Source: a virus (Duplodnaviria; Heunggongvirae; Uroviricota; Caudoviricetes). From it: a stretch of DNA of 64,000 nt. Both the position numbers and the translations under genes were made by a program. The first letter of the stretch is position 1. Every line of letters begins with the position of its first letter. Of this stretch, positions 1 to 64,000 are shown piece by piece. The DNA lies in IMG/VR virus record IMGVR_UViG_3300042391_000580; one strand, written 5' to 3'. The notes under the pieces are model-generated. The model saw nothing but the letters and a program-made list of their open reading frames with translations. It searched no databases and was not told the DNA's origin.

Positions 1-17
1 TATATAGAAATTTAATT

Positions 18-239
18 ATGAATACAATAGAACAAGCAAAACAAGTATTAAGAGACAACGGATATTACGTTGATAATCTTTGGAGTGTAGAAGACGTAGT
101 AAGTAACTATAATTGTACAGACGAGGAGGCACAAGAGGTGCTAGATGGGGCATTACAAAATAATGCTACAATGGAACAAATTTGGTATGCTATTAATTAC
201 CATGCAGAAGAAATAGGGTTAACTAAAATAGAGCAGTAA
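18..239 (+). CDS. hypothetical protein (73 aa)
   Basis: ORF track; tightly packed with downstream ORFs; no recognisable motif. Confidence 0.45.
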   Translation: MNTIEQAKQVLRDNGYYVDNLWSVEDVVSNYNCTDEEAQEVLDGALQNNATMEQIWYAINYHAEEIGLTKIEQ

Positions 240-424
240 TGATGTTAGCAATAGCAATTATACTAGGTATCGCTATGATACTTAATATTGTAGAGACAAA
301 TGGTAACTATAATGTATTAATGGCATCAGCATTAGTAATATCTTTGTGGGGGTTAAGTCTTACACTTGCAATAATAGTGTTAGTAGTTTTGATTTTGATC
401 GGTATAAGCTGTTTAATGAAATAG
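239..424 (+). CDS. small hydrophobic membrane protein (61 aa, two predicted TM helices)
   Basis: ORF track; sequence almost entirely hydrophobic (ILGIAMILNIV..., LVISLWGLSLTLAIIVLVVLILIGI). Confidence 0.45.
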   Translation: MMLAIAIILGIAMILNIVETNGNYNVLMASALVISLWGLSLTLAIIVLVVLILIGISCLMK

Positions 425-426
425 TA

Positions 427-591
427 ATGACTTATATTGTATTCGAGTATAACTTGAAGTCAAACACCTTTGGCAAAGTAGTAAAGAAAGGTTTAACAAA
501 AGAGAAAGCCAAGTCCCTAGTTACAGAGCTAGGGGTTGGTTATTCTTATGGGGAAACAAATAGAATGTTAGAAGATTTTAAACTAAAATAA
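427..591 (+). CDS. hypothetical protein (54 aa; internal ATG of track ORF 346..591, starts just after stop of the 239..424 ORF)
   Basis: ATG at 427 follows TAG 422-424; the longer 346 start would overlap the membrane-protein ORF by 79 nt. Confidence 0.35.
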   Translation: MTYIVFEYNLKSNTFGKVVKKGLTKEKAKSLVTELGVGYSYGETNRMLEDFKLK

Positions 592-595
592 TATT

Positions 596-820
596 ATGGA
601 CATTAGAATAAATATAGTAGAAGTAGCTACAATACTTGCAGATAGAGACCTAATAACTTCATTTGGAGATGAGGGAGGTAAGCATAGATTTCCAAATGGT
701 ATCATACTAGACCTAGATGATGAGACTTCTCACACAGAAGAGGCACAAGACTATGTTAATGCAAGATACGATTATTGGTATGACTTTTTGTGGGACTTAA
801 AAAGAGCAGAGTATGAATAA
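596..820 (+). CDS. hypothetical protein
   Basis: ORF track; 4-nt gaps/overlaps with neighbours typical of phage early operon. Confidence 0.45.
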   Translation: MDIRINIVEVATILADRDLITSFGDEGGKHRFPNGIILDLDDETSHTEEAQDYVNARYDYWYDFLWDLKRAEYE

Positions 821-1037
821 GGATAACTTACTTCTCAACATAACAGATGTTAATGATTTTCTGTTAGACGACACAAGATGCTCTAAAGAGCAGAAAGAAG
901 AGATTATTAGTACTCTATGGGGTATCAATCAAGTAAGGGGCAGAAAGTGGGTTTTTAGCCACGATTGGAAAGAGTACATCATTGATGAGTACAACGAGCA
1001 TAACGACTTCATAAAAACCTATACATTTAAAGTATGA
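813..1037 (+). CDS. hypothetical protein
   Basis: ORF track; start overlaps previous stop. Confidence 0.45.
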   Translation: MNKDNLLLNITDVNDFLLDDTRCSKEQKEEIISTLWGINQVRGRKWVFSHDWKEYIIDEYNEHNDFIKTYTFKV

Positions 1038-1237
1038 ATACAAGAAAAACAAAATTAGTAGAGATAGATATTACCCTAAATACTGGGTTTAATATGTTTT
1101 TGAACCCAAATGTAGTAACTCTAAGATTTGACAAAAAAGTTTTAGACAGTACTCCAAGTAGAGAGGTTAAGTTAGGGCTAGAGACCACGCATAAAACTAG
1201 CATGGCAAAGTCAGCAAAAAACAAAAATAAAAAGTAA
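1034..1237 (+). CDS. hypothetical basic protein (K-rich C-terminus)
   Basis: ORF track; ATGA overlap with upstream ORF. Confidence 0.4.
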   Translation: MNTRKTKLVEIDITLNTGFNMFLNPNVVTLRFDKKVLDSTPSREVKLGLETTHKTSMAKSAKNKNKK

Positions 1238-1240
1238 GAT

Positions 1241-1471
1241 ATGGCAGATACATTTTTAATAAATAATATAGCAGCAAGTATTGTAAGTGAAACGGCTACA
1301 ATCACAGGGAAAGCTTCTCTAAGCCCCAATAAGATGAAAATTCAAATGGACGGAACTCAACTTGAGGACTTTACAAAGGGTATTGCAAATCAAGAGATAC
1401 AATCACAAGCAAACATTGACTTTATAAAAGGGTTAGTGTTAGAGGTGTTGGCAGAACAAAATTTGATATAG
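1241..1471 (+). CDS. hypothetical protein
   Basis: ORF track. Confidence 0.4.
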   Translation: MADTFLINNIAASIVSETATITGKASLSPNKMKIQMDGTQLEDFTKGIANQEIQSQANIDFIKGLVLEVLAEQNLI

Positions 1472-1607
1472 TATGATAGCATGGTTAATTTTGTTAATAT
1501 TGGCAATGTATTGGTTAAATAGTTTAAAAAGATTTTAGTATGCCCTTAATAGTAGTAGTAATAATAGTGTTTATTTATATATATTCAAACACATCAAGAT
1601 AAATGAT

Positions 1608-1841
1608 ATGAAAACAATAATCCACGTAAATCAACATGTAATTCGATCAAATAGTAAGAATGGAGAAGAAAAGCCGGTGCTTACTTGTAAGACTTACAAA
1701 GAAAACAAATATGCCAAGGAAGTAGAAATACTAGATGTTGAGGGGAGAGTTGTAGCAAAAGTTATTTATAGCCCAAACAAGCCCCTATCATGTGGGGCTA
1801 AAGTTTGGATAGAGACAGAAAACAAAGTAAATATAATATAA
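1608..1841 (+). CDS. hypothetical protein
   Basis: ORF track. Confidence 0.4.
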   Translation: MKTIIHVNQHVIRSNSKNGEEKPVLTCKTYKENKYAKEVEILDVEGRVVAKVIYSPNKPLSCGAKVWIETENKVNII

Positions 1842-1956
1842 TCTCCAAATTCAGTTGAAATCCTTACAAACCTTGTAATGTTGGTCGTTGTTATGTTCGT
1901 GTCGCTGTACTTTGAATTTAGGAGAGAAAATCATAATGGTACAAATAACAATATAG

Positions 1957-2580
1957 GTGACAATCTGGAAAGACAGATTTAATTTTAAATTAACTAATAT
2001 GAAACTAATAAGAGATTTTAAATATTTTATACGAGAGTTTGATTTTTTAAGAGCTTATAACTCTCCGTTCAAAGCACCAAAATTAAGGTGGTATTGCGGA
2101 AAGATAGCTTTAGGCACACCTTACTTCTACCCTAGAAAGTGGGTAAAATTCACTCCACAAGATGCTGTTGATAAAGCTACAGAGTATGTTAATGATGATA
2201 AGCATATTAAAAAGTCTTTTGAAGAGTGGTACGCTAGTTTTTTAAATTACAGAAAAGCGGTTCCTAGAAAGATAGGCTTTGACTTTGTGCCTCTAGGTTG
2301 GAAGACAAAGTACGATAGTTATAGATTTGAGTGGTCTCCAAGAATAAGTTTTGTATTTATTAAATGGCAGATAGCAGTCACATTTGTAGCAGAACACTCA
2401 GACCAATATTGGGAGAGTTGGCTATACTACACAAGAGAAACTGACAAGACTAAGCCTACAAAAGATAGGATTGCACAATGCAGAAAAGAGGCACGACAAA
2501 CTTGGACTACTCATCACTCAGATGGGACAAAAGAAACAACAAACTACTACAATAAAATATTAAAACGTAAGTGGTTGTAG
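1957..2580 (+). CDS. hypothetical protein (207 aa; true start may be internal MKLIRDF...)
   Basis: ORF track; W/Y-rich, no recognised motif. Confidence 0.45.
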   Translation: MTIWKDRFNFKLTNMKLIRDFKYFIREFDFLRAYNSPFKAPKLRWYCGKIALGTPYFYPRKWVKFTPQDAVDKATEYVNDDKHIKKSFEEWYASFLNYRKAVPRKIGFDFVPLGWKTKYDSYRFEWSPRISFVFIKWQIAVTFVAEHSDQYWESWLYYTRETDKTKPTKDRIAQCRKEARQTWTTHHSDGTKETTNYYNKILKRKWL

Positions 2581-2603
2581 ATAAAAAATAATTTAAAAAA
2601 ATG

Positions 2604-2634
2604 TTGTATGATTAAAAAATTAATCTTACCTTTG
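2604..2634 (+). promoter_or_regulatory. sigma-A-like promoter TTG-N20-TACCTTTG
   Basis: matches Bacteroidetes -33 TTG / -7 TAnnTTTG with the same 23-nt register as the other copies; 21 nt before ATG 2655. Confidence 0.5.
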
Positions 2635-2654
2635 CAAAAAATATTAGTAAAACT

Positions 2655-3017
2655 ATGAAACTATTTAAAAAAGAATTAGTACTAACTCAACAAGAAGAGG
2701 GTATAGTAAATGTAATTAAGAGCATGACTTTTAGGAAAGATTGCCTTATTGAAATAAACCCCGAAACTATGGACTATTTACTATCCATAGAGGACTTGCA
2801 GTATTTTATATTGATAGATTCAGAGGGTGTACAAATATCAAACCATAGCTTTTTTATAACACGAAGATTAAGGTCTAATGTTGTAGATAGTATAAAGAGT
2901 ATAGTAAAAGCTGAAACCTCTGCTAGAAGACAATTAAAAGCAGATAGTATTTTTAACAACGAACTAGAATTATTAACAAAAATAAATAAAGCAATAAATA
3001 ATGGCAGAAGTAAATAG
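2655..3017 (+). CDS. hypothetical protein
   Basis: ORF track; promoter motif TACCTTTG 21 nt upstream. Confidence 0.5.
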   Translation: MKLFKKELVLTQQEEGIVNVIKSMTFRKDCLIEINPETMDYLLSIEDLQYFILIDSEGVQISNHSFFITRRLRSNVVDSIKSIVKAETSARRQLKADSIFNNELELLTKINKAINNGRSK

Positions 3018-3495
3018 TGTGCTTAAAGTATCTGACTTAGTAAAGTTCAGCGAGAAAGATTACCTAGAGACAAAGAAAACTCTAGCTGTAATGGACGAAA
3101 TGGTTCGAGAGTATGTAAAAGGCACAGAGAGCCTAGATGCACTAGAAGACCTAAAGAGAAGATTTAATGGTTACTTAGTTTACCTAGCCGGTTATTATAG
3201 TAAGGTTAGATGCTTTCGTGAGAACTTCGAGTTCTTGGAGGCACAGAGAAAGCGTATAAAGAGTGAGGCGATAGAGGACTTAATAAGACATAGTGAAGAG
3301 AAAATCTCTCAATCTGCTGCTGAAAAAGTAGTATATTCACACCCTTATTACATTGAGCGTATTACCTTGTTAGAGCAGTTGAAACGTTTCTTCTACCTAG
3401 TGGACTTATCTTATCAAAACTATCAAGATGTACAAAGAAGTATCTATCAATCAATCTCTGTCTTAGCAAAAGAAAGGCACTCAACAATATCGTAG
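3001..3495 (+). CDS. hypothetical protein (164 aa)
   Basis: ORF track. Confidence 0.5.
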   Translation: MAEVNSVLKVSDLVKFSEKDYLETKKTLAVMDEMVREYVKGTESLDALEDLKRRFNGYLVYLAGYYSKVRCFRENFEFLEAQRKRIKSEAIEDLIRHSEEKISQSAAEKVVYSHPYYIERITLLEQLKRFFYLVDLSYQNYQDVQRSIYQSISVLAKERHSTIS

Positions 3496-3496
3496 T

Positions 3497-3925
3497 ATGG
3501 GAAGTGTAATAGATTTTATAGAATGTCCACGATGTAAAAGCGAAGATTGTTTCGATGATTACTACTACAAAACCGGAGAAGAGTATATAAGCTGTCCGGA
3601 TTGTGGCTATAATAGGTCTTCTTTTATCAAAAGAGATGATGAGGGTAATATGTTTAAAATAGATGAAGATAAAGACTTTGCTATTGATAATGTAGTAAGA
3701 GAAGAAACTTTGTTAGAAGAGCCTTATTGTGCCTTTATGATAAGGTACGAGGATGGTGTAGGTTCGGGGGGAGCGATCCCAACAAAAGAGGAGTATGATA
3801 TTTTTGTATCAGATATTGTGTCAATTACAAATCAGCCAGACCACAAAATGGAAGAGGTAACAATCAGTAGGTTTGTTGATGGGGAGATTAAGAAAGAAAC
3901 AATTTGGGGACAGACAAAAAAATAA
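3497..3925 (+). CDS. zinc-ribbon protein (CPRC...CPDC)
   Basis: N-terminal CxxC-X18-CxxC pair in translation. Confidence 0.5.
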   Translation: MGSVIDFIECPRCKSEDCFDDYYYKTGEEYISCPDCGYNRSSFIKRDDEGNMFKIDEDKDFAIDNVVREETLLEEPYCAFMIRYEDGVGSGGAIPTKEEYDIFVSDIVSITNQPDHKMEEVTISRFVDGEIKKETIWGQTKK

Positions 3926-3928
3926 GCT

Positions 3929-4291
3929 ATGACTTTAGAAAGACAATATAATAATTTCTTACACGAAAACCCAAACTCAAAGTTTTCGTTTAATGAATGG
4001 AAAGAGTGGCATGGTAATCAAATCAAGCAACAATTAGTTAGTATGATGAGAGCAGATGAAGAGTTAGGTCTATATGAGGAAGTACATGAAGATAACACTG
4101 AGAAGTGGAGAAATAACCCATTACTTATTGATGAAATGGGGCAATATAATTTTCCAAGACGTAGAATGTATAGTGAAGAAGAGTTTAAAGAGTTAGTATA
4201 TCACATGGTTGGTGCATTAGCTAACGCTAATAATATGACATTTAACGGAGCTATACTTGATGAATTTTTTAACAAATTTAAAAAGAAATAA
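3929..4291 (+). CDS. hypothetical protein
   Basis: ORF track. Confidence 0.5.
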   Translation: MTLERQYNNFLHENPNSKFSFNEWKEWHGNQIKQQLVSMMRADEELGLYEEVHEDNTEKWRNNPLLIDEMGQYNFPRRRMYSEEEFKELVYHMVGALANANNMTFNGAILDEFFNKFKKK

Positions 4292-4296
4292 GATTA

Positions 4297-4434
4297 TGAA
4301 AGTAGTTTATATGGAACAGACACTAAAGATGATTGCTAAATTAGAAGGTGTTGCAGAGGCAAAAAAGTTAGAGGCAGAAGGAGAGATAAAGTATGTAGGA
4401 GATACTCCTTATTTATTAATTATAAAAGAATAGT
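4297..4434 (+). CDS. small hypothetical protein (45 aa, MKVVYMEQTLKMIAKLEG...)
   Basis: own translation; fills otherwise empty gap between packed genes; below track cutoff. Confidence 0.3.
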
Positions 4435-4437
4435 AGT

Positions 4438-4704
4438 ATGATACTAGTAGATGGAAGACATGAGTACGATTACTCTTTAGAAGATGATAACGTACATATA
4501 TTAAGATATTCTGATAACGGCTCTTGGACATACCCTAAAGAGGTAGCTATGCAAGTTACAGACGATGGTAATGGACTAATAATAAAGCTCAGTGAAAAAG
4601 GAAGGATTGATTACTCAGAGGCAGAGATGTTACTGATACTTTTAAAATTAATTAATACAGAAAAAACTACTTACGAGGTAGTAACACAAAAAGAAAAACT
4701 ATGA
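4438..4704 (+). CDS. hypothetical protein
   Basis: ORF track; ATGA overlap with next ORF. Confidence 0.45.
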   Translation: MILVDGRHEYDYSLEDDNVHILRYSDNGSWTYPKEVAMQVTDDGNGLIIKLSEKGRIDYSEAEMLLILLKLINTEKTTYEVVTQKEKL

Positions 4705-5084
4705 AAAAGATTTTAATAGCATTATTATTAGTACTTGCAGTATCAACCGGATACTCACAGACACAATTTAGAGAAATTTATTCTCAAACAGCCTTGGTGG
4801 ACAAAGATAATAAATTAACAAGAAAGGTTGGAGAAAATATCTTTATATTTAATTATGGAAGTGAGCCAGTAATCAAACTTTACATGTATGATGGAAGTGT
4901 CAGAATGTTCGATCAAATAACAGACAGACAGTATGGTAAGACAGTGGGGGGGATGACATTCCACTACGCTAGATATGAAGAGAGGTCACAACATTTTACT
5001 GTAACCGTACAACTATTTGATGATAAACAATATGGAGTTAGGCTAGTATTTACAGATGGTCAAACAATTCAGTTTATACATTAG
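4701..5084 (+). CDS. secreted protein with N-terminal signal peptide
   Basis: MKKILIALLLVLAVSTGYSQ signal-peptide-like N-terminus. Confidence 0.5.
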   Translation: MKKILIALLLVLAVSTGYSQTQFREIYSQTALVDKDNKLTRKVGENIFIFNYGSEPVIKLYMYDGSVRMFDQITDRQYGKTVGGMTFHYARYEERSQHFTVTVQLFDDKQYGVRLVFTDGQTIQFIH

Positions 5085-5104
5085 TAAAAAATATTAAAAA
5101 AATA

Positions 5105-5135
5105 TTGCAAGATTAAAAAATAAGTTATATCTTTG
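5105..5135 (+). promoter_or_regulatory. promoter TTGCAAGATTAAAA...TATCTTTGCA
   Basis: TTG 5105-5107, TATCTTTG 5128-5135. Confidence 0.55.
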
Positions 5136-5160
5136 CAGAGAATTTAAAAACAAATAAAAT

Positions 5161-5340
5161 ATGACAATAGAAAAAAAGATTTTAGAAGAAAAAAAAGAGT
5201 TTGCTATGGATTTTGGAGATTGGTTACAATCTATGTGTAAGGATGTAGGAAATGGTAATTGGGAATACAGGATGGATAAAGAATTATATTCTACTTATGA
5301 AATAATAGATATTTTTTTAGAGGGAAGAGAGAACATTTAA
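5161..5340 (+). CDS. small hypothetical protein (59 aa, MTIEKKILEEKKEFAMDFGDWLQSMCK...)
   Basis: own translation; follows promoter 5105-5135; shares identical 21-nt leader with next gene. Confidence 0.35.
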   Translation: MTIEKKILEEKKEFAMDFGDWLQSMCKDVGNGNWEYRMDKELYSTYEIIDIFLEGRENI

Positions 5341-5353
5341 AAACAAATAAAAT

Positions 5354-6445
5354 ATGAAATTATTAAGAGACATCCCTACTAAACATTTTGTAGGCATTGA
5401 CATTGAAACAGTCCGTATTGTAGAAAAGTATGAAGACTTATCTCCGGAGTGGCAATCAGCATGGGAGTACAAGAACAAGCAATCGGGAGAGGTACCTTTC
5501 TTCGAGGAGTTAGCAGACTCTTGGGAAAAGACATCATCTTTGTATGCGGAGTTCAGTAAAGTTTGTGCTGTGAGTATTGTATTTATGATCGGGGAAGACA
5601 AAGCTAAGTACAAAGAGTTCTATGGAGAAGACGAGGCAGTATTACTTACAGACCTTAGAAATTTCTTACAAAGAATGTCAGATGGTGCCGATGGTAAAAA
5701 CTACAGATTGTTAGGGCATGCCGCTAAGTATTTTGATTACCCTTTCTTATGCAAAAGATTTGTAATCAACAGCATTCAAATACCGGTATTGTTAGATACA
5801 GCACACCAAAAACCTTGGGAGAGCAGAAACATGTGTACTAACCAAGACATTTGGAAGATGGGTGGCTCTGGTGCCGGTAGTTCATTACAAGCGTTGTGTA
5901 CTGCACTTAACATACCTATCAGTAAGGTAGACTTAGTAGGGGATGAAGTAGGTAGTGCTTATTACAGAGGAGAGGTAGAAAGAATTGCTCAGTATTGTAC
6001 ATTAGATACGATAGCTACTTTCAATGTAGTTCGTAGAATCAAGGGAGAAAAAGTATTTCAGTTTGATGAAGTTACTCCGGTAAAAGAAAGCACTCAGAAA
6101 GAAGAGTTAAAGTTAGTACCTAAGAAATCGACTATTGCTAAAGCAGTAAACAAAGTAGAAGTACCTAAGAAAGTTGAGGCTGTTGATACAAGAGAGCCGG
6201 AAGATGTACTTTTTGAGAAACTGCCAATATTACATAAGTTAGTAAACGCAACAGAAATTCTACCGGAGACTAGACAAGAACTTACAGAGTTGTTAAAGAA
6301 GAAAAAGATGACTAAGAAAGACAGAGTTATTGTAGAAGACATCTTAGTTAATTTGTATATCAATACAGAGATGTTCAAGTCAGATACATTAATACTACAA
6401 GAAGTAAAAAAAGCAGAAATTCAAGAACTATTAAATAAGATATAA
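5354..6445 (+). CDS. DnaQ-like DEDDy 3'-5' exonuclease with K/E-rich C-terminal extension
   Basis: Exo I VGIDIETV, Exo II GHAAKYFDYPFL, Exo III YCTLDT motifs in translation. Confidence 0.65.
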   Translation: MKLLRDIPTKHFVGIDIETVRIVEKYEDLSPEWQSAWEYKNKQSGEVPFFEELADSWEKTSSLYAEFSKVCAVSIVFMIGEDKAKYKEFYGEDEAVLLTDLRNFLQRMSDGADGKNYRLLGHAAKYFDYPFLCKRFVINSIQIPVLLDTAHQKPWESRNMCTNQDIWKMGGSGAGSSLQALCTALNIPISKVDLVGDEVGSAYYRGEVERIAQYCTLDTIATFNVVRRIKGEKVFQFDEVTPVKESTQKEELKLVPKKSTIAKAVNKVEVPKKVEAVDTREPEDVLFEKLPILHKLVNATEILPETRQELTELLKKKKMTKKDRVIVEDILVNLYINTEMFKSDTLILQEVKKAEIQELLNKI

Positions 6446-7125
6446 TGTTAGACTTACCAAAAGTATATGAGAATGAAGGGGGTAAATACCCCCAACATGT
6501 TGGGAAACCAAAACTTAGTTATTCTGCTTACAACTCCTTTAATGAGGAAGCATACAAAGGGGAGTTTTTTGCTAACTACTTCTTAGGAATCCGAGGAGAG
6601 GGTAACATCTTTACAGACTTTGGTGGAAAGTGTGGGGTATTGTTTGAAACAGACTCTGAGACCTCCGATCTTTCTGATTCTGATGTAGAGGTTATCAAAG
6701 GTGTAGAGAGACCTGCAAATGCTTTGTATGAGGTTGAGATAGTAGTAGACAGAGGTACATATGTTATCCAAGGGTTTATAGATAGAGAATACCTAGATGT
6801 TGAGGGTAATCTTGTTATTGATGATTTAAAGACCGGTGCTATAAAAAGCAAGAAGGCTTTCTACGGAGGCGATGAGTACCAACAGACAACTTTGTATGCT
6901 TATCAGAGAGAATTAGAGGGGGAGCATATTGCTTATTCGGGAGTTATTTTGTTAGATAGAAAAGGTAATGGTCAAGAAAAGCATCCACTAAGATTAACCG
7001 GAGAAATTGAGCGTATACCTACACCTTATTCTAAGAAAAGAGCAGAGGCTTTCCTGAAGTCTTTTGACAAGACTGCAAAAAAGATTGAGGAGTACCATAA
7101 AGTTTATAAAAAATATTTTGCGTAA
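6445..7125 (+). CDS. PD-(D/E)XK family nuclease (RecB/Cas4-like fold)
   Basis: GFIDREYLDVEGNLVIDDLKTG matches the GxIDRxD...IxDYKTG core of RecB-type nucleases; ATGA overlap with exonuclease gene. Confidence 0.55.
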   Translation: MLDLPKVYENEGGKYPQHVGKPKLSYSAYNSFNEEAYKGEFFANYFLGIRGEGNIFTDFGGKCGVLFETDSETSDLSDSDVEVIKGVERPANALYEVEIVVDRGTYVIQGFIDREYLDVEGNLVIDDLKTGAIKSKKAFYGGDEYQQTTLYAYQRELEGEHIAYSGVILLDRKGNGQEKHPLRLTGEIERIPTPYSKKRAEAFLKSFDKTAKKIEEYHKVYKKYFA

Positions 7126-7128
7126 TAC

Positions 7129-7159
7129 TTGCGAGATTAAAATATAGGTTGTATCTTTG
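7129..7159 (+). promoter_or_regulatory. promoter TTGCGAGATTAAAA...TATCTTTGCA
   Basis: TTG 7129-7131, TATCTTTG 7152-7159. Confidence 0.55.
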
Positions 7160-7362
7160 CAGAAGAAATAATAACACATAGAAAGACAAACAAGTAATTA
7201 GATGTAGAGGTATGAGTACACAGAGACTCTCTAGTTACAACACTACAAGAAGTGTTATGTTTGTTGAGTATGATAAGGATAGAAATAATCCCAATAGTAG
7301 ATGTCTCTTTGAAGAATCCGTTTGGTGTAAATACTAAACTATCTTTATCCCAATCTTGATGG

Positions 7363-7545
7363 ATGTGTTATTTTAATAAATTAAAAAGTATGGTAAATAA
7401 AGTAGCAGGAGTAATTCTCCTAGTTTTCGGATGGTTATTCGGAACATTTTGGATTTTTAATCACATCAATGCTTGGGCTGGAATTGCAGTTGGTGTGTTA
7501 GGTTTAATAATTTCAGCAAATCAAATTAGTAAAAAATTAAAGTAA
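7363..7545 (+). CDS. small two-TM membrane protein (holin-like topology)
   Basis: two hydrophobic helices and charged C-terminus KKLK. Confidence 0.4.
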   Translation: MCYFNKLKSMVNKVAGVILLVFGWLFGTFWIFNHINAWAGIAVGVLGLIISANQISKKLK

Positions 7546-7550
7546 GAAAA

Positions 7551-8363
7551 ATGAAAAAAGTTTTAGCAGTATTTTTAGTGTTAGTAGTAGCAGTGGGTTT
7601 TACCTCTTGCGAAAGAGTTGCTCCAAACTATTATGGAGTGTTGATGGAAAATTATGGTAAGGATGGCAAGGATGACTATTCTAAACAACAAGGTAGAGTA
7701 TCTACAATTTCTCCGGGGACAGAGTTATTTCAAGTACCGGCATGGGAACAACGTGGTAAGTTTACTAATGATGAGGGACAAGACAGAACTTTACAAGTAA
7801 AAGCAGCAGATAACACAGCCTTTACATCTAAGCCGTTATATTCATATAAAGTAATTCAAACTAAAGTTGTAGATGTAGTATTCCAAAATTCTAGGTTAGG
7901 TTCTGGAGATGATTTTATGAATGCCTTACAAGACAATGTATTGGAGCCAAGAATCTATGATATTATAAAAGAAGCATCAAGAAGTTATACAACAGAGCAA
8001 TTAATGGCTAATGGTGGTTCATTAAGATTTGAGCAATACGTTCAAGATATAGTTACAAAAGAGTTTGAGAAAGCCGGTTTAGAATTAATTAGTTTCAGTT
8101 TAAACTTAGACTTCTCTAATAAAGTAAAAGCTAAGATTGACTCAAGAAACGAGGTAAATACAAATATCTCTGTTTTGGATCAGCAAATTGCAGAACAAAG
8201 AAAACGTAATGAATTGGAAGTTTTAAGAACTGAGCAAAATAAAATTAGAAGTGCCGGTATTACTCCACAAATATTACAAGAACAAGCAATTCGTAAGTGG
8301 AATGGTCATTTACCAACTACTTATGCAGGAGGTGGCTTACCATTTGTTAAGGCAGTAAACTAA
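7551..8363 (+). CDS. lipoprotein (270 aa) with C-terminal coiled-coil; possible SPFH-like
   Basis: lipobox VGFTSC after signal peptide MKKVLAVFLVLVVA. Confidence 0.5.
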   Translation: MKKVLAVFLVLVVAVGFTSCERVAPNYYGVLMENYGKDGKDDYSKQQGRVSTISPGTELFQVPAWEQRGKFTNDEGQDRTLQVKAADNTAFTSKPLYSYKVIQTKVVDVVFQNSRLGSGDDFMNALQDNVLEPRIYDIIKEASRSYTTEQLMANGGSLRFEQYVQDIVTKEFEKAGLELISFSLNLDFSNKVKAKIDSRNEVNTNISVLDQQIAEQRKRNELEVLRTEQNKIRSAGITPQILQEQAIRKWNGHLPTTYAGGGLPFVKAVN

Positions 8364-8901
8364 TAAAAAATAACCTGTACCCCCGAAAAACTCGTATTTA
8401 AAGATAAGCAGGTTAGCTCTTATATAAAGGGGTATTAGAATAAGAGCAAAGGTGGTGTACCCAACCCGAAATGGGTGCTATTGGTCTCTGAAGAAAAGGG
8501 AACGCTTGTGAGTGGCAGTACATAACTCTCAAAAATAGCTAAGCTGTGTAAAGCACCAGATCTGATAAACTGTGTGAAGCTATGGGTTAAACATTGAATA
8601 CCTTTGTAAGAGAACCGTTATCTGCACCTTTTAGGTAGTAGAGAGCATACGTCATACTTCCATAAAGATACTATCAGTAATGGTAGATGTGTTGTTCCCT
8701 TGAGAAAGGAATGGTTAATAAAGAGATTAGACTTAATTGTTTGCTATCTACAACACAAATGAGTTCTCAGCAAGTAGTTATGAGATTCGAGCCTGCAAAG
8801 TTCTTTGAAGTAACTATGTGACCCTACTCTTGGTCCGGCTACGTAAGCTGATGCCGCTTACATGAAAGAGGGTGCTAAATTTTAATTAAAATAAATATAA
8901 A

Positions 8902-9075
8902 ATGAAAAAGATTTTCTTTTTAATGGCTATTATTTTAGCCTTTAGCGTAACAAGTTGTAAACAAGCTAGTGAAGTAAATTCAGATGCAACAACAGATTCA
9001 ACAGCAGTTCAAGTTGATTCAAATGGTGTAGACACAACAAGTGTTGATACTACTGCTTTAGATACAGTTAAATAG
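8902..9075 (+). CDS. small secreted lipoprotein (57 aa, T/D/V-rich) embedded in RNA island
   Basis: MKKIFFLMAIILAFSVTSC lipobox; below track cutoff; own translation. Confidence 0.35.
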   Translation: MKKIFFLMAIILAFSVTSCKQASEVNSDATTDSTAVQVDSNGVDTTSVDTTALDTVK

Positions 9076-9248
9076 TATTTAAGGATCGAGGCTTCTTCCT
9101 TTGAATGAAGCTACGCTACCGAAATGATAAGTGCCCTCACACGAGGGATTTTTAAAGAATGTTTTGGGTATGTTGGAAGGGGAAACAAGCACTGTGATCA
9201 GTGTGGCATAGAGTTGAGAGTCCGGATGTCAAAACTCTTTTAAGTCCT

Positions 9249-9341
9249 TGAGGGTTCGAGTCCCTCTACCTAATCGAAATAGTTTGTTGATGTATTATTG
9301 AATTTTGTTTGGACGGGAGTTCGATTCTCCCCACCTCCACA
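9249..9341 (+). ncRNA. ssrA: candidate tmRNA acceptor piece (T-arm GGGAG-TTCGATT-CTCCC + 3' acceptor strand CACCTCC-A) of a permuted two-piece ssrA
   Basis: close to E. coli tmRNA 3' end (UUUCGGACGCGGGUUCAACUCCCGCCAGCUCCACCA vs UUUGGACGGGAGUUCGAUUCUCCCCACCUCCA); pairs with GGGGGUG at 9437 with G3-U70. Confidence 0.4.
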
Positions 9342-9436
9342 AGAGTTTCCTTGAACTATAAACAAGGTGGTGGAGTCGCTGAGAAATCAGAGACCTAACA
9401 GTTTGAGGGAGCGTTCTGTTTAAAAACGTAACAATA

Positions 9437-9576
9437 GGGGGTGACTGGTTTTGACAGCAATCTAGTAGGTAGTAAGTAGAACTAATTTCAAATTTAAACG
9501 ACAACGTTTACCAACTTGGTGGGGTGCAAAGAATTGCAGCTTAACCACGCCTAGGGAGAGCGACATCTCCCTAACT
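9437..9576 (+). ncRNA. ssrA: candidate tmRNA coding piece: 5' tRNA-like strand GGGGGUGACUGGUUUUGAC, tag-like ORF ending GCA GCU UAA (..RIAA-stop) at 9542-9544, post-stop hairpin TAGGGAGA/TCTCCCTA
   Basis: 5' end resembles tmRNA consensus GGGGNUGAUUCUGGAUUCGAC; tag region shares AAACGAC...GCAGCUUAA with E. coli ANDENYALAA coding sequence; lies downstream of its own T-arm, implying permutation. Confidence 0.4.
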
Positions 9577-9650
9577 GGTCCTATAGCTCATTCGGTTAGA
9601 GCAACTGACTCATAATCAGTAGGTGCTTGGTTCGATTCCAAGTGGGACCA
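9577..9650 (+). tRNA. tRNA-Met (anticodon CAU; elongator type, could alternatively be tRNA-Ile2/lysidine)
   Basis: hand-folded cloverleaf: acceptor GGTCCTA/TGGGACC (one G-U), D-stem GCTC/GAGC, anticodon stem ACTGA/TCAGT with loop CTCATAA, T-stem CTTGG/CCAAG loop TTCGATT, discriminator A; CCA not encoded. Confidence 0.85.
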
Positions 9651-9913
9651 CTTAGCAAGGCATAAACGATAAGGAATACTCGTCACAGGTTTATGTTGAG
9701 TTGCAGACGGGCCGAAATGCTTACGGTTAACAAGGCTTAACTCATAAAGTCTAGAGAGCAAAATCTAACGAGTGACTGATGGAAAGACATCAACATGGGA
9801 AAGTAGCAGATAAGGTCGCCCCTGAACTGTGAGTGGGACTAATGTGACGGTCAATCGTAAAGGCTCAAGGTACGTAACAAGTAGTAGTTGGTTGGAGTAA
9901 GTGACTTAGCATC

Positions 9914-9937
9914 GGGGGTTCGATTCCCCCCTTTTTT
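9914..9937 (+). terminator. terminator closing the RNA island; hairpin mimics a tRNA T-arm
   Basis: GGGGG-TTCGATT-CCCCC followed by C TTTTTT. Confidence 0.5.
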
Positions 9938-9958
9938 ACAAACTAAAAATTATATAAA

Positions 9959-10156
9959 ATGTCAGTATTTAAAGTGTCTTTTATGGGAACTCGAATAGGA
10001 GAACATAATGGTAAGCCTAGTAAAATAAGATTTAAAGTGCAGGATGAAGAAGGTGAAGATTATTACAGTTCAGGGGGAGAACAAAAAATAGAATTTGATA
10101 TAGACTTAGAGTACAAGGATGTAACCAATTTAAAAATAACAGAAGTTTATGAATAA
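9959..10156 (+). CDS. hypothetical protein
   Basis: ORF track. Confidence 0.45.
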   Translation: MSVFKVSFMGTRIGEHNGKPSKIRFKVQDEEGEDYYSSGGEQKIEFDIDLEYKDVTNLKITEVYE

Positions 10157-10179
10157 AGTAAAAACAAAATTAATATAAG

Positions 10180-10485
10180 ATGAACGAACTATTTAAAAAA
10201 ACAAAAACAGACAGATTTCAGTTAGATGAAAACTACTTCCTAGAGTCAGATGGCTACCATGGGCTAACACTATTGTTTGAACAAGCTAGGATGAAGAAGA
10301 AAAAAGATGGTAGTGGGGAAGAAGAATACCTTTATGTAGACAAATGGTACTACCCTAAAGTATCAATGGTTCTCCATAAGTACTTAGAACTTGTAACAAA
10401 AGATACAAAATCTATAGAAGAATTAAGAGAAGTTGTGTTAAGGGTAGAAACAAAAATTGACTCCATTCGAGAGTCATGGAAATAG
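10180..10485 (+). CDS. hypothetical protein
   Basis: ORF track. Confidence 0.45.
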   Translation: MNELFKKTKTDRFQLDENYFLESDGYHGLTLLFEQARMKKKKDGSGEEEYLYVDKWYYPKVSMVLHKYLELVTKDTKSIEELREVVLRVETKIDSIRESWK

Positions 10486-10495
10486 TTTAACTAAT

Positions 10496-10526
10496 TTGCA
10501 AAAATAATTCTATTTTTGTATCTTTG
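10496..10526 (+). promoter_or_regulatory. promoter TTGCAAAAATAA...TATCTTTG upstream of nrdBA
   Basis: TTG 10496-10498, TATCTTTG 10519-10526. Confidence 0.5.
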
Positions 10527-10540
10527 TACCTTAATATCGG

Positions 10541-10572
10541 AGTACCTCTTTTAATTAGGAGGTACTTTTTTT
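10541..10572 (+). terminator. intrinsic terminator-like hairpin between promoter 10496-10526 and nrdB start
   Basis: AGTACCTC (10541-48) / GAGGTACT (10559-66) 8-bp stem, 10-nt loop, then T7. Confidence 0.5.
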
Positions 10573-10600
10573 ACCTTAATTTTTAAAATAATAAAAACCA

Positions 10601-11578
10601 ATGAGCATCTTCACAGAAAGAAAAAACTACAAGCCGTTTGAGTACAGCGGTATTACAGACCCCTTAATTAATGCAATGTGGGCCGGACACTGGACTCATA
10701 ATGAGTTCAATTTTTTGAATGACATTCAAGATTACAAAACAAAATTAACAGTAGAAGAACAAGGAGTAGTCAAAAGAGCTATACTACTAACTTCACAAGT
10801 AGAAGTTGCTGTAAAATCTTATTGGTCTAACATTGGGAAGTTACTCCCTAAGCCTGAGATAGCTGACATGGGGGCAGTATTCGGAGGGGTAGAAGTTGTC
10901 CACTCAAAAGCATATGCAGAGATACTATCAAAACTTGGATTGGAAGATCAATTTGAAGATTTGTTCTCAGAGCCGGTTGTTGTTGGGAGAGTGAATTATT
11001 TAACAAAGTATATCAACAAGATATACAAAAATGACCATAAGAATATTTGCTATTCTTTAGTTTTATTTACATTATTCACAGAATATACTGCTTTATTTTC
11101 ACAATTCTATACTATTCTAGGATTTAATAGGTTCAGAGGAGTGCTTAAAGATGTAGCAAATGTAGTGCAATATACTTCGAAAGAGGAAAACTTACATGCA
11201 GAAGGTGGTATTGCCTTACTTAACCAAATTAGAGCAGAGCACCCAGAATTATTTGATGCAGAGTTTGTTGAGAAGATTAGACAAGAAGTACTAGAGGCTT
11301 ACAAAGCTGAGGCAGATTTGATTGACTGGATTCTAGAGGGTTATGAAAATGAGTTTTTATCCCCTAAGATTTTAAAAGGTTATGTACAAATTAGATTAAA
11401 CGATGCCCTAGAGAAAATTGGTATGGGAACTTCTTTTGAGATTGATCCTCAGATTAGGGAAGAAACTCTTTGGATGGAAGAAGAAGTTTATGCAAGTGCT
11501 TTGACAGACTTCTTTCACAAAAAACCTATTGATTATAGTAAAAAAATGAAAACGTATAACGAAGAAGATTTATTTTAA
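10601..11578 (+). CDS. nrdB: ribonucleotide reductase class I small (beta) subunit
   Basis: di-iron ligand ExxH motifs VEVVHSKAYAE and SKEENLHAEG; size and adjacency to alpha subunit. Confidence 0.85.
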   Translation: MSIFTERKNYKPFEYSGITDPLINAMWAGHWTHNEFNFLNDIQDYKTKLTVEEQGVVKRAILLTSQVEVAVKSYWSNIGKLLPKPEIADMGAVFGGVEVVHSKAYAEILSKLGLEDQFEDLFSEPVVVGRVNYLTKYINKIYKNDHKNICYSLVLFTLFTEYTALFSQFYTILGFNRFRGVLKDVANVVQYTSKEENLHAEGGIALLNQIRAEHPELFDAEFVEKIRQEVLEAYKAEADLIDWILEGYENEFLSPKILKGYVQIRLNDALEKIGMGTSFEIDPQIREETLWMEEEVYASALTDFFHKKPIDYSKKMKTYNEEDLF

Positions 11579-11579
11579 G

Positions 11580-13226
11580 ATGGAAGATTTTAATTGGTTA
11601 AACAAAGACTCAAGAGCATTTCTTGAAAAAGACTACTTATTAGAGGGGGTTACCCCTGAAGAACGTATCAGACAAATAGCAGATACAGCAGAAAGTGTAC
11701 TAGGTATTGAAGGATTTTCAGATAAATTCTACGGCTACATGGCTAAAGGATTTTATTCATTAGCTACACCGGTTTGGATGAATTTTGGCCTTGATAGAGG
11801 GTTACCTATATCTTGTTATGGAATTGACATTCAAGATGACACAATGGATATTCTGAGAGCAACAGCTGAGATTGGTGCCTTAACTAAAATGGGAGGTGGT
11901 ACTGCCGGTTACTTCGGTAAGTTAAGAGGTAGAGGTGCACCTATTCGTAACAATGGAGTTTCAAACGGAGCTGTTAGTTTCTTACTACCTTTCCAAACAA
12001 CAACAGATGTTATTACACAAGGTCAAGCAAGAAGAGGTTATTTTGCTGCTTACTTACCTGTTGATCACCCAGATATTGAGGAGTTTTTACAATGTAGGAA
12101 TGAAGGTAATGTTATTCAAAATATTGCTCTAGGAGTTTGTATCTCAGATGAATGGATGGAGTCAGCAGAGGCCGGGGATAAAGATAAAAGAAAAATCTTA
12201 GCCAAGATACACCAAAAAAGAGCAGAGTCTGGGTTTCCTTACATCTTCTTTACCGGTAATGTAAACAAGAATAAGCCTAAAGTGTACAAAGATAAAGAGA
12301 TGGATATTAACCACTCTCAGATGTGTACAGAAATCTTAGAATATACAGATGAGCATAAATCATTTGTTTGTTGTTTATCTTCCTTGAACCTTTTACATTG
12401 GGATGAGATGGTTCAAACAGATGCAGTTGAAACTTTGGCTTACTTCTTAGATGCAGTTTATTCTGAGTTTATACAAAAGGCAGATGGTATTCCATTTATG
12501 GAGAAAGCTTTGTTGTTCGCAAAAGAACACAGAAGTATCGGTATTGGAGTTCTTGGATGGCACAGTTTCTTACAATCTAAACTTATTCCTTTTGAGGGCT
12601 TAGAATCTAAGATGTTGAATGCCGAGATTTTTAGAACTATCAACGATAAAAGTTTAATTGCAAGTATGCAGTTAGCAACTATGTTTGGGGAGCCGGAAAT
12701 GCTGAAAGGTTACGGACAAAGATTTACAACTAGACTAGCAATTGCCCCTACAACAAGTTCGTCTTTTATCCTTGGACAAGTTAGTCCAAGTATTGAGCCA
12801 TTACAGTCTAATTACTTTATTAAAGATCTAGCTAAAGGTAAGTTTGTTTATAGAAACCCTTACTTAAAGAAGTTATTGAAAGATAAAGAGCAGGATACTC
12901 CGGAAGTATGGAACAGCATCTTATTAAAAGGTGGTTCAGTACAACATTTAGATATTCTTGACGAAAAAGAAAAATTAGTATTCAAAACATTTGGTGAGAT
13001 AAGCCAATTAGAAATAGTACAACAAGCTGCCCAAAGACAGAGATTTATTGACCAAGGGCAGTCTTTAAACCTAATGATACACCCTGATACTTCCTTGAAA
13101 GAAGTCAATGCGTTGTTCTTTGAGTCTTGGAAGTTAGGTATAAAAACACTTTATTATCAAAGAAGTGTGAATATGGCCCAAGAGGTTAGCCGTAATCTTA
13201 TGGATTGCTCTAGTTGTGAGGGGTAA
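11580..13226 (+). CDS. nrdA: ribonucleotide reductase class I large (alpha) subunit, short form without ATP cone
   Basis: active-site NHSQMCTEI (cf SNLCTEI) and CCLSSLNL, C-terminal CSSCEG redox pair. Confidence 0.85.
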   Translation: MEDFNWLNKDSRAFLEKDYLLEGVTPEERIRQIADTAESVLGIEGFSDKFYGYMAKGFYSLATPVWMNFGLDRGLPISCYGIDIQDDTMDILRATAEIGALTKMGGGTAGYFGKLRGRGAPIRNNGVSNGAVSFLLPFQTTTDVITQGQARRGYFAAYLPVDHPDIEEFLQCRNEGNVIQNIALGVCISDEWMESAEAGDKDKRKILAKIHQKRAESGFPYIFFTGNVNKNKPKVYKDKEMDINHSQMCTEILEYTDEHKSFVCCLSSLNLLHWDEMVQTDAVETLAYFLDAVYSEFIQKADGIPFMEKALLFAKEHRSIGIGVLGWHSFLQSKLIPFEGLESKMLNAEIFRTINDKSLIASMQLATMFGEPEMLKGYGQRFTTRLAIAPTTSSSFILGQVSPSIEPLQSNYFIKDLAKGKFVYRNPYLKKLLKDKEQDTPEVWNSILLKGGSVQHLDILDEKEKLVFKTFGEISQLEIVQQAAQRQRFIDQGQSLNLMIHPDTSLKEVNALFFESWKLGIKTLYYQRSVNMAQEVSRNLMDCSSCEG

Positions 13227-13252
13227 TTAATTTTATTATTTTTTGTTTTTAG

Positions 13253-13276
13253 CCCTCCAGAAATGGGGGGTTTTTT
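13253..13276 (+). terminator. intrinsic terminator after nrdA
   Basis: CCCTCC-AGAAAT-GGGGGG then TTTTTT. Confidence 0.6.
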
Positions 13277-13304
13277 ATTTTATTAAAAAAAGTTTAACTT
13301 TTTC

Positions 13305-13335
13305 TTGCACATGTTAAATATTCTCCATATCTTTG
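13305..13335 (+). promoter_or_regulatory. promoter TTGCACATG...TATCTTTGCA
   Basis: TTG 13305-13307, TATCTTTG 13328-13335. Confidence 0.55.
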
Positions 13336-13362
13336 CAAAGTGAAATTAAAACATTAAAAATT

Positions 13363-13569
13363 ATGAAAAAATTATTATTACTTTTAATAGGGGTTGCTAC
13401 ATTATCTTGCTCCTCAGTAGAACAAAGAATAAAAGAGTATTCTTACACAAACGAGTGGTACTATATGGGTACTGAAAGATACCAAGTTTACAAAACAGAA
13501 AATGGTAGAAGGTATATTGTTGTGTTGAACAACAAACAAACTAATTTTAAACGTAAATATATTAAATAA
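13363..13569 (+). CDS. small lipoprotein (68 aa)
   Basis: ATG at 13363 (track start 13333 is an alternative TTG start codon inside the promoter); MKKLLLLLIGVATLSCSS lipobox. Confidence 0.5.
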   Translation: MKKLLLLLIGVATLSCSSVEQRIKEYSYTNEWYYMGTERYQVYKTENGRRYIVVLNNKQTNFKRKYIK

Positions 13570-13575
13570 TAAGAT

Positions 13576-14112
13576 ATGTATAAATTTAACAAAGACAGCT
13601 TAATTTACGAGAGAGTAAACATTTGGAAGTATGTTGGTATGATTGCCTTTTCTTTATTGATAGTATTCACATTAAGCTCTTTTGTTTTGAAAGAGGTTGT
13701 AATAGTCAACGCAGAAAAAGAAGTTATTTTAAAAACCAATGAGGACTTCTCTAAAGATAAGTTATTATTAGAAGTAGAAAAATACTCCTTTAAGTACCCC
13801 GATATTGTGATGGCCCAGGCTATTCTAGAAAGTGGGCATTTTAAATCTCCGGTATTCAAACAAAACCACAATATGTTTGGTATGAGACAGGCATTACGTA
13901 GAATAAGCACTGCACAGGGCTCAAATCTTAATCATGCGTATTATACTAGTTGGAAGGATTGCGTAGCTGACAGAGCCTTATATGAAGCCCAGTACCTATC
14001 TAAGCTGACAAGAGAACAATACTTTTCTTACTTAGACCAAGTTTATGCTGAGGGTGGAGGTTATAGCAAACTATTAAAGCAGGTAATACAAAAAATGAGC
14101 CATGATAAATAA
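13576..14112 (+). CDS. membrane-anchored peptidoglycan hydrolase, glucosaminidase (FlgJ/mannosyl-glycoprotein endo-beta-N-acetylglucosaminidase) domain
   Basis: N-terminal TM helix then AQAILESGHFKSPVFKQNHNMFGM, classic glucosaminidase-domain motif. Confidence 0.65.
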   Translation: MYKFNKDSLIYERVNIWKYVGMIAFSLLIVFTLSSFVLKEVVIVNAEKEVILKTNEDFSKDKLLLEVEKYSFKYPDIVMAQAILESGHFKSPVFKQNHNMFGMRQALRRISTAQGSNLNHAYYTSWKDCVADRALYEAQYLSKLTREQYFSYLDQVYAEGGGYSKLLKQVIQKMSHDK

Positions 14113-14704
14113 TCTAAATTCAATAAGGCCGTTGCTTAATTACGAAAGTAAAGGAGACTTCTACATGTTGTATATCTTTAAGCGTAAAAAAGACCAACCG
14201 GAAGGAGAAAGAGATAATCATCAATCTGTAAGGACAATCAAGACATACTGTATTGAAAGTATTGAGCACCTAGAAAGACGATATGATGAGATAATTCAAT
14301 TATGTGAGATGTTCAAAGCAAGGGCTTATATTCATGTTCAAAAACAAAACCATTTTGATGTATCATTAAGTATGATGTCTGCTTTGGCACAAAAGATTCA
14401 GAATGGAAACCATAATCAGAAGGGGCTGTTTGATTCAGTTGTAGGGCAAATAAAAACGCAAGAGAAAAGGTGGATTGTTGACGTTGATACTAAAGATCTT
14501 CAAGATTTAGTTGAGGTTGCGGAATTTATCTACAATCTTAGACCTATCGGACATAAGATTATAACCACACTCCCAACTAAAAACGGATTTCATTTAATAA
14601 CAGAGAGGTTTGATGTTAAATCATTTGGTGATAGATACCCAGAAATTGATATACAAAAGAAAAATCCAACACTGCTTTACTATCCAAAAAGCTTAGAAAA
14701 TTAA
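14102..14704 (+). CDS. hypothetical protein (200 aa)
   Basis: ORF track; no confident motif. Confidence 0.45.
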   Translation: MINNLNSIRPLLNYESKGDFYMLYIFKRKKDQPEGERDNHQSVRTIKTYCIESIEHLERRYDEIIQLCEMFKARAYIHVQKQNHFDVSLSMMSALAQKIQNGNHNQKGLFDSVVGQIKTQEKRWIVDVDTKDLQDLVEVAEFIYNLRPIGHKIITTLPTKNGFHLITERFDVKSFGDRYPEIDIQKKNPTLLYYPKSLEN

Positions 14705-14709
14705 AAATT

Positions 14710-15186
14710 ATGAGTACATTTTTTATATCCGACCTACATTTAGGTCATGAAAATATGGCTATCAAAAGAGGGTTCTCTTGTGCAGATGAGATGAACGAGC
14801 ACATCATTAAGTGTTGGAACTCTGTGATAAGTAAAAGAGACTTAGTTTACATACTTGGTGATGTTACAATGGAGAAAGTCAGAGATTATCCTATACTTCT
14901 ACAGCTTAAAGGGGAGAAGACAGTTGTTCTTGGTAACCACGATGAACCTCAGCACGCTAGAGAGCTGCTTAAGTATGTGAACAAAGTTGCAGGAATGATT
15001 GACTATAAAGGTAATTCTATACTTACACATTGCCCTATACACCCTAGTCAATTAGACTATAGATACAGCTATAATATTCATGGGCATGTCCATGAGAACA
15101 GCTTAGACGATCCTAGGTACATAAATGTATCATGTGAGGTAGTTGATTACACACCAGTAGAATATTTAAAATTAATAAATAAATAG
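14710..15186 (+). CDS. small calcineurin-like metallophosphoesterase
   Basis: SDLHLGH, GDV, GNHDE, GHVHE motif series. Confidence 0.7.
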   Translation: MSTFFISDLHLGHENMAIKRGFSCADEMNEHIIKCWNSVISKRDLVYILGDVTMEKVRDYPILLQLKGEKTVVLGNHDEPQHARELLKYVNKVAGMIDYKGNSILTHCPIHPSQLDYRYSYNIHGHVHENSLDDPRYINVSCEVVDYTPVEYLKLINK

Positions 15187-15187
15187 T

Positions 15188-15472
15188 ATGAAAATAGCAA
15201 CTAAAGAATTTGATATTGTAGCACATGATGAGTCTTTCGGTTATTTAATAACAGAGACATATTACATTATGGGGGTATCTATATGGTTACGTTACCATTA
15301 TGCCTCAGAACAATTACAAACACCCTTCGCAAAGATAGAAGAGGCAATCTACGCAATAACTGTGTTAGAAGATGAGTATGAATTAACTAATGTAAATTTT
15401 AAAGAAAACTTAGTGCTGTATGTACTATTAGTAATTTTTGTTCTTCTTATAATAAACAACACTTTTAAATAA
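15188..15472 (+). CDS. hypothetical protein with C-terminal TM anchor
   Basis: ORF track; LVLYVLLVIFVLLII hydrophobic tail. Confidence 0.4.
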   Translation: MKIATKEFDIVAHDESFGYLITETYYIMGVSIWLRYHYASEQLQTPFAKIEEAIYAITVLEDEYELTNVNFKENLVLYVLLVIFVLLIINNTFK

Positions 15473-15512
15473 TAAAAGCAGAAGAGCCAACTGTAAACCG
15501 GCAAAATTAATT

Positions 15513-15719
15513 ATGGAAATATTTGTATGGGCAATGGTAATATTGTCATTTGCAGCATTAATTTACTTTACTGTTAAACCTTATTTTAAAGGTCTTGACT
15601 ACAGTAAATTTAAGCAACCTGATTTTTCTATCGAGGAAGAGGTATTGGAAAAACCGGCTCCTAAGAAAAAGAGATACTACAAAAAAAGAAAGCCTAAAAA
15701 TGATAAAGGCGAAAAATAA
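15513..15719 (+). CDS. small membrane protein, N-terminal TM and basic tail
   Basis: MEIFVWAMVILSFAALIYF then KKKRYYKKRKPK. Confidence 0.4.
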   Translation: MEIFVWAMVILSFAALIYFTVKPYFKGLDYSKFKQPDFSIEEEVLEKPAPKKKRYYKKRKPKNDKGEK

Positions 15720-16236
15720 AGTGTGTATCGAATGTGGTAGAGATGATCAACCTTGGTTCTCAAAAAAGAGATGCCGAGGTTGTTCTATCATCCAGAATGC
15801 AAAGTCATCAATGACAGTAGTCAGAAAAGCTATAAAAAAACAAACAGATAAAAACAAGGAATATCGTAAATCGCAATCAGCAATACGTGACCCCTATTTT
15901 GAATATCACATAGCTAATTGTACAAGCTCTGAGCATAGTGGTGTGAATATATTTTTCCCTACTAGAGCAAATTGCTGTCATCTTTTTGACAAGGCTAGGC
16001 ATCAAAGTGTTCAAGGGAATTTAATAAATTGTGTTTATCTTACCTTAGATGAACATACTAGGTTTGATCAGTTATTGTATAGCCATCAGTTTGATAAACT
16101 ATCTAAAGAGTTCCCAAATGCTTGGGCACATGCTGTAAATAGAATGAAATTGTTATTACCAGAAGTAAAAGAAGAAACAAAATTTAAACATAGATTCGAA
16201 GAATGGATACAATCAAAACAGTCAGAGATAGACTAA
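15700..16236 (+). CDS. Cys-rich zinc-binding protein (CIECG...CRGC); internal ATG of track ORF 15595..16236
   Basis: start chosen to avoid 125-nt overlap with upstream ORF; CxxC pairs. Confidence 0.45.
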   Translation: MIKAKNKVCIECGRDDQPWFSKKRCRGCSIIQNAKSSMTVVRKAIKKQTDKNKEYRKSQSAIRDPYFEYHIANCTSSEHSGVNIFFPTRANCCHLFDKARHQSVQGNLINCVYLTLDEHTRFDQLLYSHQFDKLSKEFPNAWAHAVNRMKLLLPEVKEETKFKHRFEEWIQSKQSEID

Positions 16237-16350
16237 ATCATGTAAAGTCAGATTTGGCTACATTAAAACAGCCAAAGATGGGTAAGAGTCATTTTGATAG
16301 TCTTAGGATATGGGAGTTGGAACAAGAGAAAAAAGTTTTAGAAGAAAAGC

Positions 16351-16381
16351 TTGCAGAATTAAAAAACAATTCATAACTTTG
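16351..16381 (+). promoter_or_regulatory. promoter TTGCAGAATTAAAA...TAACTTTGCA
   Basis: TTG 16351-16353, TAACTTTG 16374-16381. Confidence 0.55.
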
Positions 16382-16412
16382 CAAAAAATTTATTAACAAT
16401 AAAAAAATTAAT

Positions 16413-16682
16413 ATGTATTACAATACTACAAATGAATCAGCAGAACAATTAAAAACGTTCAAAGGTAAAGCAACAAAGCAAGAAAATGAAATTTTGCAGT
16501 TGTTCAAAAGAGATAGTTTTTTGTCACCCTCAGATGTACAAAAAGAATTTCAAAACTACCCCCTAACTTCAGTTAGACGTGCAATTACTAACCTAACAAT
16601 AGCAGGGCTTTTAGAAAAAACTGCTGACAAAAGACCGGGTATCTATGGAAGAAACGAGTGTGTTTGGAAATATAAGTGCTAA
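16413..16682 (+). CDS. putative winged-HTH DNA-binding protein
   Basis: SPSDVQKEF...TSVRRAITNLTIAGLLEK helix-turn-helix-like segment; promoter 16351-16381 upstream. Confidence 0.4.
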   Translation: MYYNTTNESAEQLKTFKGKATKQENEILQLFKRDSFLSPSDVQKEFQNYPLTSVRRAITNLTIAGLLEKTADKRPGIYGRNECVWKYKC

Positions 16683-16903
16683 CAATGAGTAAAGCATACG
16701 AAGAAAGAAAACAATGGTTCTTAGATAGAGTAGGCAAAAGAGTATTTAGAGAATCAAATGGTTGTACCTGTGGGGTATGTGAACATAATCAAAAGAATGG
16801 GATAGTTATTACAAGTGATATGCATGCCTTATATATGCTAGATATGGAGGGTATGAGTAATATACCGGAAGAATCAGACCACCCATTTAAATACAGAGAT
16901 TAA
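16676..16903 (+). CDS. hypothetical protein (CxxC...CxxC)
   Basis: ORF track. Confidence 0.4.
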   Translation: MLTMSKAYEERKQWFLDRVGKRVFRESNGCTCGVCEHNQKNGIVITSDMHALYMLDMEGMSNIPEESDHPFKYRD

Positions 16904-16904
16904 T

Positions 16905-17198
16905 ATGAAAATAGGAATTGGAGAACACTGTTTTGGTTCATACGTTAGTGTAGATGATACTAACTTATGTAATGATGAGTATGTAGACTTAGAACTACAA
17001 AGAGAAGGTAGGATAATAATTTTATCTGAATTAACAAAAAACATAGATAACATACCTGCATACTATTGGAAAGAATTAGCAGAAATGGCTATGTCAAATA
17101 ACGAGAGTTTTGAAGTAGACCAAGAAGAGTCTTTTCATGATACTTGTGAACAATGTGGTAATTGGAATAACCATACAACGTATAACAAAAAACAATAA
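16905..17198 (+). CDS. hypothetical acidic protein
   Basis: ORF track. Confidence 0.4.
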   Translation: MKIGIGEHCFGSYVSVDDTNLCNDEYVDLELQREGRIIILSELTKNIDNIPAYYWKELAEMAMSNNESFEVDQEESFHDTCEQCGNWNNHTTYNKKQ

Positions 17199-17203
17199 AA
17201 GTA

Positions 17204-17449
17204 ATGAGAGGTACAATCAGAAAAGACCAAGACGGTTGGTCAGTAGTATACTTCGTAACAGCTGAGGATTGTGATGCAGTAGCTAGAGTAGAGATGAAGC
17301 TACATAAGGAAGATCATGAGCATGTAAAACATGGAGATTTAGTAGACTTTGAAGCAGTAAAAGTTGGTAAAAAACTTGTAGCTAAGCTAGAAAGAGTGAC
17401 TACTCACAAAAGAGAAATAAACGATCATTTAAAACAAGTAGTACTATGA
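17204..17449 (+). CDS. hypothetical protein
   Basis: ORF track; ATGA overlap with kinase gene. Confidence 0.4.
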   Translation: MRGTIRKDQDGWSVVYFVTAEDCDAVARVEMKLHKEDHEHVKHGDLVDFEAVKVGKKLVAKLERVTTHKREINDHLKQVVL

Positions 17450-18144
17450 TTATAGGTTTGTCAGGCCGTATGGGCAGCGGTAAAGATACCGTTGGTAAAA
17501 TTATACAATATCTTTTATGTAAGAATGTGGGGGATATTAGTCTAGAAGATGTGGTTTCGTGTAATGACCATGATTGGTGGTTAGATGAACAATCTAAATT
17601 TGAAATCAAGAAGTTTGCTGGTAAATTAAAAGCTGTTGGTAGCTTACTTACAGGGATACCTACAGAAAAGTTTGAAGACCAAGAGTTTAAAAAGACAGAC
17701 TTGCCAAATGAGTGGGTTTATATAGAAAATGGGTATGCTGCTAGAAATATGACAGTTCGTGATTTCTTACAGAAACTTGGTACAGAGGCAATGCGTAACG
17801 GCTTACATACAAATGTGTGGGTCAACGCTTTGTTTGCAGATTATAAAGAAGAGCTCGACCCCTATCATTTTAAATCTCATATAAACGAGTCTACATTAAA
17901 ATATCCAAATTGGATTTTGACAGACATGAGGTTTCCAAACGAACTAGAATCTGTTGTAGAAAGAAATGGTATTACTATTAGAGTAACAAGACCGGTTGAA
18001 AAAAGCAAAACAACTGCTAGATTACACCCCTCGGAAACATCTCTTGATAAAGCTGAGTTTGATTATGAGATTGTAAACGATGGCACTATCAAAGAGTTAG
18101 CAGAAAAGGTGCAAATAATTTTAATAAAAGAAGGCATACTATGA
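17446..18144 (+). CDS. deoxynucleoside monophosphate kinase (T4 gp1-like)
   Basis: N-terminus MIIGLSGRMGSGKDTVGKII parallels T4 gp1 MKLIFLSGVKRSGKDTTA P-loop. Confidence 0.6.
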   Translation: MIIGLSGRMGSGKDTVGKIIQYLLCKNVGDISLEDVVSCNDHDWWLDEQSKFEIKKFAGKLKAVGSLLTGIPTEKFEDQEFKKTDLPNEWVYIENGYAARNMTVRDFLQKLGTEAMRNGLHTNVWVNALFADYKEELDPYHFKSHINESTLKYPNWILTDMRFPNELESVVERNGITIRVTRPVEKSKTTARLHPSETSLDKAEFDYEIVNDGTIKELAEKVQIILIKEGIL

Positions 18145-18515
18145 ACCCAAGATTTGAACCAAAACACATATTAGCTATAGATTTCGATCTAACTATATGT
18201 ATGAGTGATTACCCAAAACTTGGCCCAATGAGAAGAGGTGCCAAAGAAGCAATAACAAAGCTTTATAATGATGGGTTTGGTATTGTGATTAACACATGTA
18301 GAGATGGTCACCCTTTGTCTGATGCAATGCATTGGTTAAAAGATAACGACATTCCTTACCATTATGTTAATTGTAATTTTCCACACTTAATCGAGCACTA
18401 CAAAGCTGATTGTCGTAAGATTTCAGCAGATATGTACATAGATGATAAGGGGGTAGAGGACCTACCGTCTTGGACTAAAATTTATAAAATAATAACAAAC
18501 AAATTTAAAATATGA
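18141..18515 (+). CDS. HAD-superfamily small hydrolase (nucleotidase-like)
   Basis: ILAIDFDLTIC (DxD nucleophile motif) and later GIVINTCRD. Confidence 0.5.
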   Translation: MNPRFEPKHILAIDFDLTICMSDYPKLGPMRRGAKEAITKLYNDGFGIVINTCRDGHPLSDAMHWLKDNDIPYHYVNCNFPHLIEHYKADCRKISADMYIDDKGVEDLPSWTKIYKIITNKFKI

Positions 18516-18814
18516 AAAGTTACGGTGAATTAGAGGCTCTTGTTATAGCATGGGCGGCACAAAAAGGCATTTTAGAAAAAGCTACGCCAATGGCTCAAGC
18601 ACTAAAAACATTAGAAGAATGTACAGAATTATGTACAGCAATCAACAATAATGACCGTCCTGAGATCATTGATGCTTTGGGTGACATTCTAGTAACAATC
18701 ATTATCCAAGCAGAGATGCAAGGCATGAGTCTTAGAAACTGTTTAGAGAGTGCATACAATGTAATTTCTCAGCGTACCGGTAGAATGGAGAATGGCCAAT
18801 TTGTAAAAGATTAA
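18512..18814 (+). CDS. MazG-like nucleoside triphosphate pyrophosphohydrolase
   Basis: LEECTELCTAI and DALGDILVTI, the two EExxE/D-type helices of all-alpha NTP-PPases. Confidence 0.6.
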   Translation: MKSYGELEALVIAWAAQKGILEKATPMAQALKTLEECTELCTAINNNDRPEIIDALGDILVTIIIQAEMQGMSLRNCLESAYNVISQRTGRMENGQFVKD

Positions 18815-18832
18815 AATTAAATAAGATTTAAT

Positions 18833-18863
18833 TAGGTTTATTAAGAAATACTTTGTACCTTTG
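18833..18863 (+). promoter_or_regulatory. promoter-like -7 element TACCTTTGCA (weak -33)
   Basis: TACCTTTG 18856-18863; no TTG at -23. Confidence 0.35.
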
Positions 18864-18984
18864 CACAATGATAAAAACTGTAAGAAGATTGGTGTATATT
18901 ATGATGTTAATTACCCCTTATTTATTGATAATAGCCGCTGAGCTTTATCTATTGTTGTTAGTAATAAGTAAACTATTTTAGTAA

Positions 18985-19572
18985 ATGTATATAAACTTTG
19001 AAATCGCAAAGAAGAGAGGATTGTCTCCCACAGATGTTGTAAATCTACAGCTTATCTCACAAAACAAATTAGAGAGTTTGTGGGAGATTATTACAGAAAC
19101 TATAACTCTAGGTACTTTAGATAGATACCAAACTTTAGAGTACATTACCTTAGTAAAAGCAAAGAACAAAAGTGATACTATTCAGAATCGTGTTAGGCTT
19201 ACACCTAAAGGCAATGAGTTACTAGAAGAGCTGCAAGTCCCTATGATAGATGAAGACGACTTAAAGTTATATGACTGGTTAGAGTCTGTATATAAGGCAG
19301 AGAATAAAGAAATAGGTAATAGAAAAAAGACAAAGTTGTTTATAGCTCTATTTAGAGTTAACTCTGGTATTGATAGAAATAAACTAGCTTACTTATGTAA
19401 AGTGTTTATGAATGATGCTAGTCAGTTTGAGTGGTCTAAAGTTTTAGAATACCTTTTCTTTAAGCCGGCCAATCTTTATAGTACCAAGTTCGATATTGAG
19501 CAATCAAGATTGTATAGATACTACTTGAAGTATCAAGATATGTTTGATAATAAATTTAAAACCTTAGAATAA
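18985..19572 (+). CDS. hypothetical protein (195 aa), precedes helicase
   Basis: ORF track. Confidence 0.45.
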   Translation: MYINFEIAKKRGLSPTDVVNLQLISQNKLESLWEIITETITLGTLDRYQTLEYITLVKAKNKSDTIQNRVRLTPKGNELLEELQVPMIDEDDLKLYDWLESVYKAENKEIGNRKKTKLFIALFRVNSGIDRNKLAYLCKVFMNDASQFEWSKVLEYLFFKPANLYSTKFDIEQSRLYRYYLKYQDMFDNKFKTLE

Positions 19573-19573
19573 A

Positions 19574-20719
19574 ATGCAAATACAAAAATTTAGAGACCTT
19601 ACTAAAAAAGCTTTCCAAGAGATTAAGCAGTACCAAATTGGTAACAAAGGTATTATAAAAACAGGACTTCCTTATTTTGATGATGTCTTTCCTGTAGTTA
19701 ATGGCTCAGTAATTGTATTTTCAGCAGGTTCCGGTATTGGTAAAAGTTACACATTGGCCAAAATGGTTGATAATATCTTAAGTAAAGAGTTAAACCCTAC
19801 AGCTGATAACTTTGTAGTACTTAATATATCTTTAGAGATGAGAGTTCTTAGTTTAGTCCTTCGTGGTATGGCTAAGAATATAAAGTCTAAATCTAAAAAA
19901 GAAATCTTATTACAAGAGTTTACAGAAGAAGAGAAGTTACAAGCTAAATCTTACTTTGAATCTTTACAAGATGATAGAGTTAGTATCTCACAAGTTCCGA
20001 CTACACCAAATAAGTTTTATGAAGGTTGTAAAGAGTTCTTAGAGATGAACAAAGATAAAGATTCAGTTATTATTACTGTCGATCACTTAGCATTGATTTC
20101 TGGAGATTCTGGAGAAGGTAGAAATACTATTATTGAAAAGTTTATAGAAAGGGTTAATGATTTAAAGATGGAGTACGAAAATGTTATTTTTATACTGTTG
20201 TCTCAAACAAACTCAGAGATGATTAAAAGAGCTAAAGATAAAGATATTATGGCTCAACCTCAACCCTCAGATTTGTACTACTCTCAGTTTACTTTCCAAG
20301 TTGCAGACTTTGTAGCCGTAATGACTAACCCAACCAGGCTTGGTATCAAAGAATACAGCAAGATTGATCCGGATAGGTATCCAAATTTAGAGAAGTTCTT
20401 CTTGGAAGAGGATCTAAAAGGTAGAGTTTCTTTAGAGCCATTTGGTGTAAATTATGTGCACTTACTAAAATGTAGAGAGGCCGATGGTTTATACTTAGAT
20501 ATTTATGCTGAAGAATTACCTATTCCTGATGTGGAGAATATCAGAAAGAGTAGAAAGAAAGAATCTATTTCAGTAAGTAATCTTAGTGCACCGGTCTTTG
20601 GTAAAACAGAAACTATAGCTGTTGATGCACCCCCACCACCTCCACCATTAGGTAAAATAGAGGATGCATTTGACCCTATAGTTTTAGCAGATGAAGAAGA
20701 CGATGATGCACCATTTTAA
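19574..20719 (+). CDS. SF4 DnaB/T7-gp4-like replicative helicase with poly-Pro linker and acidic C-terminal tail ending in Phe
   Basis: Walker A FSAGSGIGKSY, H2 IITVDHLALI; C-terminus PPPPPPPLG...EEDDDAPF. Confidence 0.65.
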   Translation: MQIQKFRDLTKKAFQEIKQYQIGNKGIIKTGLPYFDDVFPVVNGSVIVFSAGSGIGKSYTLAKMVDNILSKELNPTADNFVVLNISLEMRVLSLVLRGMAKNIKSKSKKEILLQEFTEEEKLQAKSYFESLQDDRVSISQVPTTPNKFYEGCKEFLEMNKDKDSVIITVDHLALISGDSGEGRNTIIEKFIERVNDLKMEYENVIFILLSQTNSEMIKRAKDKDIMAQPQPSDLYYSQFTFQVADFVAVMTNPTRLGIKEYSKIDPDRYPNLEKFFLEEDLKGRVSLEPFGVNYVHLLKCREADGLYLDIYAEELPIPDVENIRKSRKKESISVSNLSAPVFGKTETIAVDAPPPPPPLGKIEDAFDPIVLADEEDDDAPF

Positions 20720-20727
20720 TTAGAACA

Positions 20728-20761
20728 ATCCTGACTATTTATTTAGTTGGGATTTTTTTTT
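20728..20761 (+). terminator. weak terminator-like hairpin + T9 after helicase gene
   Basis: ATCCTGACTA / TAGTTGGGAT (2 mismatches) then T9. Confidence 0.3.
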
Positions 20762-20781
20762 GAAAATAATTTGCAAAAAGC

Positions 20782-20812
20782 TTGCAGGAATAAAATCTTG
20801 TTCGTATCTTTG
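20782..20812 (+). promoter_or_regulatory. promoter GCTTGCAGGAATAAAA...TATCTTTGCA
   Basis: TTG 20782-20784, TATCTTTG 20805-20812. Confidence 0.55.
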
Positions 20813-20839
20813 CATAGAATTTAAAAACAAATAGAAATT

Positions 20840-21421
20840 ATGATTAAAAAAATGTTATTAGGATTGACTATTTTAGTTAGTGTAGGGATGTCAAAATCAC
20901 CACAAAATATGACTATAGTTATACAACCTTTCGAAGGTATGCCTAAAGAAGAAGTAGAGTATGTAACAAGGGAAGTTAAAAAGATATACCCCTATGTAAC
21001 AGTTATGAAAGAAACCCCCTTACAGAAAAAGTTTATGAACTCTACCAAAACTAGGTATAGAGCAGACCTTTTGATAAAGGATCTTAACTTAAAGGCTAAA
21101 GAGGGTACTTGTGTTATAGGGTTAACAAACAAAGATATAAGCACCACTAAAGGTAAATACGCAGATTGGGGTGTTATGGGACTAGGTTATTGCCCAGGAA
21201 ATGCTTGTGTAATATCGAATTACCGAGTCAAGGGCACAGATAGACTAGATAAACTGTATAAACTATCAATACACGAATTAGGGCATACACAAGGACTACC
21301 GCACTGCCCATCAAAAGGTTGCATAATGCAAGATGCTAAGGGTAAAGATAATTTTAGTAAAGAATACGGATTTTGTAAAAAGTGCACTAAACATTTAAGA
21401 AATAGAAATTGGAAAATATGA
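20840..21421 (+). CDS. archaemetzincin-like zinc metalloprotease with signal peptide
   Basis: HELGHTQGLPHCPSKGCIMQ = HExxHxxGxxHC...C motif of archaemetzincins; N-terminal MIKKMLLGLTILVSVGMS. Confidence 0.6.
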   Translation: MIKKMLLGLTILVSVGMSKSPQNMTIVIQPFEGMPKEEVEYVTREVKKIYPYVTVMKETPLQKKFMNSTKTRYRADLLIKDLNLKAKEGTCVIGLTNKDISTTKGKYADWGVMGLGYCPGNACVISNYRVKGTDRLDKLYKLSIHELGHTQGLPHCPSKGCIMQDAKGKDNFSKEYGFCKKCTKHLRNRNWKI

Positions 21422-21690
21422 GACATGAATGCAGAGTTATCCCAAAAGAAGAAATAATGGCAAACAGATGTAGTGCTTATGAGTTTATAGATTTTGATAA
21501 TCTTGGACCAGAGACAGAGGTAAAAAGCGTATTCAACTATTTTAGAAAAGACTTTACAGAAATGTACCCTACAGAGGGTGCCGAAAAAACATTAGTTAGA
21601 CCTACAGATGTGTATTGTAGACTAACTCTAGCTTTAAATAAAAAGCTTGGTATACACAAAATTAATAAATCCTGGAAAAATAAAAAGTGA
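21409..21690 (+). CDS. hypothetical protein
   Basis: ORF track. Confidence 0.4.
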   Translation: MENMRHECRVIPKEEIMANRCSAYEFIDFDNLGPETEVKSVFNYFRKDFTEMYPTEGAEKTLVRPTDVYCRLTLALNKKLGIHKINKSWKNKK

Positions 21691-22058
21691 TGCAGTACAA
21701 AGATATAAACGAAGAAGTAGAGAACTGGAAAAACTCTTGGCAACAAAACCACTACATGGCTAAACTGACAGAAAAGCAAAGGGAAAAAGATTTCAGAGAA
21801 GGTTACATGAGAGGTTTTGAAATAGCTACAAAAATATCGGAAAAGAAAAACCTAGATATGATATTGAAAAGCATAGACACAGGTTTGCTAAATGAAATGG
21901 TTGCCTACGCAGAGAAAGATAAAGCAGAAGTAACACGAGTAGAGGTTATACAACACTCAGAGCCACACAATGGAAGAGCTTATACTAACTATAATGCTAA
22001 AGATGTTGAGGTACAATACCAAGATGGTGGTAAAACATTAAAAATATTTTGTAAGTAA
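21687..22058 (+). CDS. hypothetical protein
   Basis: ORF track; ATGA overlap with polymerase gene. Confidence 0.45.
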   Translation: MMQYKDINEEVENWKNSWQQNHYMAKLTEKQREKDFREGYMRGFEIATKISEKKNLDMILKSIDTGLLNEMVAYAEKDKAEVTRVEVIQHSEPHNGRAYTNYNAKDVEVQYQDGGKTLKIFCK

Positions 22059-24001
22059 TGAATTTAGATAAGATATACGTAATAGATGCAGAGTCAGATG
22101 GACTTGTAGATCAGTCTACAAAGATCTGGTGTATGGGTATAAGTTGGATGGACAAGTCTGGAAAGTGGAAAGTAAAATCTACTATTGACTATGATGATAT
22201 GCGTAACATCTTGACTAACCCTGACAATACATTAGTTTGTCATAACATAGTTAGATTTGACGTACCTTTATATGAAAAAATACTTGGGATAAAGGTTACA
22301 GCAAGTGTTATTGACTCTCTAGGTTTATCTTGGTACTTATACCCGGAAAGGGGCCAAAGAGACCATGGACTAGCTTCTTGGGGGGAAGAGTTTGGAGTAC
22401 CAAAACCAAAGATTGATAACTGGGAAAATCTTTCTATAGAAGAGTACAGAAATAGGGTAGAAGAGGATGTTAAGATTAACACAAACCTATGGGTAAAACA
22501 ATACAAGTATTTAAAAAAGATATATGATGACCCTAGAGATATAGTAAGAATCATAAGCTACTTGAACTTTAAACTAACTTGTCTAAAGATTCAAGAAGAA
22601 GATAAAATTCTGATTGATGTAGAACAATGTCAAAAAAACTTAGATTACTTACAAGGTATCGAGAATGAAAAGAAAGTATTACTAGAGGCTGCTATGCCAA
22701 AGTTACCAATAATAAAAACTTTGACTAAGCCAAAAGTTATGTATAAAAAAGACGGTAGTTTGAGTGTAGCTGGTAATAGATGGTTAGAGTTACTAGAGCA
22801 TAATGGAGTAAGAGAAGACTTTGAAGGAGAATTAAACGTTACTACTGGTTACGATGAGCCAAATGCCGGAAGTCCTACCCAAGTAAAAGACTGGTTGATG
22901 AAACTTGGTTGGAAGCCTTTACTGTTTGAAGAAGGTCGTAATGGTAAGGTGCCGCAAGTTCGTGATAAAGAAAAGATGTTGTGTAAGAGTGTACTGGCTC
23001 TTAGAGATAAGGAGCCGGCTATCGAACACTTAGATGGTTTATCTGTAGTTACTCACAGAGCAGGTTATTTGAAAGGTTTCTTAGAACGTGCTGATGAGAA
23101 TGGTTATGCTGTGGCTTATGCACATGGGTTTACAAAAACTTTAAGATTAAAACATGCAAAGCCATTTGTGAACTTACCTAAACCGACAGCCCCATATGGA
23201 GAGTACATCAGAAGTGTTATAATAGCACCTAAAGGCAGTATCTTGATTGGTTCCGATGTTAGTAGTTTGGAGGATAAAATGAAACAAATCTCTATCTACC
23301 CTTATGATCCTGGGTATGTTGAAGATATGAACAGACCGGGTTGGGATGCTCACCTAGATCTAGGTGTTAGAAGTGGTATTATATCACAAGAAGAGTCTGA
23401 CTTTTTTAGATGGTATAAAACTAAAGATAAAAAGAGAGAAGATTTACCTGAAATATTTAAAGTCTATAAAGACGAAGAATTATCTGAGCAATTTGAAAAG
23501 GTGAGTAAGAAAAGAGCAACTTCTAAAACTGGTAACTATGCTTTGACATATGGTTGTGGTGTACCTAAATTAAAAGAGTCAACAGGTCTTACAACAAAAG
23601 ATGCTAAGACTTTGTTTGATGGATATTGGGGCCGTAATTGGTCTGTTAAGAAGTATGCTGAGGATAGAGCAGTTAGGTTAGTAGATGGTAAGTCTTGGAT
23701 TTGGAACCCTATAACCAACTTTTACTACTTTTTGGCATCTGAGAAAGATAGATTTTCTGCTTGTAATCAGTCTGCCGGTGTTAGGGTGTTTGATGGTTAT
23801 GTTTATGAGATGATTAAACGTGGTGTTAGACCTATTTTTCAGGCTCATGATGAGGTTTTATTAAGAGTTAAAAATGAAGATGTGGATTCTACAATAGCGG
23901 CTCTTAAATCTTCTATAAATAAGGTAAATAAACAATACAATTTCCCAGTTGAAATTGAGATTGATATTCAAACAGGAGAGTCTTATGCAGCAGTGCATTA
24001 A
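22058..24001 (+). CDS. family A DNA polymerase (T7-like) with N-terminal 3'-5' exonuclease motif
   Basis: Exo I YVIDAESDG; motif A GSDVSSLEDKM; motif B RATSKTGNYALTYGCG; motif C QAHDEVLL. Confidence 0.85.
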   Translation: MNLDKIYVIDAESDGLVDQSTKIWCMGISWMDKSGKWKVKSTIDYDDMRNILTNPDNTLVCHNIVRFDVPLYEKILGIKVTASVIDSLGLSWYLYPERGQRDHGLASWGEEFGVPKPKIDNWENLSIEEYRNRVEEDVKINTNLWVKQYKYLKKIYDDPRDIVRIISYLNFKLTCLKIQEEDKILIDVEQCQKNLDYLQGIENEKKVLLEAAMPKLPIIKTLTKPKVMYKKDGSLSVAGNRWLELLEHNGVREDFEGELNVTTGYDEPNAGSPTQVKDWLMKLGWKPLLFEEGRNGKVPQVRDKEKMLCKSVLALRDKEPAIEHLDGLSVVTHRAGYLKGFLERADENGYAVAYAHGFTKTLRLKHAKPFVNLPKPTAPYGEYIRSVIIAPKGSILIGSDVSSLEDKMKQISIYPYDPGYVEDMNRPGWDAHLDLGVRSGIISQEESDFFRWYKTKDKKREDLPEIFKVYKDEELSEQFEKVSKKRATSKTGNYALTYGCGVPKLKESTGLTTKDAKTLFDGYWGRNWSVKKYAEDRAVRLVDGKSWIWNPITNFYYFLASEKDRFSACNQSAGVRVFDGYVYEMIKRGVRPIFQAHDEVLLRVKNEDVDSTIAALKSSINKVNKQYNFPVEIEIDIQTGESYAAVH

Positions 24002-24019
24002 AAATAAATCAGAAAAAGC

Positions 24020-24050
24020 TTGCGGCATTAAAATTAATGTTATATCTTTG
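24020..24050 (+). promoter_or_regulatory. promoter GCTTGCGGCATTAAAA...TATCTTTGCA
   Basis: TTG 24020-24022, TATCTTTG 24043-24050. Confidence 0.55.
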
Positions 24051-24069
24051 CAAAATAAAATTAGAAAAC

Positions 24070-24300
24070 ATGAGAACAGAAGAAATTAATTATTTTGGTG
24101 TAGAGATGACAGTAGAGGGTAATTACCATGCTGGAGAGTCTCAAGTAATGTATGACTCAGATATGGGTGGTCACCCTGGTAGTGGTCCTGAATTTGAATT
24201 GTATGATGTATTTGTTGGAGGTATTTCAATACTAAACTTATTATCGTATGAGCAATTAGCAGAAATTGAGTCTGAAGTAATAGAAAAAATAGAGGGATAA
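24070..24300 (+). CDS. hypothetical protein (76 aa; internal ATG downstream of promoter)
   Basis: track ORF 24037 start lies inside promoter -7 element; ATG 24070 in frame. Confidence 0.4.
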   Translation: MRTEEINYFGVEMTVEGNYHAGESQVMYDSDMGGHPGSGPEFELYDVFVGGISILNLLSYEQLAEIESEVIEKIEG

Positions 24301-24602
24301 TGGTAGCTATAACAAAAGAACAACAGATAATTTGGGATATTTATAGAGACCTATATAAAGCATCTACCCCAAAAGCTAACTTTGATACGTTAGTAGAAGA
24401 GGCTCCTACAAATAGCAGAGGTCAAAAAGATATTGGTTTTATGAACTATGAGATACCTGAGTCTTTGTTTAATGAGATATTAGACAAACATCTGAAGGGC
24501 CGTAGAATAACTAAAATAAAACAGCGTATGTTTCGTACTACAATATTGATGGGTTGCAGCCCTAAATTTAGTAAGAATGAGCCACAAATAGAAAAAAAAT
24601 GA
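24300..24602 (+). CDS. hypothetical protein
   Basis: ORF track. Confidence 0.45.
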   Translation: MVAITKEQQIIWDIYRDLYKASTPKANFDTLVEEAPTNSRGQKDIGFMNYEIPESLFNEILDKHLKGRRITKIKQRMFRTTILMGCSPKFSKNEPQIEKK

Positions 24603-24859
24603 GCTACAAATTAGTAAGAAAATCAGACGGATTGGTTAAAGAGTCTAGAGATGTTATATGGATTGAGTTCCATATAAATGGTACATTTAAAGAATCATTT
24701 GATGGACCAGTAGTTGGTAGGAGCTTATTAATGAGCCCTTTTAATGCCTTTTTTACTTGGCAAACTACGCCAATAACAAAGGTTATAAGAAAGACAAAGT
24801 ATACTGTTACATTTAAAACAGAAAATTCAGAGTATAAACTAACACTAAAAAAAGAATAA
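24599..24859 (+). CDS. hypothetical protein
   Basis: ORF track. Confidence 0.45.
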   Translation: MSYKLVRKSDGLVKESRDVIWIEFHINGTFKESFDGPVVGRSLLMSPFNAFFTWQTTPITKVIRKTKYTVTFKTENSEYKLTLKKE

Positions 24860-25158
24860 TGACAGAAGAAGAATCATTAGCACAAAGTTATTTATTAGAA
24901 GAAGATGACGAAAATGACAACTATAGCCCATATTGTCCAGTTTGTACTGGTTGTGGAGAGTCTGGTTGTTGTAGTCCTACTTATTGCGATCCGGACAATA
25001 TTAATTGTCAATACCCAAAGACGTATACCGAGGACCTTAAATTAGGTTATCGTACATTTGAAAGATTTTGGGATTTATTAGAAGAGAATCAATGGTTTGG
25101 TAAAAAAGAAGAATTTATGAAAATCTATGATGAACAATTAGATATTAGGTTTAAATAA
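24859..25158 (+). CDS. Cys-rich hypothetical protein (CPVCTGCGESGCCSPTYC)
   Basis: ORF track. Confidence 0.45.
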   Translation: MTEEESLAQSYLLEEDDENDNYSPYCPVCTGCGESGCCSPTYCDPDNINCQYPKTYTEDLKLGYRTFERFWDLLEENQWFGKKEEFMKIYDEQLDIRFK

Positions 25159-25159
25159 T

Positions 25160-25573
25160 ATGGAAGATAATAAAATAATAGTTCATAGCCAAGTTACTTG
25201 TCTAGAATGTAAAGAGGTTTTGATTAGTCAACATAGGCATGATTTTAAAACATGTAGTTGCCCAAATGAAACTATGATTGATGGTGGTAGTGCTTATGTA
25301 AGATTTGGTGGAAAAGATTTATCAAAAGTTGAAACTTTTACAGTATTTGATACTGACGACTTTAAATTTGTTCGTAGATATGCTTCTCGTGGTGGTCGTG
25401 GAGTTGATGGTAGAGAGCCCTTGACTTGGACTAAGTTATGTGATATGAATGATGAGTGGTTACAAGCTGTATTAATCTATTATCCTGAAGGTACAGATAA
25501 CGACCATTTAAAACTTATAAGAAAAGAAATTGAATACCGTAAAGAAACTAGACACAATGGAAAAAACGTATAA
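25160..25573 (+). CDS. hypothetical protein with CxxC...C.C motifs
   Basis: ORF track. Confidence 0.45.
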   Translation: MEDNKIIVHSQVTCLECKEVLISQHRHDFKTCSCPNETMIDGGSAYVRFGGKDLSKVETFTVFDTDDFKFVRRYASRGGRGVDGREPLTWTKLCDMNDEWLQAVLIYYPEGTDNDHLKLIRKEIEYRKETRHNGKNV

Positions 25574-26009
25574 AAAAGTAGGTAAAAGATATGTTGAGAT
25601 AGAGCAAAGGGTATCTTTAAATCAAGAGCTTGTATTAGGTTGTGCCTTTAGATATGCACTAGGTAGAGCTACTTATGTAGTTGGGGCCGTTTGTGAAGAA
25701 CTTGTAAGGCTTGAGCCAATTCTAGGTGATAATTTTAAATCTAGGATAGCTAAAGAAATTCAAGAGTATCAAGACGAACATGGTAAGGCCGGTTGGGATT
25801 TTGATAATGATGAATGGAACTATGTAAAATGGTTTTATACCCCTAGCAGAAGATTTATCTTAGAAGCTAACTTTTACAAAACTGATGATTGGGAAGAAGT
25901 TGAGGCTTTTAGGAGTGATGAGTTAACAGAAGATGGAGAGCACATATACTACCCAGTAGGTAATAAAAATGGTTACTACCATACAGTAAGAAACGTAAGA
26001 AATAAATAA
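25557..26009 (+). CDS. hypothetical protein (150 aa; internal ATG of track ORF 25530)
   Basis: MEKTYKKVGK start gives 17-nt overlap instead of 44. Confidence 0.45.
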   Translation: MEKTYKKVGKRYVEIEQRVSLNQELVLGCAFRYALGRATYVVGAVCEELVRLEPILGDNFKSRIAKEIQEYQDEHGKAGWDFDNDEWNYVKWFYTPSRRFILEANFYKTDDWEEVEAFRSDELTEDGEHIYYPVGNKNGYYHTVRNVRNK

Positions 26010-26905
26010 TGACAAACATATCCTTTTTTTATTACCCGGCAGATGTAACAATACCTAAACCTTTAGGTAAAGTAAACTTTAAGCAATTTTTACGAGCTAA
26101 CAAGAACCCAAGTTCTGATATTAGTGGTATTTTTGATTTAATTTCTGCTGCTACTATTGTGGGGGATATGGGGCTAAAACATGAGCTTAAGTCAAAACTC
26201 TATTACTTTACACCTTGTGTACAAACAGATGGTAATGGTCGTTGTTATGCAAATATAACTGGGTTTACTGGGCTAATGGTTCTAGACTTTGATAAGTTAC
26301 CGGATGCACCAGCCTTTAAGCAGTTTTTGTTTGATGCTGTGCCTAGTATAGTTGCAGCTTATTTGTCACCTAGTAAAAAAGGATGTAAGTTTATTGTTAA
26401 AATACCTGTGTGTAAAACTACAGACGAGTTCAAAAGTTACTTCTATGGTATGGCATATTTTTTAGATAAGTATGAAGGCTTTGACCCCTCTACCCAAAAC
26501 TGTATCTTACCTTTGTACTTGTCAATTGACCCTGATTTATTGTATAGAGATAATCCAGAGACTTGGGCTAAAAGAGGTACTAAGATAGATGAATTTAAGC
26601 CTTATGTTGGAGAGATAGAAGTCTTAGAAAATGTTAGCGAAAAAGACAAGAATAAGGTTAAAACTATGTTAACAAGGTCTATGGAAAAAATTGTAGACTC
26701 TGGCCACTATATTGTGAGATCAACAGCTTTATGTGCTGGAGGTTATGTAGCAAGTGGTTATTTAACAAGAGAAGAGGCAGAAGACTTGCTTTTCGGTCTA
26801 ATAGAGGACAACAGTTACTTACAAAAAAATGTAAGAGGTTACAAAATGACCACAAAAGAAATGATAACAAAGGGTATGACAGGCCCATTATATTTAAAAG
26901 AGTAA
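26009..26905 (+). CDS. hypothetical protein (298 aa); possible primase-polymerase-like (LMVLDFDKL DxD)
   Basis: only a DxD motif; a primase is otherwise missing from the replication set. Confidence 0.4.
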   Translation: MTNISFFYYPADVTIPKPLGKVNFKQFLRANKNPSSDISGIFDLISAATIVGDMGLKHELKSKLYYFTPCVQTDGNGRCYANITGFTGLMVLDFDKLPDAPAFKQFLFDAVPSIVAAYLSPSKKGCKFIVKIPVCKTTDEFKSYFYGMAYFLDKYEGFDPSTQNCILPLYLSIDPDLLYRDNPETWAKRGTKIDEFKPYVGEIEVLENVSEKDKNKVKTMLTRSMEKIVDSGHYIVRSTALCAGGYVASGYLTREEAEDLLFGLIEDNSYLQKNVRGYKMTTKEMITKGMTGPLYLKE

Positions 26906-27125
26906 TATATGAGAAAAAATAATTTTATATTTGATTGTTTACTATTTCAAAGCAAAGATAGATTACATATCTTTTTAGGCATTTGGGTATGGTTGCAATT
27001 TATAATTGGGGTGCTTGAAATACTTATAAGCCATGAATAAAAAAGATTTTTACAGAAAAGATTATTTAACATACAAAAAAAAGTACAATCTTTTATGTAA
27101 TATGGAGCCAATAAATTTAATTTGT

Positions 27126-27156
27126 TTGGAAAAACCGAATATTAGTAGTACTTTTG
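27126..27156 (+). promoter_or_regulatory. promoter TTG-N20-TACTTTTGCA
   Basis: TTG 27126-27128, TACTTTTG 27149-27156. Confidence 0.5.
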
Positions 27157-27189
27157 CAAAACAAATAGTAATAACCGAAATAAAAAAGA

Positions 27190-28425
27190 ATGGAAATTAA
27201 CAAAAAAAGATTACAAGAGCTCTATGAGCAAGAACAAAGTAAAACATTAGCCGCTAAGGCTTATTGTGAAGAAGTTGGAATTGTTTATGATGAGACATTT
27301 CGTAAAAAAGCAAATTCTTATATACTTAAATCAGAACGTGGTTTAGATGAAGATTTAGATAATACTACAGATACTGATACAAATCAGTATGAAAAAATAT
27401 CTTCTCTGTCGGCCTTAAAGGAAGACGGTACTATTATGAGTATAAAAGAATATTGTGAATTTTATAAAATCCCTTTTAATGATGTAAGGACTTATAAGTT
27501 AGTTACACACACTGGTAAAGGTGCTTATTATAATATAGCCTCTAATCAAATTGAGGGTGGCCATATGGAGGCTTTCCATAAAAAAATACTAGAGGATATT
27601 GCAAATATCCCTAACAAACCAAAAACAATAAATAGAGTTGGTACAGATGATCTCAAATTAGATGATGAGCATTTATTTGTAATAGATCCAGCAGATGTTC
27701 ACATTGGAAAATTAGCTAAAAGTTTTGAAACAGGAGAAGATTATGATAACCAGATTGCAGTTCAAAGAGTTCGTGAAGGTGTCGAAGGTCTTCTTACTAA
27801 AGCCAAGGGTTTTAGGATTGATAAAATTTTGTTTGTTGGAGGTAATGATATTTTGCATATTGATACACCTAAAAGAACCACTACTTCAGGTACTGACCAA
27901 GATACTGATGGTATGTGGTATACCAACTTTCTGATTGCAAAAGAGCTTTATATTGAGATCTTGAATAGACTTGTTAAAGTTGCAGACGTACATTTTGTAT
28001 TCAATCCTAGTAACCACGATTACACTCATGGCTTCTTTTTAGCTGATGTAATACAAACTTATTTCAAAGACTGTAAGAATATCACTTTTGATTGTTCTAT
28101 CGCTCACAGAAAGTATTATAGATATGGATCTAACTTAATTGGTACCACTCATGGTGACGGTGGTAAAATGGATAACTTGCCTTTAACCATGGCTCATGAA
28201 AGTCCAGATTGGGGTGCTTGTAAACATAGGTATATTTATATACACCATTTTCACCATAAGATCAGTAAAGATTATATGAGTGTATGTGTAGAAGCTTTGA
28301 GAAGCCCATCGGGTACAGACTCCTGGCACCACAGAAATCAATACCAGCACGCCCCAAAGGCGATTGAAGGCTATATACATCACCCATTACATGGTCAGAT
28401 TGCCAGACTAACACATTTATTTTAG
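27190..28425 (+). CDS. metallophosphoesterase-family protein (411 aa; possibly SbcD/Mre11-like nuclease)
   Basis: ordered motifs DPADVH, GGNDILH, PSNHDY, GTTHGDG, HHFHH. Confidence 0.5.
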   Translation: MEINKKRLQELYEQEQSKTLAAKAYCEEVGIVYDETFRKKANSYILKSERGLDEDLDNTTDTDTNQYEKISSLSALKEDGTIMSIKEYCEFYKIPFNDVRTYKLVTHTGKGAYYNIASNQIEGGHMEAFHKKILEDIANIPNKPKTINRVGTDDLKLDDEHLFVIDPADVHIGKLAKSFETGEDYDNQIAVQRVREGVEGLLTKAKGFRIDKILFVGGNDILHIDTPKRTTTSGTDQDTDGMWYTNFLIAKELYIEILNRLVKVADVHFVFNPSNHDYTHGFFLADVIQTYFKDCKNITFDCSIAHRKYYRYGSNLIGTTHGDGGKMDNLPLTMAHESPDWGACKHRYIYIHHFHHKISKDYMSVCVEALRSPSGTDSWHHRNQYQHAPKAIEGYIHHPLHGQIARLTHLF

Positions 28426-28432
28426 TTTATTG

Positions 28433-28475
28433 TAAAAAAATACCCCCTTGGATTTTGTCCTTGGGGGTTTTTTAA
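28433..28475. terminator. bidirectional terminator at the convergent strand switch
   Basis: AAAAAAATA CCCCCTTGGA TTTTG TCCTTGGGGG TTTTTT; A-run one side, T-run other. Confidence 0.6.
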
Positions 28476-28479
28476 TTTA

Positions 28480-31400
28480 TTATTCTTCTTCTGATATTTC
28501 TGCCCAGCCTCCTTCTTTTAGATCATTTTCATCTATAAGGATAGCTATTGGTATTAATGACTCATCTTTATTATAGTAGTCATATGTATCTCTCAAAGAT
28601 TTAAGGTTACCGGCATTCCATAAATCAAATGTAGGTTTTGCTCCAGTAACGTTCTTCAAGAAGTATATTTGTTGTTTTGTCATACCTTTAAACCTACCTC
28701 TATCTTCTACTTCTGTGTCGAATGCTCTGGTGATGTTAAATAAGTTTTCTAATTTTTGTACTCCTACTAGAGGCTCTTTTACAGAACTATAAAATTCACC
28801 AATTACCCCAAACTGTGTTGAAGATGTTTCTGTGGTTACCCTTTCTAACATATAAGCCGCAAATTGTGCTGCCCACATATCTTCTTCATCATCTGCCCAG
28901 TGTCCAACTCCAATTGTTAATAAAAACAATACTGAAAGGAATGCAAAATCAACCATTACTCTCCTGATGTTTTCTCTTTGTACATCATCACCATTTAAGT
29001 ACTGGCTTTTTAGTTCACCTAATGCAGATTTCATACCTCCTTTTTGTAAACCGTTGTTAAAATTTTGTACAAAAAAGTTATAAACTGAGAAGTAAGTACC
29101 CTCTTCCATTTGACCGGTTTGTAGGTTTAAGTGTCTTCTCTTGAACCTATTTGCTGCAGATATAGCTAACCACCCTTTGTGTGTCATTGCAAATCTACCT
29201 AGTACGTCTCTTTGCATAGAGGTTCTTTCCTCGTTGGTAATCATACCATCAATTCTTTCTACAACTTTCTTTAATTTAGTTATAACCCCAATCTCAATGT
29301 TTCTAAAATCTTTTTGAAACTGCTCATCGTTAGTTCTACCCATATCTCTAGCTAAACTATCATAGTCATAAGCTACTGTTCCGTCTTTTGGTGACATGTA
29401 GTTGTACAGGGTTTTATCTCTAAGTAAGTCCCATTGATTTGCCAGGTCTTTTTTAGTAGCTGACGGATTTACTGTTTTATATAAGGATTCAAATTTTTTA
29501 GAATCTACTAATTTACCTTCATATATTCTAAATCCATATAACTGAGAAAGCATTGCTTTAGACAAAGGTGCAAAGTTACCTGCTGTGTGTAGTATATACT
29601 TTGATTTAGCTAATACTCTAGGCCCTTTTGAGTACATAGAGTTTTCAAATTTATTACTTAAATCAAATACACCAAAATATTCTCCATATATAGATAGCTT
29701 AGATTTTGAGTCTATTTCTAAACTTTCCTTCATTGCAGGAAAAGCTATCTTTCTAAACTCTTTTGAAGCTAAATTCATAGATCCAGAATCTACATACTGA
29801 CCAACATATTTTTCTATAATCATAGATGCCTCAGCTGTAAGCCATGAAGTAACTGGTACTACAACATTCAATGCAAGAGAGTTATCTCTAATAAGTTTAT
29901 GCAACATATTTATTATCTTAGTTACATCAATTTGCCCTAGTACTGGTACAGTTACTCTCCAGTTTTTTCTTTCTTTTATACCAAATAAATTATGGTCGTA
30001 GTAAGATTGAAACATTTTGTAAGTGTTTGTAGATGTAGCATCTTTACCTTCTGGATAAGCTCTCTTTAAAACTAAATCATTAAGTGTAGCAAACTCAGAG
30101 AATCTTTCTTTTCTAGCTTTATATAACTGAGATTGTTGTGCAAATAACATAGAGCTATAGAATAAATCTGTAGATACGTCTGTTTCTTCTTCTAATTTTT
30201 TCAAAAAGTACTTCGGTATAATTTTCATGTTTGTTGCTTTTACTAAAGCCTCTCCCTCTACTTCTTCACCAAATGCTTGCTCATCTACTCTAAATCTAAC
30301 AGCATCTCTCCACCACTCTTTTATAGTCCCTCTTTTACCTTTTATTAAATCATTAGCTTTTTCTAGGCCGGTTTTTGAAACTTGTGGTGCTAAGTATAAG
30401 TTGTGTGTACCTAGTTCCCCATAAGATCTTAAACTTTCTCTTTGGAACTCCATGTATTCCTTGTACAAACTAAATAGTTTTTGATTAGTTGTAGCTTGAA
30501 TATTGCCTTCATTATCTAATATAGGGTTATTGTCAGCGTCTAACACAGGTCTAAAAAGGTCTACGAAGTTTTTATTCAAGTACTTACTAAGTTTAGGTTG
30601 TTTAGAACCACCTTCAAAATCCTCTTTGTAATTTGGGTTCTTAAACTTAATTTCCCCCATTTCGTAGTAAGAAAAATTATTACTAACTTTTACATCTCTT
30701 CTTTTGTTTAGCTCTGTTACTAATGTATACACATTCTGATTTCCATTTTTTAATTGGTCGTAAAAGTTTTGTAAACCTACTGGGGCAAATGCTTTATAAT
30801 AAGGTGCTAATTTTGTCTCTGCATATTTTAATTTTGCTGCTGGAATATCATCCTTATTTAATTCAGACAATTCGTTTATCCCCACAGTTCTTAGTATTAA
30901 TGCTTTGTGTCCCTCTGATACTCTTAACCCTTTTAATACATCATCTAAAGCGTCTGAAAATTGTCTTGCTTTCTTAGCATTTTCAACTGTCATATTTTCA
31001 AGAGCAAATTTGTATTTGCCTTCAGCAGTTGTTATTCTTGCGTCAGCTAACATATCGTAGTAAGACTGATTAGGCGTAGACTCAGAAACTCTATTCTCCT
31101 CTGTACCTAGACTAACTTTATCTTTAAATATAGTGTATAGCTCTACGGCCATTCTGTCTATTTCTTCAGATAATTCTATAACTTTACTTCTTTGTTGCGT
31201 TGACATTTCTTCAGCCATCGTGTTAGTAAAGTTTCTAGAGTCTTGGTATTGTTTTAATATAGATTTTCTAGATTGTAGTTTGTCTTTATAAGATTTTATT
31301 TTCTCTATCCAAGCTTGCTCTGAATTTGGGTCTTGGCTATATGAATCTATATAAGTCATCATGCTTTCTGATACATCAAAGTTATTCCAGAAATCATTAG

Positions 31401-34203
31401 AAAAACCTACGCTTGAGTTTAATATAAAAAATTCAACTGCTGCTTCTCTACCTTCTTCTAATTCAATCTTTTGAAGCTCTTCTAGAAATTTAGGTGCAAG
31501 TTTTTCAATATCTATTTTTTGCCCACCAGAAAGTCTTGCCTCTTCTTGCTTCTCAGCTAAAAAAGCTTGGTCTAATTTATTTATTTCAAAAGCTATCTTA
31601 GCCTCCTCACTTACAACTCCTTGAAGTTCATAGTATATTCCAGATACTTCTATAGAGTTTTCAGATGGGTTTTCAACTGGTTTTAGACCTGTTTTAATAT
31701 CCCCAAAACTTTCGAATAAAGATTTTAAACTTTTTCTTTTTAAGTTTATAGCATCTAATTCATACTTATCTTGAGATGTGTACCTTGGTAAACCTTTTTC
31801 ATTTTTAACTCTAGACATAAGACTACCTAAGTCTGTAGACAATAGTCTAAGCTCTGTTTTAGTAGTGTCACTTATTCCAAGTTTTTCATATTTATCATCT
31901 CTATTTTGATAATAATCTTCTGTAAAACTTCTCTCCACTCTTGAATTAACTGCATCATTAACTTCTTTTTCATAAGCTTTTTCTGCTGCCTCATCTGTTA
32001 TTTTTGGTAAGTCGTAGCTTTTTATACCCTTTATTATATCTTCGTCAGACATTGCTGTACCGCTATGAATCTTATAAGCTTGTAACTTTATATCTGTAAT
32101 GTCTTTTTCAAAAGCGTTAAAATCATATAAACTTGTTACATAACCTCCTTTTTCCATAAATTTAGGTAGGTCAGCTTCTGTAAAACCAAGTTTACGAATT
32201 GTATCTTGAAACTGTTTTGCTCTTACTAAATAGCTTTGTTCTGCATCTAGAGTCATATCTGCAATAACACTCCCTAAAATATTAAGTAGTGGATCATGTG
32301 CATGTGTGATTTGACCAAATGCTGAATAAAATAATTGTGTATCTCTAGTAGCAGTAGTAACTGCATCTCTTAGTTTTTGTCTAACTTCGTCATCAAAACT
32401 GTGTCTTATCATTAACCTGTCTATGATTCTGTCTAGTACATCATTTTGTACGTTATCTGCAGCCCCGGTTACAGCTGATACTTTTACAACAACTGCGTTA
32501 ATATCATTTACAATATCTGCTAAATCTGCATCCTCTTTTGATAGGGCTACTAATCTAGATAATACTGGTACAATGTTATCTTTCAAGCCTTGTAATACAA
32601 TACCCTCTTCATTAGATAAAGTCTCACCTCTTCTTTTAGATGTTTCAATAGCTGTAGATACATAGTCTGCTTGTCTTTTTGCTAAAGATATTAAGTCAAG
32701 TATTGAGCTTTTTGTAATAGCTTTATCTAATGCTGAGTTTAACATCTGTATACTAGCTGCAGATCCTCTACCGGCATTTCTAAGACTTCTTTCTTGGTCA
32801 AGTAATGATTTTACCAGTCTTTTTACAATAACATTCTTAGTATCAAGAACCACGTTTCCGCTTGCTTGTTGCTGATACATTCTAAAAGTCTTAGTTTTAG
32901 TTTTGTCTAAGTTTAAATACTTATTTACATCTTTGGTTAATAGCAAGTCCTCTACTTTTACCGTTAGTGCCTCTAAGTCAGTATAGAATGTATCCTTTAC
33001 AACTACAGAATTAAAAAACTTACCTAAAAGCTCAAAAATTCTTTCTATTATTGTTTTGTGTATTTCTGTTTTACCCTCTGTATTAAATCTTTCTTGTATA
33101 GCTTTTGCCAGTTCTTTACCTAATATCTCTCTTCTAACTAAGTTTTCAACTTGTTCAGTAGACATACTTGGGTTTTCTCTTGTGTACAATTCTCTATAAG
33201 ATTGTGAAAATTCTACATAAGAACTGGTTTTGTTTATATTTCTTAATAGGCCCTCTATCTCAGCATCATCCCAAGTTTCAACTATGAAGTGTGAAGTCTC
33301 TTCTGCTAATCCATCAATAGTCATCAGACCATCTTTGAATGCAATTACTTGTCTAGATACATCTAATAATGCTTGAGCTGATGGATCAACACCATTTCTA
33401 ATATTATAGCTATTTATGTAGCTGTTTATAGATGTCACCTTGACACCCATACTGTTTAAAAGATCCAAAAGATTCATTTTTAAAGACTCTTCATTAGTGT
33501 TCAAAGACTCTGTTGAGATACCTGATGGTAATGCATCTTTTACTGCATTGTTTATCATAAGCTCTACAGCTTCATCTTTACTAACAGACTTTTCTAACTC
33601 TCTTAGAGTAGTAGCCCTGAAGTCTTCTAAAGACATTGATTTATTACCTACTTGTACTTTATTCTTGTTGTTCAGTAATTCAATTCTACCGTCTTTGTAG
33701 ATCTTAAAGTTCTTTCTGTTTAGGTTGGTTTTGGCTTCCTCCTTTATGATCTGTTCATTTACTATTTGTAATGGCCCATGGTTACCAGCTGCTTGGTGGT
33801 AAGTTTTTCCATTTTCTATTATTTTTTGATCAGAAAGAATATCACTTTTGATCATGTTGTTTATAAACCCTTCATAGCTAGCCGGGTTTGTGTTTGAAGA
33901 CACTGAAACTAGGTTTTTAAACGTGTTTTCAATACCCATACCTATCTGTATATCCCCTCCTGCTGAGTTCTGTAAAGCTTCTTTGTAAGAATTGAACGTC
34001 ACACCTTTATCAGAAATAAAAGTGATAGGGCTTTGGTCGTTTATTTTTTCTGAATAAACATTTTTAAAAATAGACAAAGCTTCTTCTAAACTTTCTACAT
34101 GTGGAAGTCTAGCTATTTGTTTGAATAGTCTACTTTCTTTACCTTCTAGGTCAAAAACGTTTTTTATACTACCGTTTTTATTATAATTAATCGTACAGCT
34201 CAT
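28480..34203 (-). CDS. giant virion/ejected protein candidate (1907 aa) with C-proximal TM segment
   Basis: single uninterrupted ORF; own promoter; hydrophobic VMVDFAFLSVLFLLTIGVG near C-terminus; no recognised catalytic motif. Confidence 0.6.
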   Translation of the reverse strand: MSCTINYNKNGSIKNVFDLEGKESRLFKQIARLPHVESLEEALSIFKNVYSEKINDQSPITFISDKGVTFNSYKEALQNSAGGDIQIGMGIENTFKNLVSVSSNTNPASYEGFINNMIKSDILSDQKIIENGKTYHQAAGNHGPLQIVNEQIIKEEAKTNLNRKNFKIYKDGRIELLNNKNKVQVGNKSMSLEDFRATTLRELEKSVSKDEAVELMINNAVKDALPSGISTESLNTNEESLKMNLLDLLNSMGVKVTSINSYINSYNIRNGVDPSAQALLDVSRQVIAFKDGLMTIDGLAEETSHFIVETWDDAEIEGLLRNINKTSSYVEFSQSYRELYTRENPSMSTEQVENLVRREILGKELAKAIQERFNTEGKTEIHKTIIERIFELLGKFFNSVVVKDTFYTDLEALTVKVEDLLLTKDVNKYLNLDKTKTKTFRMYQQQASGNVVLDTKNVIVKRLVKSLLDQERSLRNAGRGSAASIQMLNSALDKAITKSSILDLISLAKRQADYVSTAIETSKRRGETLSNEEGIVLQGLKDNIVPVLSRLVALSKEDADLADIVNDINAVVVKVSAVTGAADNVQNDVLDRIIDRLMIRHSFDDEVRQKLRDAVTTATRDTQLFYSAFGQITHAHDPLLNILGSVIADMTLDAEQSYLVRAKQFQDTIRKLGFTEADLPKFMEKGGYVTSLYDFNAFEKDITDIKLQAYKIHSGTAMSDEDIIKGIKSYDLPKITDEAAEKAYEKEVNDAVNSRVERSFTEDYYQNRDDKYEKLGISDTTKTELRLLSTDLGSLMSRVKNEKGLPRYTSQDKYELDAINLKRKSLKSLFESFGDIKTGLKPVENPSENSIEVSGIYYELQGVVSEEAKIAFEINKLDQAFLAEKQEEARLSGGQKIDIEKLAPKFLEELQKIELEEGREAAVEFFILNSSVGFSNDFWNNFDVSESMMTYIDSYSQDPNSEQAWIEKIKSYKDKLQSRKSILKQYQDSRNFTNTMAEEMSTQQRSKVIELSEEIDRMAVELYTIFKDKVSLGTEENRVSESTPNQSYYDMLADARITTAEGKYKFALENMTVENAKKARQFSDALDDVLKGLRVSEGHKALILRTVGINELSELNKDDIPAAKLKYAETKLAPYYKAFAPVGLQNFYDQLKNGNQNVYTLVTELNKRRDVKVSNNFSYYEMGEIKFKNPNYKEDFEGGSKQPKLSKYLNKNFVDLFRPVLDADNNPILDNEGNIQATTNQKLFSLYKEYMEFQRESLRSYGELGTHNLYLAPQVSKTGLEKANDLIKGKRGTIKEWWRDAVRFRVDEQAFGEEVEGEALVKATNMKIIPKYFLKKLEEETDVSTDLFYSSMLFAQQSQLYKARKERFSEFATLNDLVLKRAYPEGKDATSTNTYKMFQSYYDHNLFGIKERKNWRVTVPVLGQIDVTKIINMLHKLIRDNSLALNVVVPVTSWLTAEASMIIEKYVGQYVDSGSMNLASKEFRKIAFPAMKESLEIDSKSKLSIYGEYFGVFDLSNKFENSMYSKGPRVLAKSKYILHTAGNFAPLSKAMLSQLYGFRIYEGKLVDSKKFESLYKTVNPSATKKDLANQWDLLRDKTLYNYMSPKDGTVAYDYDSLARDMGRTNDEQFQKDFRNIEIGVITKLKKVVERIDGMITNEERTSMQRDVLGRFAMTHKGWLAISAANRFKRRHLNLQTGQMEEGTYFSVYNFFVQNFNNGLQKGGMKSALGELKSQYLNGDDVQRENIRRVMVDFAFLSVLFLLTIGVGHWADDEEDMWAAQFAAYMLERVTTETSSTQFGVIGEFYSSVKEPLVGVQKLENLFNITRAFDTEVEDRGRFKGMTKQQIYFLKNVTGAKPTFDLWNAGNLKSLRDTYDYYNKDESLIPIAILIDENDLKEGGWAEISEEE

Positions 34204-34223
34204 ATTTTTTTATTATTATAATG

Positions 34224-34254
34224 CAAAATTAGTATTTTTATTTGTCATATCCAA
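34224..34254 (-). promoter_or_regulatory. minus-strand promoter TTG-N20-TAATTTTGCA for the 1907-aa gene
   Basis: plus-strand CAAAATTA 34224-34231 and CAA 34252-34254; same 23-nt register. Confidence 0.55.
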
Positions 34255-34271
34255 ATACATTAAAAAGTTAA

Positions 34272-34296
34272 GGCTACTTTTCAGCAGCCTTTTCTT
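34272..34296 (-). terminator. terminator after 2469-aa gene (minus strand), GNRA-type loop
   Basis: minus-strand GGCTGCT-GAAA-AGTAGCC then TTAACTTTTT; plus strand also has T-run. Confidence 0.45.
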
Positions 34297-34297
34297 A

Positions 34298-37200
34298 TTA
34301 TTGACAGTTGAAATATTCATCGTCTATCTGTTTTAATTCTTCTTTAGAATAGTAATTTTTTGATGTCTTAAACACCTCTGGGCTATTTTCCAGGTATTGG
34401 TACTTGTTAAAGTTTACATCTGACAAAGGTTTTTCTATACCAGTTAGTTTAAAGTTAGGGTCTACTGAAGGCAGTTTGTTGTAAAACTTAACGTTCCCTG
34501 CTTCGTATATCATTTCAAAAACCCCTTGTGTTGTTCTTACAAATGTATCTGTTTCATTCTTTACAGCTAATACCCCATCTTCTATGTATCTGTAATCTCC
34601 GGATATTTTCTTAGCACTTTCAGGATTATTTGCAAAAAACTCTCTTTGGCTTGTTTGGCTGTCATAGTCTTCAAATACTAACTCTTCTGATGTCATTCCT
34701 AAATTCAAATTCTTAGATATTGCATCGTAGTCTGCCAAGTCTTTTTCAAATTCTAATGGGATAGACATTATTGCTTCCTCTTTAGATAAAGGGTCTTTTT
34801 CTACTAATTCTATTCCTTTTCCTGTAACCTTGAAGTACTTATTGTTTGTCTCTAGTATAAATCTATTGAAGTCTTTTACAAACTCTGTAACCAAATACTC
34901 TGGGCTAGATATTACACTACCTAAACTATCTGTTGATACTTTTATAGGAGTCACTACTAATGGGAAGCCAAAGAACTTTTTATACAAATATATCTTAGCC
35001 AGCTTATCAGGGTCTACTTCGTAATCTGCTACTTCAAGATTTGTTACTTCTTTTTCTACAAAGCTTCTTAAGTCTTCAATATTAGCTACTTCATCTGGTA
35101 ACATTTCAGGATACTCTAGCATTGTATCGTAAAGCTCCTCTAAGCTCTGCTCCTCTGTTTGTCTATAAATATCCCCTTGCTTTTTGACTAAACCAAAATT
35201 ATCAAACATTTGATACTCCGACATATCTGATTCAACAACTGTATCAAATTCATTATCTGTTTCTATTACAGCTGATTCTTCTGTGCTTGTATCAAATAAC
35301 TCTTTATAAATAGTAGAGTAGTTAATTATATTTTCCTCAGTTGGTCCTGTTTCTAGTAGATTTTCCATAGCGTCTAAAAACGCAAGTATATCTTCTCTAC
35401 TATGAGATAACACTTTAGTAGGAATGTCTCTTAGGTCAATACCGTTTGTCATAGCTTTCTTTTTAATAGAGGCTAATAATTTTACTACTGCATTAGGGTT
35501 TTCGTCCCAAACTTCTTCAGAAAACTCTTCGTTTATATATCTAATTTCCTCAGATAATTTAGAATTTTCTTCGTCAATCAATGTATTAGCTACAATGTTT
35601 TCTATGTCTTCTGCCTTATCAACTAACACCCCGTCTTTTGTAACCTTTATATTAACTAATTTATGATTCTTAGCTATATTATCTACTGAAGATTTAAAGT
35701 TAGAGTCTTTTGCATATTTATTGCTAAGATCTGGTAACAAATTATCTGAGATCTCTTCTTCAGAAATACCAGCTATATCTCTAGCTAACTCTGCTTCAAC
35801 TATAAATGGGTTTGCTATTTCTTGTTTTCCAAATATGTTTAAGCTTGTTCCAGTAAGTGTTATAAAGTTTTTATTGTATTCTATCTCAAAAGGTTCTGTA
35901 TTTTTTAATTTTAAATAAGCTTCTTTTATACTTCTTTGTAAGTCTAATGAGCTCATTATTTTTGTTGCCTCATACTTATTAAACACCCCACCTCTTTGTA
36001 AAGATACTAAATTAAAAGATATAATACCAGATTTTGTAATAGCACTTTCTAATTTTTCTAAAAGCTCCGATGAAGAGTTTACTCCAAGTGCCATAGCTGC
36101 ATTTCTTGCAACAACTTGGTCCTCTAATGATAAAGACTCTGTAGAATTATTTTTAAATTGCATCAAATCTTTAATCGAAGGCTCTCCGTTTTCATCATAA
36201 CCATTTGGTGCAAGCTTTCTCGCTGGTCTTTGCATTTCAAAATCAGATGTCTTTTTATACCCAAGTGATGTGTAGAACTTTTCAAGTCCGGCATTAGTAG
36301 TGTTTTTATCTCTACTAGAAATAGTCAATACTGTACTTTTACCTATTGAGTCTGTGTATTTTAAAGCTGTATTAAAAGCTTCTCTTGCTCTACCCTGGCC
36401 TCTAAATTCTTCTGGTGTTTCTACCAATTCCATTTCTATTTTGCCAGTAGGTTTTTCAGTAATTGGGTTTACTTCATTTCTAAAATAAACTTTACTTCCA
36501 TTTACATCTGCAACCATTCTTTCTCCAGCACTTTTTATGTTTAGTTCAGAGACCCAAGAAGGTAATAATCCTACTTTTTGTTCTGCAAAACTCATCATAT
36601 CATATACTTGGTTAGTCAAGATTTTAGCTCCCTCTGTATCACCATTTCTTCTAAGTACTCTAGCTTTATCTCTTAATTCGAAAGCTTTGTCGTTTACTCC
36701 AGAGAAATTAACCCAAGAGTTTTGACCTCTAGTCTCAGTTGTCATGGCAAGTCTAGCTAATGGAGAGTACATTCTAGAGTGTATATTCCATGCGTTTTCT
36801 TCTCCTAATGCACCAAAACCATTTCCAAATTTAGCATGCCCAAAGAAATCGTGTACAAATCTAAATATGTCATTTGCTAATAAAGGCTCCCCATTTACAT
36901 CTTTAAACTTAGTCTTTTGTAAAAGTGGGTTGTCTTTTCTTTGTTGAGCTGTTATAGCCTCATCCCCAAATCCAGACTCCGTTGAGAAAATCTTCATACG
37001 CTTATTACCACGTAAGTCAGCTATCATGTCGGCAGAGTTTTCATACGGCTCCGAATTATTTATCTCTGGTTTGTAACCATAGCTTAGTATTTTTTTATAC
37101 TGGTCTACAGTCTCTTTTACCATAGCTTTGTAAGCCGCTTTTGTTTTAGTATCGTTTGGTGTAGGTTGCATCTTATCAAACTCAGCTGCTATACTTTTGC

Positions 37201-40200
37201 TATTTTCTTTATTTAATTCCTTTATCGGTTCTATTGCATCAATGCTTATACCTTTCTCTAACATGTATTCATCAGCTATTTTTGATGCGTCCTCTAAAGG
37301 TGCATTAAATAACTTATTACCATCTACTATAGAAAAGTTTACATAGCTGTCAGAATCATTAAATCTCTTTTTGGCTTCTTGGCTTTTCTCATATACTTCT
37401 CTAAAGTCTCCAAAATACATATTTTTGACTCTTGCATAAGCACGTATGATATTCATACCACCAAAAGTTCCGGCATCTAAATGCACAGGTTTTCCGTCTT
37501 TTATGCCCCAATTAGCAATATCTCCTAAATCACCATAGATTATGTCGTAGTTTAAATACTCTTCTAATCCATAGTTTTTAAGTACTTCAACCAAGTCTGG
37601 GTTTTTAGTATCAAAGTCTGCTTGACTATATCTGTATAGTTCCATAAGCATTACCTCTGCATCTTCTGTACCATATTGTTCACCATTCACTATGTTGTAT
37701 ATAGGAATTTGATCATTTGGTTCAAGTTGAGTTAACTTTTCAGCTATAACATAATTAAGGCCAGTTTCATAAACTTGTGGAAGGACACCTTTACTTATAA
37801 GCTCTTCATTACCTTCTTGCATGTTTTGAGCTAGTCCTCTGGCATTATTTGCTACTTTTAGCACCTTACCCTCACCTAAATCAAAAACAACTCTGTCAGA
37901 GCCTTGAGATAACTTTACTAAGTTTGGTATATCAAATCTATCTCTTGCTACTTGGTTTACGTCATATTTATACCTAAGATAAGTACTATCTATACCTAGA
38001 TTTTTTTGCATTCTGGATCCAGATAATAATTCAGTGGCAGATGCTGATCCAAACTCTGCTAGTGTCATTGCTGATACTTGTTCAGCTGTGTAGTTTGATA
38101 ACCCAACTGCTGCTTTTATAGCACCCCAAACACTTTTTAACCACTCGCTTAAGCTTCCTTTTTTATTGCTTAACAATAATTTAGCCCCTTGATCACCTAT
38201 TACTTGTGCAAGGACTTCATTATTAAACTCTTCTGAACCTTCTTCTAGATCTGGTTGTGTGTTTTTTACAATATCTATGTATTGTTGAGCTTCTTCTTTA
38301 TTTTTTTCAACAAGAGATAGTCCAGATTTATATATGTCTTCTCTGTTTTCTTTTAGCCAATCTAGATGTAAATGTCCAAATTCATGTATTGGTGTATCTA
38401 ACCCCATTACATCGTTGTTCAAGTACACATCTCCTCTATAAGTAAAACCTGCAGTACTTAGTTTTATACCTTTTTCTAATAACTGTTTGCTAAATTTAAT
38501 ATCTTTGTTTATAGGCTCAACTAAAGTTTTATCTTTTATTGCAAATACAATTTGTCCTTTGTTACCTATATCTTCTCCTTTTATAATTTTTGCATTTTCT
38601 ACTTCTTTTATAAAAGCGTCAAGTTCTTCTTTAGGTAATTCTATTCCTTCTGCTAGTAAAGAGTATCTAATTCTAGTTTTCCACTCTTTTAAATCAGATA
38701 GATTGTCTTGGTGAACTGTTAATAAACCTTGGCCAAAACCTACTTTTTCTACTCCCCATCTTTTATTCCAATTATCTAGGTCTAAAATATCTGGGCTTTT
38801 GATTTTAAATTCTTCTATATTTCTACCAAAAACTCCGGCATATTTTTTTTGTACAGCAAAGTATTGTGTACCTTTATAGTTTGAATCAAACTCTCCATTT
38901 ATGCCTCTGTATACTGCAGGTAAAGATTCTATTTTATATTCTCTTATTAAAGCTGCTGCTTCTTCTTTTACTTCTTGTTCTGTTGAGTTTTCTGATAAGT
39001 ATACCTCTAAATATGAACCATCCACTAAATTAACTTCCCAGAAGTCTTCTTCTGTGTTAAAAAATAAAGAGTCTACATCTTCTTGTGACATAGTTACTTG
39101 CTTAGCTATTTTTGAATCTAAACCAAGGTTTACTAACTTAGCCTCTATCTGAGAGTTAGTCATTTGGAATACATTATTAGCTAACCCACTTAGTTCTAGC
39201 TTAGATATAATCTCTTGTGTTATCTCATTCTTAGAAGTCTCACTCAAGCTTTTAGAAAACATAGGTATAGACGACTTTAACTCAGAACGCATCTTATTTG
39301 TTATCTCAATATAAGGCTGTTCTGCTAAAGTCAGTTTGTCTGCGTTTATTTCTTGTGGTACATATTTTTCAAAATACTTTCTAGCTCCCCCTGCTGTGTT
39401 ATCTAAGTCTGAATTAGATAGTGTTTCTTCATCAACATACTCTACAAATTCTCCATTAACTCTTAAAACAAATCCATCCTCTTCTTCTGTAATTTCTACA
39501 TTAGATTTTTCTGCAAAGTTAACTGTTTCTAATTTAGCATCTTTGTCAAATCTTTGAGCTTCTTTTTGTGCTACTTTTGTTACAATATTGTCATAGAAAG
39601 ATTTCATACCTTCTCCACCTACTTCTAGGTCTAAGCCTGAGTACTCTTTACCTTGACCAGTTGACTTTAAGTCTCTTATTTCATCTAAGTCATTTACTAC
39701 TTTTTTTGCAAACTCTTTCCCAAAAAAAGATTCTAATTCTGCATCATCTCTTACACCTTTTGCACTTAAAATTTTACCGTCTTTTTTTACCTCGGCATTA
39801 TATTTAAACAAACTACTTCCAGCATAGCTTATCTCTATAGCATCTACTTGATTAGATAAACTATACATACTAGAAGATTGCTGTCCTGTAGCAAAAGCTA
39901 CACCACTGTACCCCTCTTGTGCTGCCATTTGTAAAACACGTCTTGTAGCTAAGCCAACCCATTGATCAGTATTTTTATAAGGCATTTCTTGTAAGCCAGA
40001 CTGATCAATATCAATAATATCTCTTTTTGCAGCAGCTATTTGTCTTTCTAAAGGTGTTACTTTTGAGTAGTAGTCTTGTATTACTCTAAAACCTTCTTGT
40101 TCAACACTTGGTAGATCTTCTACCCCAATAGTATTTTCAAGACTTTTTCTAAAATCTAATTCGTTTGCTCTTCTTTCTATAGTTGTATCAGCAACCTCTT

Positions 40201-41707
40201 TAGAGCCATAGTAGTTATTTTGTCCTGATACTTGTCCATCAACATATATTCTATAATCTCCATTGTTCTCTTTTACTGCTTCTACTCCTGTAGAATCACC
40301 TAACTTTTTACCAAAAGAGTTTACAGATTTAGCTATAGTTACATTTCCATACTCATCAATATTTGTAGTATAGCCTTTACCATCATTATAAATAACTCTC
40401 TGATAAGCATCCTTATCTATTTTTTTCTCTTCTTTAATCTTTAAAAGCTCCTCTGTTAAAGCTTTATATTTAGCTAATGCTATATCATTTTTAATTTGTA
40501 ATTTTCTATCAGTAAAACCTATCTTACGACCAGCTTGTGCCCAATCAGATTGTATCTCATTTACTACCAAAACTTTATCACCATTTGGTAAACCTTTCTC
40601 GTTTAACCTTATGTGAGCCAAAATATTACCTTCATCCCAATGAGATGATTTATACTCTTCCTTAATATAAGGTGTTAAGTTATTTCCGATAGCTACTTTA
40701 TCTCCAAAAATCTGGTTTATTTTTTCTATTTCTGTTCTTATTCTTGCATGTTCTTCTCTTTGTTCCTGGGTTGGTGCCTGCCCAAAGGGTATACTTAGTA
40801 TAAGTTTTTTTTCAGATATTTTTATTGATTTATATTGCTCAATTGCAGAATTTAATTTAGTGTCTGGCATCGTCAATAATATCTCTCTATAGTTTTCTCC
40901 CCCCTTTAGTTGATAACCTTGGTATTTTACATCTCCATCTTCTCTGTCTAATACTTCTTCAATTGCTGCTTTTTTTGCATTTTCTTGTGCACTATAATAA
41001 TCAAAGTTTTCATCAAAAGTATCTTCATCTGTTAAACCTATTTGGTCTAGTGTTATATAAGGCATAATTAAATTACCTTGGCCGGAGTACTTTATGTTAA
41101 ACCCATTACCGTCAAACTCTGCGTCTAAGTCATTAATGTCTATTTCAGGCTTACCCTTACTAACATCAACAATGCTAATTTGATTTGATTTAATATAATC
41201 TTCTACAACAGAAGCTGGTATGTTACCTGCTCTAGTATTGTTTTCTGCTACATAGCTGTTTAAATAATCTGCAAGTCCTATCCACTCAAGTTCTTGATTT
41301 ACATTTTTTACTCCACCATTCTTTTGTGTGTCTGTAAGCTGTTTTAACCAACCTTGTGTGTTTTTGGGATTTAAGTCAGTCAAATTGTTGATAGCAGACA
41401 AAGCATTTGAAAAGTAAGTACTATCTGGAGCTATTCTACTAAACTTTACAGCGTCTAGATTTGTTGCTAAATCTTTTTCAGATTTAACTAAATTGTTTAC
41501 TCTATTTTTTATAGATGTAACTTTTGCTTTCACCATATCCTTGAAGTCTTCAACTTCAGTCAAGGCATAAAGATTTAAGGCGGTCTTTTTATTACCGCCT
41601 GTTATATTCACTAATGTATCAAATAATTTACTTCTACTGCCATTTGCAGCTTCCACAAAATCAATATCCCCATTCTCGTCTTTATAAATTCTACATTTTA
41701 AGCTCAT
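34298..41707 (-). CDS. giant multidomain (polyvalent-like) protein (2469 aa): zincin HEFGH, protein-kinase-like segment, GNAT acetyltransferase motif
   Basis: HEFGHLH at 38372-38386; FDLGEGKVLKV...YGDLGDIANWG...HLDAGTFGG at ~37447-37930; RGQGRAREAFNTAL at 36377-36406. Confidence 0.6.
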   Translation of the reverse strand: MSLKCRIYKDENGDIDFVEAANGSRSKLFDTLVNITGGNKKTALNLYALTEVEDFKDMVKAKVTSIKNRVNNLVKSEKDLATNLDAVKFSRIAPDSTYFSNALSAINNLTDLNPKNTQGWLKQLTDTQKNGGVKNVNQELEWIGLADYLNSYVAENNTRAGNIPASVVEDYIKSNQISIVDVSKGKPEIDINDLDAEFDGNGFNIKYSGQGNLIMPYITLDQIGLTDEDTFDENFDYYSAQENAKKAAIEEVLDREDGDVKYQGYQLKGGENYREILLTMPDTKLNSAIEQYKSIKISEKKLILSIPFGQAPTQEQREEHARIRTEIEKINQIFGDKVAIGNNLTPYIKEEYKSSHWDEGNILAHIRLNEKGLPNGDKVLVVNEIQSDWAQAGRKIGFTDRKLQIKNDIALAKYKALTEELLKIKEEKKIDKDAYQRVIYNDGKGYTTNIDEYGNVTIAKSVNSFGKKLGDSTGVEAVKENNGDYRIYVDGQVSGQNNYYGSKEVADTTIERRANELDFRKSLENTIGVEDLPSVEQEGFRVIQDYYSKVTPLERQIAAAKRDIIDIDQSGLQEMPYKNTDQWVGLATRRVLQMAAQEGYSGVAFATGQQSSSMYSLSNQVDAIEISYAGSSLFKYNAEVKKDGKILSAKGVRDDAELESFFGKEFAKKVVNDLDEIRDLKSTGQGKEYSGLDLEVGGEGMKSFYDNIVTKVAQKEAQRFDKDAKLETVNFAEKSNVEITEEEDGFVLRVNGEFVEYVDEETLSNSDLDNTAGGARKYFEKYVPQEINADKLTLAEQPYIEITNKMRSELKSSIPMFSKSLSETSKNEITQEIISKLELSGLANNVFQMTNSQIEAKLVNLGLDSKIAKQVTMSQEDVDSLFFNTEEDFWEVNLVDGSYLEVYLSENSTEQEVKEEAAALIREYKIESLPAVYRGINGEFDSNYKGTQYFAVQKKYAGVFGRNIEEFKIKSPDILDLDNWNKRWGVEKVGFGQGLLTVHQDNLSDLKEWKTRIRYSLLAEGIELPKEELDAFIKEVENAKIIKGEDIGNKGQIVFAIKDKTLVEPINKDIKFSKQLLEKGIKLSTAGFTYRGDVYLNNDVMGLDTPIHEFGHLHLDWLKENREDIYKSGLSLVEKNKEEAQQYIDIVKNTQPDLEEGSEEFNNEVLAQVIGDQGAKLLLSNKKGSLSEWLKSVWGAIKAAVGLSNYTAEQVSAMTLAEFGSASATELLSGSRMQKNLGIDSTYLRYKYDVNQVARDRFDIPNLVKLSQGSDRVVFDLGEGKVLKVANNARGLAQNMQEGNEELISKGVLPQVYETGLNYVIAEKLTQLEPNDQIPIYNIVNGEQYGTEDAEVMLMELYRYSQADFDTKNPDLVEVLKNYGLEEYLNYDIIYGDLGDIANWGIKDGKPVHLDAGTFGGMNIIRAYARVKNMYFGDFREVYEKSQEAKKRFNDSDSYVNFSIVDGNKLFNAPLEDASKIADEYMLEKGISIDAIEPIKELNKENSKSIAAEFDKMQPTPNDTKTKAAYKAMVKETVDQYKKILSYGYKPEINNSEPYENSADMIADLRGNKRMKIFSTESGFGDEAITAQQRKDNPLLQKTKFKDVNGEPLLANDIFRFVHDFFGHAKFGNGFGALGEENAWNIHSRMYSPLARLAMTTETRGQNSWVNFSGVNDKAFELRDKARVLRRNGDTEGAKILTNQVYDMMSFAEQKVGLLPSWVSELNIKSAGERMVADVNGSKVYFRNEVNPITEKPTGKIEMELVETPEEFRGQGRAREAFNTALKYTDSIGKSTVLTISSRDKNTTNAGLEKFYTSLGYKKTSDFEMQRPARKLAPNGYDENGEPSIKDLMQFKNNSTESLSLEDQVVARNAAMALGVNSSSELLEKLESAITKSGIISFNLVSLQRGGVFNKYEATKIMSSLDLQRSIKEAYLKLKNTEPFEIEYNKNFITLTGTSLNIFGKQEIANPFIVEAELARDIAGISEEEISDNLLPDLSNKYAKDSNFKSSVDNIAKNHKLVNIKVTKDGVLVDKAEDIENIVANTLIDEENSKLSEEIRYINEEFSEEVWDENPNAVVKLLASIKKKAMTNGIDLRDIPTKVLSHSREDILAFLDAMENLLETGPTEENIINYSTIYKELFDTSTEESAVIETDNEFDTVVESDMSEYQMFDNFGLVKKQGDIYRQTEEQSLEELYDTMLEYPEMLPDEVANIEDLRSFVEKEVTNLEVADYEVDPDKLAKIYLYKKFFGFPLVVTPIKVSTDSLGSVISSPEYLVTEFVKDFNRFILETNNKYFKVTGKGIELVEKDPLSKEEAIMSIPLEFEKDLADYDAISKNLNLGMTSEELVFEDYDSQTSQREFFANNPESAKKISGDYRYIEDGVLAVKNETDTFVRTTQGVFEMIYEAGNVKFYNKLPSVDPNFKLTGIEKPLSDVNFNKYQYLENSPEVFKTSKNYYSKEELKQIDDEYFNCQ

Positions 41708-41727
41708 TTTTCTTAGTTTATTTTATG

Positions 41728-41758
41728 CAAAATTAGTACTTTTTTTTGTAAAAACCAA
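41728..41758 (-). promoter_or_regulatory. minus-strand promoter TTG-N20-TAATTTTGCA for the 2469-aa gene
   Basis: plus-strand CAAAATTA 41728-41735 and CAA 41756-41758. Confidence 0.55.
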
Positions 41759-41776
41759 ATTTGTTAACTATTTTTA

Positions 41777-44700
41777 TTAACAAGGTTCATTTTTAGCATC
41801 ATCAACATCAGATTGTTGATCTGTATTTAGTCTAAAATACTCATCTATTAAGGATTGTACTAAAGGGTGATCTGATAAATCAGACTCTTGTGTTGTAAGA
41901 GCTTCATCAAGTAACATCATCTTATTAAAGATCTCTGTTGCTTTTTCTAAGCTTAGGTTTCCAGTAGCTATAGCATCTGAGTACCAATCCCTTTTTATTT
42001 CTACCATTTTGTCTAAGTTTATGATTGGCTTAGGTGAAGATAGTGGATTGTTTTCTATGTCTATCGCTAAAGAAGCTTCTGATACTAAATTCTCTTTTGT
42101 GTGTTCTGTTGACATCCATGTAGATACATCTACTGTTTGTTTTACTTTATTTAGGTCACTTATTGCTCTTAGTAACGGTTCAGAAAAATTCCCATTCATG
42201 TCAACTAAAGTCTGTGCGTCTTCTCCAACATGGTATAAATTATAAGAGGCTGGAGATAGTCCATTTACTGCTAAAGTTTGATTGAACTCTAAAACTGCAG
42301 ATCCTAAATTTTCAGTCTCCATTAACTTTTGTACTGCTGTGTCCCCTGCATTTGATGCCAACTCTTTTAATTGTATTGGGAAAGCTACTAAGTATTTACC
42401 TTGATTAAATATAATTACTGGTAACCCAGTTTTGTTAAGGTGATTACTTATGTAATCTTTTCTTACATTTTTAGTGTTACCTTTAAGTACTAATTTTCCA
42501 TCTTGTATATAACCGTAGTCAACAACAGCTTTTGGAGAAATATCAAAATACTTTATAGTACCACCTTCCATATTAAAGTTTGGTACACCTAAAAAGACAT
42601 GTTTAATAAAACTTTCTTTTGGTAATTGTATGTCTATATCTGCTTCAGTTCCTAATCCTTTCTCTTTTACTATTTTTAAAGCCTCTTCTCTAATAAGTAA
42701 GAACTCTGAGCTTTGGCTAGTATTGTAGTTAGCTTTTAGATCACCAAATTTTCTACCTCTAACATCTGATACGTTAATCTTAAGTTGGTCTGATAATAAT
42801 TTTTCTATCTTTAGAACTTCCGGAGACATTTTACCATCTTGGTCTATCATTACATCTCTGTCTTCAAGATCTTGTATAGCCTCTTGGTATTCTAGAATTA
42901 TCTTTTGATTATACTCATCGGTCAAATCTAGACTAAAGGTTACAGTGTCTCCAGGTACCATGTTGTAAAGCTCCATAGGTGAATAATCACTAGAGTCTTT
43001 AAAGTCTGTCTCCATTATCTCCCCCGTTTCATTGCTATAAACTGGCGAATACCCTGAATCTTTAGTAAAAGAGTTTTCCATGTAACCCATGTTAGCCTCT
43101 CTTAATACTTGCTCAACCTCTGATCCTTTTTTTATAGTTAGGCTTCCACCTTTATCTATAATTATAGTAGCTGTATTACCGTCTCTGAATGTTAAGACAA
43201 ATGTAGCACCGTACTTAACATTTTCAGCAACTTCTTGTATTGATATGTCTTTTGCTGTGTTTGGTACAGTTACTGTTTTATTATTAACAACTTCTGTTTG
43301 TACAAAAGCTACTGTATCTGCTAAATCCACTCTTGACAATAAGCCAGGAAGTGTCAAATGAGATATTGTAGTTCCAAATTTATTTCTGTTTATAAATACA
43401 TTTTGGTAAACTTGTAATACTTCTTCATTTCTAATAGCTTCCCCTGAATCGGTTTCTTTTGGCTCTTTCTTGGATATATTTACAATCTCTGTTTCAGTAA
43501 GTTCACTATTTATCTTAGGGTCTACAAACTGATTTACTATAATATCTTGTAATAACATATCACTTATAGATATACCAGTATCATTAGCTACATTTTCTAG
43601 TAACCTCCAATTAGCTAATCTTTCGTTAAGCTCTTGTAATCTTTTTATCTCTGCTTTTTTCAAAGAAGGTCTTGTAGTTGGTGTTAGCCTATTCCAAGTA
43701 TAAGGGCTTTTAAAAGATATTGTTTTATTGTCAATCTTAGGGTCTGCTAAAGCTCTTATTGCTAAGTCTTCGTACTCATCTAACTCTTCCTCTGTCATCA
43801 TAACAGGTACATCTGTACCATAATAGTCTAAAAGGTATGGACTGTTTTTGATCATGTCTACAACAGTTTCTTTTATAGTCTTCTTTCGAACTTCTTTTTT
43901 GGTTGTCTGACCATTTTTAGGTGCATATTTCTTTTCAATAGCGTCTAACTTAGCTTTTCTTTCTTTTTCAAGGCTTTCTGTACTATTAGAACTATTTCCA
44001 CCAACAAGATTCATCCTACCGTTTGAGAAAGTAGCTAAATTAAATGATGGTGGTATTCTTATACCTGCATCATTTGGGCTAACTGCCATTATATGTTCCA
44101 TCACAATATCTCCAAAATACTTATTTATATTAAGATTTTGAGTATTTATACTATTTGGGAAACCCATTATTACTAACTTGGTAGCTCCTCTATGATTTAT
44201 TTTACCGTCTATTAAAGCCTCTATTGAATTATATAAACCCTCTTTTGTAGTATTTACATTTGTGGTCCCTTCTGCCGAAGGTCCTGTATTAAGACCTGTT
44301 TTAAGTATCCCTTCTAGTGTTACTTCAGATGTTGTAAGATGTGATAAAAAGAAGAAGTCGTCTGGTAAACTTTCGATTCTATCTTTTAATTCTTTCTTGA
44401 GATTATCTTTTTCTTCTTTTGATAACTTGTTAAAGTCTTCTATATTTTGTATAGATGTACTTGGGGTATCAGAGTTTGATATTTTAGAATCATACTCATC
44501 ATTTACTTTTTGTATTTCTGCTTGTTTTTTAGCTTCTTTTTCTTCTATTGTAGGCTTATTTATTTTAGCACCTTTTTCGTTATCAATAACTTCTTTTACT
44601 GGTTCTAAATTCTCTAACCCTTGTACTATTGTATCTTCTGCTCTTTCTATAGAGCTTTCTGATAGCCCTCTTAAAAATTCTACAGTTATGTCGGTAGAGT

Positions 44701-47356
44701 TCTTGCCTCTTCCTAGTTCTGATACAATGTTTCTTCTTCCTCTAGCTCCTAATGTTGTATCAGAAAGTTGTCTAGATAAGTCTGCGTATCTTTTAAAGGC
44801 AGTTATTGACTTACCGTACTCGCTTATTAATTTTTGTAATTGGGCCCCTTTTTGTGGGTCTACTTCACTAAATGATGCGGCTAGTTCTCTTACTTGTTTT
44901 AAAGTTCTTTCTCTATTTCTTATACTTTGTGCACTAATCAAAACATCATCAACATTCTTACCAAATGGGTTTTTCATGTTGGCTGTTTTTATCAGCATTG
45001 TATATTCTTTTGTTAAGGACTCTATGTTTTTATCTATCTCAGATATTCTAGATCTTATACCATCAGCTTTTGATAAAAATTCTTTTTTGGCATCTGTATC
45101 CACTGTTCCAAAAAGTGTCTTCTCTACTTCTTTATATTCTCTTTCTAGAGTTTCTTTTTCTCTATCTAGAACTTTTAATTCTTTCTCTTTCTTTGTAGCT
45201 TCTTTTTTAGTATCCTTACTGGCTTTTAAAAGAATATCTTCTATGTTAAGAGTGTCAGACATCTCTTGACCTAAAATAGTCTCTCCAGTCTTCTGTTTTA
45301 TAGCTGTTAATAAGTCGTTAGAAAAGTCATGTACTTTTTCTCCAAGAGTTAATTCATAAGCAACAGCATCTTTTACTTGGCTCATATTAAGACCTAAGTC
45401 TTTGAACTCTTCTTTTTCATTTTTTGTAAAATCTTTACCTAATATATACTCGGTATAATTTCTATTTTTCTCGTAAGATTTAGCTGTAGATTTATACTCC
45501 TTTACTAACTTTTCTTTTATATCTTCTGCCCCTTTTTCATCAACTCCGTACTCTTTCATAAGAACATCATTACCAATATTTCTAATACCAGTTTCTGTTC
45601 TTTCCATACTTTCATCTAGATAATCTAGGTTAAGTGCATGCGAGGCTTGAGCGATAATTGCTGATTGTCTAGCTAATTCCCCTCCTGTAAAATCTCCTTT
45701 TTTTGCAGCTTTGTCTGCACTTTGGTTAGCAGCTTGTACTCTACCAGAGTAGGCTAATGTTTCAGCCATGTTGTTAGGTGAATAGTACTTATCATAAAAG
45801 TCTACTACTTGGTTTGCTTTTATTTCTTCCCCTTTTAATTCACCTTTTAAACTACCATAAGTTTTCATATTAATACCAGTACCTGTAAGTAAACCTACAA
45901 TCATACCGATACCAACTTCTTTCATCCCCTCTTTGGTACCATAAGTGTCAGATAACCCTTGTGTAAAAGCATCTCCAACATCCATAGTTGTACCTAAATA
46001 CTTAGGGTCATATGTAGAGTTTATCCAATTTTTAGCAGTATTTGTTCCAACAGATTGCATACCTTCTTCCCATACTCCTTCTATAAGTGGACTTTTACCA
46101 ATACCCCAAGAGTATTTGGCTACATTTTGTAATTTGCTAGCTGTTTTTGCTACCATTTTACCTGCTGACTCTTCTACCCCTATTCCAAAAAGCTTAGAAT
46201 TAGCCCATTTAGATGAGGCTGAAAGTGGGCTTTTCATATCAAAAAGTCTACCTATAGTCATAAAATTACTTGAGCCTACAATTGCTAAGTTGAATCCGTA
46301 CAAAGAGTTAGCAGAAGATGTTAAATTATTGTTGAAATCTTGTAACTCTTCTTCACTAGGCTTTCTTCCGTTTTTTGTTTCAAAACTTTCTTCAAAGTTA
46401 TCCTTCATTTCTCGTATATAATTACGAGCTTCCATACCTGCTTCAAATCCTGCAGATGTATATGTAAACCTAGCTACGTTAGCAAACTCTCCTGCTTTAC
46501 CAAAAGCCGTTGCCATTTTTGTAGGTAATTTTGCATTTAGGTAAGTTTTTAATATTGGCTGTGATGCTAAAGCTTTAGCTTTAGACATTTCCCCATATGC
46601 TTTTAATCCTTTAGCTATTTTTGCCTCTGCTCCTAAAATTCTAGTAACTTTTGGAGCTAATCTAGCAGCAGCTGTCCCTAAAGACATACCTCCTGTGGCC
46701 CAAGCCCATATAGCCTCTGAACCTATCGCTGATACTGTAAAAGCAGCACCACCTAATACGTCCTTGGCCCAAAAATTTGCTGTACCCATTGACTCAAAAA
46801 ACCCCATATCTCTCTCTTCTTGAGAAACATAGTTTGGTAATTTGTAGTCTAATTTTTCATTTAAGTCATCTAAGTAGTTTGAAAAATCATTATCATAAGT
46901 TGCTCTAAAGCTTCCTTCTTTTATACCTTCATAAATACCGTCTACTACTCCTATTGTACCTCCTACTATTCCTGTACCTACTTGTCCAGCAAATTTAGTT
47001 ATACCATTTAACCATTTCTCACTTGTACTTTGATTAGCTGCTGCATATTCTGCATTATCTCTTCCTGCTTTATATGTTGGAAATCTTGCTATGTAGCTTC
47101 CATCTCCTAATTTACCATAAGCTTCCTCTACGTTATAGTTCTTTTCTTCCAGAGAACCTCTATAATCAGAACGCATACCAGTGTTACCCCAAAGACCGTT
47201 GTCTGGGGTAAACCATTCTGGATTTTGCGTAAACTTTTTGCCAGTAGTATAAGAGGTTCTTATACTGTCCATTACTTGATTAATTTGAGGATCTTGGCTT
47301 TTTCCTAAAGAGGATTCAACTGCTTGTCTCCCTAATTCTGCTGGGTTAAAATCCAT
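41777..47356 (-). CDS. giant virion protein (1859 aa) with N-terminal Gly-zipper hydrophobic segments and central coiled-coil
   Basis: FAGQVGTGIVGGTIGVV and GGAAFTVSAIGSEAIWAWATGG glycine-rich helices; K/E-rich coiled-coil ~residues 700-900. Confidence 0.6.
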   Translation of the reverse strand: MDFNPAELGRQAVESSLGKSQDPQINQVMDSIRTSYTTGKKFTQNPEWFTPDNGLWGNTGMRSDYRGSLEEKNYNVEEAYGKLGDGSYIARFPTYKAGRDNAEYAAANQSTSEKWLNGITKFAGQVGTGIVGGTIGVVDGIYEGIKEGSFRATYDNDFSNYLDDLNEKLDYKLPNYVSQEERDMGFFESMGTANFWAKDVLGGAAFTVSAIGSEAIWAWATGGMSLGTAAARLAPKVTRILGAEAKIAKGLKAYGEMSKAKALASQPILKTYLNAKLPTKMATAFGKAGEFANVARFTYTSAGFEAGMEARNYIREMKDNFEESFETKNGRKPSEEELQDFNNNLTSSANSLYGFNLAIVGSSNFMTIGRLFDMKSPLSASSKWANSKLFGIGVEESAGKMVAKTASKLQNVAKYSWGIGKSPLIEGVWEEGMQSVGTNTAKNWINSTYDPKYLGTTMDVGDAFTQGLSDTYGTKEGMKEVGIGMIVGLLTGTGINMKTYGSLKGELKGEEIKANQVVDFYDKYYSPNNMAETLAYSGRVQAANQSADKAAKKGDFTGGELARQSAIIAQASHALNLDYLDESMERTETGIRNIGNDVLMKEYGVDEKGAEDIKEKLVKEYKSTAKSYEKNRNYTEYILGKDFTKNEKEEFKDLGLNMSQVKDAVAYELTLGEKVHDFSNDLLTAIKQKTGETILGQEMSDTLNIEDILLKASKDTKKEATKKEKELKVLDREKETLEREYKEVEKTLFGTVDTDAKKEFLSKADGIRSRISEIDKNIESLTKEYTMLIKTANMKNPFGKNVDDVLISAQSIRNRERTLKQVRELAASFSEVDPQKGAQLQKLISEYGKSITAFKRYADLSRQLSDTTLGARGRRNIVSELGRGKNSTDITVEFLRGLSESSIERAEDTIVQGLENLEPVKEVIDNEKGAKINKPTIEEKEAKKQAEIQKVNDEYDSKISNSDTPSTSIQNIEDFNKLSKEEKDNLKKELKDRIESLPDDFFFLSHLTTSEVTLEGILKTGLNTGPSAEGTTNVNTTKEGLYNSIEALIDGKINHRGATKLVIMGFPNSINTQNLNINKYFGDIVMEHIMAVSPNDAGIRIPPSFNLATFSNGRMNLVGGNSSNSTESLEKERKAKLDAIEKKYAPKNGQTTKKEVRKKTIKETVVDMIKNSPYLLDYYGTDVPVMMTEEELDEYEDLAIRALADPKIDNKTISFKSPYTWNRLTPTTRPSLKKAEIKRLQELNERLANWRLLENVANDTGISISDMLLQDIIVNQFVDPKINSELTETEIVNISKKEPKETDSGEAIRNEEVLQVYQNVFINRNKFGTTISHLTLPGLLSRVDLADTVAFVQTEVVNNKTVTVPNTAKDISIQEVAENVKYGATFVLTFRDGNTATIIIDKGGSLTIKKGSEVEQVLREANMGYMENSFTKDSGYSPVYSNETGEIMETDFKDSSDYSPMELYNMVPGDTVTFSLDLTDEYNQKIILEYQEAIQDLEDRDVMIDQDGKMSPEVLKIEKLLSDQLKINVSDVRGRKFGDLKANYNTSQSSEFLLIREEALKIVKEKGLGTEADIDIQLPKESFIKHVFLGVPNFNMEGGTIKYFDISPKAVVDYGYIQDGKLVLKGNTKNVRKDYISNHLNKTGLPVIIFNQGKYLVAFPIQLKELASNAGDTAVQKLMETENLGSAVLEFNQTLAVNGLSPASYNLYHVGEDAQTLVDMNGNFSEPLLRAISDLNKVKQTVDVSTWMSTEHTKENLVSEASLAIDIENNPLSSPKPIINLDKMVEIKRDWYSDAIATGNLSLEKATEIFNKMMLLDEALTTQESDLSDHPLVQSLIDEYFRLNTDQQSDVDDAKNEPC

Positions 47357-47357
47357 A

Positions 47358-49982
47358 TTACTGCATTAATTTTATGTACTTATCTATGTTTTTTGGCTCG
47401 TATTTTATACTCTTTAAAAGAGCATCCGATATAAATATCTGAGGTTGGTATCTTATTAGATAAGATGTATCTTCTTCTAAATATCTCATACCTAAATCTT
47501 TTTCCCAAACTACTCCTCCATTTTTATCTTTTACTGTAGTTGTCCATCCACCATCTTGTGAGCTGGCTTCTACTGTAAAATCATCTAAGTTTTTACTTAA
47601 TAATTCTGTAAATGAGTCTATTTTTTCTTCTGGTATTTGCTTGTATAAAGTACCTTTGAAAACATCCTCTACACCTTTTTTTGTTATGTAGTTTATAGGA
47701 GGTACTTCAAAACCTCTTTGTGTATTAGCAGGCATGTTGTTTATAGTAGTACCTATCTTATTTATAGTAGTTCTCTTTGACATCTCTATAAACTGAGGTT
47801 TTGTAAAAGGTTTTACTTTTACATTAGTGTTTTCTGCATCTACTCTATCGCTGCTATTGATATATTTTGATAACTCTATGTATGCTGCATCTTTAGAATC
47901 TACTATAACTGTTGGTTTCTTTTTGAAGTATCCTCCTTCTTTATTATCTGAAAAACCTGCATTTTGAGTAATAGTTATACTGTTATCTTTATTTTTATAA
48001 AAAGATATAGGTTTTTCTTTATCAAAAATATTACCTTCCTCTGTTTGTGGTATCTTATTCAAAACACTTTCAACAGCCGCTTTTCCTGATATTGTGCTTA
48101 CATTTGGTGTTTTAAAATATGAAGAGCTGCCTTTTATATCTGCATTAGCTTTTTCTAAAGAGTCCTTTTTTAAATCTTGTCTTATAAAATTGGTAGTAAG
48201 AGTGTATACGTTTTGAGTTGTTAGCCCGTTTAATACGTTAGCAAACTCCTCTAGTTTTTTACTGTCCTTTGCTAGTACCGATTTTATATTTTTTATACCC
48301 CCATTGGCTTTTAAGAATTTATCTGCTTTCTGGTAAGCTGCCCATCTTTCTGCTGCATGATCTTCAAATAAATCAGATTGTCCGTCTCTACCTGCTGTTG
48401 ACATTTCGTCTTCTAATGAAGTAATATACTTGTCTGGGTCTTCATTAAATACAGAAGTTAGACTTTTAGTTTTTGTACTATTGTACTCTTTTGAGTACTC
48501 ACTTCTTTTTATATCTAAATTGGCAACTTTTTTAGCTATCTCTGGGTGTATGTTAGCCATACCTGAGTTATTAAAAGCTGATTGCATAGATGCAGACAAT
48601 GAGTTTTTAGCTGCTAAGTCTTTGTTAATAACTTGACCTTTAGCATTGTAACCTCTTTTCTTCATCTCCTCAGCATAATGATTTTTAGCATCAATAGGTG
48701 TCTTATCACTATTAACAGCACTACTTATCGTAGTGTTAAATTCTTTATTTGTATTTTCATATAACTTTTTTAAGTTATCAAAAGGATCAAAGTCTTCAGC
48801 TAGATCACCTTCCATAGGTGACTCAGAGTAAGCCGCCATATTTGCTGCACCGGGTTGTCCAGGTGTACTGGCCCCATACTCTTTTTGCATTTTTGCTCTA
48901 TGTTCTTCGTCTTCTCTTTGGTTCTTTTGTATGTCTAAATCTAAGTCTTGTTTTGCGAAATAATATTCGTCTTTTTTAGTTTCTATAGACCACTTAGCTT
49001 GTGCCATATCAGCTATACCTCTTTTCCAAGACTCTCTTTCTAAAAAATATCCTAGGCTCTCTGGGTCGTCTTTTTTTAGACCTGAAAATGTAGAGTCCAT
49101 AATTTTTCTTTGTTCTTGATAAGCATCGTATCTAGCTTTTGCTTCGGATCTATCTGATTCTGATAAAGCTGTATTGTCTTTAGCTATACCTTCTGCTTTT
49201 ATATTCGCATCAATATCCTTATAAGAGGCTTCTTTGTACATATCTACAGATTTATTTGCCTCTTCTATATTATCTTTATACTTTGCCCAGCCGTTTATTT
49301 TTAGCTGTTCGTTTTCTTTAGATGTTAGTATATTAGGCATGTACTTGAATATCTCTTCTTGTGTCAAACCTTTGATTGTTCTTTCTATTAACTGACCAGG
49401 ATTATTTGGATCTGGCATAGATAATTTTTGCTCTCCTCTTAGATCCTTTAACTCTTTGATTTTATCCAAAGCTGTTTTTGTTACGTCTGTATATGGAGAG
49501 TAGCTTAGGCTACCTAAGTTATCTGTACCCCCTGCCATATAAGCATCAAAACCCCCTTTGCTTAAAGCATAAGCATGGTTTGCTGCATTGTAACTTTCAG
49601 GCTTTTTCTCTTTTACTTCTTTTATTTCAGAGTTAAACTGATATATTGATTGTGAGTTTGCTATTTGTTGTCTTACTTTTCCATCAATAGCTGATCCTAT
49701 ATAAGATGTTATCTGTCTAGCTACCACATTATCTGTTAAGTCTACGTTTGCATTAGCATCAACCATAGCAAGTAACCCCTGGAGTTTTTCTCCAAGGTAT
49801 TTTTTATCTTCGGGTCTTACCAGAGGTACGCTAGTTATTTTTGCAACAAGCTCGTCCATTTTAGCTAAGTTTATATCAAACTTCTGTTGCATGCTACTTT
49901 GTATAGCTCCTAAATACTTTATTGTGTTCCCTATTGGTATAGGTGAACCATAATTAATAGGTGTTGAATATGCGTTTGCCAT
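47358..49982 (-). CDS. large structural protein (874 aa)
   Basis: ORF; stop 1 nt before start of 1859-aa gene (translational coupling); promoter motif upstream. Confidence 0.55.
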   Translation of the reverse strand: MANAYSTPINYGSPIPIGNTIKYLGAIQSSMQQKFDINLAKMDELVAKITSVPLVRPEDKKYLGEKLQGLLAMVDANANVDLTDNVVARQITSYIGSAIDGKVRQQIANSQSIYQFNSEIKEVKEKKPESYNAANHAYALSKGGFDAYMAGGTDNLGSLSYSPYTDVTKTALDKIKELKDLRGEQKLSMPDPNNPGQLIERTIKGLTQEEIFKYMPNILTSKENEQLKINGWAKYKDNIEEANKSVDMYKEASYKDIDANIKAEGIAKDNTALSESDRSEAKARYDAYQEQRKIMDSTFSGLKKDDPESLGYFLERESWKRGIADMAQAKWSIETKKDEYYFAKQDLDLDIQKNQREDEEHRAKMQKEYGASTPGQPGAANMAAYSESPMEGDLAEDFDPFDNLKKLYENTNKEFNTTISSAVNSDKTPIDAKNHYAEEMKKRGYNAKGQVINKDLAAKNSLSASMQSAFNNSGMANIHPEIAKKVANLDIKRSEYSKEYNSTKTKSLTSVFNEDPDKYITSLEDEMSTAGRDGQSDLFEDHAAERWAAYQKADKFLKANGGIKNIKSVLAKDSKKLEEFANVLNGLTTQNVYTLTTNFIRQDLKKDSLEKANADIKGSSSYFKTPNVSTISGKAAVESVLNKIPQTEEGNIFDKEKPISFYKNKDNSITITQNAGFSDNKEGGYFKKKPTVIVDSKDAAYIELSKYINSSDRVDAENTNVKVKPFTKPQFIEMSKRTTINKIGTTINNMPANTQRGFEVPPINYITKKGVEDVFKGTLYKQIPEEKIDSFTELLSKNLDDFTVEASSQDGGWTTTVKDKNGGVVWEKDLGMRYLEEDTSYLIRYQPQIFISDALLKSIKYEPKNIDKYIKLMQ

Positions 49983-50002
49983 CTTTATCTTTATAATTTA
50001 TG

Positions 50003-50033
50003 CAAAATTACAAATTTTATTTGTATCCTGCAA
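50003..50033 (-). promoter_or_regulatory. minus-strand promoter TTG-N20-TAATTTTGCA for the 874-aa/1859-aa operon
   Basis: plus-strand CAAAATTA 50003-50010 and CAA 50031-50033. Confidence 0.55.
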
Positions 50034-50043
50034 ATTAATTAAA

Positions 50044-52152
50044 TTATTTTTTCTTCTTAAATCTACCACCAAACTTACCTACAGTAGTTTTTTCTTTAGC
50101 TTTTTTCTCTGCCTCCGTAGCATTTACGTTAGTTATACCATATGGATTTATTAAGCTATCTACTTGTCCTGCATAATCTTTTTGCGTTTCCGGTTTATAA
50201 TTTATCCTGTATGTACCATCGCCTTGTAGCTGTACTTGTTTGTTTAATGCGTTTTGTGCATTTGCACTAGCTACTGCGTCCCAATTAGTATACTGATCAT
50301 TAAACCTAGTGTTTCTAAGATTTTGCCAATCGTTTTCATAATTAGCTAAACCTTTGTATGTTCTAGCTTCATAACTCAATGCATTTTGGTTTTCTGCCAT
50401 TTGTTCAGCATCACCTATCTTAGCATTGTAAATATCTGCTGTATTTTGTGCTTGATTATTGAATCTATTTGCCTCTGTTATTGCACTTCCTGCAGCTGCA
50501 CCTTGATTTGCTGTTAGGCCTATATTTGCTGCTGCTCTTTGTGCGTCAGACATTCCAGATAAATTCTGTTGTGCTGCTACTACTGCTCTATCTGTCTCCA
50601 TTATTTTTTGTGTTGGAGATATATAGTTAGGTTCTATTCTATTTAACCTAGTAGCAACTTTTAAAGCTGGATTTAATGTAGGTGTTTGGTAGATTCTTTG
50701 TGGTAAACTAAGAAAATCATAGTTCACAGTTCTACTTAAATCTAAACCTGGTGGATCTTTTGGTGTTTCTTTAATTGGTTCTTGTTTAACATTAAACTGA
50801 TTAATTGCATAATCTGCGTTAGTTTCCCCAACTTGTTTTTCTACATCTGTAACATTCTTTAAACTCTCTGTTGACAATTTATCTCTTAGAGGTGATGTTT
50901 TTAATTGTCTTAATGTAAATATACCGTTATCATTTAAGAACTTCTTATCTTCAGGTGTTACTAGATTCATACCCATAGAGTATCTACCTGATGTAAATTG
51001 TCCAAGTTTTGAATCAAATCCTCTAGCTATTTCTTTTTCATTAAATGTTTGATTAGTCAAGTAATCTTGTGCTTGTTTTACAGCATCCTCTCCATAAACA
51101 CTTGCGTTACTTATTATGTTTTGTGCAGAAGCCGCCATTCTATCATTCATTTTTGATTGAAGTGAGCCTATTACTTTTTGTTGAGTGTTTAACTTAACAT
51201 TATTTTTGAACTTTAGATTACCTCTATTATCAATCTCTACATTCTCTTTAAGAGTGTCGTCTGAGTAAACTAAATCTGGGAAGTTTCTATAAAGTTGTTG
51301 TAATGCTTCTTGTGCACTTTCTACATCTCCATAAGCTTCTACTCCTGTTTTTTGTTTCTCTCTTTTTCTAGTACTAAATTTATTTTCTCCTAGTGCAGTT
51401 TTTTTCTCTCCTGTTATTGTTTTTTTGAACTTTCCTGCAGTTTGGTATTTAGGTAAGTCTTTTAATAATTTAGCTGCTTTTTCTTCGCTTATGCCATACT
51501 TATTTGCTAATTCAACAATACCTCCATTTTCCATTTTATAATCTGTAGAGTCTTTTTCTTTACTCTCTTCTTGTATTTGGAACATTATATTAAACATCAT
51601 TTCTCTATCTTTTTCGATAGGTTTTTTACTTTGTGCTTGTTTATATAATTGTTTTGATAAGTAGTCTGAATTAAGGTCAGAAGTCTTTTTATCTTTAATT
51701 TTTAACTTTTGGTCTTTCATCATGCCCATTAGTTTTTCTAATTCTGCATTTATTTTATCAAGACCTGTTTTTGAATTAAATCTATCTAGTATTTTGGCGT
51801 AAGTGTCTGTAGCTTTTGCTGGTAACCCTAGCTCTTTATTTACTTTTCTAGCAACATCTGCTCCAATTTTTAAATGGTCACTTAATATTCTAGTACCGTC
51901 CTCTAGTGCTACTGGCATACCTCCTTTTTCGTGAGTTTTACCTTGGGCTTTTCTTATACCTTGTGAATCAAATATGTATTCTCCACCTTCAATTTCAGCG
52001 TTTGGTTCTACCATAGGTTTCTTACTATCTAAGGCAAACTGGTATTCCCCAGTAAGTGCCTTGAACAAATCTTTCTTCTGGCCACCTTCTGCAAAGAATA
52101 GGTTTTCAAAAACTTCTTTTGGTATTGATATTTTATTCGAACTCGACATCAT
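50044..52152 (-). CDS. virion protein (702 aa), K-rich C-terminus
   Basis: ORF overlaps end of upstream 950-aa gene by 20 nt. Confidence 0.55.
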   Translation of the reverse strand: MMSSSNKISIPKEVFENLFFAEGGQKKDLFKALTGEYQFALDSKKPMVEPNAEIEGGEYIFDSQGIRKAQGKTHEKGGMPVALEDGTRILSDHLKIGADVARKVNKELGLPAKATDTYAKILDRFNSKTGLDKINAELEKLMGMMKDQKLKIKDKKTSDLNSDYLSKQLYKQAQSKKPIEKDREMMFNIMFQIQEESKEKDSTDYKMENGGIVELANKYGISEEKAAKLLKDLPKYQTAGKFKKTITGEKKTALGENKFSTRKREKQKTGVEAYGDVESAQEALQQLYRNFPDLVYSDDTLKENVEIDNRGNLKFKNNVKLNTQQKVIGSLQSKMNDRMAASAQNIISNASVYGEDAVKQAQDYLTNQTFNEKEIARGFDSKLGQFTSGRYSMGMNLVTPEDKKFLNDNGIFTLRQLKTSPLRDKLSTESLKNVTDVEKQVGETNADYAINQFNVKQEPIKETPKDPPGLDLSRTVNYDFLSLPQRIYQTPTLNPALKVATRLNRIEPNYISPTQKIMETDRAVVAAQQNLSGMSDAQRAAANIGLTANQGAAAGSAITEANRFNNQAQNTADIYNAKIGDAEQMAENQNALSYEARTYKGLANYENDWQNLRNTRFNDQYTNWDAVASANAQNALNKQVQLQGDGTYRINYKPETQKDYAGQVDSLINPYGITNVNATEAEKKAKEKTTVGKFGGRFKKKK

Positions 52153-54985
52153 AGTTTCCTGTTTTTTTATTGTATGTATAGTTTTTTATTGTCTTACCTT
52201 TCATCATAGATAAATACTCTCCACCATTTTTCATCATTGGCTGACCTTCTTCTGGACCTTCCATTTCTGTTTCTCCTCCTTGTATCTCTTGTAATAACTC
52301 TTGTATCATCTGTATTGCCTGTTCTTCTGGCATACCCATTTGTACTAATTGTTGTAAGATTTGCTTAGGATCAGCTCCTTGTTTCAAAGCTTGTTCTACT
52401 TGTGATTCAATTTGTTCCATGTTTGGAGTTTCTCCTTCTGCACCTTCATTTTCACCTTCCATTTGTTCATCCATCATCTCTCCACCTTCTTGGTAACTTC
52501 CTTGGTACCCTAGTTGCATACCTGCTTTGTTATTTTCATACCAGTTTGGTTTTTTATTTTGAACCATTCTAGACATAGTGGCTAAGTTCCCAGATCCTAC
52601 ATTAGCTAAGTTTGAACTGTATTTTTTATTTTGTTGTTCTTTAAAAAGTTGATCCATAGCGGATAGGTTTCCAGAGCCCACTTTAGCTAAGTTTGCAGCG
52701 TATTGTGAATCTTTCATATCTTGATTATCTTTTTCAGCTTTGGCTATAGCCTCTCTGTAATCTCCACCTTCTTGGTAGTAACCGCCTTTCCTTAGCTGTG
52801 GTGTTCCTTGTGGTGCTTCTTGTTGACCACCTTGCATTTGCTCCATAACCATTTGGATTACTTGCGTAGCTTGCTCTTCTGGAATACCTGCTTGTACTAA
52901 TTGTTGTAGTATTTCTTGAGGGTCTGCCCCTTGTTGTAACATACCTGCAACTTGTTGTACTATAGCTTGCATTTGATCTCCTCCTGCTTGCTCTTCTTGT
53001 GGATTACCCATCATCATTTGCCCTCCTTCTATTTCTGGTTGCATACCTCCGTCTTGGTAACCTAACATTTTAGGAGCAGCTTGCCCTAATCTTTGTGTTC
53101 CTTGAGTGATAAAACCTGCGGCTCTAGGTGCAGCAGCTTCTCCAATACCTATAGGCATTGCTTCAAATGTTGTGTAAGGAGATGCAGATAATACTGCAGC
53201 AGCATTAAGTGTAGCTTTAGGTACTAGCTTTAATCCCATCTTAGTTTTATTTTTTAATTTTTCAGATGCAGATAATGTAGGATTGTACCTATTAGCCATT
53301 ACTTGTTTTCTGTATCCTTCAGATGTTTCACTTTCTGGAGTATTTGGATTAAGCCATGCTTTAAAATCTCCGAAAGCTTTGCTAGGATTAGCCATGTAAT
53401 ATAAAGGTAGTTCAAGACCTAATTGATCATCATATTCTGCTTGAGATCTCTTAGCATCTAATTCTCTTTGGTAGCTACCTCTTGTGTCTTGTTTAAGCTC
53501 TGGACCTTTAGGTCTTTTAGACATATCATATCCTTTAGACTTCCAAAAATCTTCAAGTGTCATTGATTTTTCAGCAGGTGCTACTTTTGCTTTTGCTTTA
53601 GGTGTAGCTTTACGCTGTACCGGTTTAGGTGTTGTAGCAACTGGTGCCTTTCTTAAATTCTCTTTTTTAAACTTCTCACTTTTTAGTTCTGATAAAAGTT
53701 TTGTATTATCTTTTGATGATCCATCTGTATAACCTAATCTCTTAGCTTCAGACCATGGCATACCTGTTTTTTCTACCCAAGTATCTCTGGCTGAACCTTC
53801 ATCATACGATGTCTTAGCTGCACTTTCAGTTTTTGGTACAGATTTGTATCCTTCAGCTTCAAGTTGATTTTTAAACCCGTAGTATGTGTCTTTGTCCATA
53901 CCTTCTTCATACCAATCTGTGGCAACTTTTGGCTCTTCCTGTGGACCAAATACTGGGTTTCTAGCTGCTATTTCTGCTTCTACTCTAGCTGAATTTGGGT
54001 ACTTGTTGATCATATCATCTTCGTAACCCATTTCCTCTTCCCCACCTTCTTGGTAATAACCACCATACCTATTCATTTCAAGCGGTCTATCTTCCCCTGT
54101 CATGTTTTTTCTTTGCTCTTCAGCATAATCCTTCATGACTTGATTTTGTCTTTTTTGAGCACCCATTCCTTGTAAGAAAGATTTTGTACCTTTCAATAAA
54201 GAGAGTGCTGCACCCCCAACAGTGGCTCCTATATTTCCATTGGCTGCACTCTTACCAGTAAAAGTAAGTGCATCATCTAAGCCCACGTCTCCATAAGGGT
54301 TTACAAATTGAGTTGTACCCATTCCTGGAGTTTCTACTTTTTTTCTAGCTGCAGCTCCTCCATCGTCAGTTGGTTTTAGTTGCTCATCTTCTGTAGACAT
54401 ACCCATGTACATTTTATTGTAATCAGGTTTGTCAGTACCTAAAGCGTTACTTTGTGCTTCTTGTGTCGGAGATTGTCCAAAATTAGTTTGCATCCCAGCT
54501 GGATTATTCTGATACCAGTTAGGTGTAGGTGTTGGTGAAGCTTTAGGCAATGGTTGGCCATATTGATCTAACTCTGCAGTTCCTGCAAATTGATATTTTG
54601 GTAATTGCGTACCACCCATTTCATGCTTTTGGTTCCACATAGAGTAAGCAATTGCTATTGCCTGTTTTTGTGGACGGCCCTCTTTCATCAAGATTCCTAT
54701 TTTTTCACTAATCCAATCTTGTTTCATACCACCATCTTTATAAGCTTTAGTTTCCGCTACATAGCTTGCCCCTCCAAATTTGTAGTCTTGGCCTGGCTCC
54801 ATATATGTAGGTTCATCCATTGCCATACCATTCTGGTCTAATGGTTGACCATATAATGGATATGGTGTGTTTCTCATTGTTATGTCTTCACTAGGTATAT
54901 AGTTTATTGGATTACTTTCAGAAGCATATCCAGGAGTATAACCTGTGTTGTTTATAAGCTTAGATGTTTTTTTGTATTTTCTCAT
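52133..54985 (-). CDS. Q/M/E/G-rich internal virion protein (950 aa) with internal duplications
   Basis: duplicated ADPxxILQQLVQxGxPEEQAxQxIQ (52273-52408, 52825-52960), GGYYQEGG x3, shares 44-aa motif with next gene. Confidence 0.55.
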   Translation of the reverse strand: MRKYKKTSKLINNTGYTPGYASESNPINYIPSEDITMRNTPYPLYGQPLDQNGMAMDEPTYMEPGQDYKFGGASYVAETKAYKDGGMKQDWISEKIGILMKEGRPQKQAIAIAYSMWNQKHEMGGTQLPKYQFAGTAELDQYGQPLPKASPTPTPNWYQNNPAGMQTNFGQSPTQEAQSNALGTDKPDYNKMYMGMSTEDEQLKPTDDGGAAARKKVETPGMGTTQFVNPYGDVGLDDALTFTGKSAANGNIGATVGGAALSLLKGTKSFLQGMGAQKRQNQVMKDYAEEQRKNMTGEDRPLEMNRYGGYYQEGGEEEMGYEDDMINKYPNSARVEAEIAARNPVFGPQEEPKVATDWYEEGMDKDTYYGFKNQLEAEGYKSVPKTESAAKTSYDEGSARDTWVEKTGMPWSEAKRLGYTDGSSKDNTKLLSELKSEKFKKENLRKAPVATTPKPVQRKATPKAKAKVAPAEKSMTLEDFWKSKGYDMSKRPKGPELKQDTRGSYQRELDAKRSQAEYDDQLGLELPLYYMANPSKAFGDFKAWLNPNTPESETSEGYRKQVMANRYNPTLSASEKLKNKTKMGLKLVPKATLNAAAVLSASPYTTFEAMPIGIGEAAAPRAAGFITQGTQRLGQAAPKMLGYQDGGMQPEIEGGQMMMGNPQEEQAGGDQMQAIVQQVAGMLQQGADPQEILQQLVQAGIPEEQATQVIQMVMEQMQGGQQEAPQGTPQLRKGGYYQEGGDYREAIAKAEKDNQDMKDSQYAANLAKVGSGNLSAMDQLFKEQQNKKYSSNLANVGSGNLATMSRMVQNKKPNWYENNKAGMQLGYQGSYQEGGEMMDEQMEGENEGAEGETPNMEQIESQVEQALKQGADPKQILQQLVQMGMPEEQAIQMIQELLQEIQGGETEMEGPEEGQPMMKNGGEYLSMMKGKTIKNYTYNKKTGNYDVEFE
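52273..52960 (-). repeat. two ~135-bp diverged direct repeats within the 950-aa gene
   Basis: plus-strand ctggcatacccatttgtactaattgttgtaagat (52310s) vs ctggaatacctgcttgtactaattgttgtagtat (52870s). Confidence 0.55.
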
Positions 54986-55001
54986 TATATTTTTATTAAT
55001 T

Positions 55002-57200
55002 TTATTTTCTACTAAATAACTTTCTTCCTAAAAACTCTGCATCTTTTCTATTTTTTGAGTCTATAACTATAGTTGTATCTCCTTTTTTAAACCTATCTGT
55101 TAAATAATTAATATCCGGTTTTCTACAGTTAACACAGCCATAGCTAGCATATCTATTTTTTGCCTCTTGTGAGTATAGTGGATTTCTGTTCTTAAAATCA
55201 TATGTTACATGCAATGCTACGTCTTTTGATTTTGGTGCTGGTTGTCCAAAAGCTGGTATAGGGTTTATCCTAAAACCTGGTTCTCCATATATATCAGCTT
55301 TAGGGTCCATTACATATGCACCTACAGGTGTTCCCCTAGATTCTGGGTGTGTTTCTAAATAGTGAACGCCCCTATTATTAACGTTTTGATCCGGGTTTAA
55401 GGCTGTTAATACTGGAAATGTTCTTGTCACTACTCCATCTTCTACTACATAACTAGTATTACTTCTCTTATCTGTAATAACTCCATTTTGTAGGTTTTGA
55501 GTGTTCCCAATATTACCTGTTATAAAATCATTAAATATATCTAACCCACTTCTATTTGATAAAGGACTCCTGTTTTCTTTATTTAATTTGTTAACTGTTT
55601 TGGTATCATTTTTAGCCTTTCTTATAGGTGCAGCAACAGATTTTTTAGTTACAGGTGGTTTTCTATCCCATAGTGGGTTAATAGGCACTTGAGGAAAAAA
55701 CTCATTAGTATTTTCTGTATCCATTTTTTTATTACTTTTTATTTTAAAATTTTTGTCTTTTAGTTGGCTTAGTAACTCTATATTAGAATCTCTTGAGCCG
55801 TCTGTATAACCTAATCTCTTAGCTTCAGACCAAGGGAGTCCTGTTTTTTCTACCCAGTTATCTCTTGCTGAGTTATGGTCAAAATTACCCCCTTCTTGGA
55901 ATTGTTCTTGAGGAAACATTATGTTTTGTTTTTTTTCCACTGCTGGATGTCTTGTAGTTCTTTCCCATTCATCTGCTTCTTGCCATGTTTTAAAAGGGCC
56001 TCCTAAGTGCTCTCCTGTTTTTTTAAATTCTTCAATAGGATCTGCTAATGGTTTACCATATTTAAAACTAGGAATCAAATAAGCTGGTTCTCCATTTTCT
56101 CCACCTATAGACATAGCTAATTCAGAACTAGGTTCAGCATAAGGTATTCTATACCCTTCTGGTAACTTTTCGCTAGTTGGTTGTAAGAAAGTTAGACTTC
56201 TGCCGCCAGTTTGGTATTTTGACACCTTGGTTACACTTTTGCCTGTACTTTGTCCACCACATTTATGGCAGTTATACATATCTTTTTCCGTAGATTCAGA
56301 TTTGTCCCATGACCAACCACAGTTAGTACACTCTACTTCTCCTTCTATCTCTCCCCCATCTTTGTAAGCTGGCTCTTGTGGTATTTGGTTTTGGAGTTGC
56401 TCGTATTGTATAGCTTCGTAATTAGGTAATTCTATCTGTGGTACTTGGTAAAACGATGAGTCTAATCCGCTATCTTGTTGTTGTTGTTGTTGAATTTGCT
56501 GTTGTTGCTCTTCTTGTTTTTGTCTTAAGGCTGTAGCTTGGTTTTGTTTAGTTTGTAATTCTGCTAAAAAATCTTTTTCTTTTTGTTTTTGTAATAGCTC
56601 TGCCTTTGCTTGCTGTGCTTCTATTTCTTCTTTAGTAGTACCTATCTCTGGAGCTGTTATGTTTGCTCCTGGATCTGTAAATAAATTCATTGACATATCT
56701 GATTCATCCTCGTAATCATAGTTTTCAGATGCAGATGGTTTTAGACTCATTTTTTTAGATAGCCAATTTTTTACAAAACCTACGCTTTTACCTTGTACAA
56801 AAGGATTATCATGTATTGCTCTAGTTGACATTACATCTGAAATTGGTCTGTTATCTGCTGTTTTATACAATTTTTTATAACCAACAGCCCCTAAAAAATG
56901 AGCCCCATACAAATCTGCATGGGTTGGCTCTATACCTAAGTTTTTTTTAAGGTAGCTTATATTACTATTAGTAAATCTAACAGCTGCTTCTTGCTGTAGT
57001 TTTGTATTAAATCTGTCTTTCCAGTCATAGCCTAAGCCTGTCCATGTATCCTTTGTAAACTGGTAAAGTCCAGATGCACTTCCAAATGGGTTTTCTGCAT
57101 ACTTCTTCCCTGCACTTTCTGAACCCCTTACTTTTGCAAAGTAGTTTGTCAAATCGTTTTCAAGTTTTTTTACTTTCCCTGTTTTATCTTCTATGTACAT
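55002..57200 (-). CDS. virion-associated cell-wall hydrolase candidate (732 aa): SLT-like N-terminus, poly-Q, zinc ribbon, C-terminal L,D-transpeptidase-like Cys motif
   Basis: ENPFGSASGLYQFTKDTW; QQQQIQQQQQQ; CTNCGWSW...CHKCGG; H...ASYGCVNC. Confidence 0.5.
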   Translation of the reverse strand: MYIEDKTGKVKKLENDLTNYFAKVRGSESAGKKYAENPFGSASGLYQFTKDTWTGLGYDWKDRFNTKLQQEAAVRFTNSNISYLKKNLGIEPTHADLYGAHFLGAVGYKKLYKTADNRPISDVMSTRAIHDNPFVQGKSVGFVKNWLSKKMSLKPSASENYDYEDESDMSMNLFTDPGANITAPEIGTTKEEIEAQQAKAELLQKQKEKDFLAELQTKQNQATALRQKQEEQQQQIQQQQQQDSGLDSSFYQVPQIELPNYEAIQYEQLQNQIPQEPAYKDGGEIEGEVECTNCGWSWDKSESTEKDMYNCHKCGGQSTGKSVTKVSKYQTGGRSLTFLQPTSEKLPEGYRIPYAEPSSELAMSIGGENGEPAYLIPSFKYGKPLADPIEEFKKTGEHLGGPFKTWQEADEWERTTRHPAVEKKQNIMFPQEQFQEGGNFDHNSARDNWVEKTGLPWSEAKRLGYTDGSRDSNIELLSQLKDKNFKIKSNKKMDTENTNEFFPQVPINPLWDRKPPVTKKSVAAPIRKAKNDTKTVNKLNKENRSPLSNRSGLDIFNDFITGNIGNTQNLQNGVITDKRSNTSYVVEDGVVTRTFPVLTALNPDQNVNNRGVHYLETHPESRGTPVGAYVMDPKADIYGEPGFRINPIPAFGQPAPKSKDVALHVTYDFKNRNPLYSQEAKNRYASYGCVNCRKPDINYLTDRFKKGDTTIVIDSKNRKDAEFLGRKLFSRK
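56475..56492 (-). repeat. (TTG)6 microsatellite, encodes poly-Gln on minus strand
   Basis: ttgttgttgttgttgttg read directly. Confidence 0.8.
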
Positions 57201-57235
57201 GTATTTATATAAATCTATTCTAGTTATATTAGTGG

Positions 57236-57265
57236 CAAAATTAAGAAAAATTATTTAATTTACAA
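57236..57265 (-). promoter_or_regulatory. minus-strand promoter-like TAATTTTGCC (22-nt register) for the 732-aa operon
   Basis: plus-strand CAAAATTA 57236-57243; TTG one position off the usual register. Confidence 0.4.
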
Positions 57266-57271
57266 AATTAG

Positions 57272-58204
57272 TTAAATATCTGACTCATTGAGAGTGAACT
57301 TTAAAGCTATGCTATATCTACTATCTTTGTCGTATGTAATTCTGTTTAAGAACCAATCCCCTACCATTCTTTCAAGAAGTGCTTTTCCTTTAAAGCTTAC
57401 AGCATTTGTGTTTACAAACTTATCTATTTGATTTTTGTCCTGTAATAAAAATGGAATGTTATTAGTATTGCTCTTTACTCTATTGTAGAAGTAGTCGTAG
57501 TTCCATTTAAAACCATCTGGGTTAGTTATCATAATATCCTGTGTACCGTTTGTGTTAGTTTTAGGATAGTTTCTTGAATTAGCCGTTTTTGTTTTCTCCG
57601 GTATTAGGTTAATATTTCCTGAACATACAATATTATTGTATATCATAGACTTATTAAATGTTAATCCTATACTAGTAGCATAATCATACTCATTGTGGTA
57701 TCTTTTTGCCTCTGTCCATATTTGGACATTGTTCAATGTCTTAGTTACAAATTCTTCTTTTATTGGGTACTCTACTGTAAATGGTTGTTTTTTACCGTAG
57801 AATACTTGGTAAGATTTGTTTGTTAATAAGTGAGACCATAGACCAAATTCTGAGTAGTCTGGGGTTACATTCATACCTGTTTGGAAGTACTTATTATGAT
57901 TTATATAATAGTTTGGCTCAAATCCATAAAAACTCATCCAGGAACCTAATACTGGAGAGTAAGCAATTGTCCAAGATACATCCTCAAAATCTGTTGGGTT
58001 TACCTCTACTGGTACTACTATATTAGTTATTATTGGATCCACTACATCCAGACAGTTGCAGTGTGCGTTCCCGTTTTGTGTTAATACAAGTGTGCACCCT
58101 TCAGGGCACTGAATATCTGTTAGTACAGTTATCTTTGTGCATTCCTGAAATGGAAACGCTTGTATTGGTGTTAATTCATATCCTTCTGGGCAAGTACAAT
58201 TCAT
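57272..58204 (-). CDS. tail fiber/adhesin-like protein (310 aa) with N-terminal CPEGYEL Cys-rich module
   Basis: N-terminus MNCTCPEGYEL...CPEGC shared with the next two genes. Confidence 0.5.
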   Translation of the reverse strand: MNCTCPEGYELTPIQAFPFQECTKITVLTDIQCPEGCTLVLTQNGNAHCNCLDVVDPIITNIVVPVEVNPTDFEDVSWTIAYSPVLGSWMSFYGFEPNYYINHNKYFQTGMNVTPDYSEFGLWSHLLTNKSYQVFYGKKQPFTVEYPIKEEFVTKTLNNVQIWTEAKRYHNEYDYATSIGLTFNKSMIYNNIVCSGNINLIPEKTKTANSRNYPKTNTNGTQDIMITNPDGFKWNYDYFYNRVKSNTNNIPFLLQDKNQIDKFVNTNAVSFKGKALLERMVGDWFLNRITYDKDSRYSIALKFTLNESDI

Positions 58205-58215
58205 TTTCTATATTT

Positions 58216-60123
58216 TTATGTTGTTACTGCTGTAAAACTTAATGGTACCATACTTCCAGATGATATATCTGGTGTAAAGGTATGTGTGCCTGCTGCTAGT
58301 GGTGTGCCTAATGCTGTAAGTGTAATTGTTTGTACACCGGTTCCTGCAAATACTCCTGTGCCTCTAAATGTTACTCCATTCGCACTTGCAATAATATCAT
58401 ATGAACCTACACTTAAACCTGTTCCTAAACTTGTTACAGTTACTGTAAGAGATTTTGTTACACCGGTTGTTATTGCTACTCCTGCTGACATAGTTCCTGT
58501 TTGTGCCCCCCAAATTAGTGCTGAAGCAATAGTACTCTTACCTCCAGTTGATGGTTGTAGTACTCTTGGTGCTGCTGATGGATTACATGGATTAATTTCA
58601 AGGATCTTATCTCCAATAATACCTTGATATACACGAGTTGTCCCTACAAAAAATTCTAATCCTACTACACCTGAGTGTTGGTCATAATATTGATTTGGGG
58701 CAGTCCCTAATACATTTGTTCCTCTTAACCTAATTTTTAAAGTCCCTACCCCAGAAGGTAATCCATTACCTATTGCTAATATTTCAGCAGCACTATATGT
58801 TATAGAAGATTGTCTTGCACCTGCTGCTGCCATATGTGTTGAGGGATCATCCCAATTAGCTATTGGTATAGGGCCACCGCCAGCATTATTCATATTTGCT
58901 ATACCTACTGGTATACCGTTTGTCATAAATTCAAACCTTGCTCTGTTACAAGTATGTCCTGATGCAGAACTTAGTGCCCATTGTGGGTTTAGTGTGCCTC
59001 CAGGAACTGTGACAACTCCTATTAAACTACCGTCTAATCTTTGAAAAGTAGGAGTTGATAAAGCTCCAGCTGTTCTTGTCATATTTATTATATTAGCAGA
59101 ACTTGTGACTGTTATTCCAAGACTTAATAGTCCTGCAGAATGTGTAGTAACAAAAGTTGCAGCTGTTTGTGTTAAGTCTACATTAAACTCTATAAAGTAG
59201 ATATGTGATTCATCATATCTAACTTCTGCTGATCCATCTGTCCCTGATAAAGTTATTGAGTGGTTAGTTGTTGCATTTGTATACTGCGAGCCTATTCCAT
59301 CGTAAACTACTCTAGCTGTAAGTGCTGCTAAACATGTAGTTACTGTTGCTCCTACATTCACTACGTAGTTAAGGTTAGTTGTACAACCGTTTGGTGCAGT
59401 TGCTTGTATGTGGTATGTTACTACTCCTGCTACTGATGCTGTCAATGTGTTTGATATTGTTGTACCTGAACCAGCTATTGCACCAGTTATTGTGCCAGGA
59501 GATGTTACAGTCCATGTAAATGTTGTCCCTGGTAATCCACTGCTAATAGCTATATTTACTGTAGCTCCACTTGCTATTGCTTGTGGTGAGCTAGGTGTTA
59601 CTATTATATCTGGGACTGTATTTACTGTGACTATTACTTCAACTGGCTGCCCTTGGCATTGGCTAGATATTTCAAAAGGTGTTATAGTATAAGTTACTGT
59701 ACCTAATCCTGTTAATGTTTGTGCTATTACGCTACTATTACCTGATGAAGCCCCCATTACTCCTGATTGAACAGCGGTCCATGTGTAAGCAATCCCAGAT
59801 TCTGTACTTGCTAATGCTATATTTGTTGCAGATCCACTACAAATAGTTTGCGGACTTGCAAATACGTCTGCTGTACATACACAAGTTGCTGCTACAATTT
59901 CTATAAGTGTACATGTGTCAAGATTTGGGTCATACGTATATCCATCTGGGCATAAGTCTAGGCCCTGTGTAATTATTTGACAATACCCACCAACTAACTC
60001 ATACCCATCTGGACAGGTTGTTATTGTGCATGACGGGTATATTGAGTCTATGTATTCACAAAAATATTCTCCTCCTATTTGTACTAGAGTTCTTCCCTCT
60101 AAGCATGTGCATGATTCTGCCAT
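58216..60123 (-). CDS. Thr/Gly/Val-rich fiber-like protein (635 aa) with N-terminal CPDGYEL module
   Basis: CPDGYELVGGYC...CPDGYTYD; long T/G/V/S beta-rich repeats. Confidence 0.5.
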   Translation of the reverse strand: MAESCTCLEGRTLVQIGGEYFCEYIDSIYPSCTITTCPDGYELVGGYCQIITQGLDLCPDGYTYDPNLDTCTLIEIVAATCVCTADVFASPQTICSGSATNIALASTESGIAYTWTAVQSGVMGASSGNSSVIAQTLTGLGTVTYTITPFEISSQCQGQPVEVIVTVNTVPDIIVTPSSPQAIASGATVNIAISSGLPGTTFTWTVTSPGTITGAIAGSGTTISNTLTASVAGVVTYHIQATAPNGCTTNLNYVVNVGATVTTCLAALTARVVYDGIGSQYTNATTNHSITLSGTDGSAEVRYDESHIYFIEFNVDLTQTAATFVTTHSAGLLSLGITVTSSANIINMTRTAGALSTPTFQRLDGSLIGVVTVPGGTLNPQWALSSASGHTCNRARFEFMTNGIPVGIANMNNAGGGPIPIANWDDPSTHMAAAGARQSSITYSAAEILAIGNGLPSGVGTLKIRLRGTNVLGTAPNQYYDQHSGVVGLEFFVGTTRVYQGIIGDKILEINPCNPSAAPRVLQPSTGGKSTIASALIWGAQTGTMSAGVAITTGVTKSLTVTVTSLGTGLSVGSYDIIASANGVTFRGTGVFAGTGVQTITLTALGTPLAAGTHTFTPDISSGSMVPLSFTAVTT

Positions 60124-60134
60124 TTTTTATTCTT

Positions 60135-63100
60135 TTAAAAATTTCTTATTGCTCTTACTCTACTTCCATTTCCTCCTTGACCGTTTGGTTGTTGTGGTCT
60201 TAGAGACCCTGCTGGTGTAGTATTGTAGTTATAAAATTGTATATTATAAGCTAAAGTGCTAGATGGAACTCTGCTTGAAGTCCAATAGTGAGATCTTCTT
60301 GTATCTCCATCTGTTGCAAAGTTTCCTATTACTGCCATATTTTGCCAAACTTTATATAATTCATCTGCACTTGGTAAATACCAGTCCGTATAACCCCCAC
60401 CTGTATAGTCTACACAAAGTTGTGCTGCGTAGTCTGTTGAAGTTGTAGATGTTGTGTAGCCAAAAGTTGAAAATAACAAATTTGTATTTGCTAATCCTGA
60501 ACCAAAAGTGGTAGGTAGAGGAGATGGTAATGGGACTGTTGGAGAAAATGTTGTCATACCTAAGCCTGCTGTTAATCCTGGCACTCCTATTGTTGGTAAA
60601 TCAAATTCTGTGACTACTAATCCATGGCATCCTGAACTATCTAGGTGAAAGATAATTCCTCCTTGATGACTATCTCCAATTGCTAAGGTACATACTTCTG
60701 CTAATACTTGAAAGCTTACAGTAGCTGTGTCACAATTTGTTAGGTTTAAATTTTCACATACTTGGTATGTTAAACTATGTGCTCCTATTGGTACTCCTAC
60801 AGAAACAACTACATCATTTCCTGATAGTGTAATTCCAGTGTCGGTTGATGATACAAAACTTACTGTTACATTTGCAGGTATTACTGCTGCTCCATTTAAG
60901 GTGTCATTTGTAAGTACATTTGTAAATGTTGTACCTCCTATTGCATCTGTTATATTTATTCCTGTTTCATCATTTGCTACTATTGGTGCACTATTTACTA
61001 CTGCAGTTGCTACTGCAGTATCACAGTTTGTTGGATTAGCTATCTCACAAATTCCGTATGTTAATGTGTACGATCCTGGAGGTGTTCCAGCAGCTACCAA
61101 TACGCTATTTCCAACAAGTGTTACGCCAGGATTGGTAGAAGATACAAAACTAGTTGTTACTTGTGCTCCTGTAACTGGTAATCCATTAAGAGTATCGTTT
61201 ACTAATACATTTGGTACTGATGTTCCTCCAGCTGCTACCGTTAATGGTACTCCTGTATTATCATTTGCTACTATTGGCACACTGTTTACTAATACTGAAA
61301 CTGTTCCTATATCACAATTTGATGGGTTTGCTACTTCACATATTCTATATGTTAATATGTATGATCCTGGAAGTGTCCCTGGAGCTACTACAACACTATT
61401 TCCAACAAGTGTTACACCAGGATTGGTAGAAGACACAAAACTAGTTGTTACTTGTCCTGATGATATTGCTACTCCATTTAGTGTGTCGTTTATCAATACA
61501 TTTGCAAATGCTGTTCCACCTGATATACTAGTTAGTGGTGTTCCTATATCGTCATTTGCTAAAATTACTGCATTATTAACTAATATATTGACATTAGCAG
61601 TATCACAGTTTGTTGGATTAGCTATCTCACATATTCTATATGTTAACGTGTACAATCCAGACGGTGTTCCTGGAGCTACTACAACGCTATTTCCAACAAG
61701 TGTTACGCCAGGATTGGTAGAAGACACAATTGTTGTGTTTACTTGTGTAGAAACTACAGGTAACCCCTCTAATGTGTCATTTACTAGAACATTTGCTACA
61801 GATGTTCCACCAGATATTGAAACTACTGGTGTACCTGTATCATTTGTTGCAATTATTTCTGGTAATGGACAATTTGCTGGTACTCTAACTAATTTGTCGC
61901 ACATAGAAGTTTCTATATTGTATGTATATCCAGGTGGACAATTTGTAGTTGTTTCTGGGTCACAGCATTTTGTTACGTTGTAAACAAATCCTTGTCCTTC
62001 AATATACTCTATACATGGGTTTTTAGGGATATAATCTTTCTTAGTTATAAAAACTCTTCTGTATCTACTATCCCACCCCATTGTAAGCCCAAGGCCATTA
62101 TATGGATTGTCTATATCTACATTTGGTAGGTAGTTTAACATTTTGAATGGTAGGTGTTCTTTAAACCAGTTTCTCATTCCACTAGCTTTGTCTCCTGCCA
62201 TAGCAGATATTTCTATCATACCTTCGCCATTTGATGGTACCATCAATACTTGCCCTCTTTTTGCATCTGCGAAAAAGTGTCCAAATTCATTTGAAACAAA
62301 AGTGGAATTTTGCGTTCCTCCATAGCCTAACCTAGTGTTATGGAAAGATGTAGATCTTCTTTGGAAGAAGGAGTTTCCTCCAAGTAATGACATTACTGGA
62401 CTAGATCCATCATCTACTTTGCTATCTACTTTGTTATATAATACAGATGTATTTGCAAATCTAGCTAAAATAGCTTGACCTTCAATATCAATTATATCTT
62501 TTAATTTTCCATAATTTGAAGGAAACTCAAAAATATCCAATGGTCTATATATTAACCATGGATCGTATAAAGAGTTCTCTGTACTATCTGGTAAGCTAGC
62601 TATTATACCATTTGGCATATCTTGAGTACACTCATTAAATGATCTTTCGTAAGTATCTGTAAGTGTTCTTCTTCTAGTCAAAGATATTTGTTTTGAATAC
62701 TCTGAGTTATATAAGAACACATTAGGCTCTCTTATAGATACTTTTTCTTCTTGTGTCCAATCTCCTAAATCTCCTACTAGTGGATAAAACTTTCTATTTG
62801 ATTCTTTTCCTGCATATCTGTAATTAGTATTTATTCTAGTTTCAGATAAAAAATTAGTTATACCATAGTAGTATAAATAGAATTTAGAGGGGCTTGTAAT
62901 ATAATTTCCTGAAGATGCAAGATTATCAAATATGTAGTCGCTATCAATGTCTGGAAAATTTGAGCCAGCATTAGAAAAATCTTTATTTTGCTCATAGCTG
63001 CAATAGAATTGAGGATTTCTGCCTATGTTACTATAAAAAAAGTAATTGTAAGGTGTTAAATCTGCTTGTTTCATTGCAGTAACTAAAAATAGTGGCATTT

Positions 63101-64000
63101 TTCTTTTTAGGGTGTGCCTTGAGATATAAGTATCCCCACCAAATATTGGTAAACATCCTGAAGTTGCATTTCTAAGATTTCCTACATATCCTGTAGATAG
63201 CCATTTTATAGAGCTTATAGTTCCATATTGAGTAGGTAAATAATTTTTTATTGCAACATATGGTGATGCTATATTTCTTACTATCTCTGGGCTTCTCCCT
63301 GCTCCACCAAATCCGGATGCTGATTGATAAGTAATACTTGCATCCGCACCTTTATCATATATTCTATAATTATTAATACTAGCAGTAGGATAAGTAATAG
63401 GCATATCTCCAAAGGATAGCAATACAGATCTTTCTCTATCAATATTATTAACATTTAATCTTTCTCCGGTTACTTCATTTGTTGTAACAAGTCTTCCGTC
63501 ATTCAAGTATTTTGCAATATGCAGTCCTCTTAATTTATTCCCATTTAACCCAGGATCTAGCATGTAGTTATAGTAACCATCTGCATAATAATAGTATGCA
63601 AAATTCTGTGGGCTACCAAAATCTCTAAATATTTTTAACCATTGGTATCTATATTCAGCATGTTTATAGATTAATGCTTCTGCTGTGCCAAATATAGCAA
63701 CGATTCCTGCTGATATGAATGCTGGAAGTCCTATACTAGTACCTACAACAAATCCACCCATAAACCAAACTTGTGCATTAGATGTAATCTCAGCTACTTT
63801 TATTAGTATTTCTCCTGCTACTTCTATTGTAGCTAAAAAGTTTGCAAGACTTCTTGCTGCAGGTGATAAGATTACCCATTTAGGGTGTCCCTGGACTTCA
63901 TCAAAATGACCTCTTGAGTTTCCAAACATGTAACCTTGAATACTAAGCTCTGAGGGTAGTCCTTGTCTATAGTAGTCTGTCTCTGGTGAATGAAATGTGT
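60135..64000 (-). CDS. large adhesin/tail fiber (>=1288 aa, N-terminus outside window): 4 cadherin-like tandem repeats + DUF1566-like C-terminal domain
   Basis: reading frame stays open upstream of ATG 63929 to the window edge; repeats with NVLVNDTLNG motifs; C-terminus GGIIFHLD...DWYLPSADELYKVW...RVRAIRNF. Confidence 0.6.
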   Translation of the reverse strand, partial: TFHSPETDYYRQGLPSELSIQGYMFGNSRGHFDEVQGHPKWVILSPAARSLANFLATIEVAGEILIKVAEITSNAQVWFMGGFVVGTSIGLPAFISAGIVAIFGTAEALIYKHAEYRYQWLKIFRDFGSPQNFAYYYYADGYYNYMLDPGLNGNKLRGLHIAKYLNDGRLVTTNEVTGERLNVNNIDRERSVLLSFGDMPITYPTASINNYRIYDKGADASITYQSASGFGGAGRSPEIVRNIASPYVAIKNYLPTQYGTISSIKWLSTGYVGNLRNATSGCLPIFGGDTYISRHTLKRKMPLFLVTAMKQADLTPYNYFFYSNIGRNPQFYCSYEQNKDFSNAGSNFPDIDSDYIFDNLASSGNYITSPSKFYLYYYGITNFLSETRINTNYRYAGKESNRKFYPLVGDLGDWTQEEKVSIREPNVFLYNSEYSKQISLTRRRTLTDTYERSFNECTQDMPNGIIASLPDSTENSLYDPWLIYRPLDIFEFPSNYGKLKDIIDIEGQAILARFANTSVLYNKVDSKVDDGSSPVMSLLGGNSFFQRRSTSFHNTRLGYGGTQNSTFVSNEFGHFFADAKRGQVLMVPSNGEGMIEISAMAGDKASGMRNWFKEHLPFKMLNYLPNVDIDNPYNGLGLTMGWDSRYRRVFITKKDYIPKNPCIEYIEGQGFVYNVTKCCDPETTTNCPPGYTYNIETSMCDKLVRVPANCPLPEIIATNDTGTPVVSISGGTSVANVLVNDTLEGLPVVSTQVNTTIVSSTNPGVTLVGNSVVVAPGTPSGLYTLTYRICEIANPTNCDTANVNILVNNAVILANDDIGTPLTSISGGTAFANVLINDTLNGVAISSGQVTTSFVSSTNPGVTLVGNSVVVAPGTLPGSYILTYRICEVANPSNCDIGTVSVLVNSVPIVANDNTGVPLTVAAGGTSVPNVLVNDTLNGLPVTGAQVTTSFVSSTNPGVTLVGNSVLVAAGTPPGSYTLTYGICEIANPTNCDTAVATAVVNSAPIVANDETGINITDAIGGTTFTNVLTNDTLNGAAVIPANVTVSFVSSTDTGITLSGNDVVVSVGVPIGAHSLTYQVCENLNLTNCDTATVSFQVLAEVCTLAIGDSHQGGIIFHLDSSGCHGLVVTEFDLPTIGVPGLTAGLGMTTFSPTVPLPSPLPTTFGSGLANTNLLFSTFGYTTSTTSTDYAAQLCVDYTGGGYTDWYLPSADELYKVWQNMAVIGNFATDGDTRRSHYWTSSRVPSSTLAYNIQFYNYNTTPAGSLRPQQPNGQGGNGSRVRAIRNF
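60660..61850 (-). repeat. four tandem ~291-bp (97-aa) cadherin-like repeats inside the 1288+-aa fiber gene
   Basis: protein repeats NDxGxP...GGT...NVLVNDTLNG...VSSTNPGVTLVGNSVVVAPGT.PGSYTLTYRICE.ANP.NCD; plus-strand shadow ORF 60727..61983 repeats LFPTSVTPGLVEDTKLVVTC x3. Confidence 0.7.

Follow-up and report, generated by a model that had tools for sequence, protein, structure and literature searches.

Why should three consecutive phage genes share one short cysteine-rich motif? On the minus strand, at positions 57272-64000 of the 64-kb window (the whole stretch of DNA that was analyzed), lie three consecutive ORFs, p3, p2, and p1, which the earlier note took for three independent fiber or adhesin genes. 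Their consecutive arrangement holds, but their independence does not, in that p3 and p1 are fragments of one muzzle protein. The ORF of p3 runs past the window end, beyond which its N-terminus lies; its full length, read from a contig with an identical p2, is 2,411 aa, and residues 1-658 of the window part correspond to approximately residues 1125-1782 of the complete protein. Arithmetic on the coordinates shows that the reading frame of p2 differs from that of p3. The features are as follows, all on the minus strand:

60135..>64000, minus: p3, ORF running past the window end
62025..64000, minus: conserved muzzle N-fragment core of p3 (PHROG 37948 match), ending in ...RRVFITKKDYIP
61857..62024, minus: ascending Cys-hairpin stalk of p3, with hairpins 0 and 1, then ...ANCPLPE (from sequence)
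60693..61856, minus: four tandem 97-aa repeats of p3 (TRF and repeat-family detection), of 291 nt each: R1 61856-61566, R2 61565-61275, R3 61274-60984, R4 60983-60693
60138..60692, minus: Lcl_C/DUF1566-like, lectin-like C-terminal head of p3 (Pfam, NCBIfam, PDB, and PHROG matches)
60135-60137, minus: TAA stop of p3
60124..60134, minus: junction 1, an A-rich 11-nt spacer (AAGAATAAAAA) between the p3 TAA and the p2 ATG
58216-60123, minus: p2, ORF of 635 aa
59869..60123, minus: N-terminal Cys stalk of p2 (from sequence; conserved in stand-alone p2 homologs)
58216..59868, minus: body of p2 (PKD_5 match and AF2 model)
58205..58215, minus: junction 2, an A-rich 11-nt spacer (AAATATAGAAA) between the p2 TAA and the p1 ATG
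57272-58204, minus: p1, ORF of 310 aa
58052..58204, minus: descending Cys stalk of p1 (alignments of 22 and 74 homologs; AF2)
57272..58051, minus: linker and muzzle C-fragment core of p1, residues 64-310, including the stop codon (PHROG 37948 match)
60018..61984, minus: 1,966-nt cassette (blastn against locus L006)

Profile and pairwise alignments indicate that a single virion protein has been divided between p3 (residues 1-661) and p1 (residues 64-307), which hold one half each. Against the 2,289-position profile of PHROG 37948, the former aligned with positions 1076-1739 (E=2.4e-211) and the latter with positions 2050-2286 (E=1.6e-61), and the profile search gave no match for positions 1740-2049 in either protein. 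By tblastn and blastp, the p3 core is 51% identical to residues 1076-1736, and the p1 core 45% identical to residues 2049-2285, of gp042 of phage phi4:1. Colinear single-ORF homologs are represented by phi4:1 gp042, the csAssE-Sib 'muzzle protein', Lbo-JY46, and MT837925, and Fpv1 gp30 is colinear as well, for its last ~230 residues and p1. In homologs with a short linker, the p3-like and p1-like parts are 28-40 Cys-free residues apart; the same junction in the window holds ~1,340 aa and two gene boundaries of the form TAA-11 nt-ATG.

Structural comparison connects p1 with the muzzle of crAss001, a protein (gp44; PDB 7QOK/7QOL) that is the 'Tstab' of Yutin et al., a tail stabilization protein resembling P22 gp10. 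In a Foldseek search with the AF2 model of p1, the only significant PDB matches were crAss001 muzzle chains (7qok_A, E=3.5e-6; 7qol_P, 1.7e-5), the best match after these two being at E>0.3. Using hhalign, p3 residues 378-615 were placed on gp44 residues 965-1168 (E=3e-4) and p1, colinearly with p3, on gp44 residues ~1201-1303 (E~0.01); these alignments are weak, with E-values of 3e-4 to 0.013 and probabilities of 3-40%, and the position of the junction, at about gp44 residue 1190, is approximate. The signal of homology to the muzzle is weak by sequence and clear by predicted structure for p1 only. The most conserved block of p1, residues 97-132, coincides with the low-confidence part of the AF2 monomer model, which fits an interface with a partner fragment.

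The genomic context points in the same direction. The loci follow the order Ring_2, a small gene, Ring_1, the N-fragment, (p2), the C-fragment, and lysin and cargo genes. On the contig with the identical p2, the order is Ring_2, a 180-aa protein, Ring_1, and the 2,411-aa, 635-aa, and p1 proteins, with the two upstream ring genes corresponding to CrAss_Ring_1 and CrAss_Ring_2. The progression from ring genes to muzzle gene also occurs in loci L006, L008, L010-L013, L017, and L018, and, in the window, p1 is followed downstream by a transglycosylase/YkuD protein and giant virion proteins. The gp44/Tstab muzzle is one polypeptide, whereas here two TAA stops each precede a conserved ATG, and the locus is therefore classified as a muzzle variant rather than an ordinary member.

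In our assessment, the locus very probably represents a single muzzle gene (Tstab/gp44-type, tail-tip) of a crAss-like Bacteroidota phage, which underwent fission at a domain-insertion hot spot. The ancestor would have encoded one chain of ~2,000 aa, in which the strand ...ITKKDYIP was joined to ...YFxDVSWT... by one short Cys-free hairpin. Multiplication of this linker hairpin would have produced a two-legged stalk with a head domain at its tip; hairpins of the type CPxGYxY...C would make up the ascending leg, and those of the type CxC/CPEGC...CxC the descending one. The gene would then have broken between the head and the descending leg, so that the core, the ascending leg, and heads now free at the C-terminus stayed in the N-fragment, and the descending leg and C-core formed a C-fragment of ~310 aa. 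In the present phage, a further 2-kb cassette would have recombined in at the hairpin-coding repeats. It would have equipped the N-fragment with a new head, made of four host-like repeats of the T9SS-adhesin type and a lectin-like Lcl_C domain, and would have brought along a stop codon and a start codon together with an N-terminal hairpin that was also new. The older head, which comprised hairpins, beta-sandwich domains, and two PKD-like domains, would thereby have become a separate 635-aa protein. Under this scenario, p3, p2, and p1 would be co-transcribed and translationally coupled, p1 would complete the p3 fold by fragment complementation within the hexameric muzzle, the Cys hairpins would form a probably disulfide-stabilized stalk that keeps the fragments and p2 together, and the heads would serve as interchangeable host-surface adhesins at the tail tip.

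Comparison with relatives indicates that the muzzle gene has been broken once or twice at the stalk loop, with natural intermediates apparent for every step of the fission series. The junction is without an insert in homolog P0270 and carries hairpins only in P0288. P0271 and P0272 are each in one piece, and a head that was recognized as vWA-like from the sequence itself, rather than through a domain search, sits between their two legs; the ascending leg of P0272 counts 7 hairpins and its descending leg 6. In P0043 (locus L015), the head continues directly into CTCPEGY..., with no stop between. In the clade, the protein usually comes in two pieces, 2,136-2,814 aa long on the N-terminal side and 304-350 aa on the C-terminal side.

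Insertion of the cassette is evident at the nucleotide level in comparison with L006, the nearest sequenced relative, from which it is absent: in the blastn alignment, window positions 61984 to 60018 (1,966 nt) stand where L006 has 41 nt, and the flanks are 79-85% identical. The cassette comprises hairpin 1, the four repeats, the Lcl_C head, the TAA, the 11-nt spacer, the ATG, and p2 hairpin A', and, in codon view, is bordered by direct repeats coding for TTxCP[PD]GY; the region is colinear with L017 at ~70% identity. By its insertion, p2 appears to have been freed from the N-fragment, of which it would formerly have been a C-terminal extension. Indeed, p2 residues 34-279 are 57% identical to the part of the L006 N-fragment (L006_N) that is fused directly to the core, and the p2-type head module is free in P0247 and core-fused in P0251, the p2 stalk being conserved in the stand-alone homologs P0242-P0250. 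Beyond the stalk, p2 passed the gathering threshold of PKD_5 (PF19406; E=4.3e-13, 49.4 bits versus a cut-off of 25) in two stretches, with two PKD_5-type Ig-like domains at approximately residues 88-258. Residues 259-635 contain further predicted beta-sandwich domains (AF2, mean pLDDT 76), and the C-terminal 356 aa had no Pfam or PHROG match. A Foldseek search with the p2 model returned only generic strings of Ig-like domains, such as those of GhpA, SbsB, SGBP-B, and cadherins.

The new head of p3 begins with the repeat array, for which TRF reported a period of 291 and repeat-family detection four copies (family D1). The closest relatives of these repeats are the 97-aa repeats of Flavobacterium T9SS adhesins, for example, P0121, with 55-63% identity. 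All three lineages with the array (the window, P0122, and L017) have four repeats each, which are 67-76% identical between positional orthologs versus 47-69% between paralogs. At its end, p3 matched Pfam Lcl_C (PF07603, formerly DUF1566) with E=7.8e-6 and a score of 22.6-26.6 bits, below the curated cut-off of 34.9, as well as phrog_4245 (E=7e-11), NCBIfam adhesin_Lcl (E=0.0011), and the Lcl C-terminal domain in PDB (8q4e_A, E=0.0017), sharing with the latter the motifs GGxI...HGLVV and DWxLP..EL...YW(T/S)S. Because the weak adhesin_Lcl and 8Q4E matches are independent, the head is likely a distant member of Lcl_C, and we refer to it as Lcl_C-like. The heads of relatives include Pfam matches to PKD_5, TSP1, and DUF11/CLIPPER plus DUF285, a faint Pfam match to LRR, and two domain types recognized by inspecting the sequence, vWA-like and CBM-like; judging from these domain types, the heads would be adhesins.

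Much of what the earlier note had proposed for this part of the locus is borne out. The region is modular and recombinogenic, the four-repeat cassette suggested at 60660-61850 maps close to that span, and the largest protein does have a DUF1566-like end, albeit below the family threshold. The description of the repeats as cadherin-like found no direct support, as none of the four single repeats matched a Pfam family even at E<=10; some bacterial proteins with homologous repeats do carry precomputed Big_9 and Cadherin_4/5 matches (PF17963, PF17803, and PF17892). The idea that the array expands and contracts, which the note itself tied to variation in copy number, fails on the available data, since no such variation was seen. 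The observed recombination instead took place at the hairpin linkers, not inside the repeat array.

The motif CP[DEP]GY[ET][LY] occurs four times, at 61940, 60015, 59952, and 58192, with a looser CPEGC at 58108; in all six frames of the window, it is confined to p3, p2, and p1, and the strict pattern had 0 matches in 200 shuffles. Hairpin 0 of p3 is C-IEYIEGQGFVYNVTK-CC and hairpin 1 is CPPGYTYNIETSMC, with the motif at 61940-61920, and all N-fragments examined continue from the core into the same h0-h1(-h2)-CxC arrangement. The p2 stalk starts with hairpin A' (MAESCTCLEGRTLVQIGGEYFC), which is of the same type as the p1 N-terminus, and continues with CPDGYELVGGYC, CPDGYTYDPNLDTC, and ATCVC. 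In p1, hairpin A is MNCTCPEGYEL...QEC and hairpin B is CPEGCTLVLTQNGNAHCNC, and two beta-hairpins were predicted in the stalk by AF2. An alignment of 22 homologs, reaching down to 37% identity, shows no variation at p1 M1, C3, C5, C22, C33, and C49 and hardly any at C37 and C51. In 71 of 74 aligned p1 homologs, the two cysteines of the ref9/ref24 pair either both occur or are both missing; of the three exceptions, two are likely truncated at the N-terminus. The number of conserved Cys residues in p1 is odd (7 or 9), which does not fit a simple all-intramolecular disulfide scheme.

The Cys-rich strings quoted in the earlier note are present in the ORFs as written, and the shared module is real and strongly conserved as a Cys pattern, although not as the literal motif across homologs. 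Of its suggested EGF-like disulfide nature, the disulfide-type hairpin survives, but not the kinship with EGF: the units have 2 or 4 Cys, no six-Cys signature or significant EGF profile match was found, a weak cEGF match (E=0.038; 14.3 bits versus a cut-off of 26.6) covers 11 residues only, and follistatin matches are marginal. Judging from the weak cEGF match, the two beta-hairpins in the AF2 model, and the largely co-occurring Cys pair, the modules look like small disulfide-type beta-hairpins; they could also be metal-binding units. Within the overall explanation, there is a good chance that they form the ascending and descending stalk legs flanking exchangeable heads, and a role in attaching modules to the virion is plausible. 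The Cys counts of the two legs are correlated (Spearman 0.77, n=28, for related, non-independent sequences), and hairpin numbers balance in all configurations seen, namely, 2/2, 1/1 (a single example, L018), and, in the window, 1, 1+2, and 2 in p3, p2, and p1, respectively. In addition, the tails of crAss001 are stabilized by inter-protein disulfides (PMC10172136).

Tentatively, the legs might constitute a heterodimerizing, possibly disulfide-locked 'zipper', with ascending hairpins pairing with descending ones on another polypeptide; hairpin 1 of p3 would pair with hairpin A' of p2, whose own hairpins 1-2 would pair with hairpins A-B of p1. It seems rather unlikely that the split is real and the hairpins have no docking role, being only rigid spacers or recombination linkers, with p1 joining p3 purely by core-fold complementation and p2 acting as a soluble or decoy adhesin or binding elsewhere on the virion. 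The core halves are adjacent in unsplit Cys-free proteins, so that the core interface alone may suffice, and linkers of this kind would accord with the coincidence of the cassette borders and the hairpin-coding repeats; however, the hairpin cysteines of p1 are among the most conserved positions of the family, every free p2-type protein starts with the same hairpin type as p1, and the lengths of the ascending and descending legs co-vary.

We consider it improbable that the locus consists of three independent tail-fiber/adhesin genes, each anchored in the virion via a common N-proximal Cys-rich (EGF-like) module. The restriction of the motif to these ORFs is compatible with such an arrangement, as are the stand-alone nature of p2, an Ig-like-domain protein with an N-terminal Cys module, and the recurrence of p2-like genes in other phages. 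Nevertheless, in all deposited relatives, p3 1-661 and p1 64-307 correspond to contiguous stretches of one protein, p1 carries only the muzzle C-core that structurally matches crAss001 gp44 and no head, and the module is not N-proximal in the largest protein, where the motif lies at about residue 1,811 of 2,411, directly after the conserved core.

The fission of the muzzle gene into p3 and p1, for its part, is real and selected. Among the 120 best clusters, ~85 are stand-alone proteins of ~300-315 aa, and each of the nine loci examined has a short spacer: two-piece loci measure ~10-13 nt at the muzzle-C junction, and up to 33 nt were called in L017. Compared with junction 2, the spacers of L006, L008, and L010-L013 are of similar length, and that of L018 is somewhat longer. 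That the stops are not true boundaries, but reflect read-through, frameshifting, stop reassignment, an intron or intein, or assembly errors or pseudogenization, is most improbable: alternative genetic codes, as well as introns and inteins splitting structural genes, are known in crAss-like genomes (PMC7886860) and the spacers of 11 nt are very short, but both stops are TAA followed by ATG, with the starting Met found in 74 of 74 aligned p1 homologs; the frame offset between fragments is 0, +1, or +2 depending on the locus, and this speaks against recoding by a single conserved event; a search of the window with Rfam turned up neither group I nor group II introns; the intervening sequence codes in frame for domains of adhesin type, and not for those of endonucleases or inteins; and the identical arrangement is present in separate assemblies and recurs in a phage whose p2 and p1 homologs are only 49% and 57% identical to those of the window.

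Several known systems resemble parts of this locus. The gp44 protein of phicrAss001 is a hexameric tail-tip gatekeeper thought to touch the cell surface (PMC10172136). Its gene likewise lies downstream of those for the ring proteins and upstream of those for cargo proteins and lysins, but the protein is a single 1,371-aa chain with no insertion at the junction and no Cys-hairpin stalk, and the insertions reported in its relatives are in the crass and IG2 domains, unlike the junction here; the present phage has three ORFs (2,411 + 635 + 310 aa), with the break ~175 residues before the gp44-equivalent C-terminus. Cellulophaga phi4:1 gp042, which, like its phi17:2 homolog, is an MS-verified virion structural protein (2,289 aa), has a ~325-aa insertion at exactly the same junction, but is unsplit and lacks a hairpin stalk, its insert being Cys-free and unrelated in sequence. 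Tandem Ig-like repeats of ~95-97 aa, with the same period of 97 as in the phage, are found in the 'gliding motility-associated' T9SS type-B (CHU_C) adhesins of Flavobacterium, for example, P0121 from Flavobacterium sp. CG_9.1. Unlike these adhesins, p3 has no T9SS (CHU_C) sorting domain, ending in the Lcl_C-like domain, and the array is fused to a virion protein; in the hosts, the arrays are long and their copies almost identical, whereas the phage has a constant four copies that have diverged.

The C-terminal domain of Legionella Lcl (PF07603; 8Q4E) is a trimeric, C-type-lectin-like glycosaminoglycan binder (PMC11162425). Both Lcl and p3 carry it as a terminal head on an extended stalk, but p3 lacks the collagen-like stalk and scores below the Pfam cut-off. 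EGF-like/cEGF and follistatin-type hairpins have the CxCPxGYxL...C pattern in common with the phage hairpins, with no significant match; the phage units are single hairpins with 2 Cys (ascending) or 4 Cys (descending), not 6-Cys EGF domains, and, unlike EGF-type domains, are assembled in a phage whose maturation is cytoplasmic. In the branched or anchored receptor-binding systems of other phages, extra fibers or depolymerases dock via a conserved N-terminal anchor. The locus resembles these systems in the conserved N-terminal module of p2 and p1, the exchangeable C-terminal heads, and the linker cassette swaps, but here the anchor partner would be the muzzle/nozzle protein, and the module would derive from its internal loop.

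Host recognition by crAss-like phages is poorly understood: contact with the cell surface has been proposed for the phicrAss001 muzzle, in which, however, no element that binds a receptor has been identified. The locus described here points to where such phages may carry their host-binding parts. In a large environmental clade, the hosts of which are probably Flavobacterium, one muzzle loop appears to have been turned into a stalk with exchangeable adhesin heads. For annotation, this implies that the ~310-aa 'hypothetical proteins' and the 2,100-2,800-aa ORFs upstream of them are fragments of one Tstab/muzzle marker gene, which matters for marker-based detection and phylogeny of crAss-like phages. 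If the Cys legs do act as a zipper, extra adhesin subunits could be plugged in between the two halves of the split muzzle protein, making the tail-tip gatekeeper a modular, hot-swappable receptor-binding platform; crAss-like phages would then possess an as yet undescribed means of assembling and exchanging the structures with which they recognize their hosts.

Three tightly packed ORFs, all on the minus strand, were found by ORF calling at positions 57272-64000, the largest of them containing a tandem array:

60135 to beyond 64000 (-): p3, 1,287 codons inside the window, open at the window end
58216-60123 (-): p2, 635 aa
57272-58204 (-): p1, 310 aa
60693-61856 (-): tandem array of four copies, 67-77% DNA identity between copies

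The p3/p2 and p2/p1 junctions are alike, each consisting of TAA, 11 A-rich nt, and ATG. An earlier note had interpreted these ORFs as three separate fibre/adhesin genes sharing an N-proximal Cys-rich module. All strings quoted there were located in the sequence, and the tandem array it claimed is real (TRF period, 291 nt). Across all six frames of the 64-kb window, the motif CP[DEP]GY[ET][LY] occurs four times and the looser CPEGC once, all five inside p3, p2, and p1, with no occurrence of the strict motif in 200 shuffles. The proposed separateness of the genes did not hold up, given that p3 and p1 match a single PHROG profile in two pieces. In particular, phrog_37948 ("virion structural protein"; 2,289 positions) aligns with p3 residues 1-661 over positions 1076-1739 (E=2.4e-211) and with p1 residues 64-307 over positions 2050-2286 (E=1.6e-61). 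The p3-like and p1-like parts sit in one annotated ORF in every deposited relative, namely, Cellulophaga phi4:1 gp042 (2,289 aa, verified in virions by mass spectrometry), the csAssE-Sib "Muzzle protein" (2,257 aa), Leptolyngbya phage Lbo-JY46 (1,654 aa), Flavobacterium Fpv1 gp30 (1,783 aa), and contig MT837925. Short-linker forms connect ...ITKKDYIP to ...YFxDVSWT... through 28-40 residues without cysteine. At the same junction, phi4:1 carries a Cys-free insert of ~325 aa, whereas the junction of the window spans ~1,340 aa and includes two gene boundaries. p3, p2, and p1 derive from one ancestral gene with an insertion hot-spot.

The protein encoded in pieces by p3 and p1 is the muzzle protein of the crAss type. 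Modelled with AlphaFold2 from a 74-sequence alignment (mean pLDDT 79), p1 has just two significant PDB matches, 7qok_A (E=3.5e-6) and 7qol_P (E=1.7e-5), both the muzzle protein of phicrAss001 (gp44), with the next match at E>0.3. Direct PDB sequence searches with the p3 core, p1, and the p1 family profile returned only noise, so that detection of the homology to gp44 required the structure model and profile-profile alignment. The latter produced weak but colinear alignments of p3 core residues 378-615 with gp44 residues 965-1168 (E=3e-4) and of the p1 "DVSWT" block and the part following it with gp44 residues ~1201-1303, placing the break at approximately residue 1190 of the 1,371 in gp44. With the IG2/crass insertion of gp44 placed at residues 318-1021 (PMC10172136), the break would lie within the propeller part after it. 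Muzzle length variation has been ascribed to insertions away from this site, namely, in the crass domain and in IG2 (PMC10172136). Synteny with the ring genes agrees with the muzzle identity: a contig with an identical p2 shows the order CrAss_Ring_2, a 180-aa protein, CrAss_Ring_1, a 2,411-aa protein, the 635-aa protein, and p1. Beyond p1, the window encodes a transglycosylase/YkuD protein followed by giant phi4:1-like virion proteins.

The split is a conserved state of this gene, not an error. Among the best 120 clusters recovered with p1, ~85 consist of stand-alone proteins, ~300-315 aa in length, with p1 coverage of 90% or more, identity down to 37%, and source contigs of up to 120-152 kb. 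All 74 aligned p1 homologues start with Met, and C3, C5, C22, C33, C37, C49, and C51 are invariant or nearly so in this alignment. Seven further loci have the organization Ring_2, small gene, Ring_1, N-fragment (2,136-2,814 aa), short spacer (18 nt in the locus L018, 10-13 nt in the other six), and C-fragment (304-350 aa). The frame relation between the two fragments varies by locus (0, +1, or +2), which, together with the invariant Met start, rules out a conserved read-through or frameshift that would restore a single chain. An intron or intein was likewise rejected, because Rfam found no intron in the window and the content of the intervening ORF is adhesin-like. Invertible or shufflon-type switching was dismissed because 55000-64000 contains no substantial inverted repeats (best, 34 nt at 74%). 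In an exhaustive representative search, which gave ~730 homologues in all, the wider family was dominated by unsplit proteins (~2,000-2,900 aa) whose very C-terminal end is the p1-like part, indicating that the split is derived. The split form was absent from the deposited phage genomes in the collection searched, and megablast against 50,697 phage records detected no near-identical DNA for the region. The literature found on the muzzle protein describes neither a split form nor this insertion site.

Comparison with the nearest relative, locus L006 (p1 95% identical; flanks with 79-85% DNA identity), shows how the three-ORF state arose. Window positions 61984..60018 (1,966 nt) stand where L006 has 41 nt, and this cassette comprises hairpin 1 (CPPGYTYN...), the four repeats, an Lcl_C-like head, TAA, 11 nt, ATG, and a new hairpin, MAESCTCLEG...C, with TTxCP[PD]GY-coding repeats at its edges. 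Residues 34-279 of p2, which follow the cassette, are 57% identical to a segment fused directly to the core in the L006 N-fragment. The same head module is free in protein P0247 and core-fused in P0251, the two being nearly identical over ~90 aa, and locus L017 displays the complete three-piece arrangement (2,504, 658, and 313 aa), with p1 57% and p2 49% identical to those of the window. Thus, the hairpin linkers are recurrent sites of fission, fusion, and cassette transfer.

After the core, every N-fragment examined contains C-IEYIEGQGFVYNVTK-C, the Cys-closed version of the ancestral hairpin, followed by one or two CPxGYxY...C hairpins and usually by CxC; every C-fragment opens with an M-x-CxC-hairpin and, in most cases, continues with CPEGC...CxC up to the point where the core resumes. 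In unsplit relatives, both hairpin sets lie in one chain with the head domain between them, so that the shared Cys-rich modules represent the two legs, ascending and descending, of a stalk located at the domain-insertion site. For instance, P0271 carries a vWA-like head between two ascending and two descending hairpins, and P0272 carries one between seven ascending and six descending hairpins (both heads assigned by reading the sequence, not by domain search), whereas P0288 has only hairpins. In P0043 of locus L015, the head continues into ...VV-CTCPEGYTQ... without a stop, the ORF being open upstream. The Cys counts of the two legs correlate (Spearman 0.77, n=28; 0.69 in the 21 unsplit proteins), although the sequences are not phylogenetically independent, and every configuration seen has balanced hairpin numbers (2/2; 1/1 in L018; 1 / 1+2 / 2 in L017 and the window), suggesting that the legs are paired. 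The cysteines at alignment positions ref9 and ref24 are co-present or co-absent in 71 of 74 sequences, two of the three exceptions being apparently truncated N-terminally, a disulfide-like pattern of covariation as judged from the alignment. Tails of phicrAss001 contain inter-protein disulfides (PMC10172136). With the ref9/ref24 pair removed, p1 residues 1-51 (58052-58204) and their homologues retain seven conserved cysteines, an odd number that leaves one without an intramolecular partner; this residue could engage in a disulfide between chains or in metal binding. Separately, the L018 C-fragment (P0040) harbors a second Cys-containing insertion of ~80 aa at residues ~85-165, after the conserved YFQTG motif, and the muzzle C-core may have a further insertion-tolerant loop.

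The repeats had been called cadherin-like, but none of the four has a Pfam match or an informative NCBIfam match. Instead, these 97-aa units are 55-63% identical to repeats of equal length in Flavobacterium T9SS (CHU_C) adhesins, suggesting exchange with the host lineage and Flavobacterium as the host. The predicted copy-number variation was not seen: the window, P0122, and L017, all three lineages carrying the array, have four copies, and positional orthologues are 67-76% identical vs 47-69% for paralogues, which marks the array as old and stable. A 418-aa antisense ORF across the array (60727-61983, +) is a by-product of the repetitive, stop-poor opposite strand, not a gene. The DUF1566-like end survived scrutiny, the terminal domain of p3 (its last 186 aa) being Lcl_C/DUF1566-like; in Legionella Lcl, the corresponding domain binds glycosaminoglycans as a lectin-like trimer (PMC11162425). 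p2 contains two PKD_5 domains and, beyond them, beta-sandwich domains that lack a specific match; its C-terminal 356 aa have no Pfam or PHROG match and only generic multi-Ig matches in Foldseek. Heads of the relatives include PKD_5, TSP1, and DUF11/CLIPPER with DUF285 (Pfam), LRR (a faint Pfam match), and vWA-like and CBM-like domains read from the sequence.

Several neighboring features were recorded as well. Directly downstream of p1, a 732-aa protein (55002-57200, -) combines a transglycosylase-like N-terminus (phrog_4067), a CxxC...CxxC knuckle mid-protein, and a C-terminal YkuD L,D-transpeptidase domain (Pfam E=5.9e-10), and is presumably ejected. Relatives have Glucosaminidase or Phage_lysozyme2 domains in this slot, so that the cell-wall-active domain was apparently swapped between lineages. 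This protein shares a ~45-aa motif, SARD[NT]WVEKTG[LM]PWSEAKRLGYTDGS...LLS[EQ]LK, with a 950-aa protein (52133-54985, -), which also contains QILQQLVQxGxPEEQAxQxIQ twice (weak UBA-like matches) and several GGYYQEGG runs. The Bacteroidetes -7 promoter box is TAnnTTTG. The 71-nt spacer after p1 (57201-57271) contains TAATTTTG twice, which fits this box; the pair, along with the 11-nt inner spacers, points to a single transcription unit for p3, p2, and p1, with the next one starting at the 732-aa gene. Near position 28000, GC skew and AT skew reverse sign, and the large ORFs at 28480-64000 are all on the minus strand, marking a boundary between divergently transcribed modules at ~28 kb. Three giant ORFs at 28480-47356 (-; 1,907, 2,469, and 1,859 aa) match PHROGs of phi4:1-type virion or unknown-function proteins and occupy the crassvirus position for virion-packaged RNA polymerase and cargo protein genes. 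Directly upstream of tRNA-Met(CAT) (9577-9650, +), a permuted tmRNA (RF04321; 9282-9544, +) scored 64.1 bits in Rfam against a gathering score of 47 (E=4.7e-10) and was independently called by ARAGORN with the tag peptide DKEYSSQVYVELQTGRNAYG*; a two-piece tmRNA on a crAss-like Bacteroidota phage seems worthy of separate study.

Overall, the analysis shows a single ancestral gene with an insertion hot-spot, a conserved split, the insertion of a cassette, and hairpins on either side of the modules. In the proposed mechanism, p3, p2, and p1 would be co-transcribed and translationally coupled, because their spacers leave no room for promoters, and p1 would complete the p3 fold in trans. Residues 97-132 of p1 are its most conserved block, yet the monomer model is least confident there, as fits a partner interface. 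The hairpin legs would hold the stalk and p2 together, with six head sets at the tail tip acting as adhesins. A free C-terminus of the N-fragment would permit heads of any size or oligomeric state, such that new heads could be installed by a single in-frame junction. The split muzzle provides directly testable predictions on host recognition by crAss-like phages.
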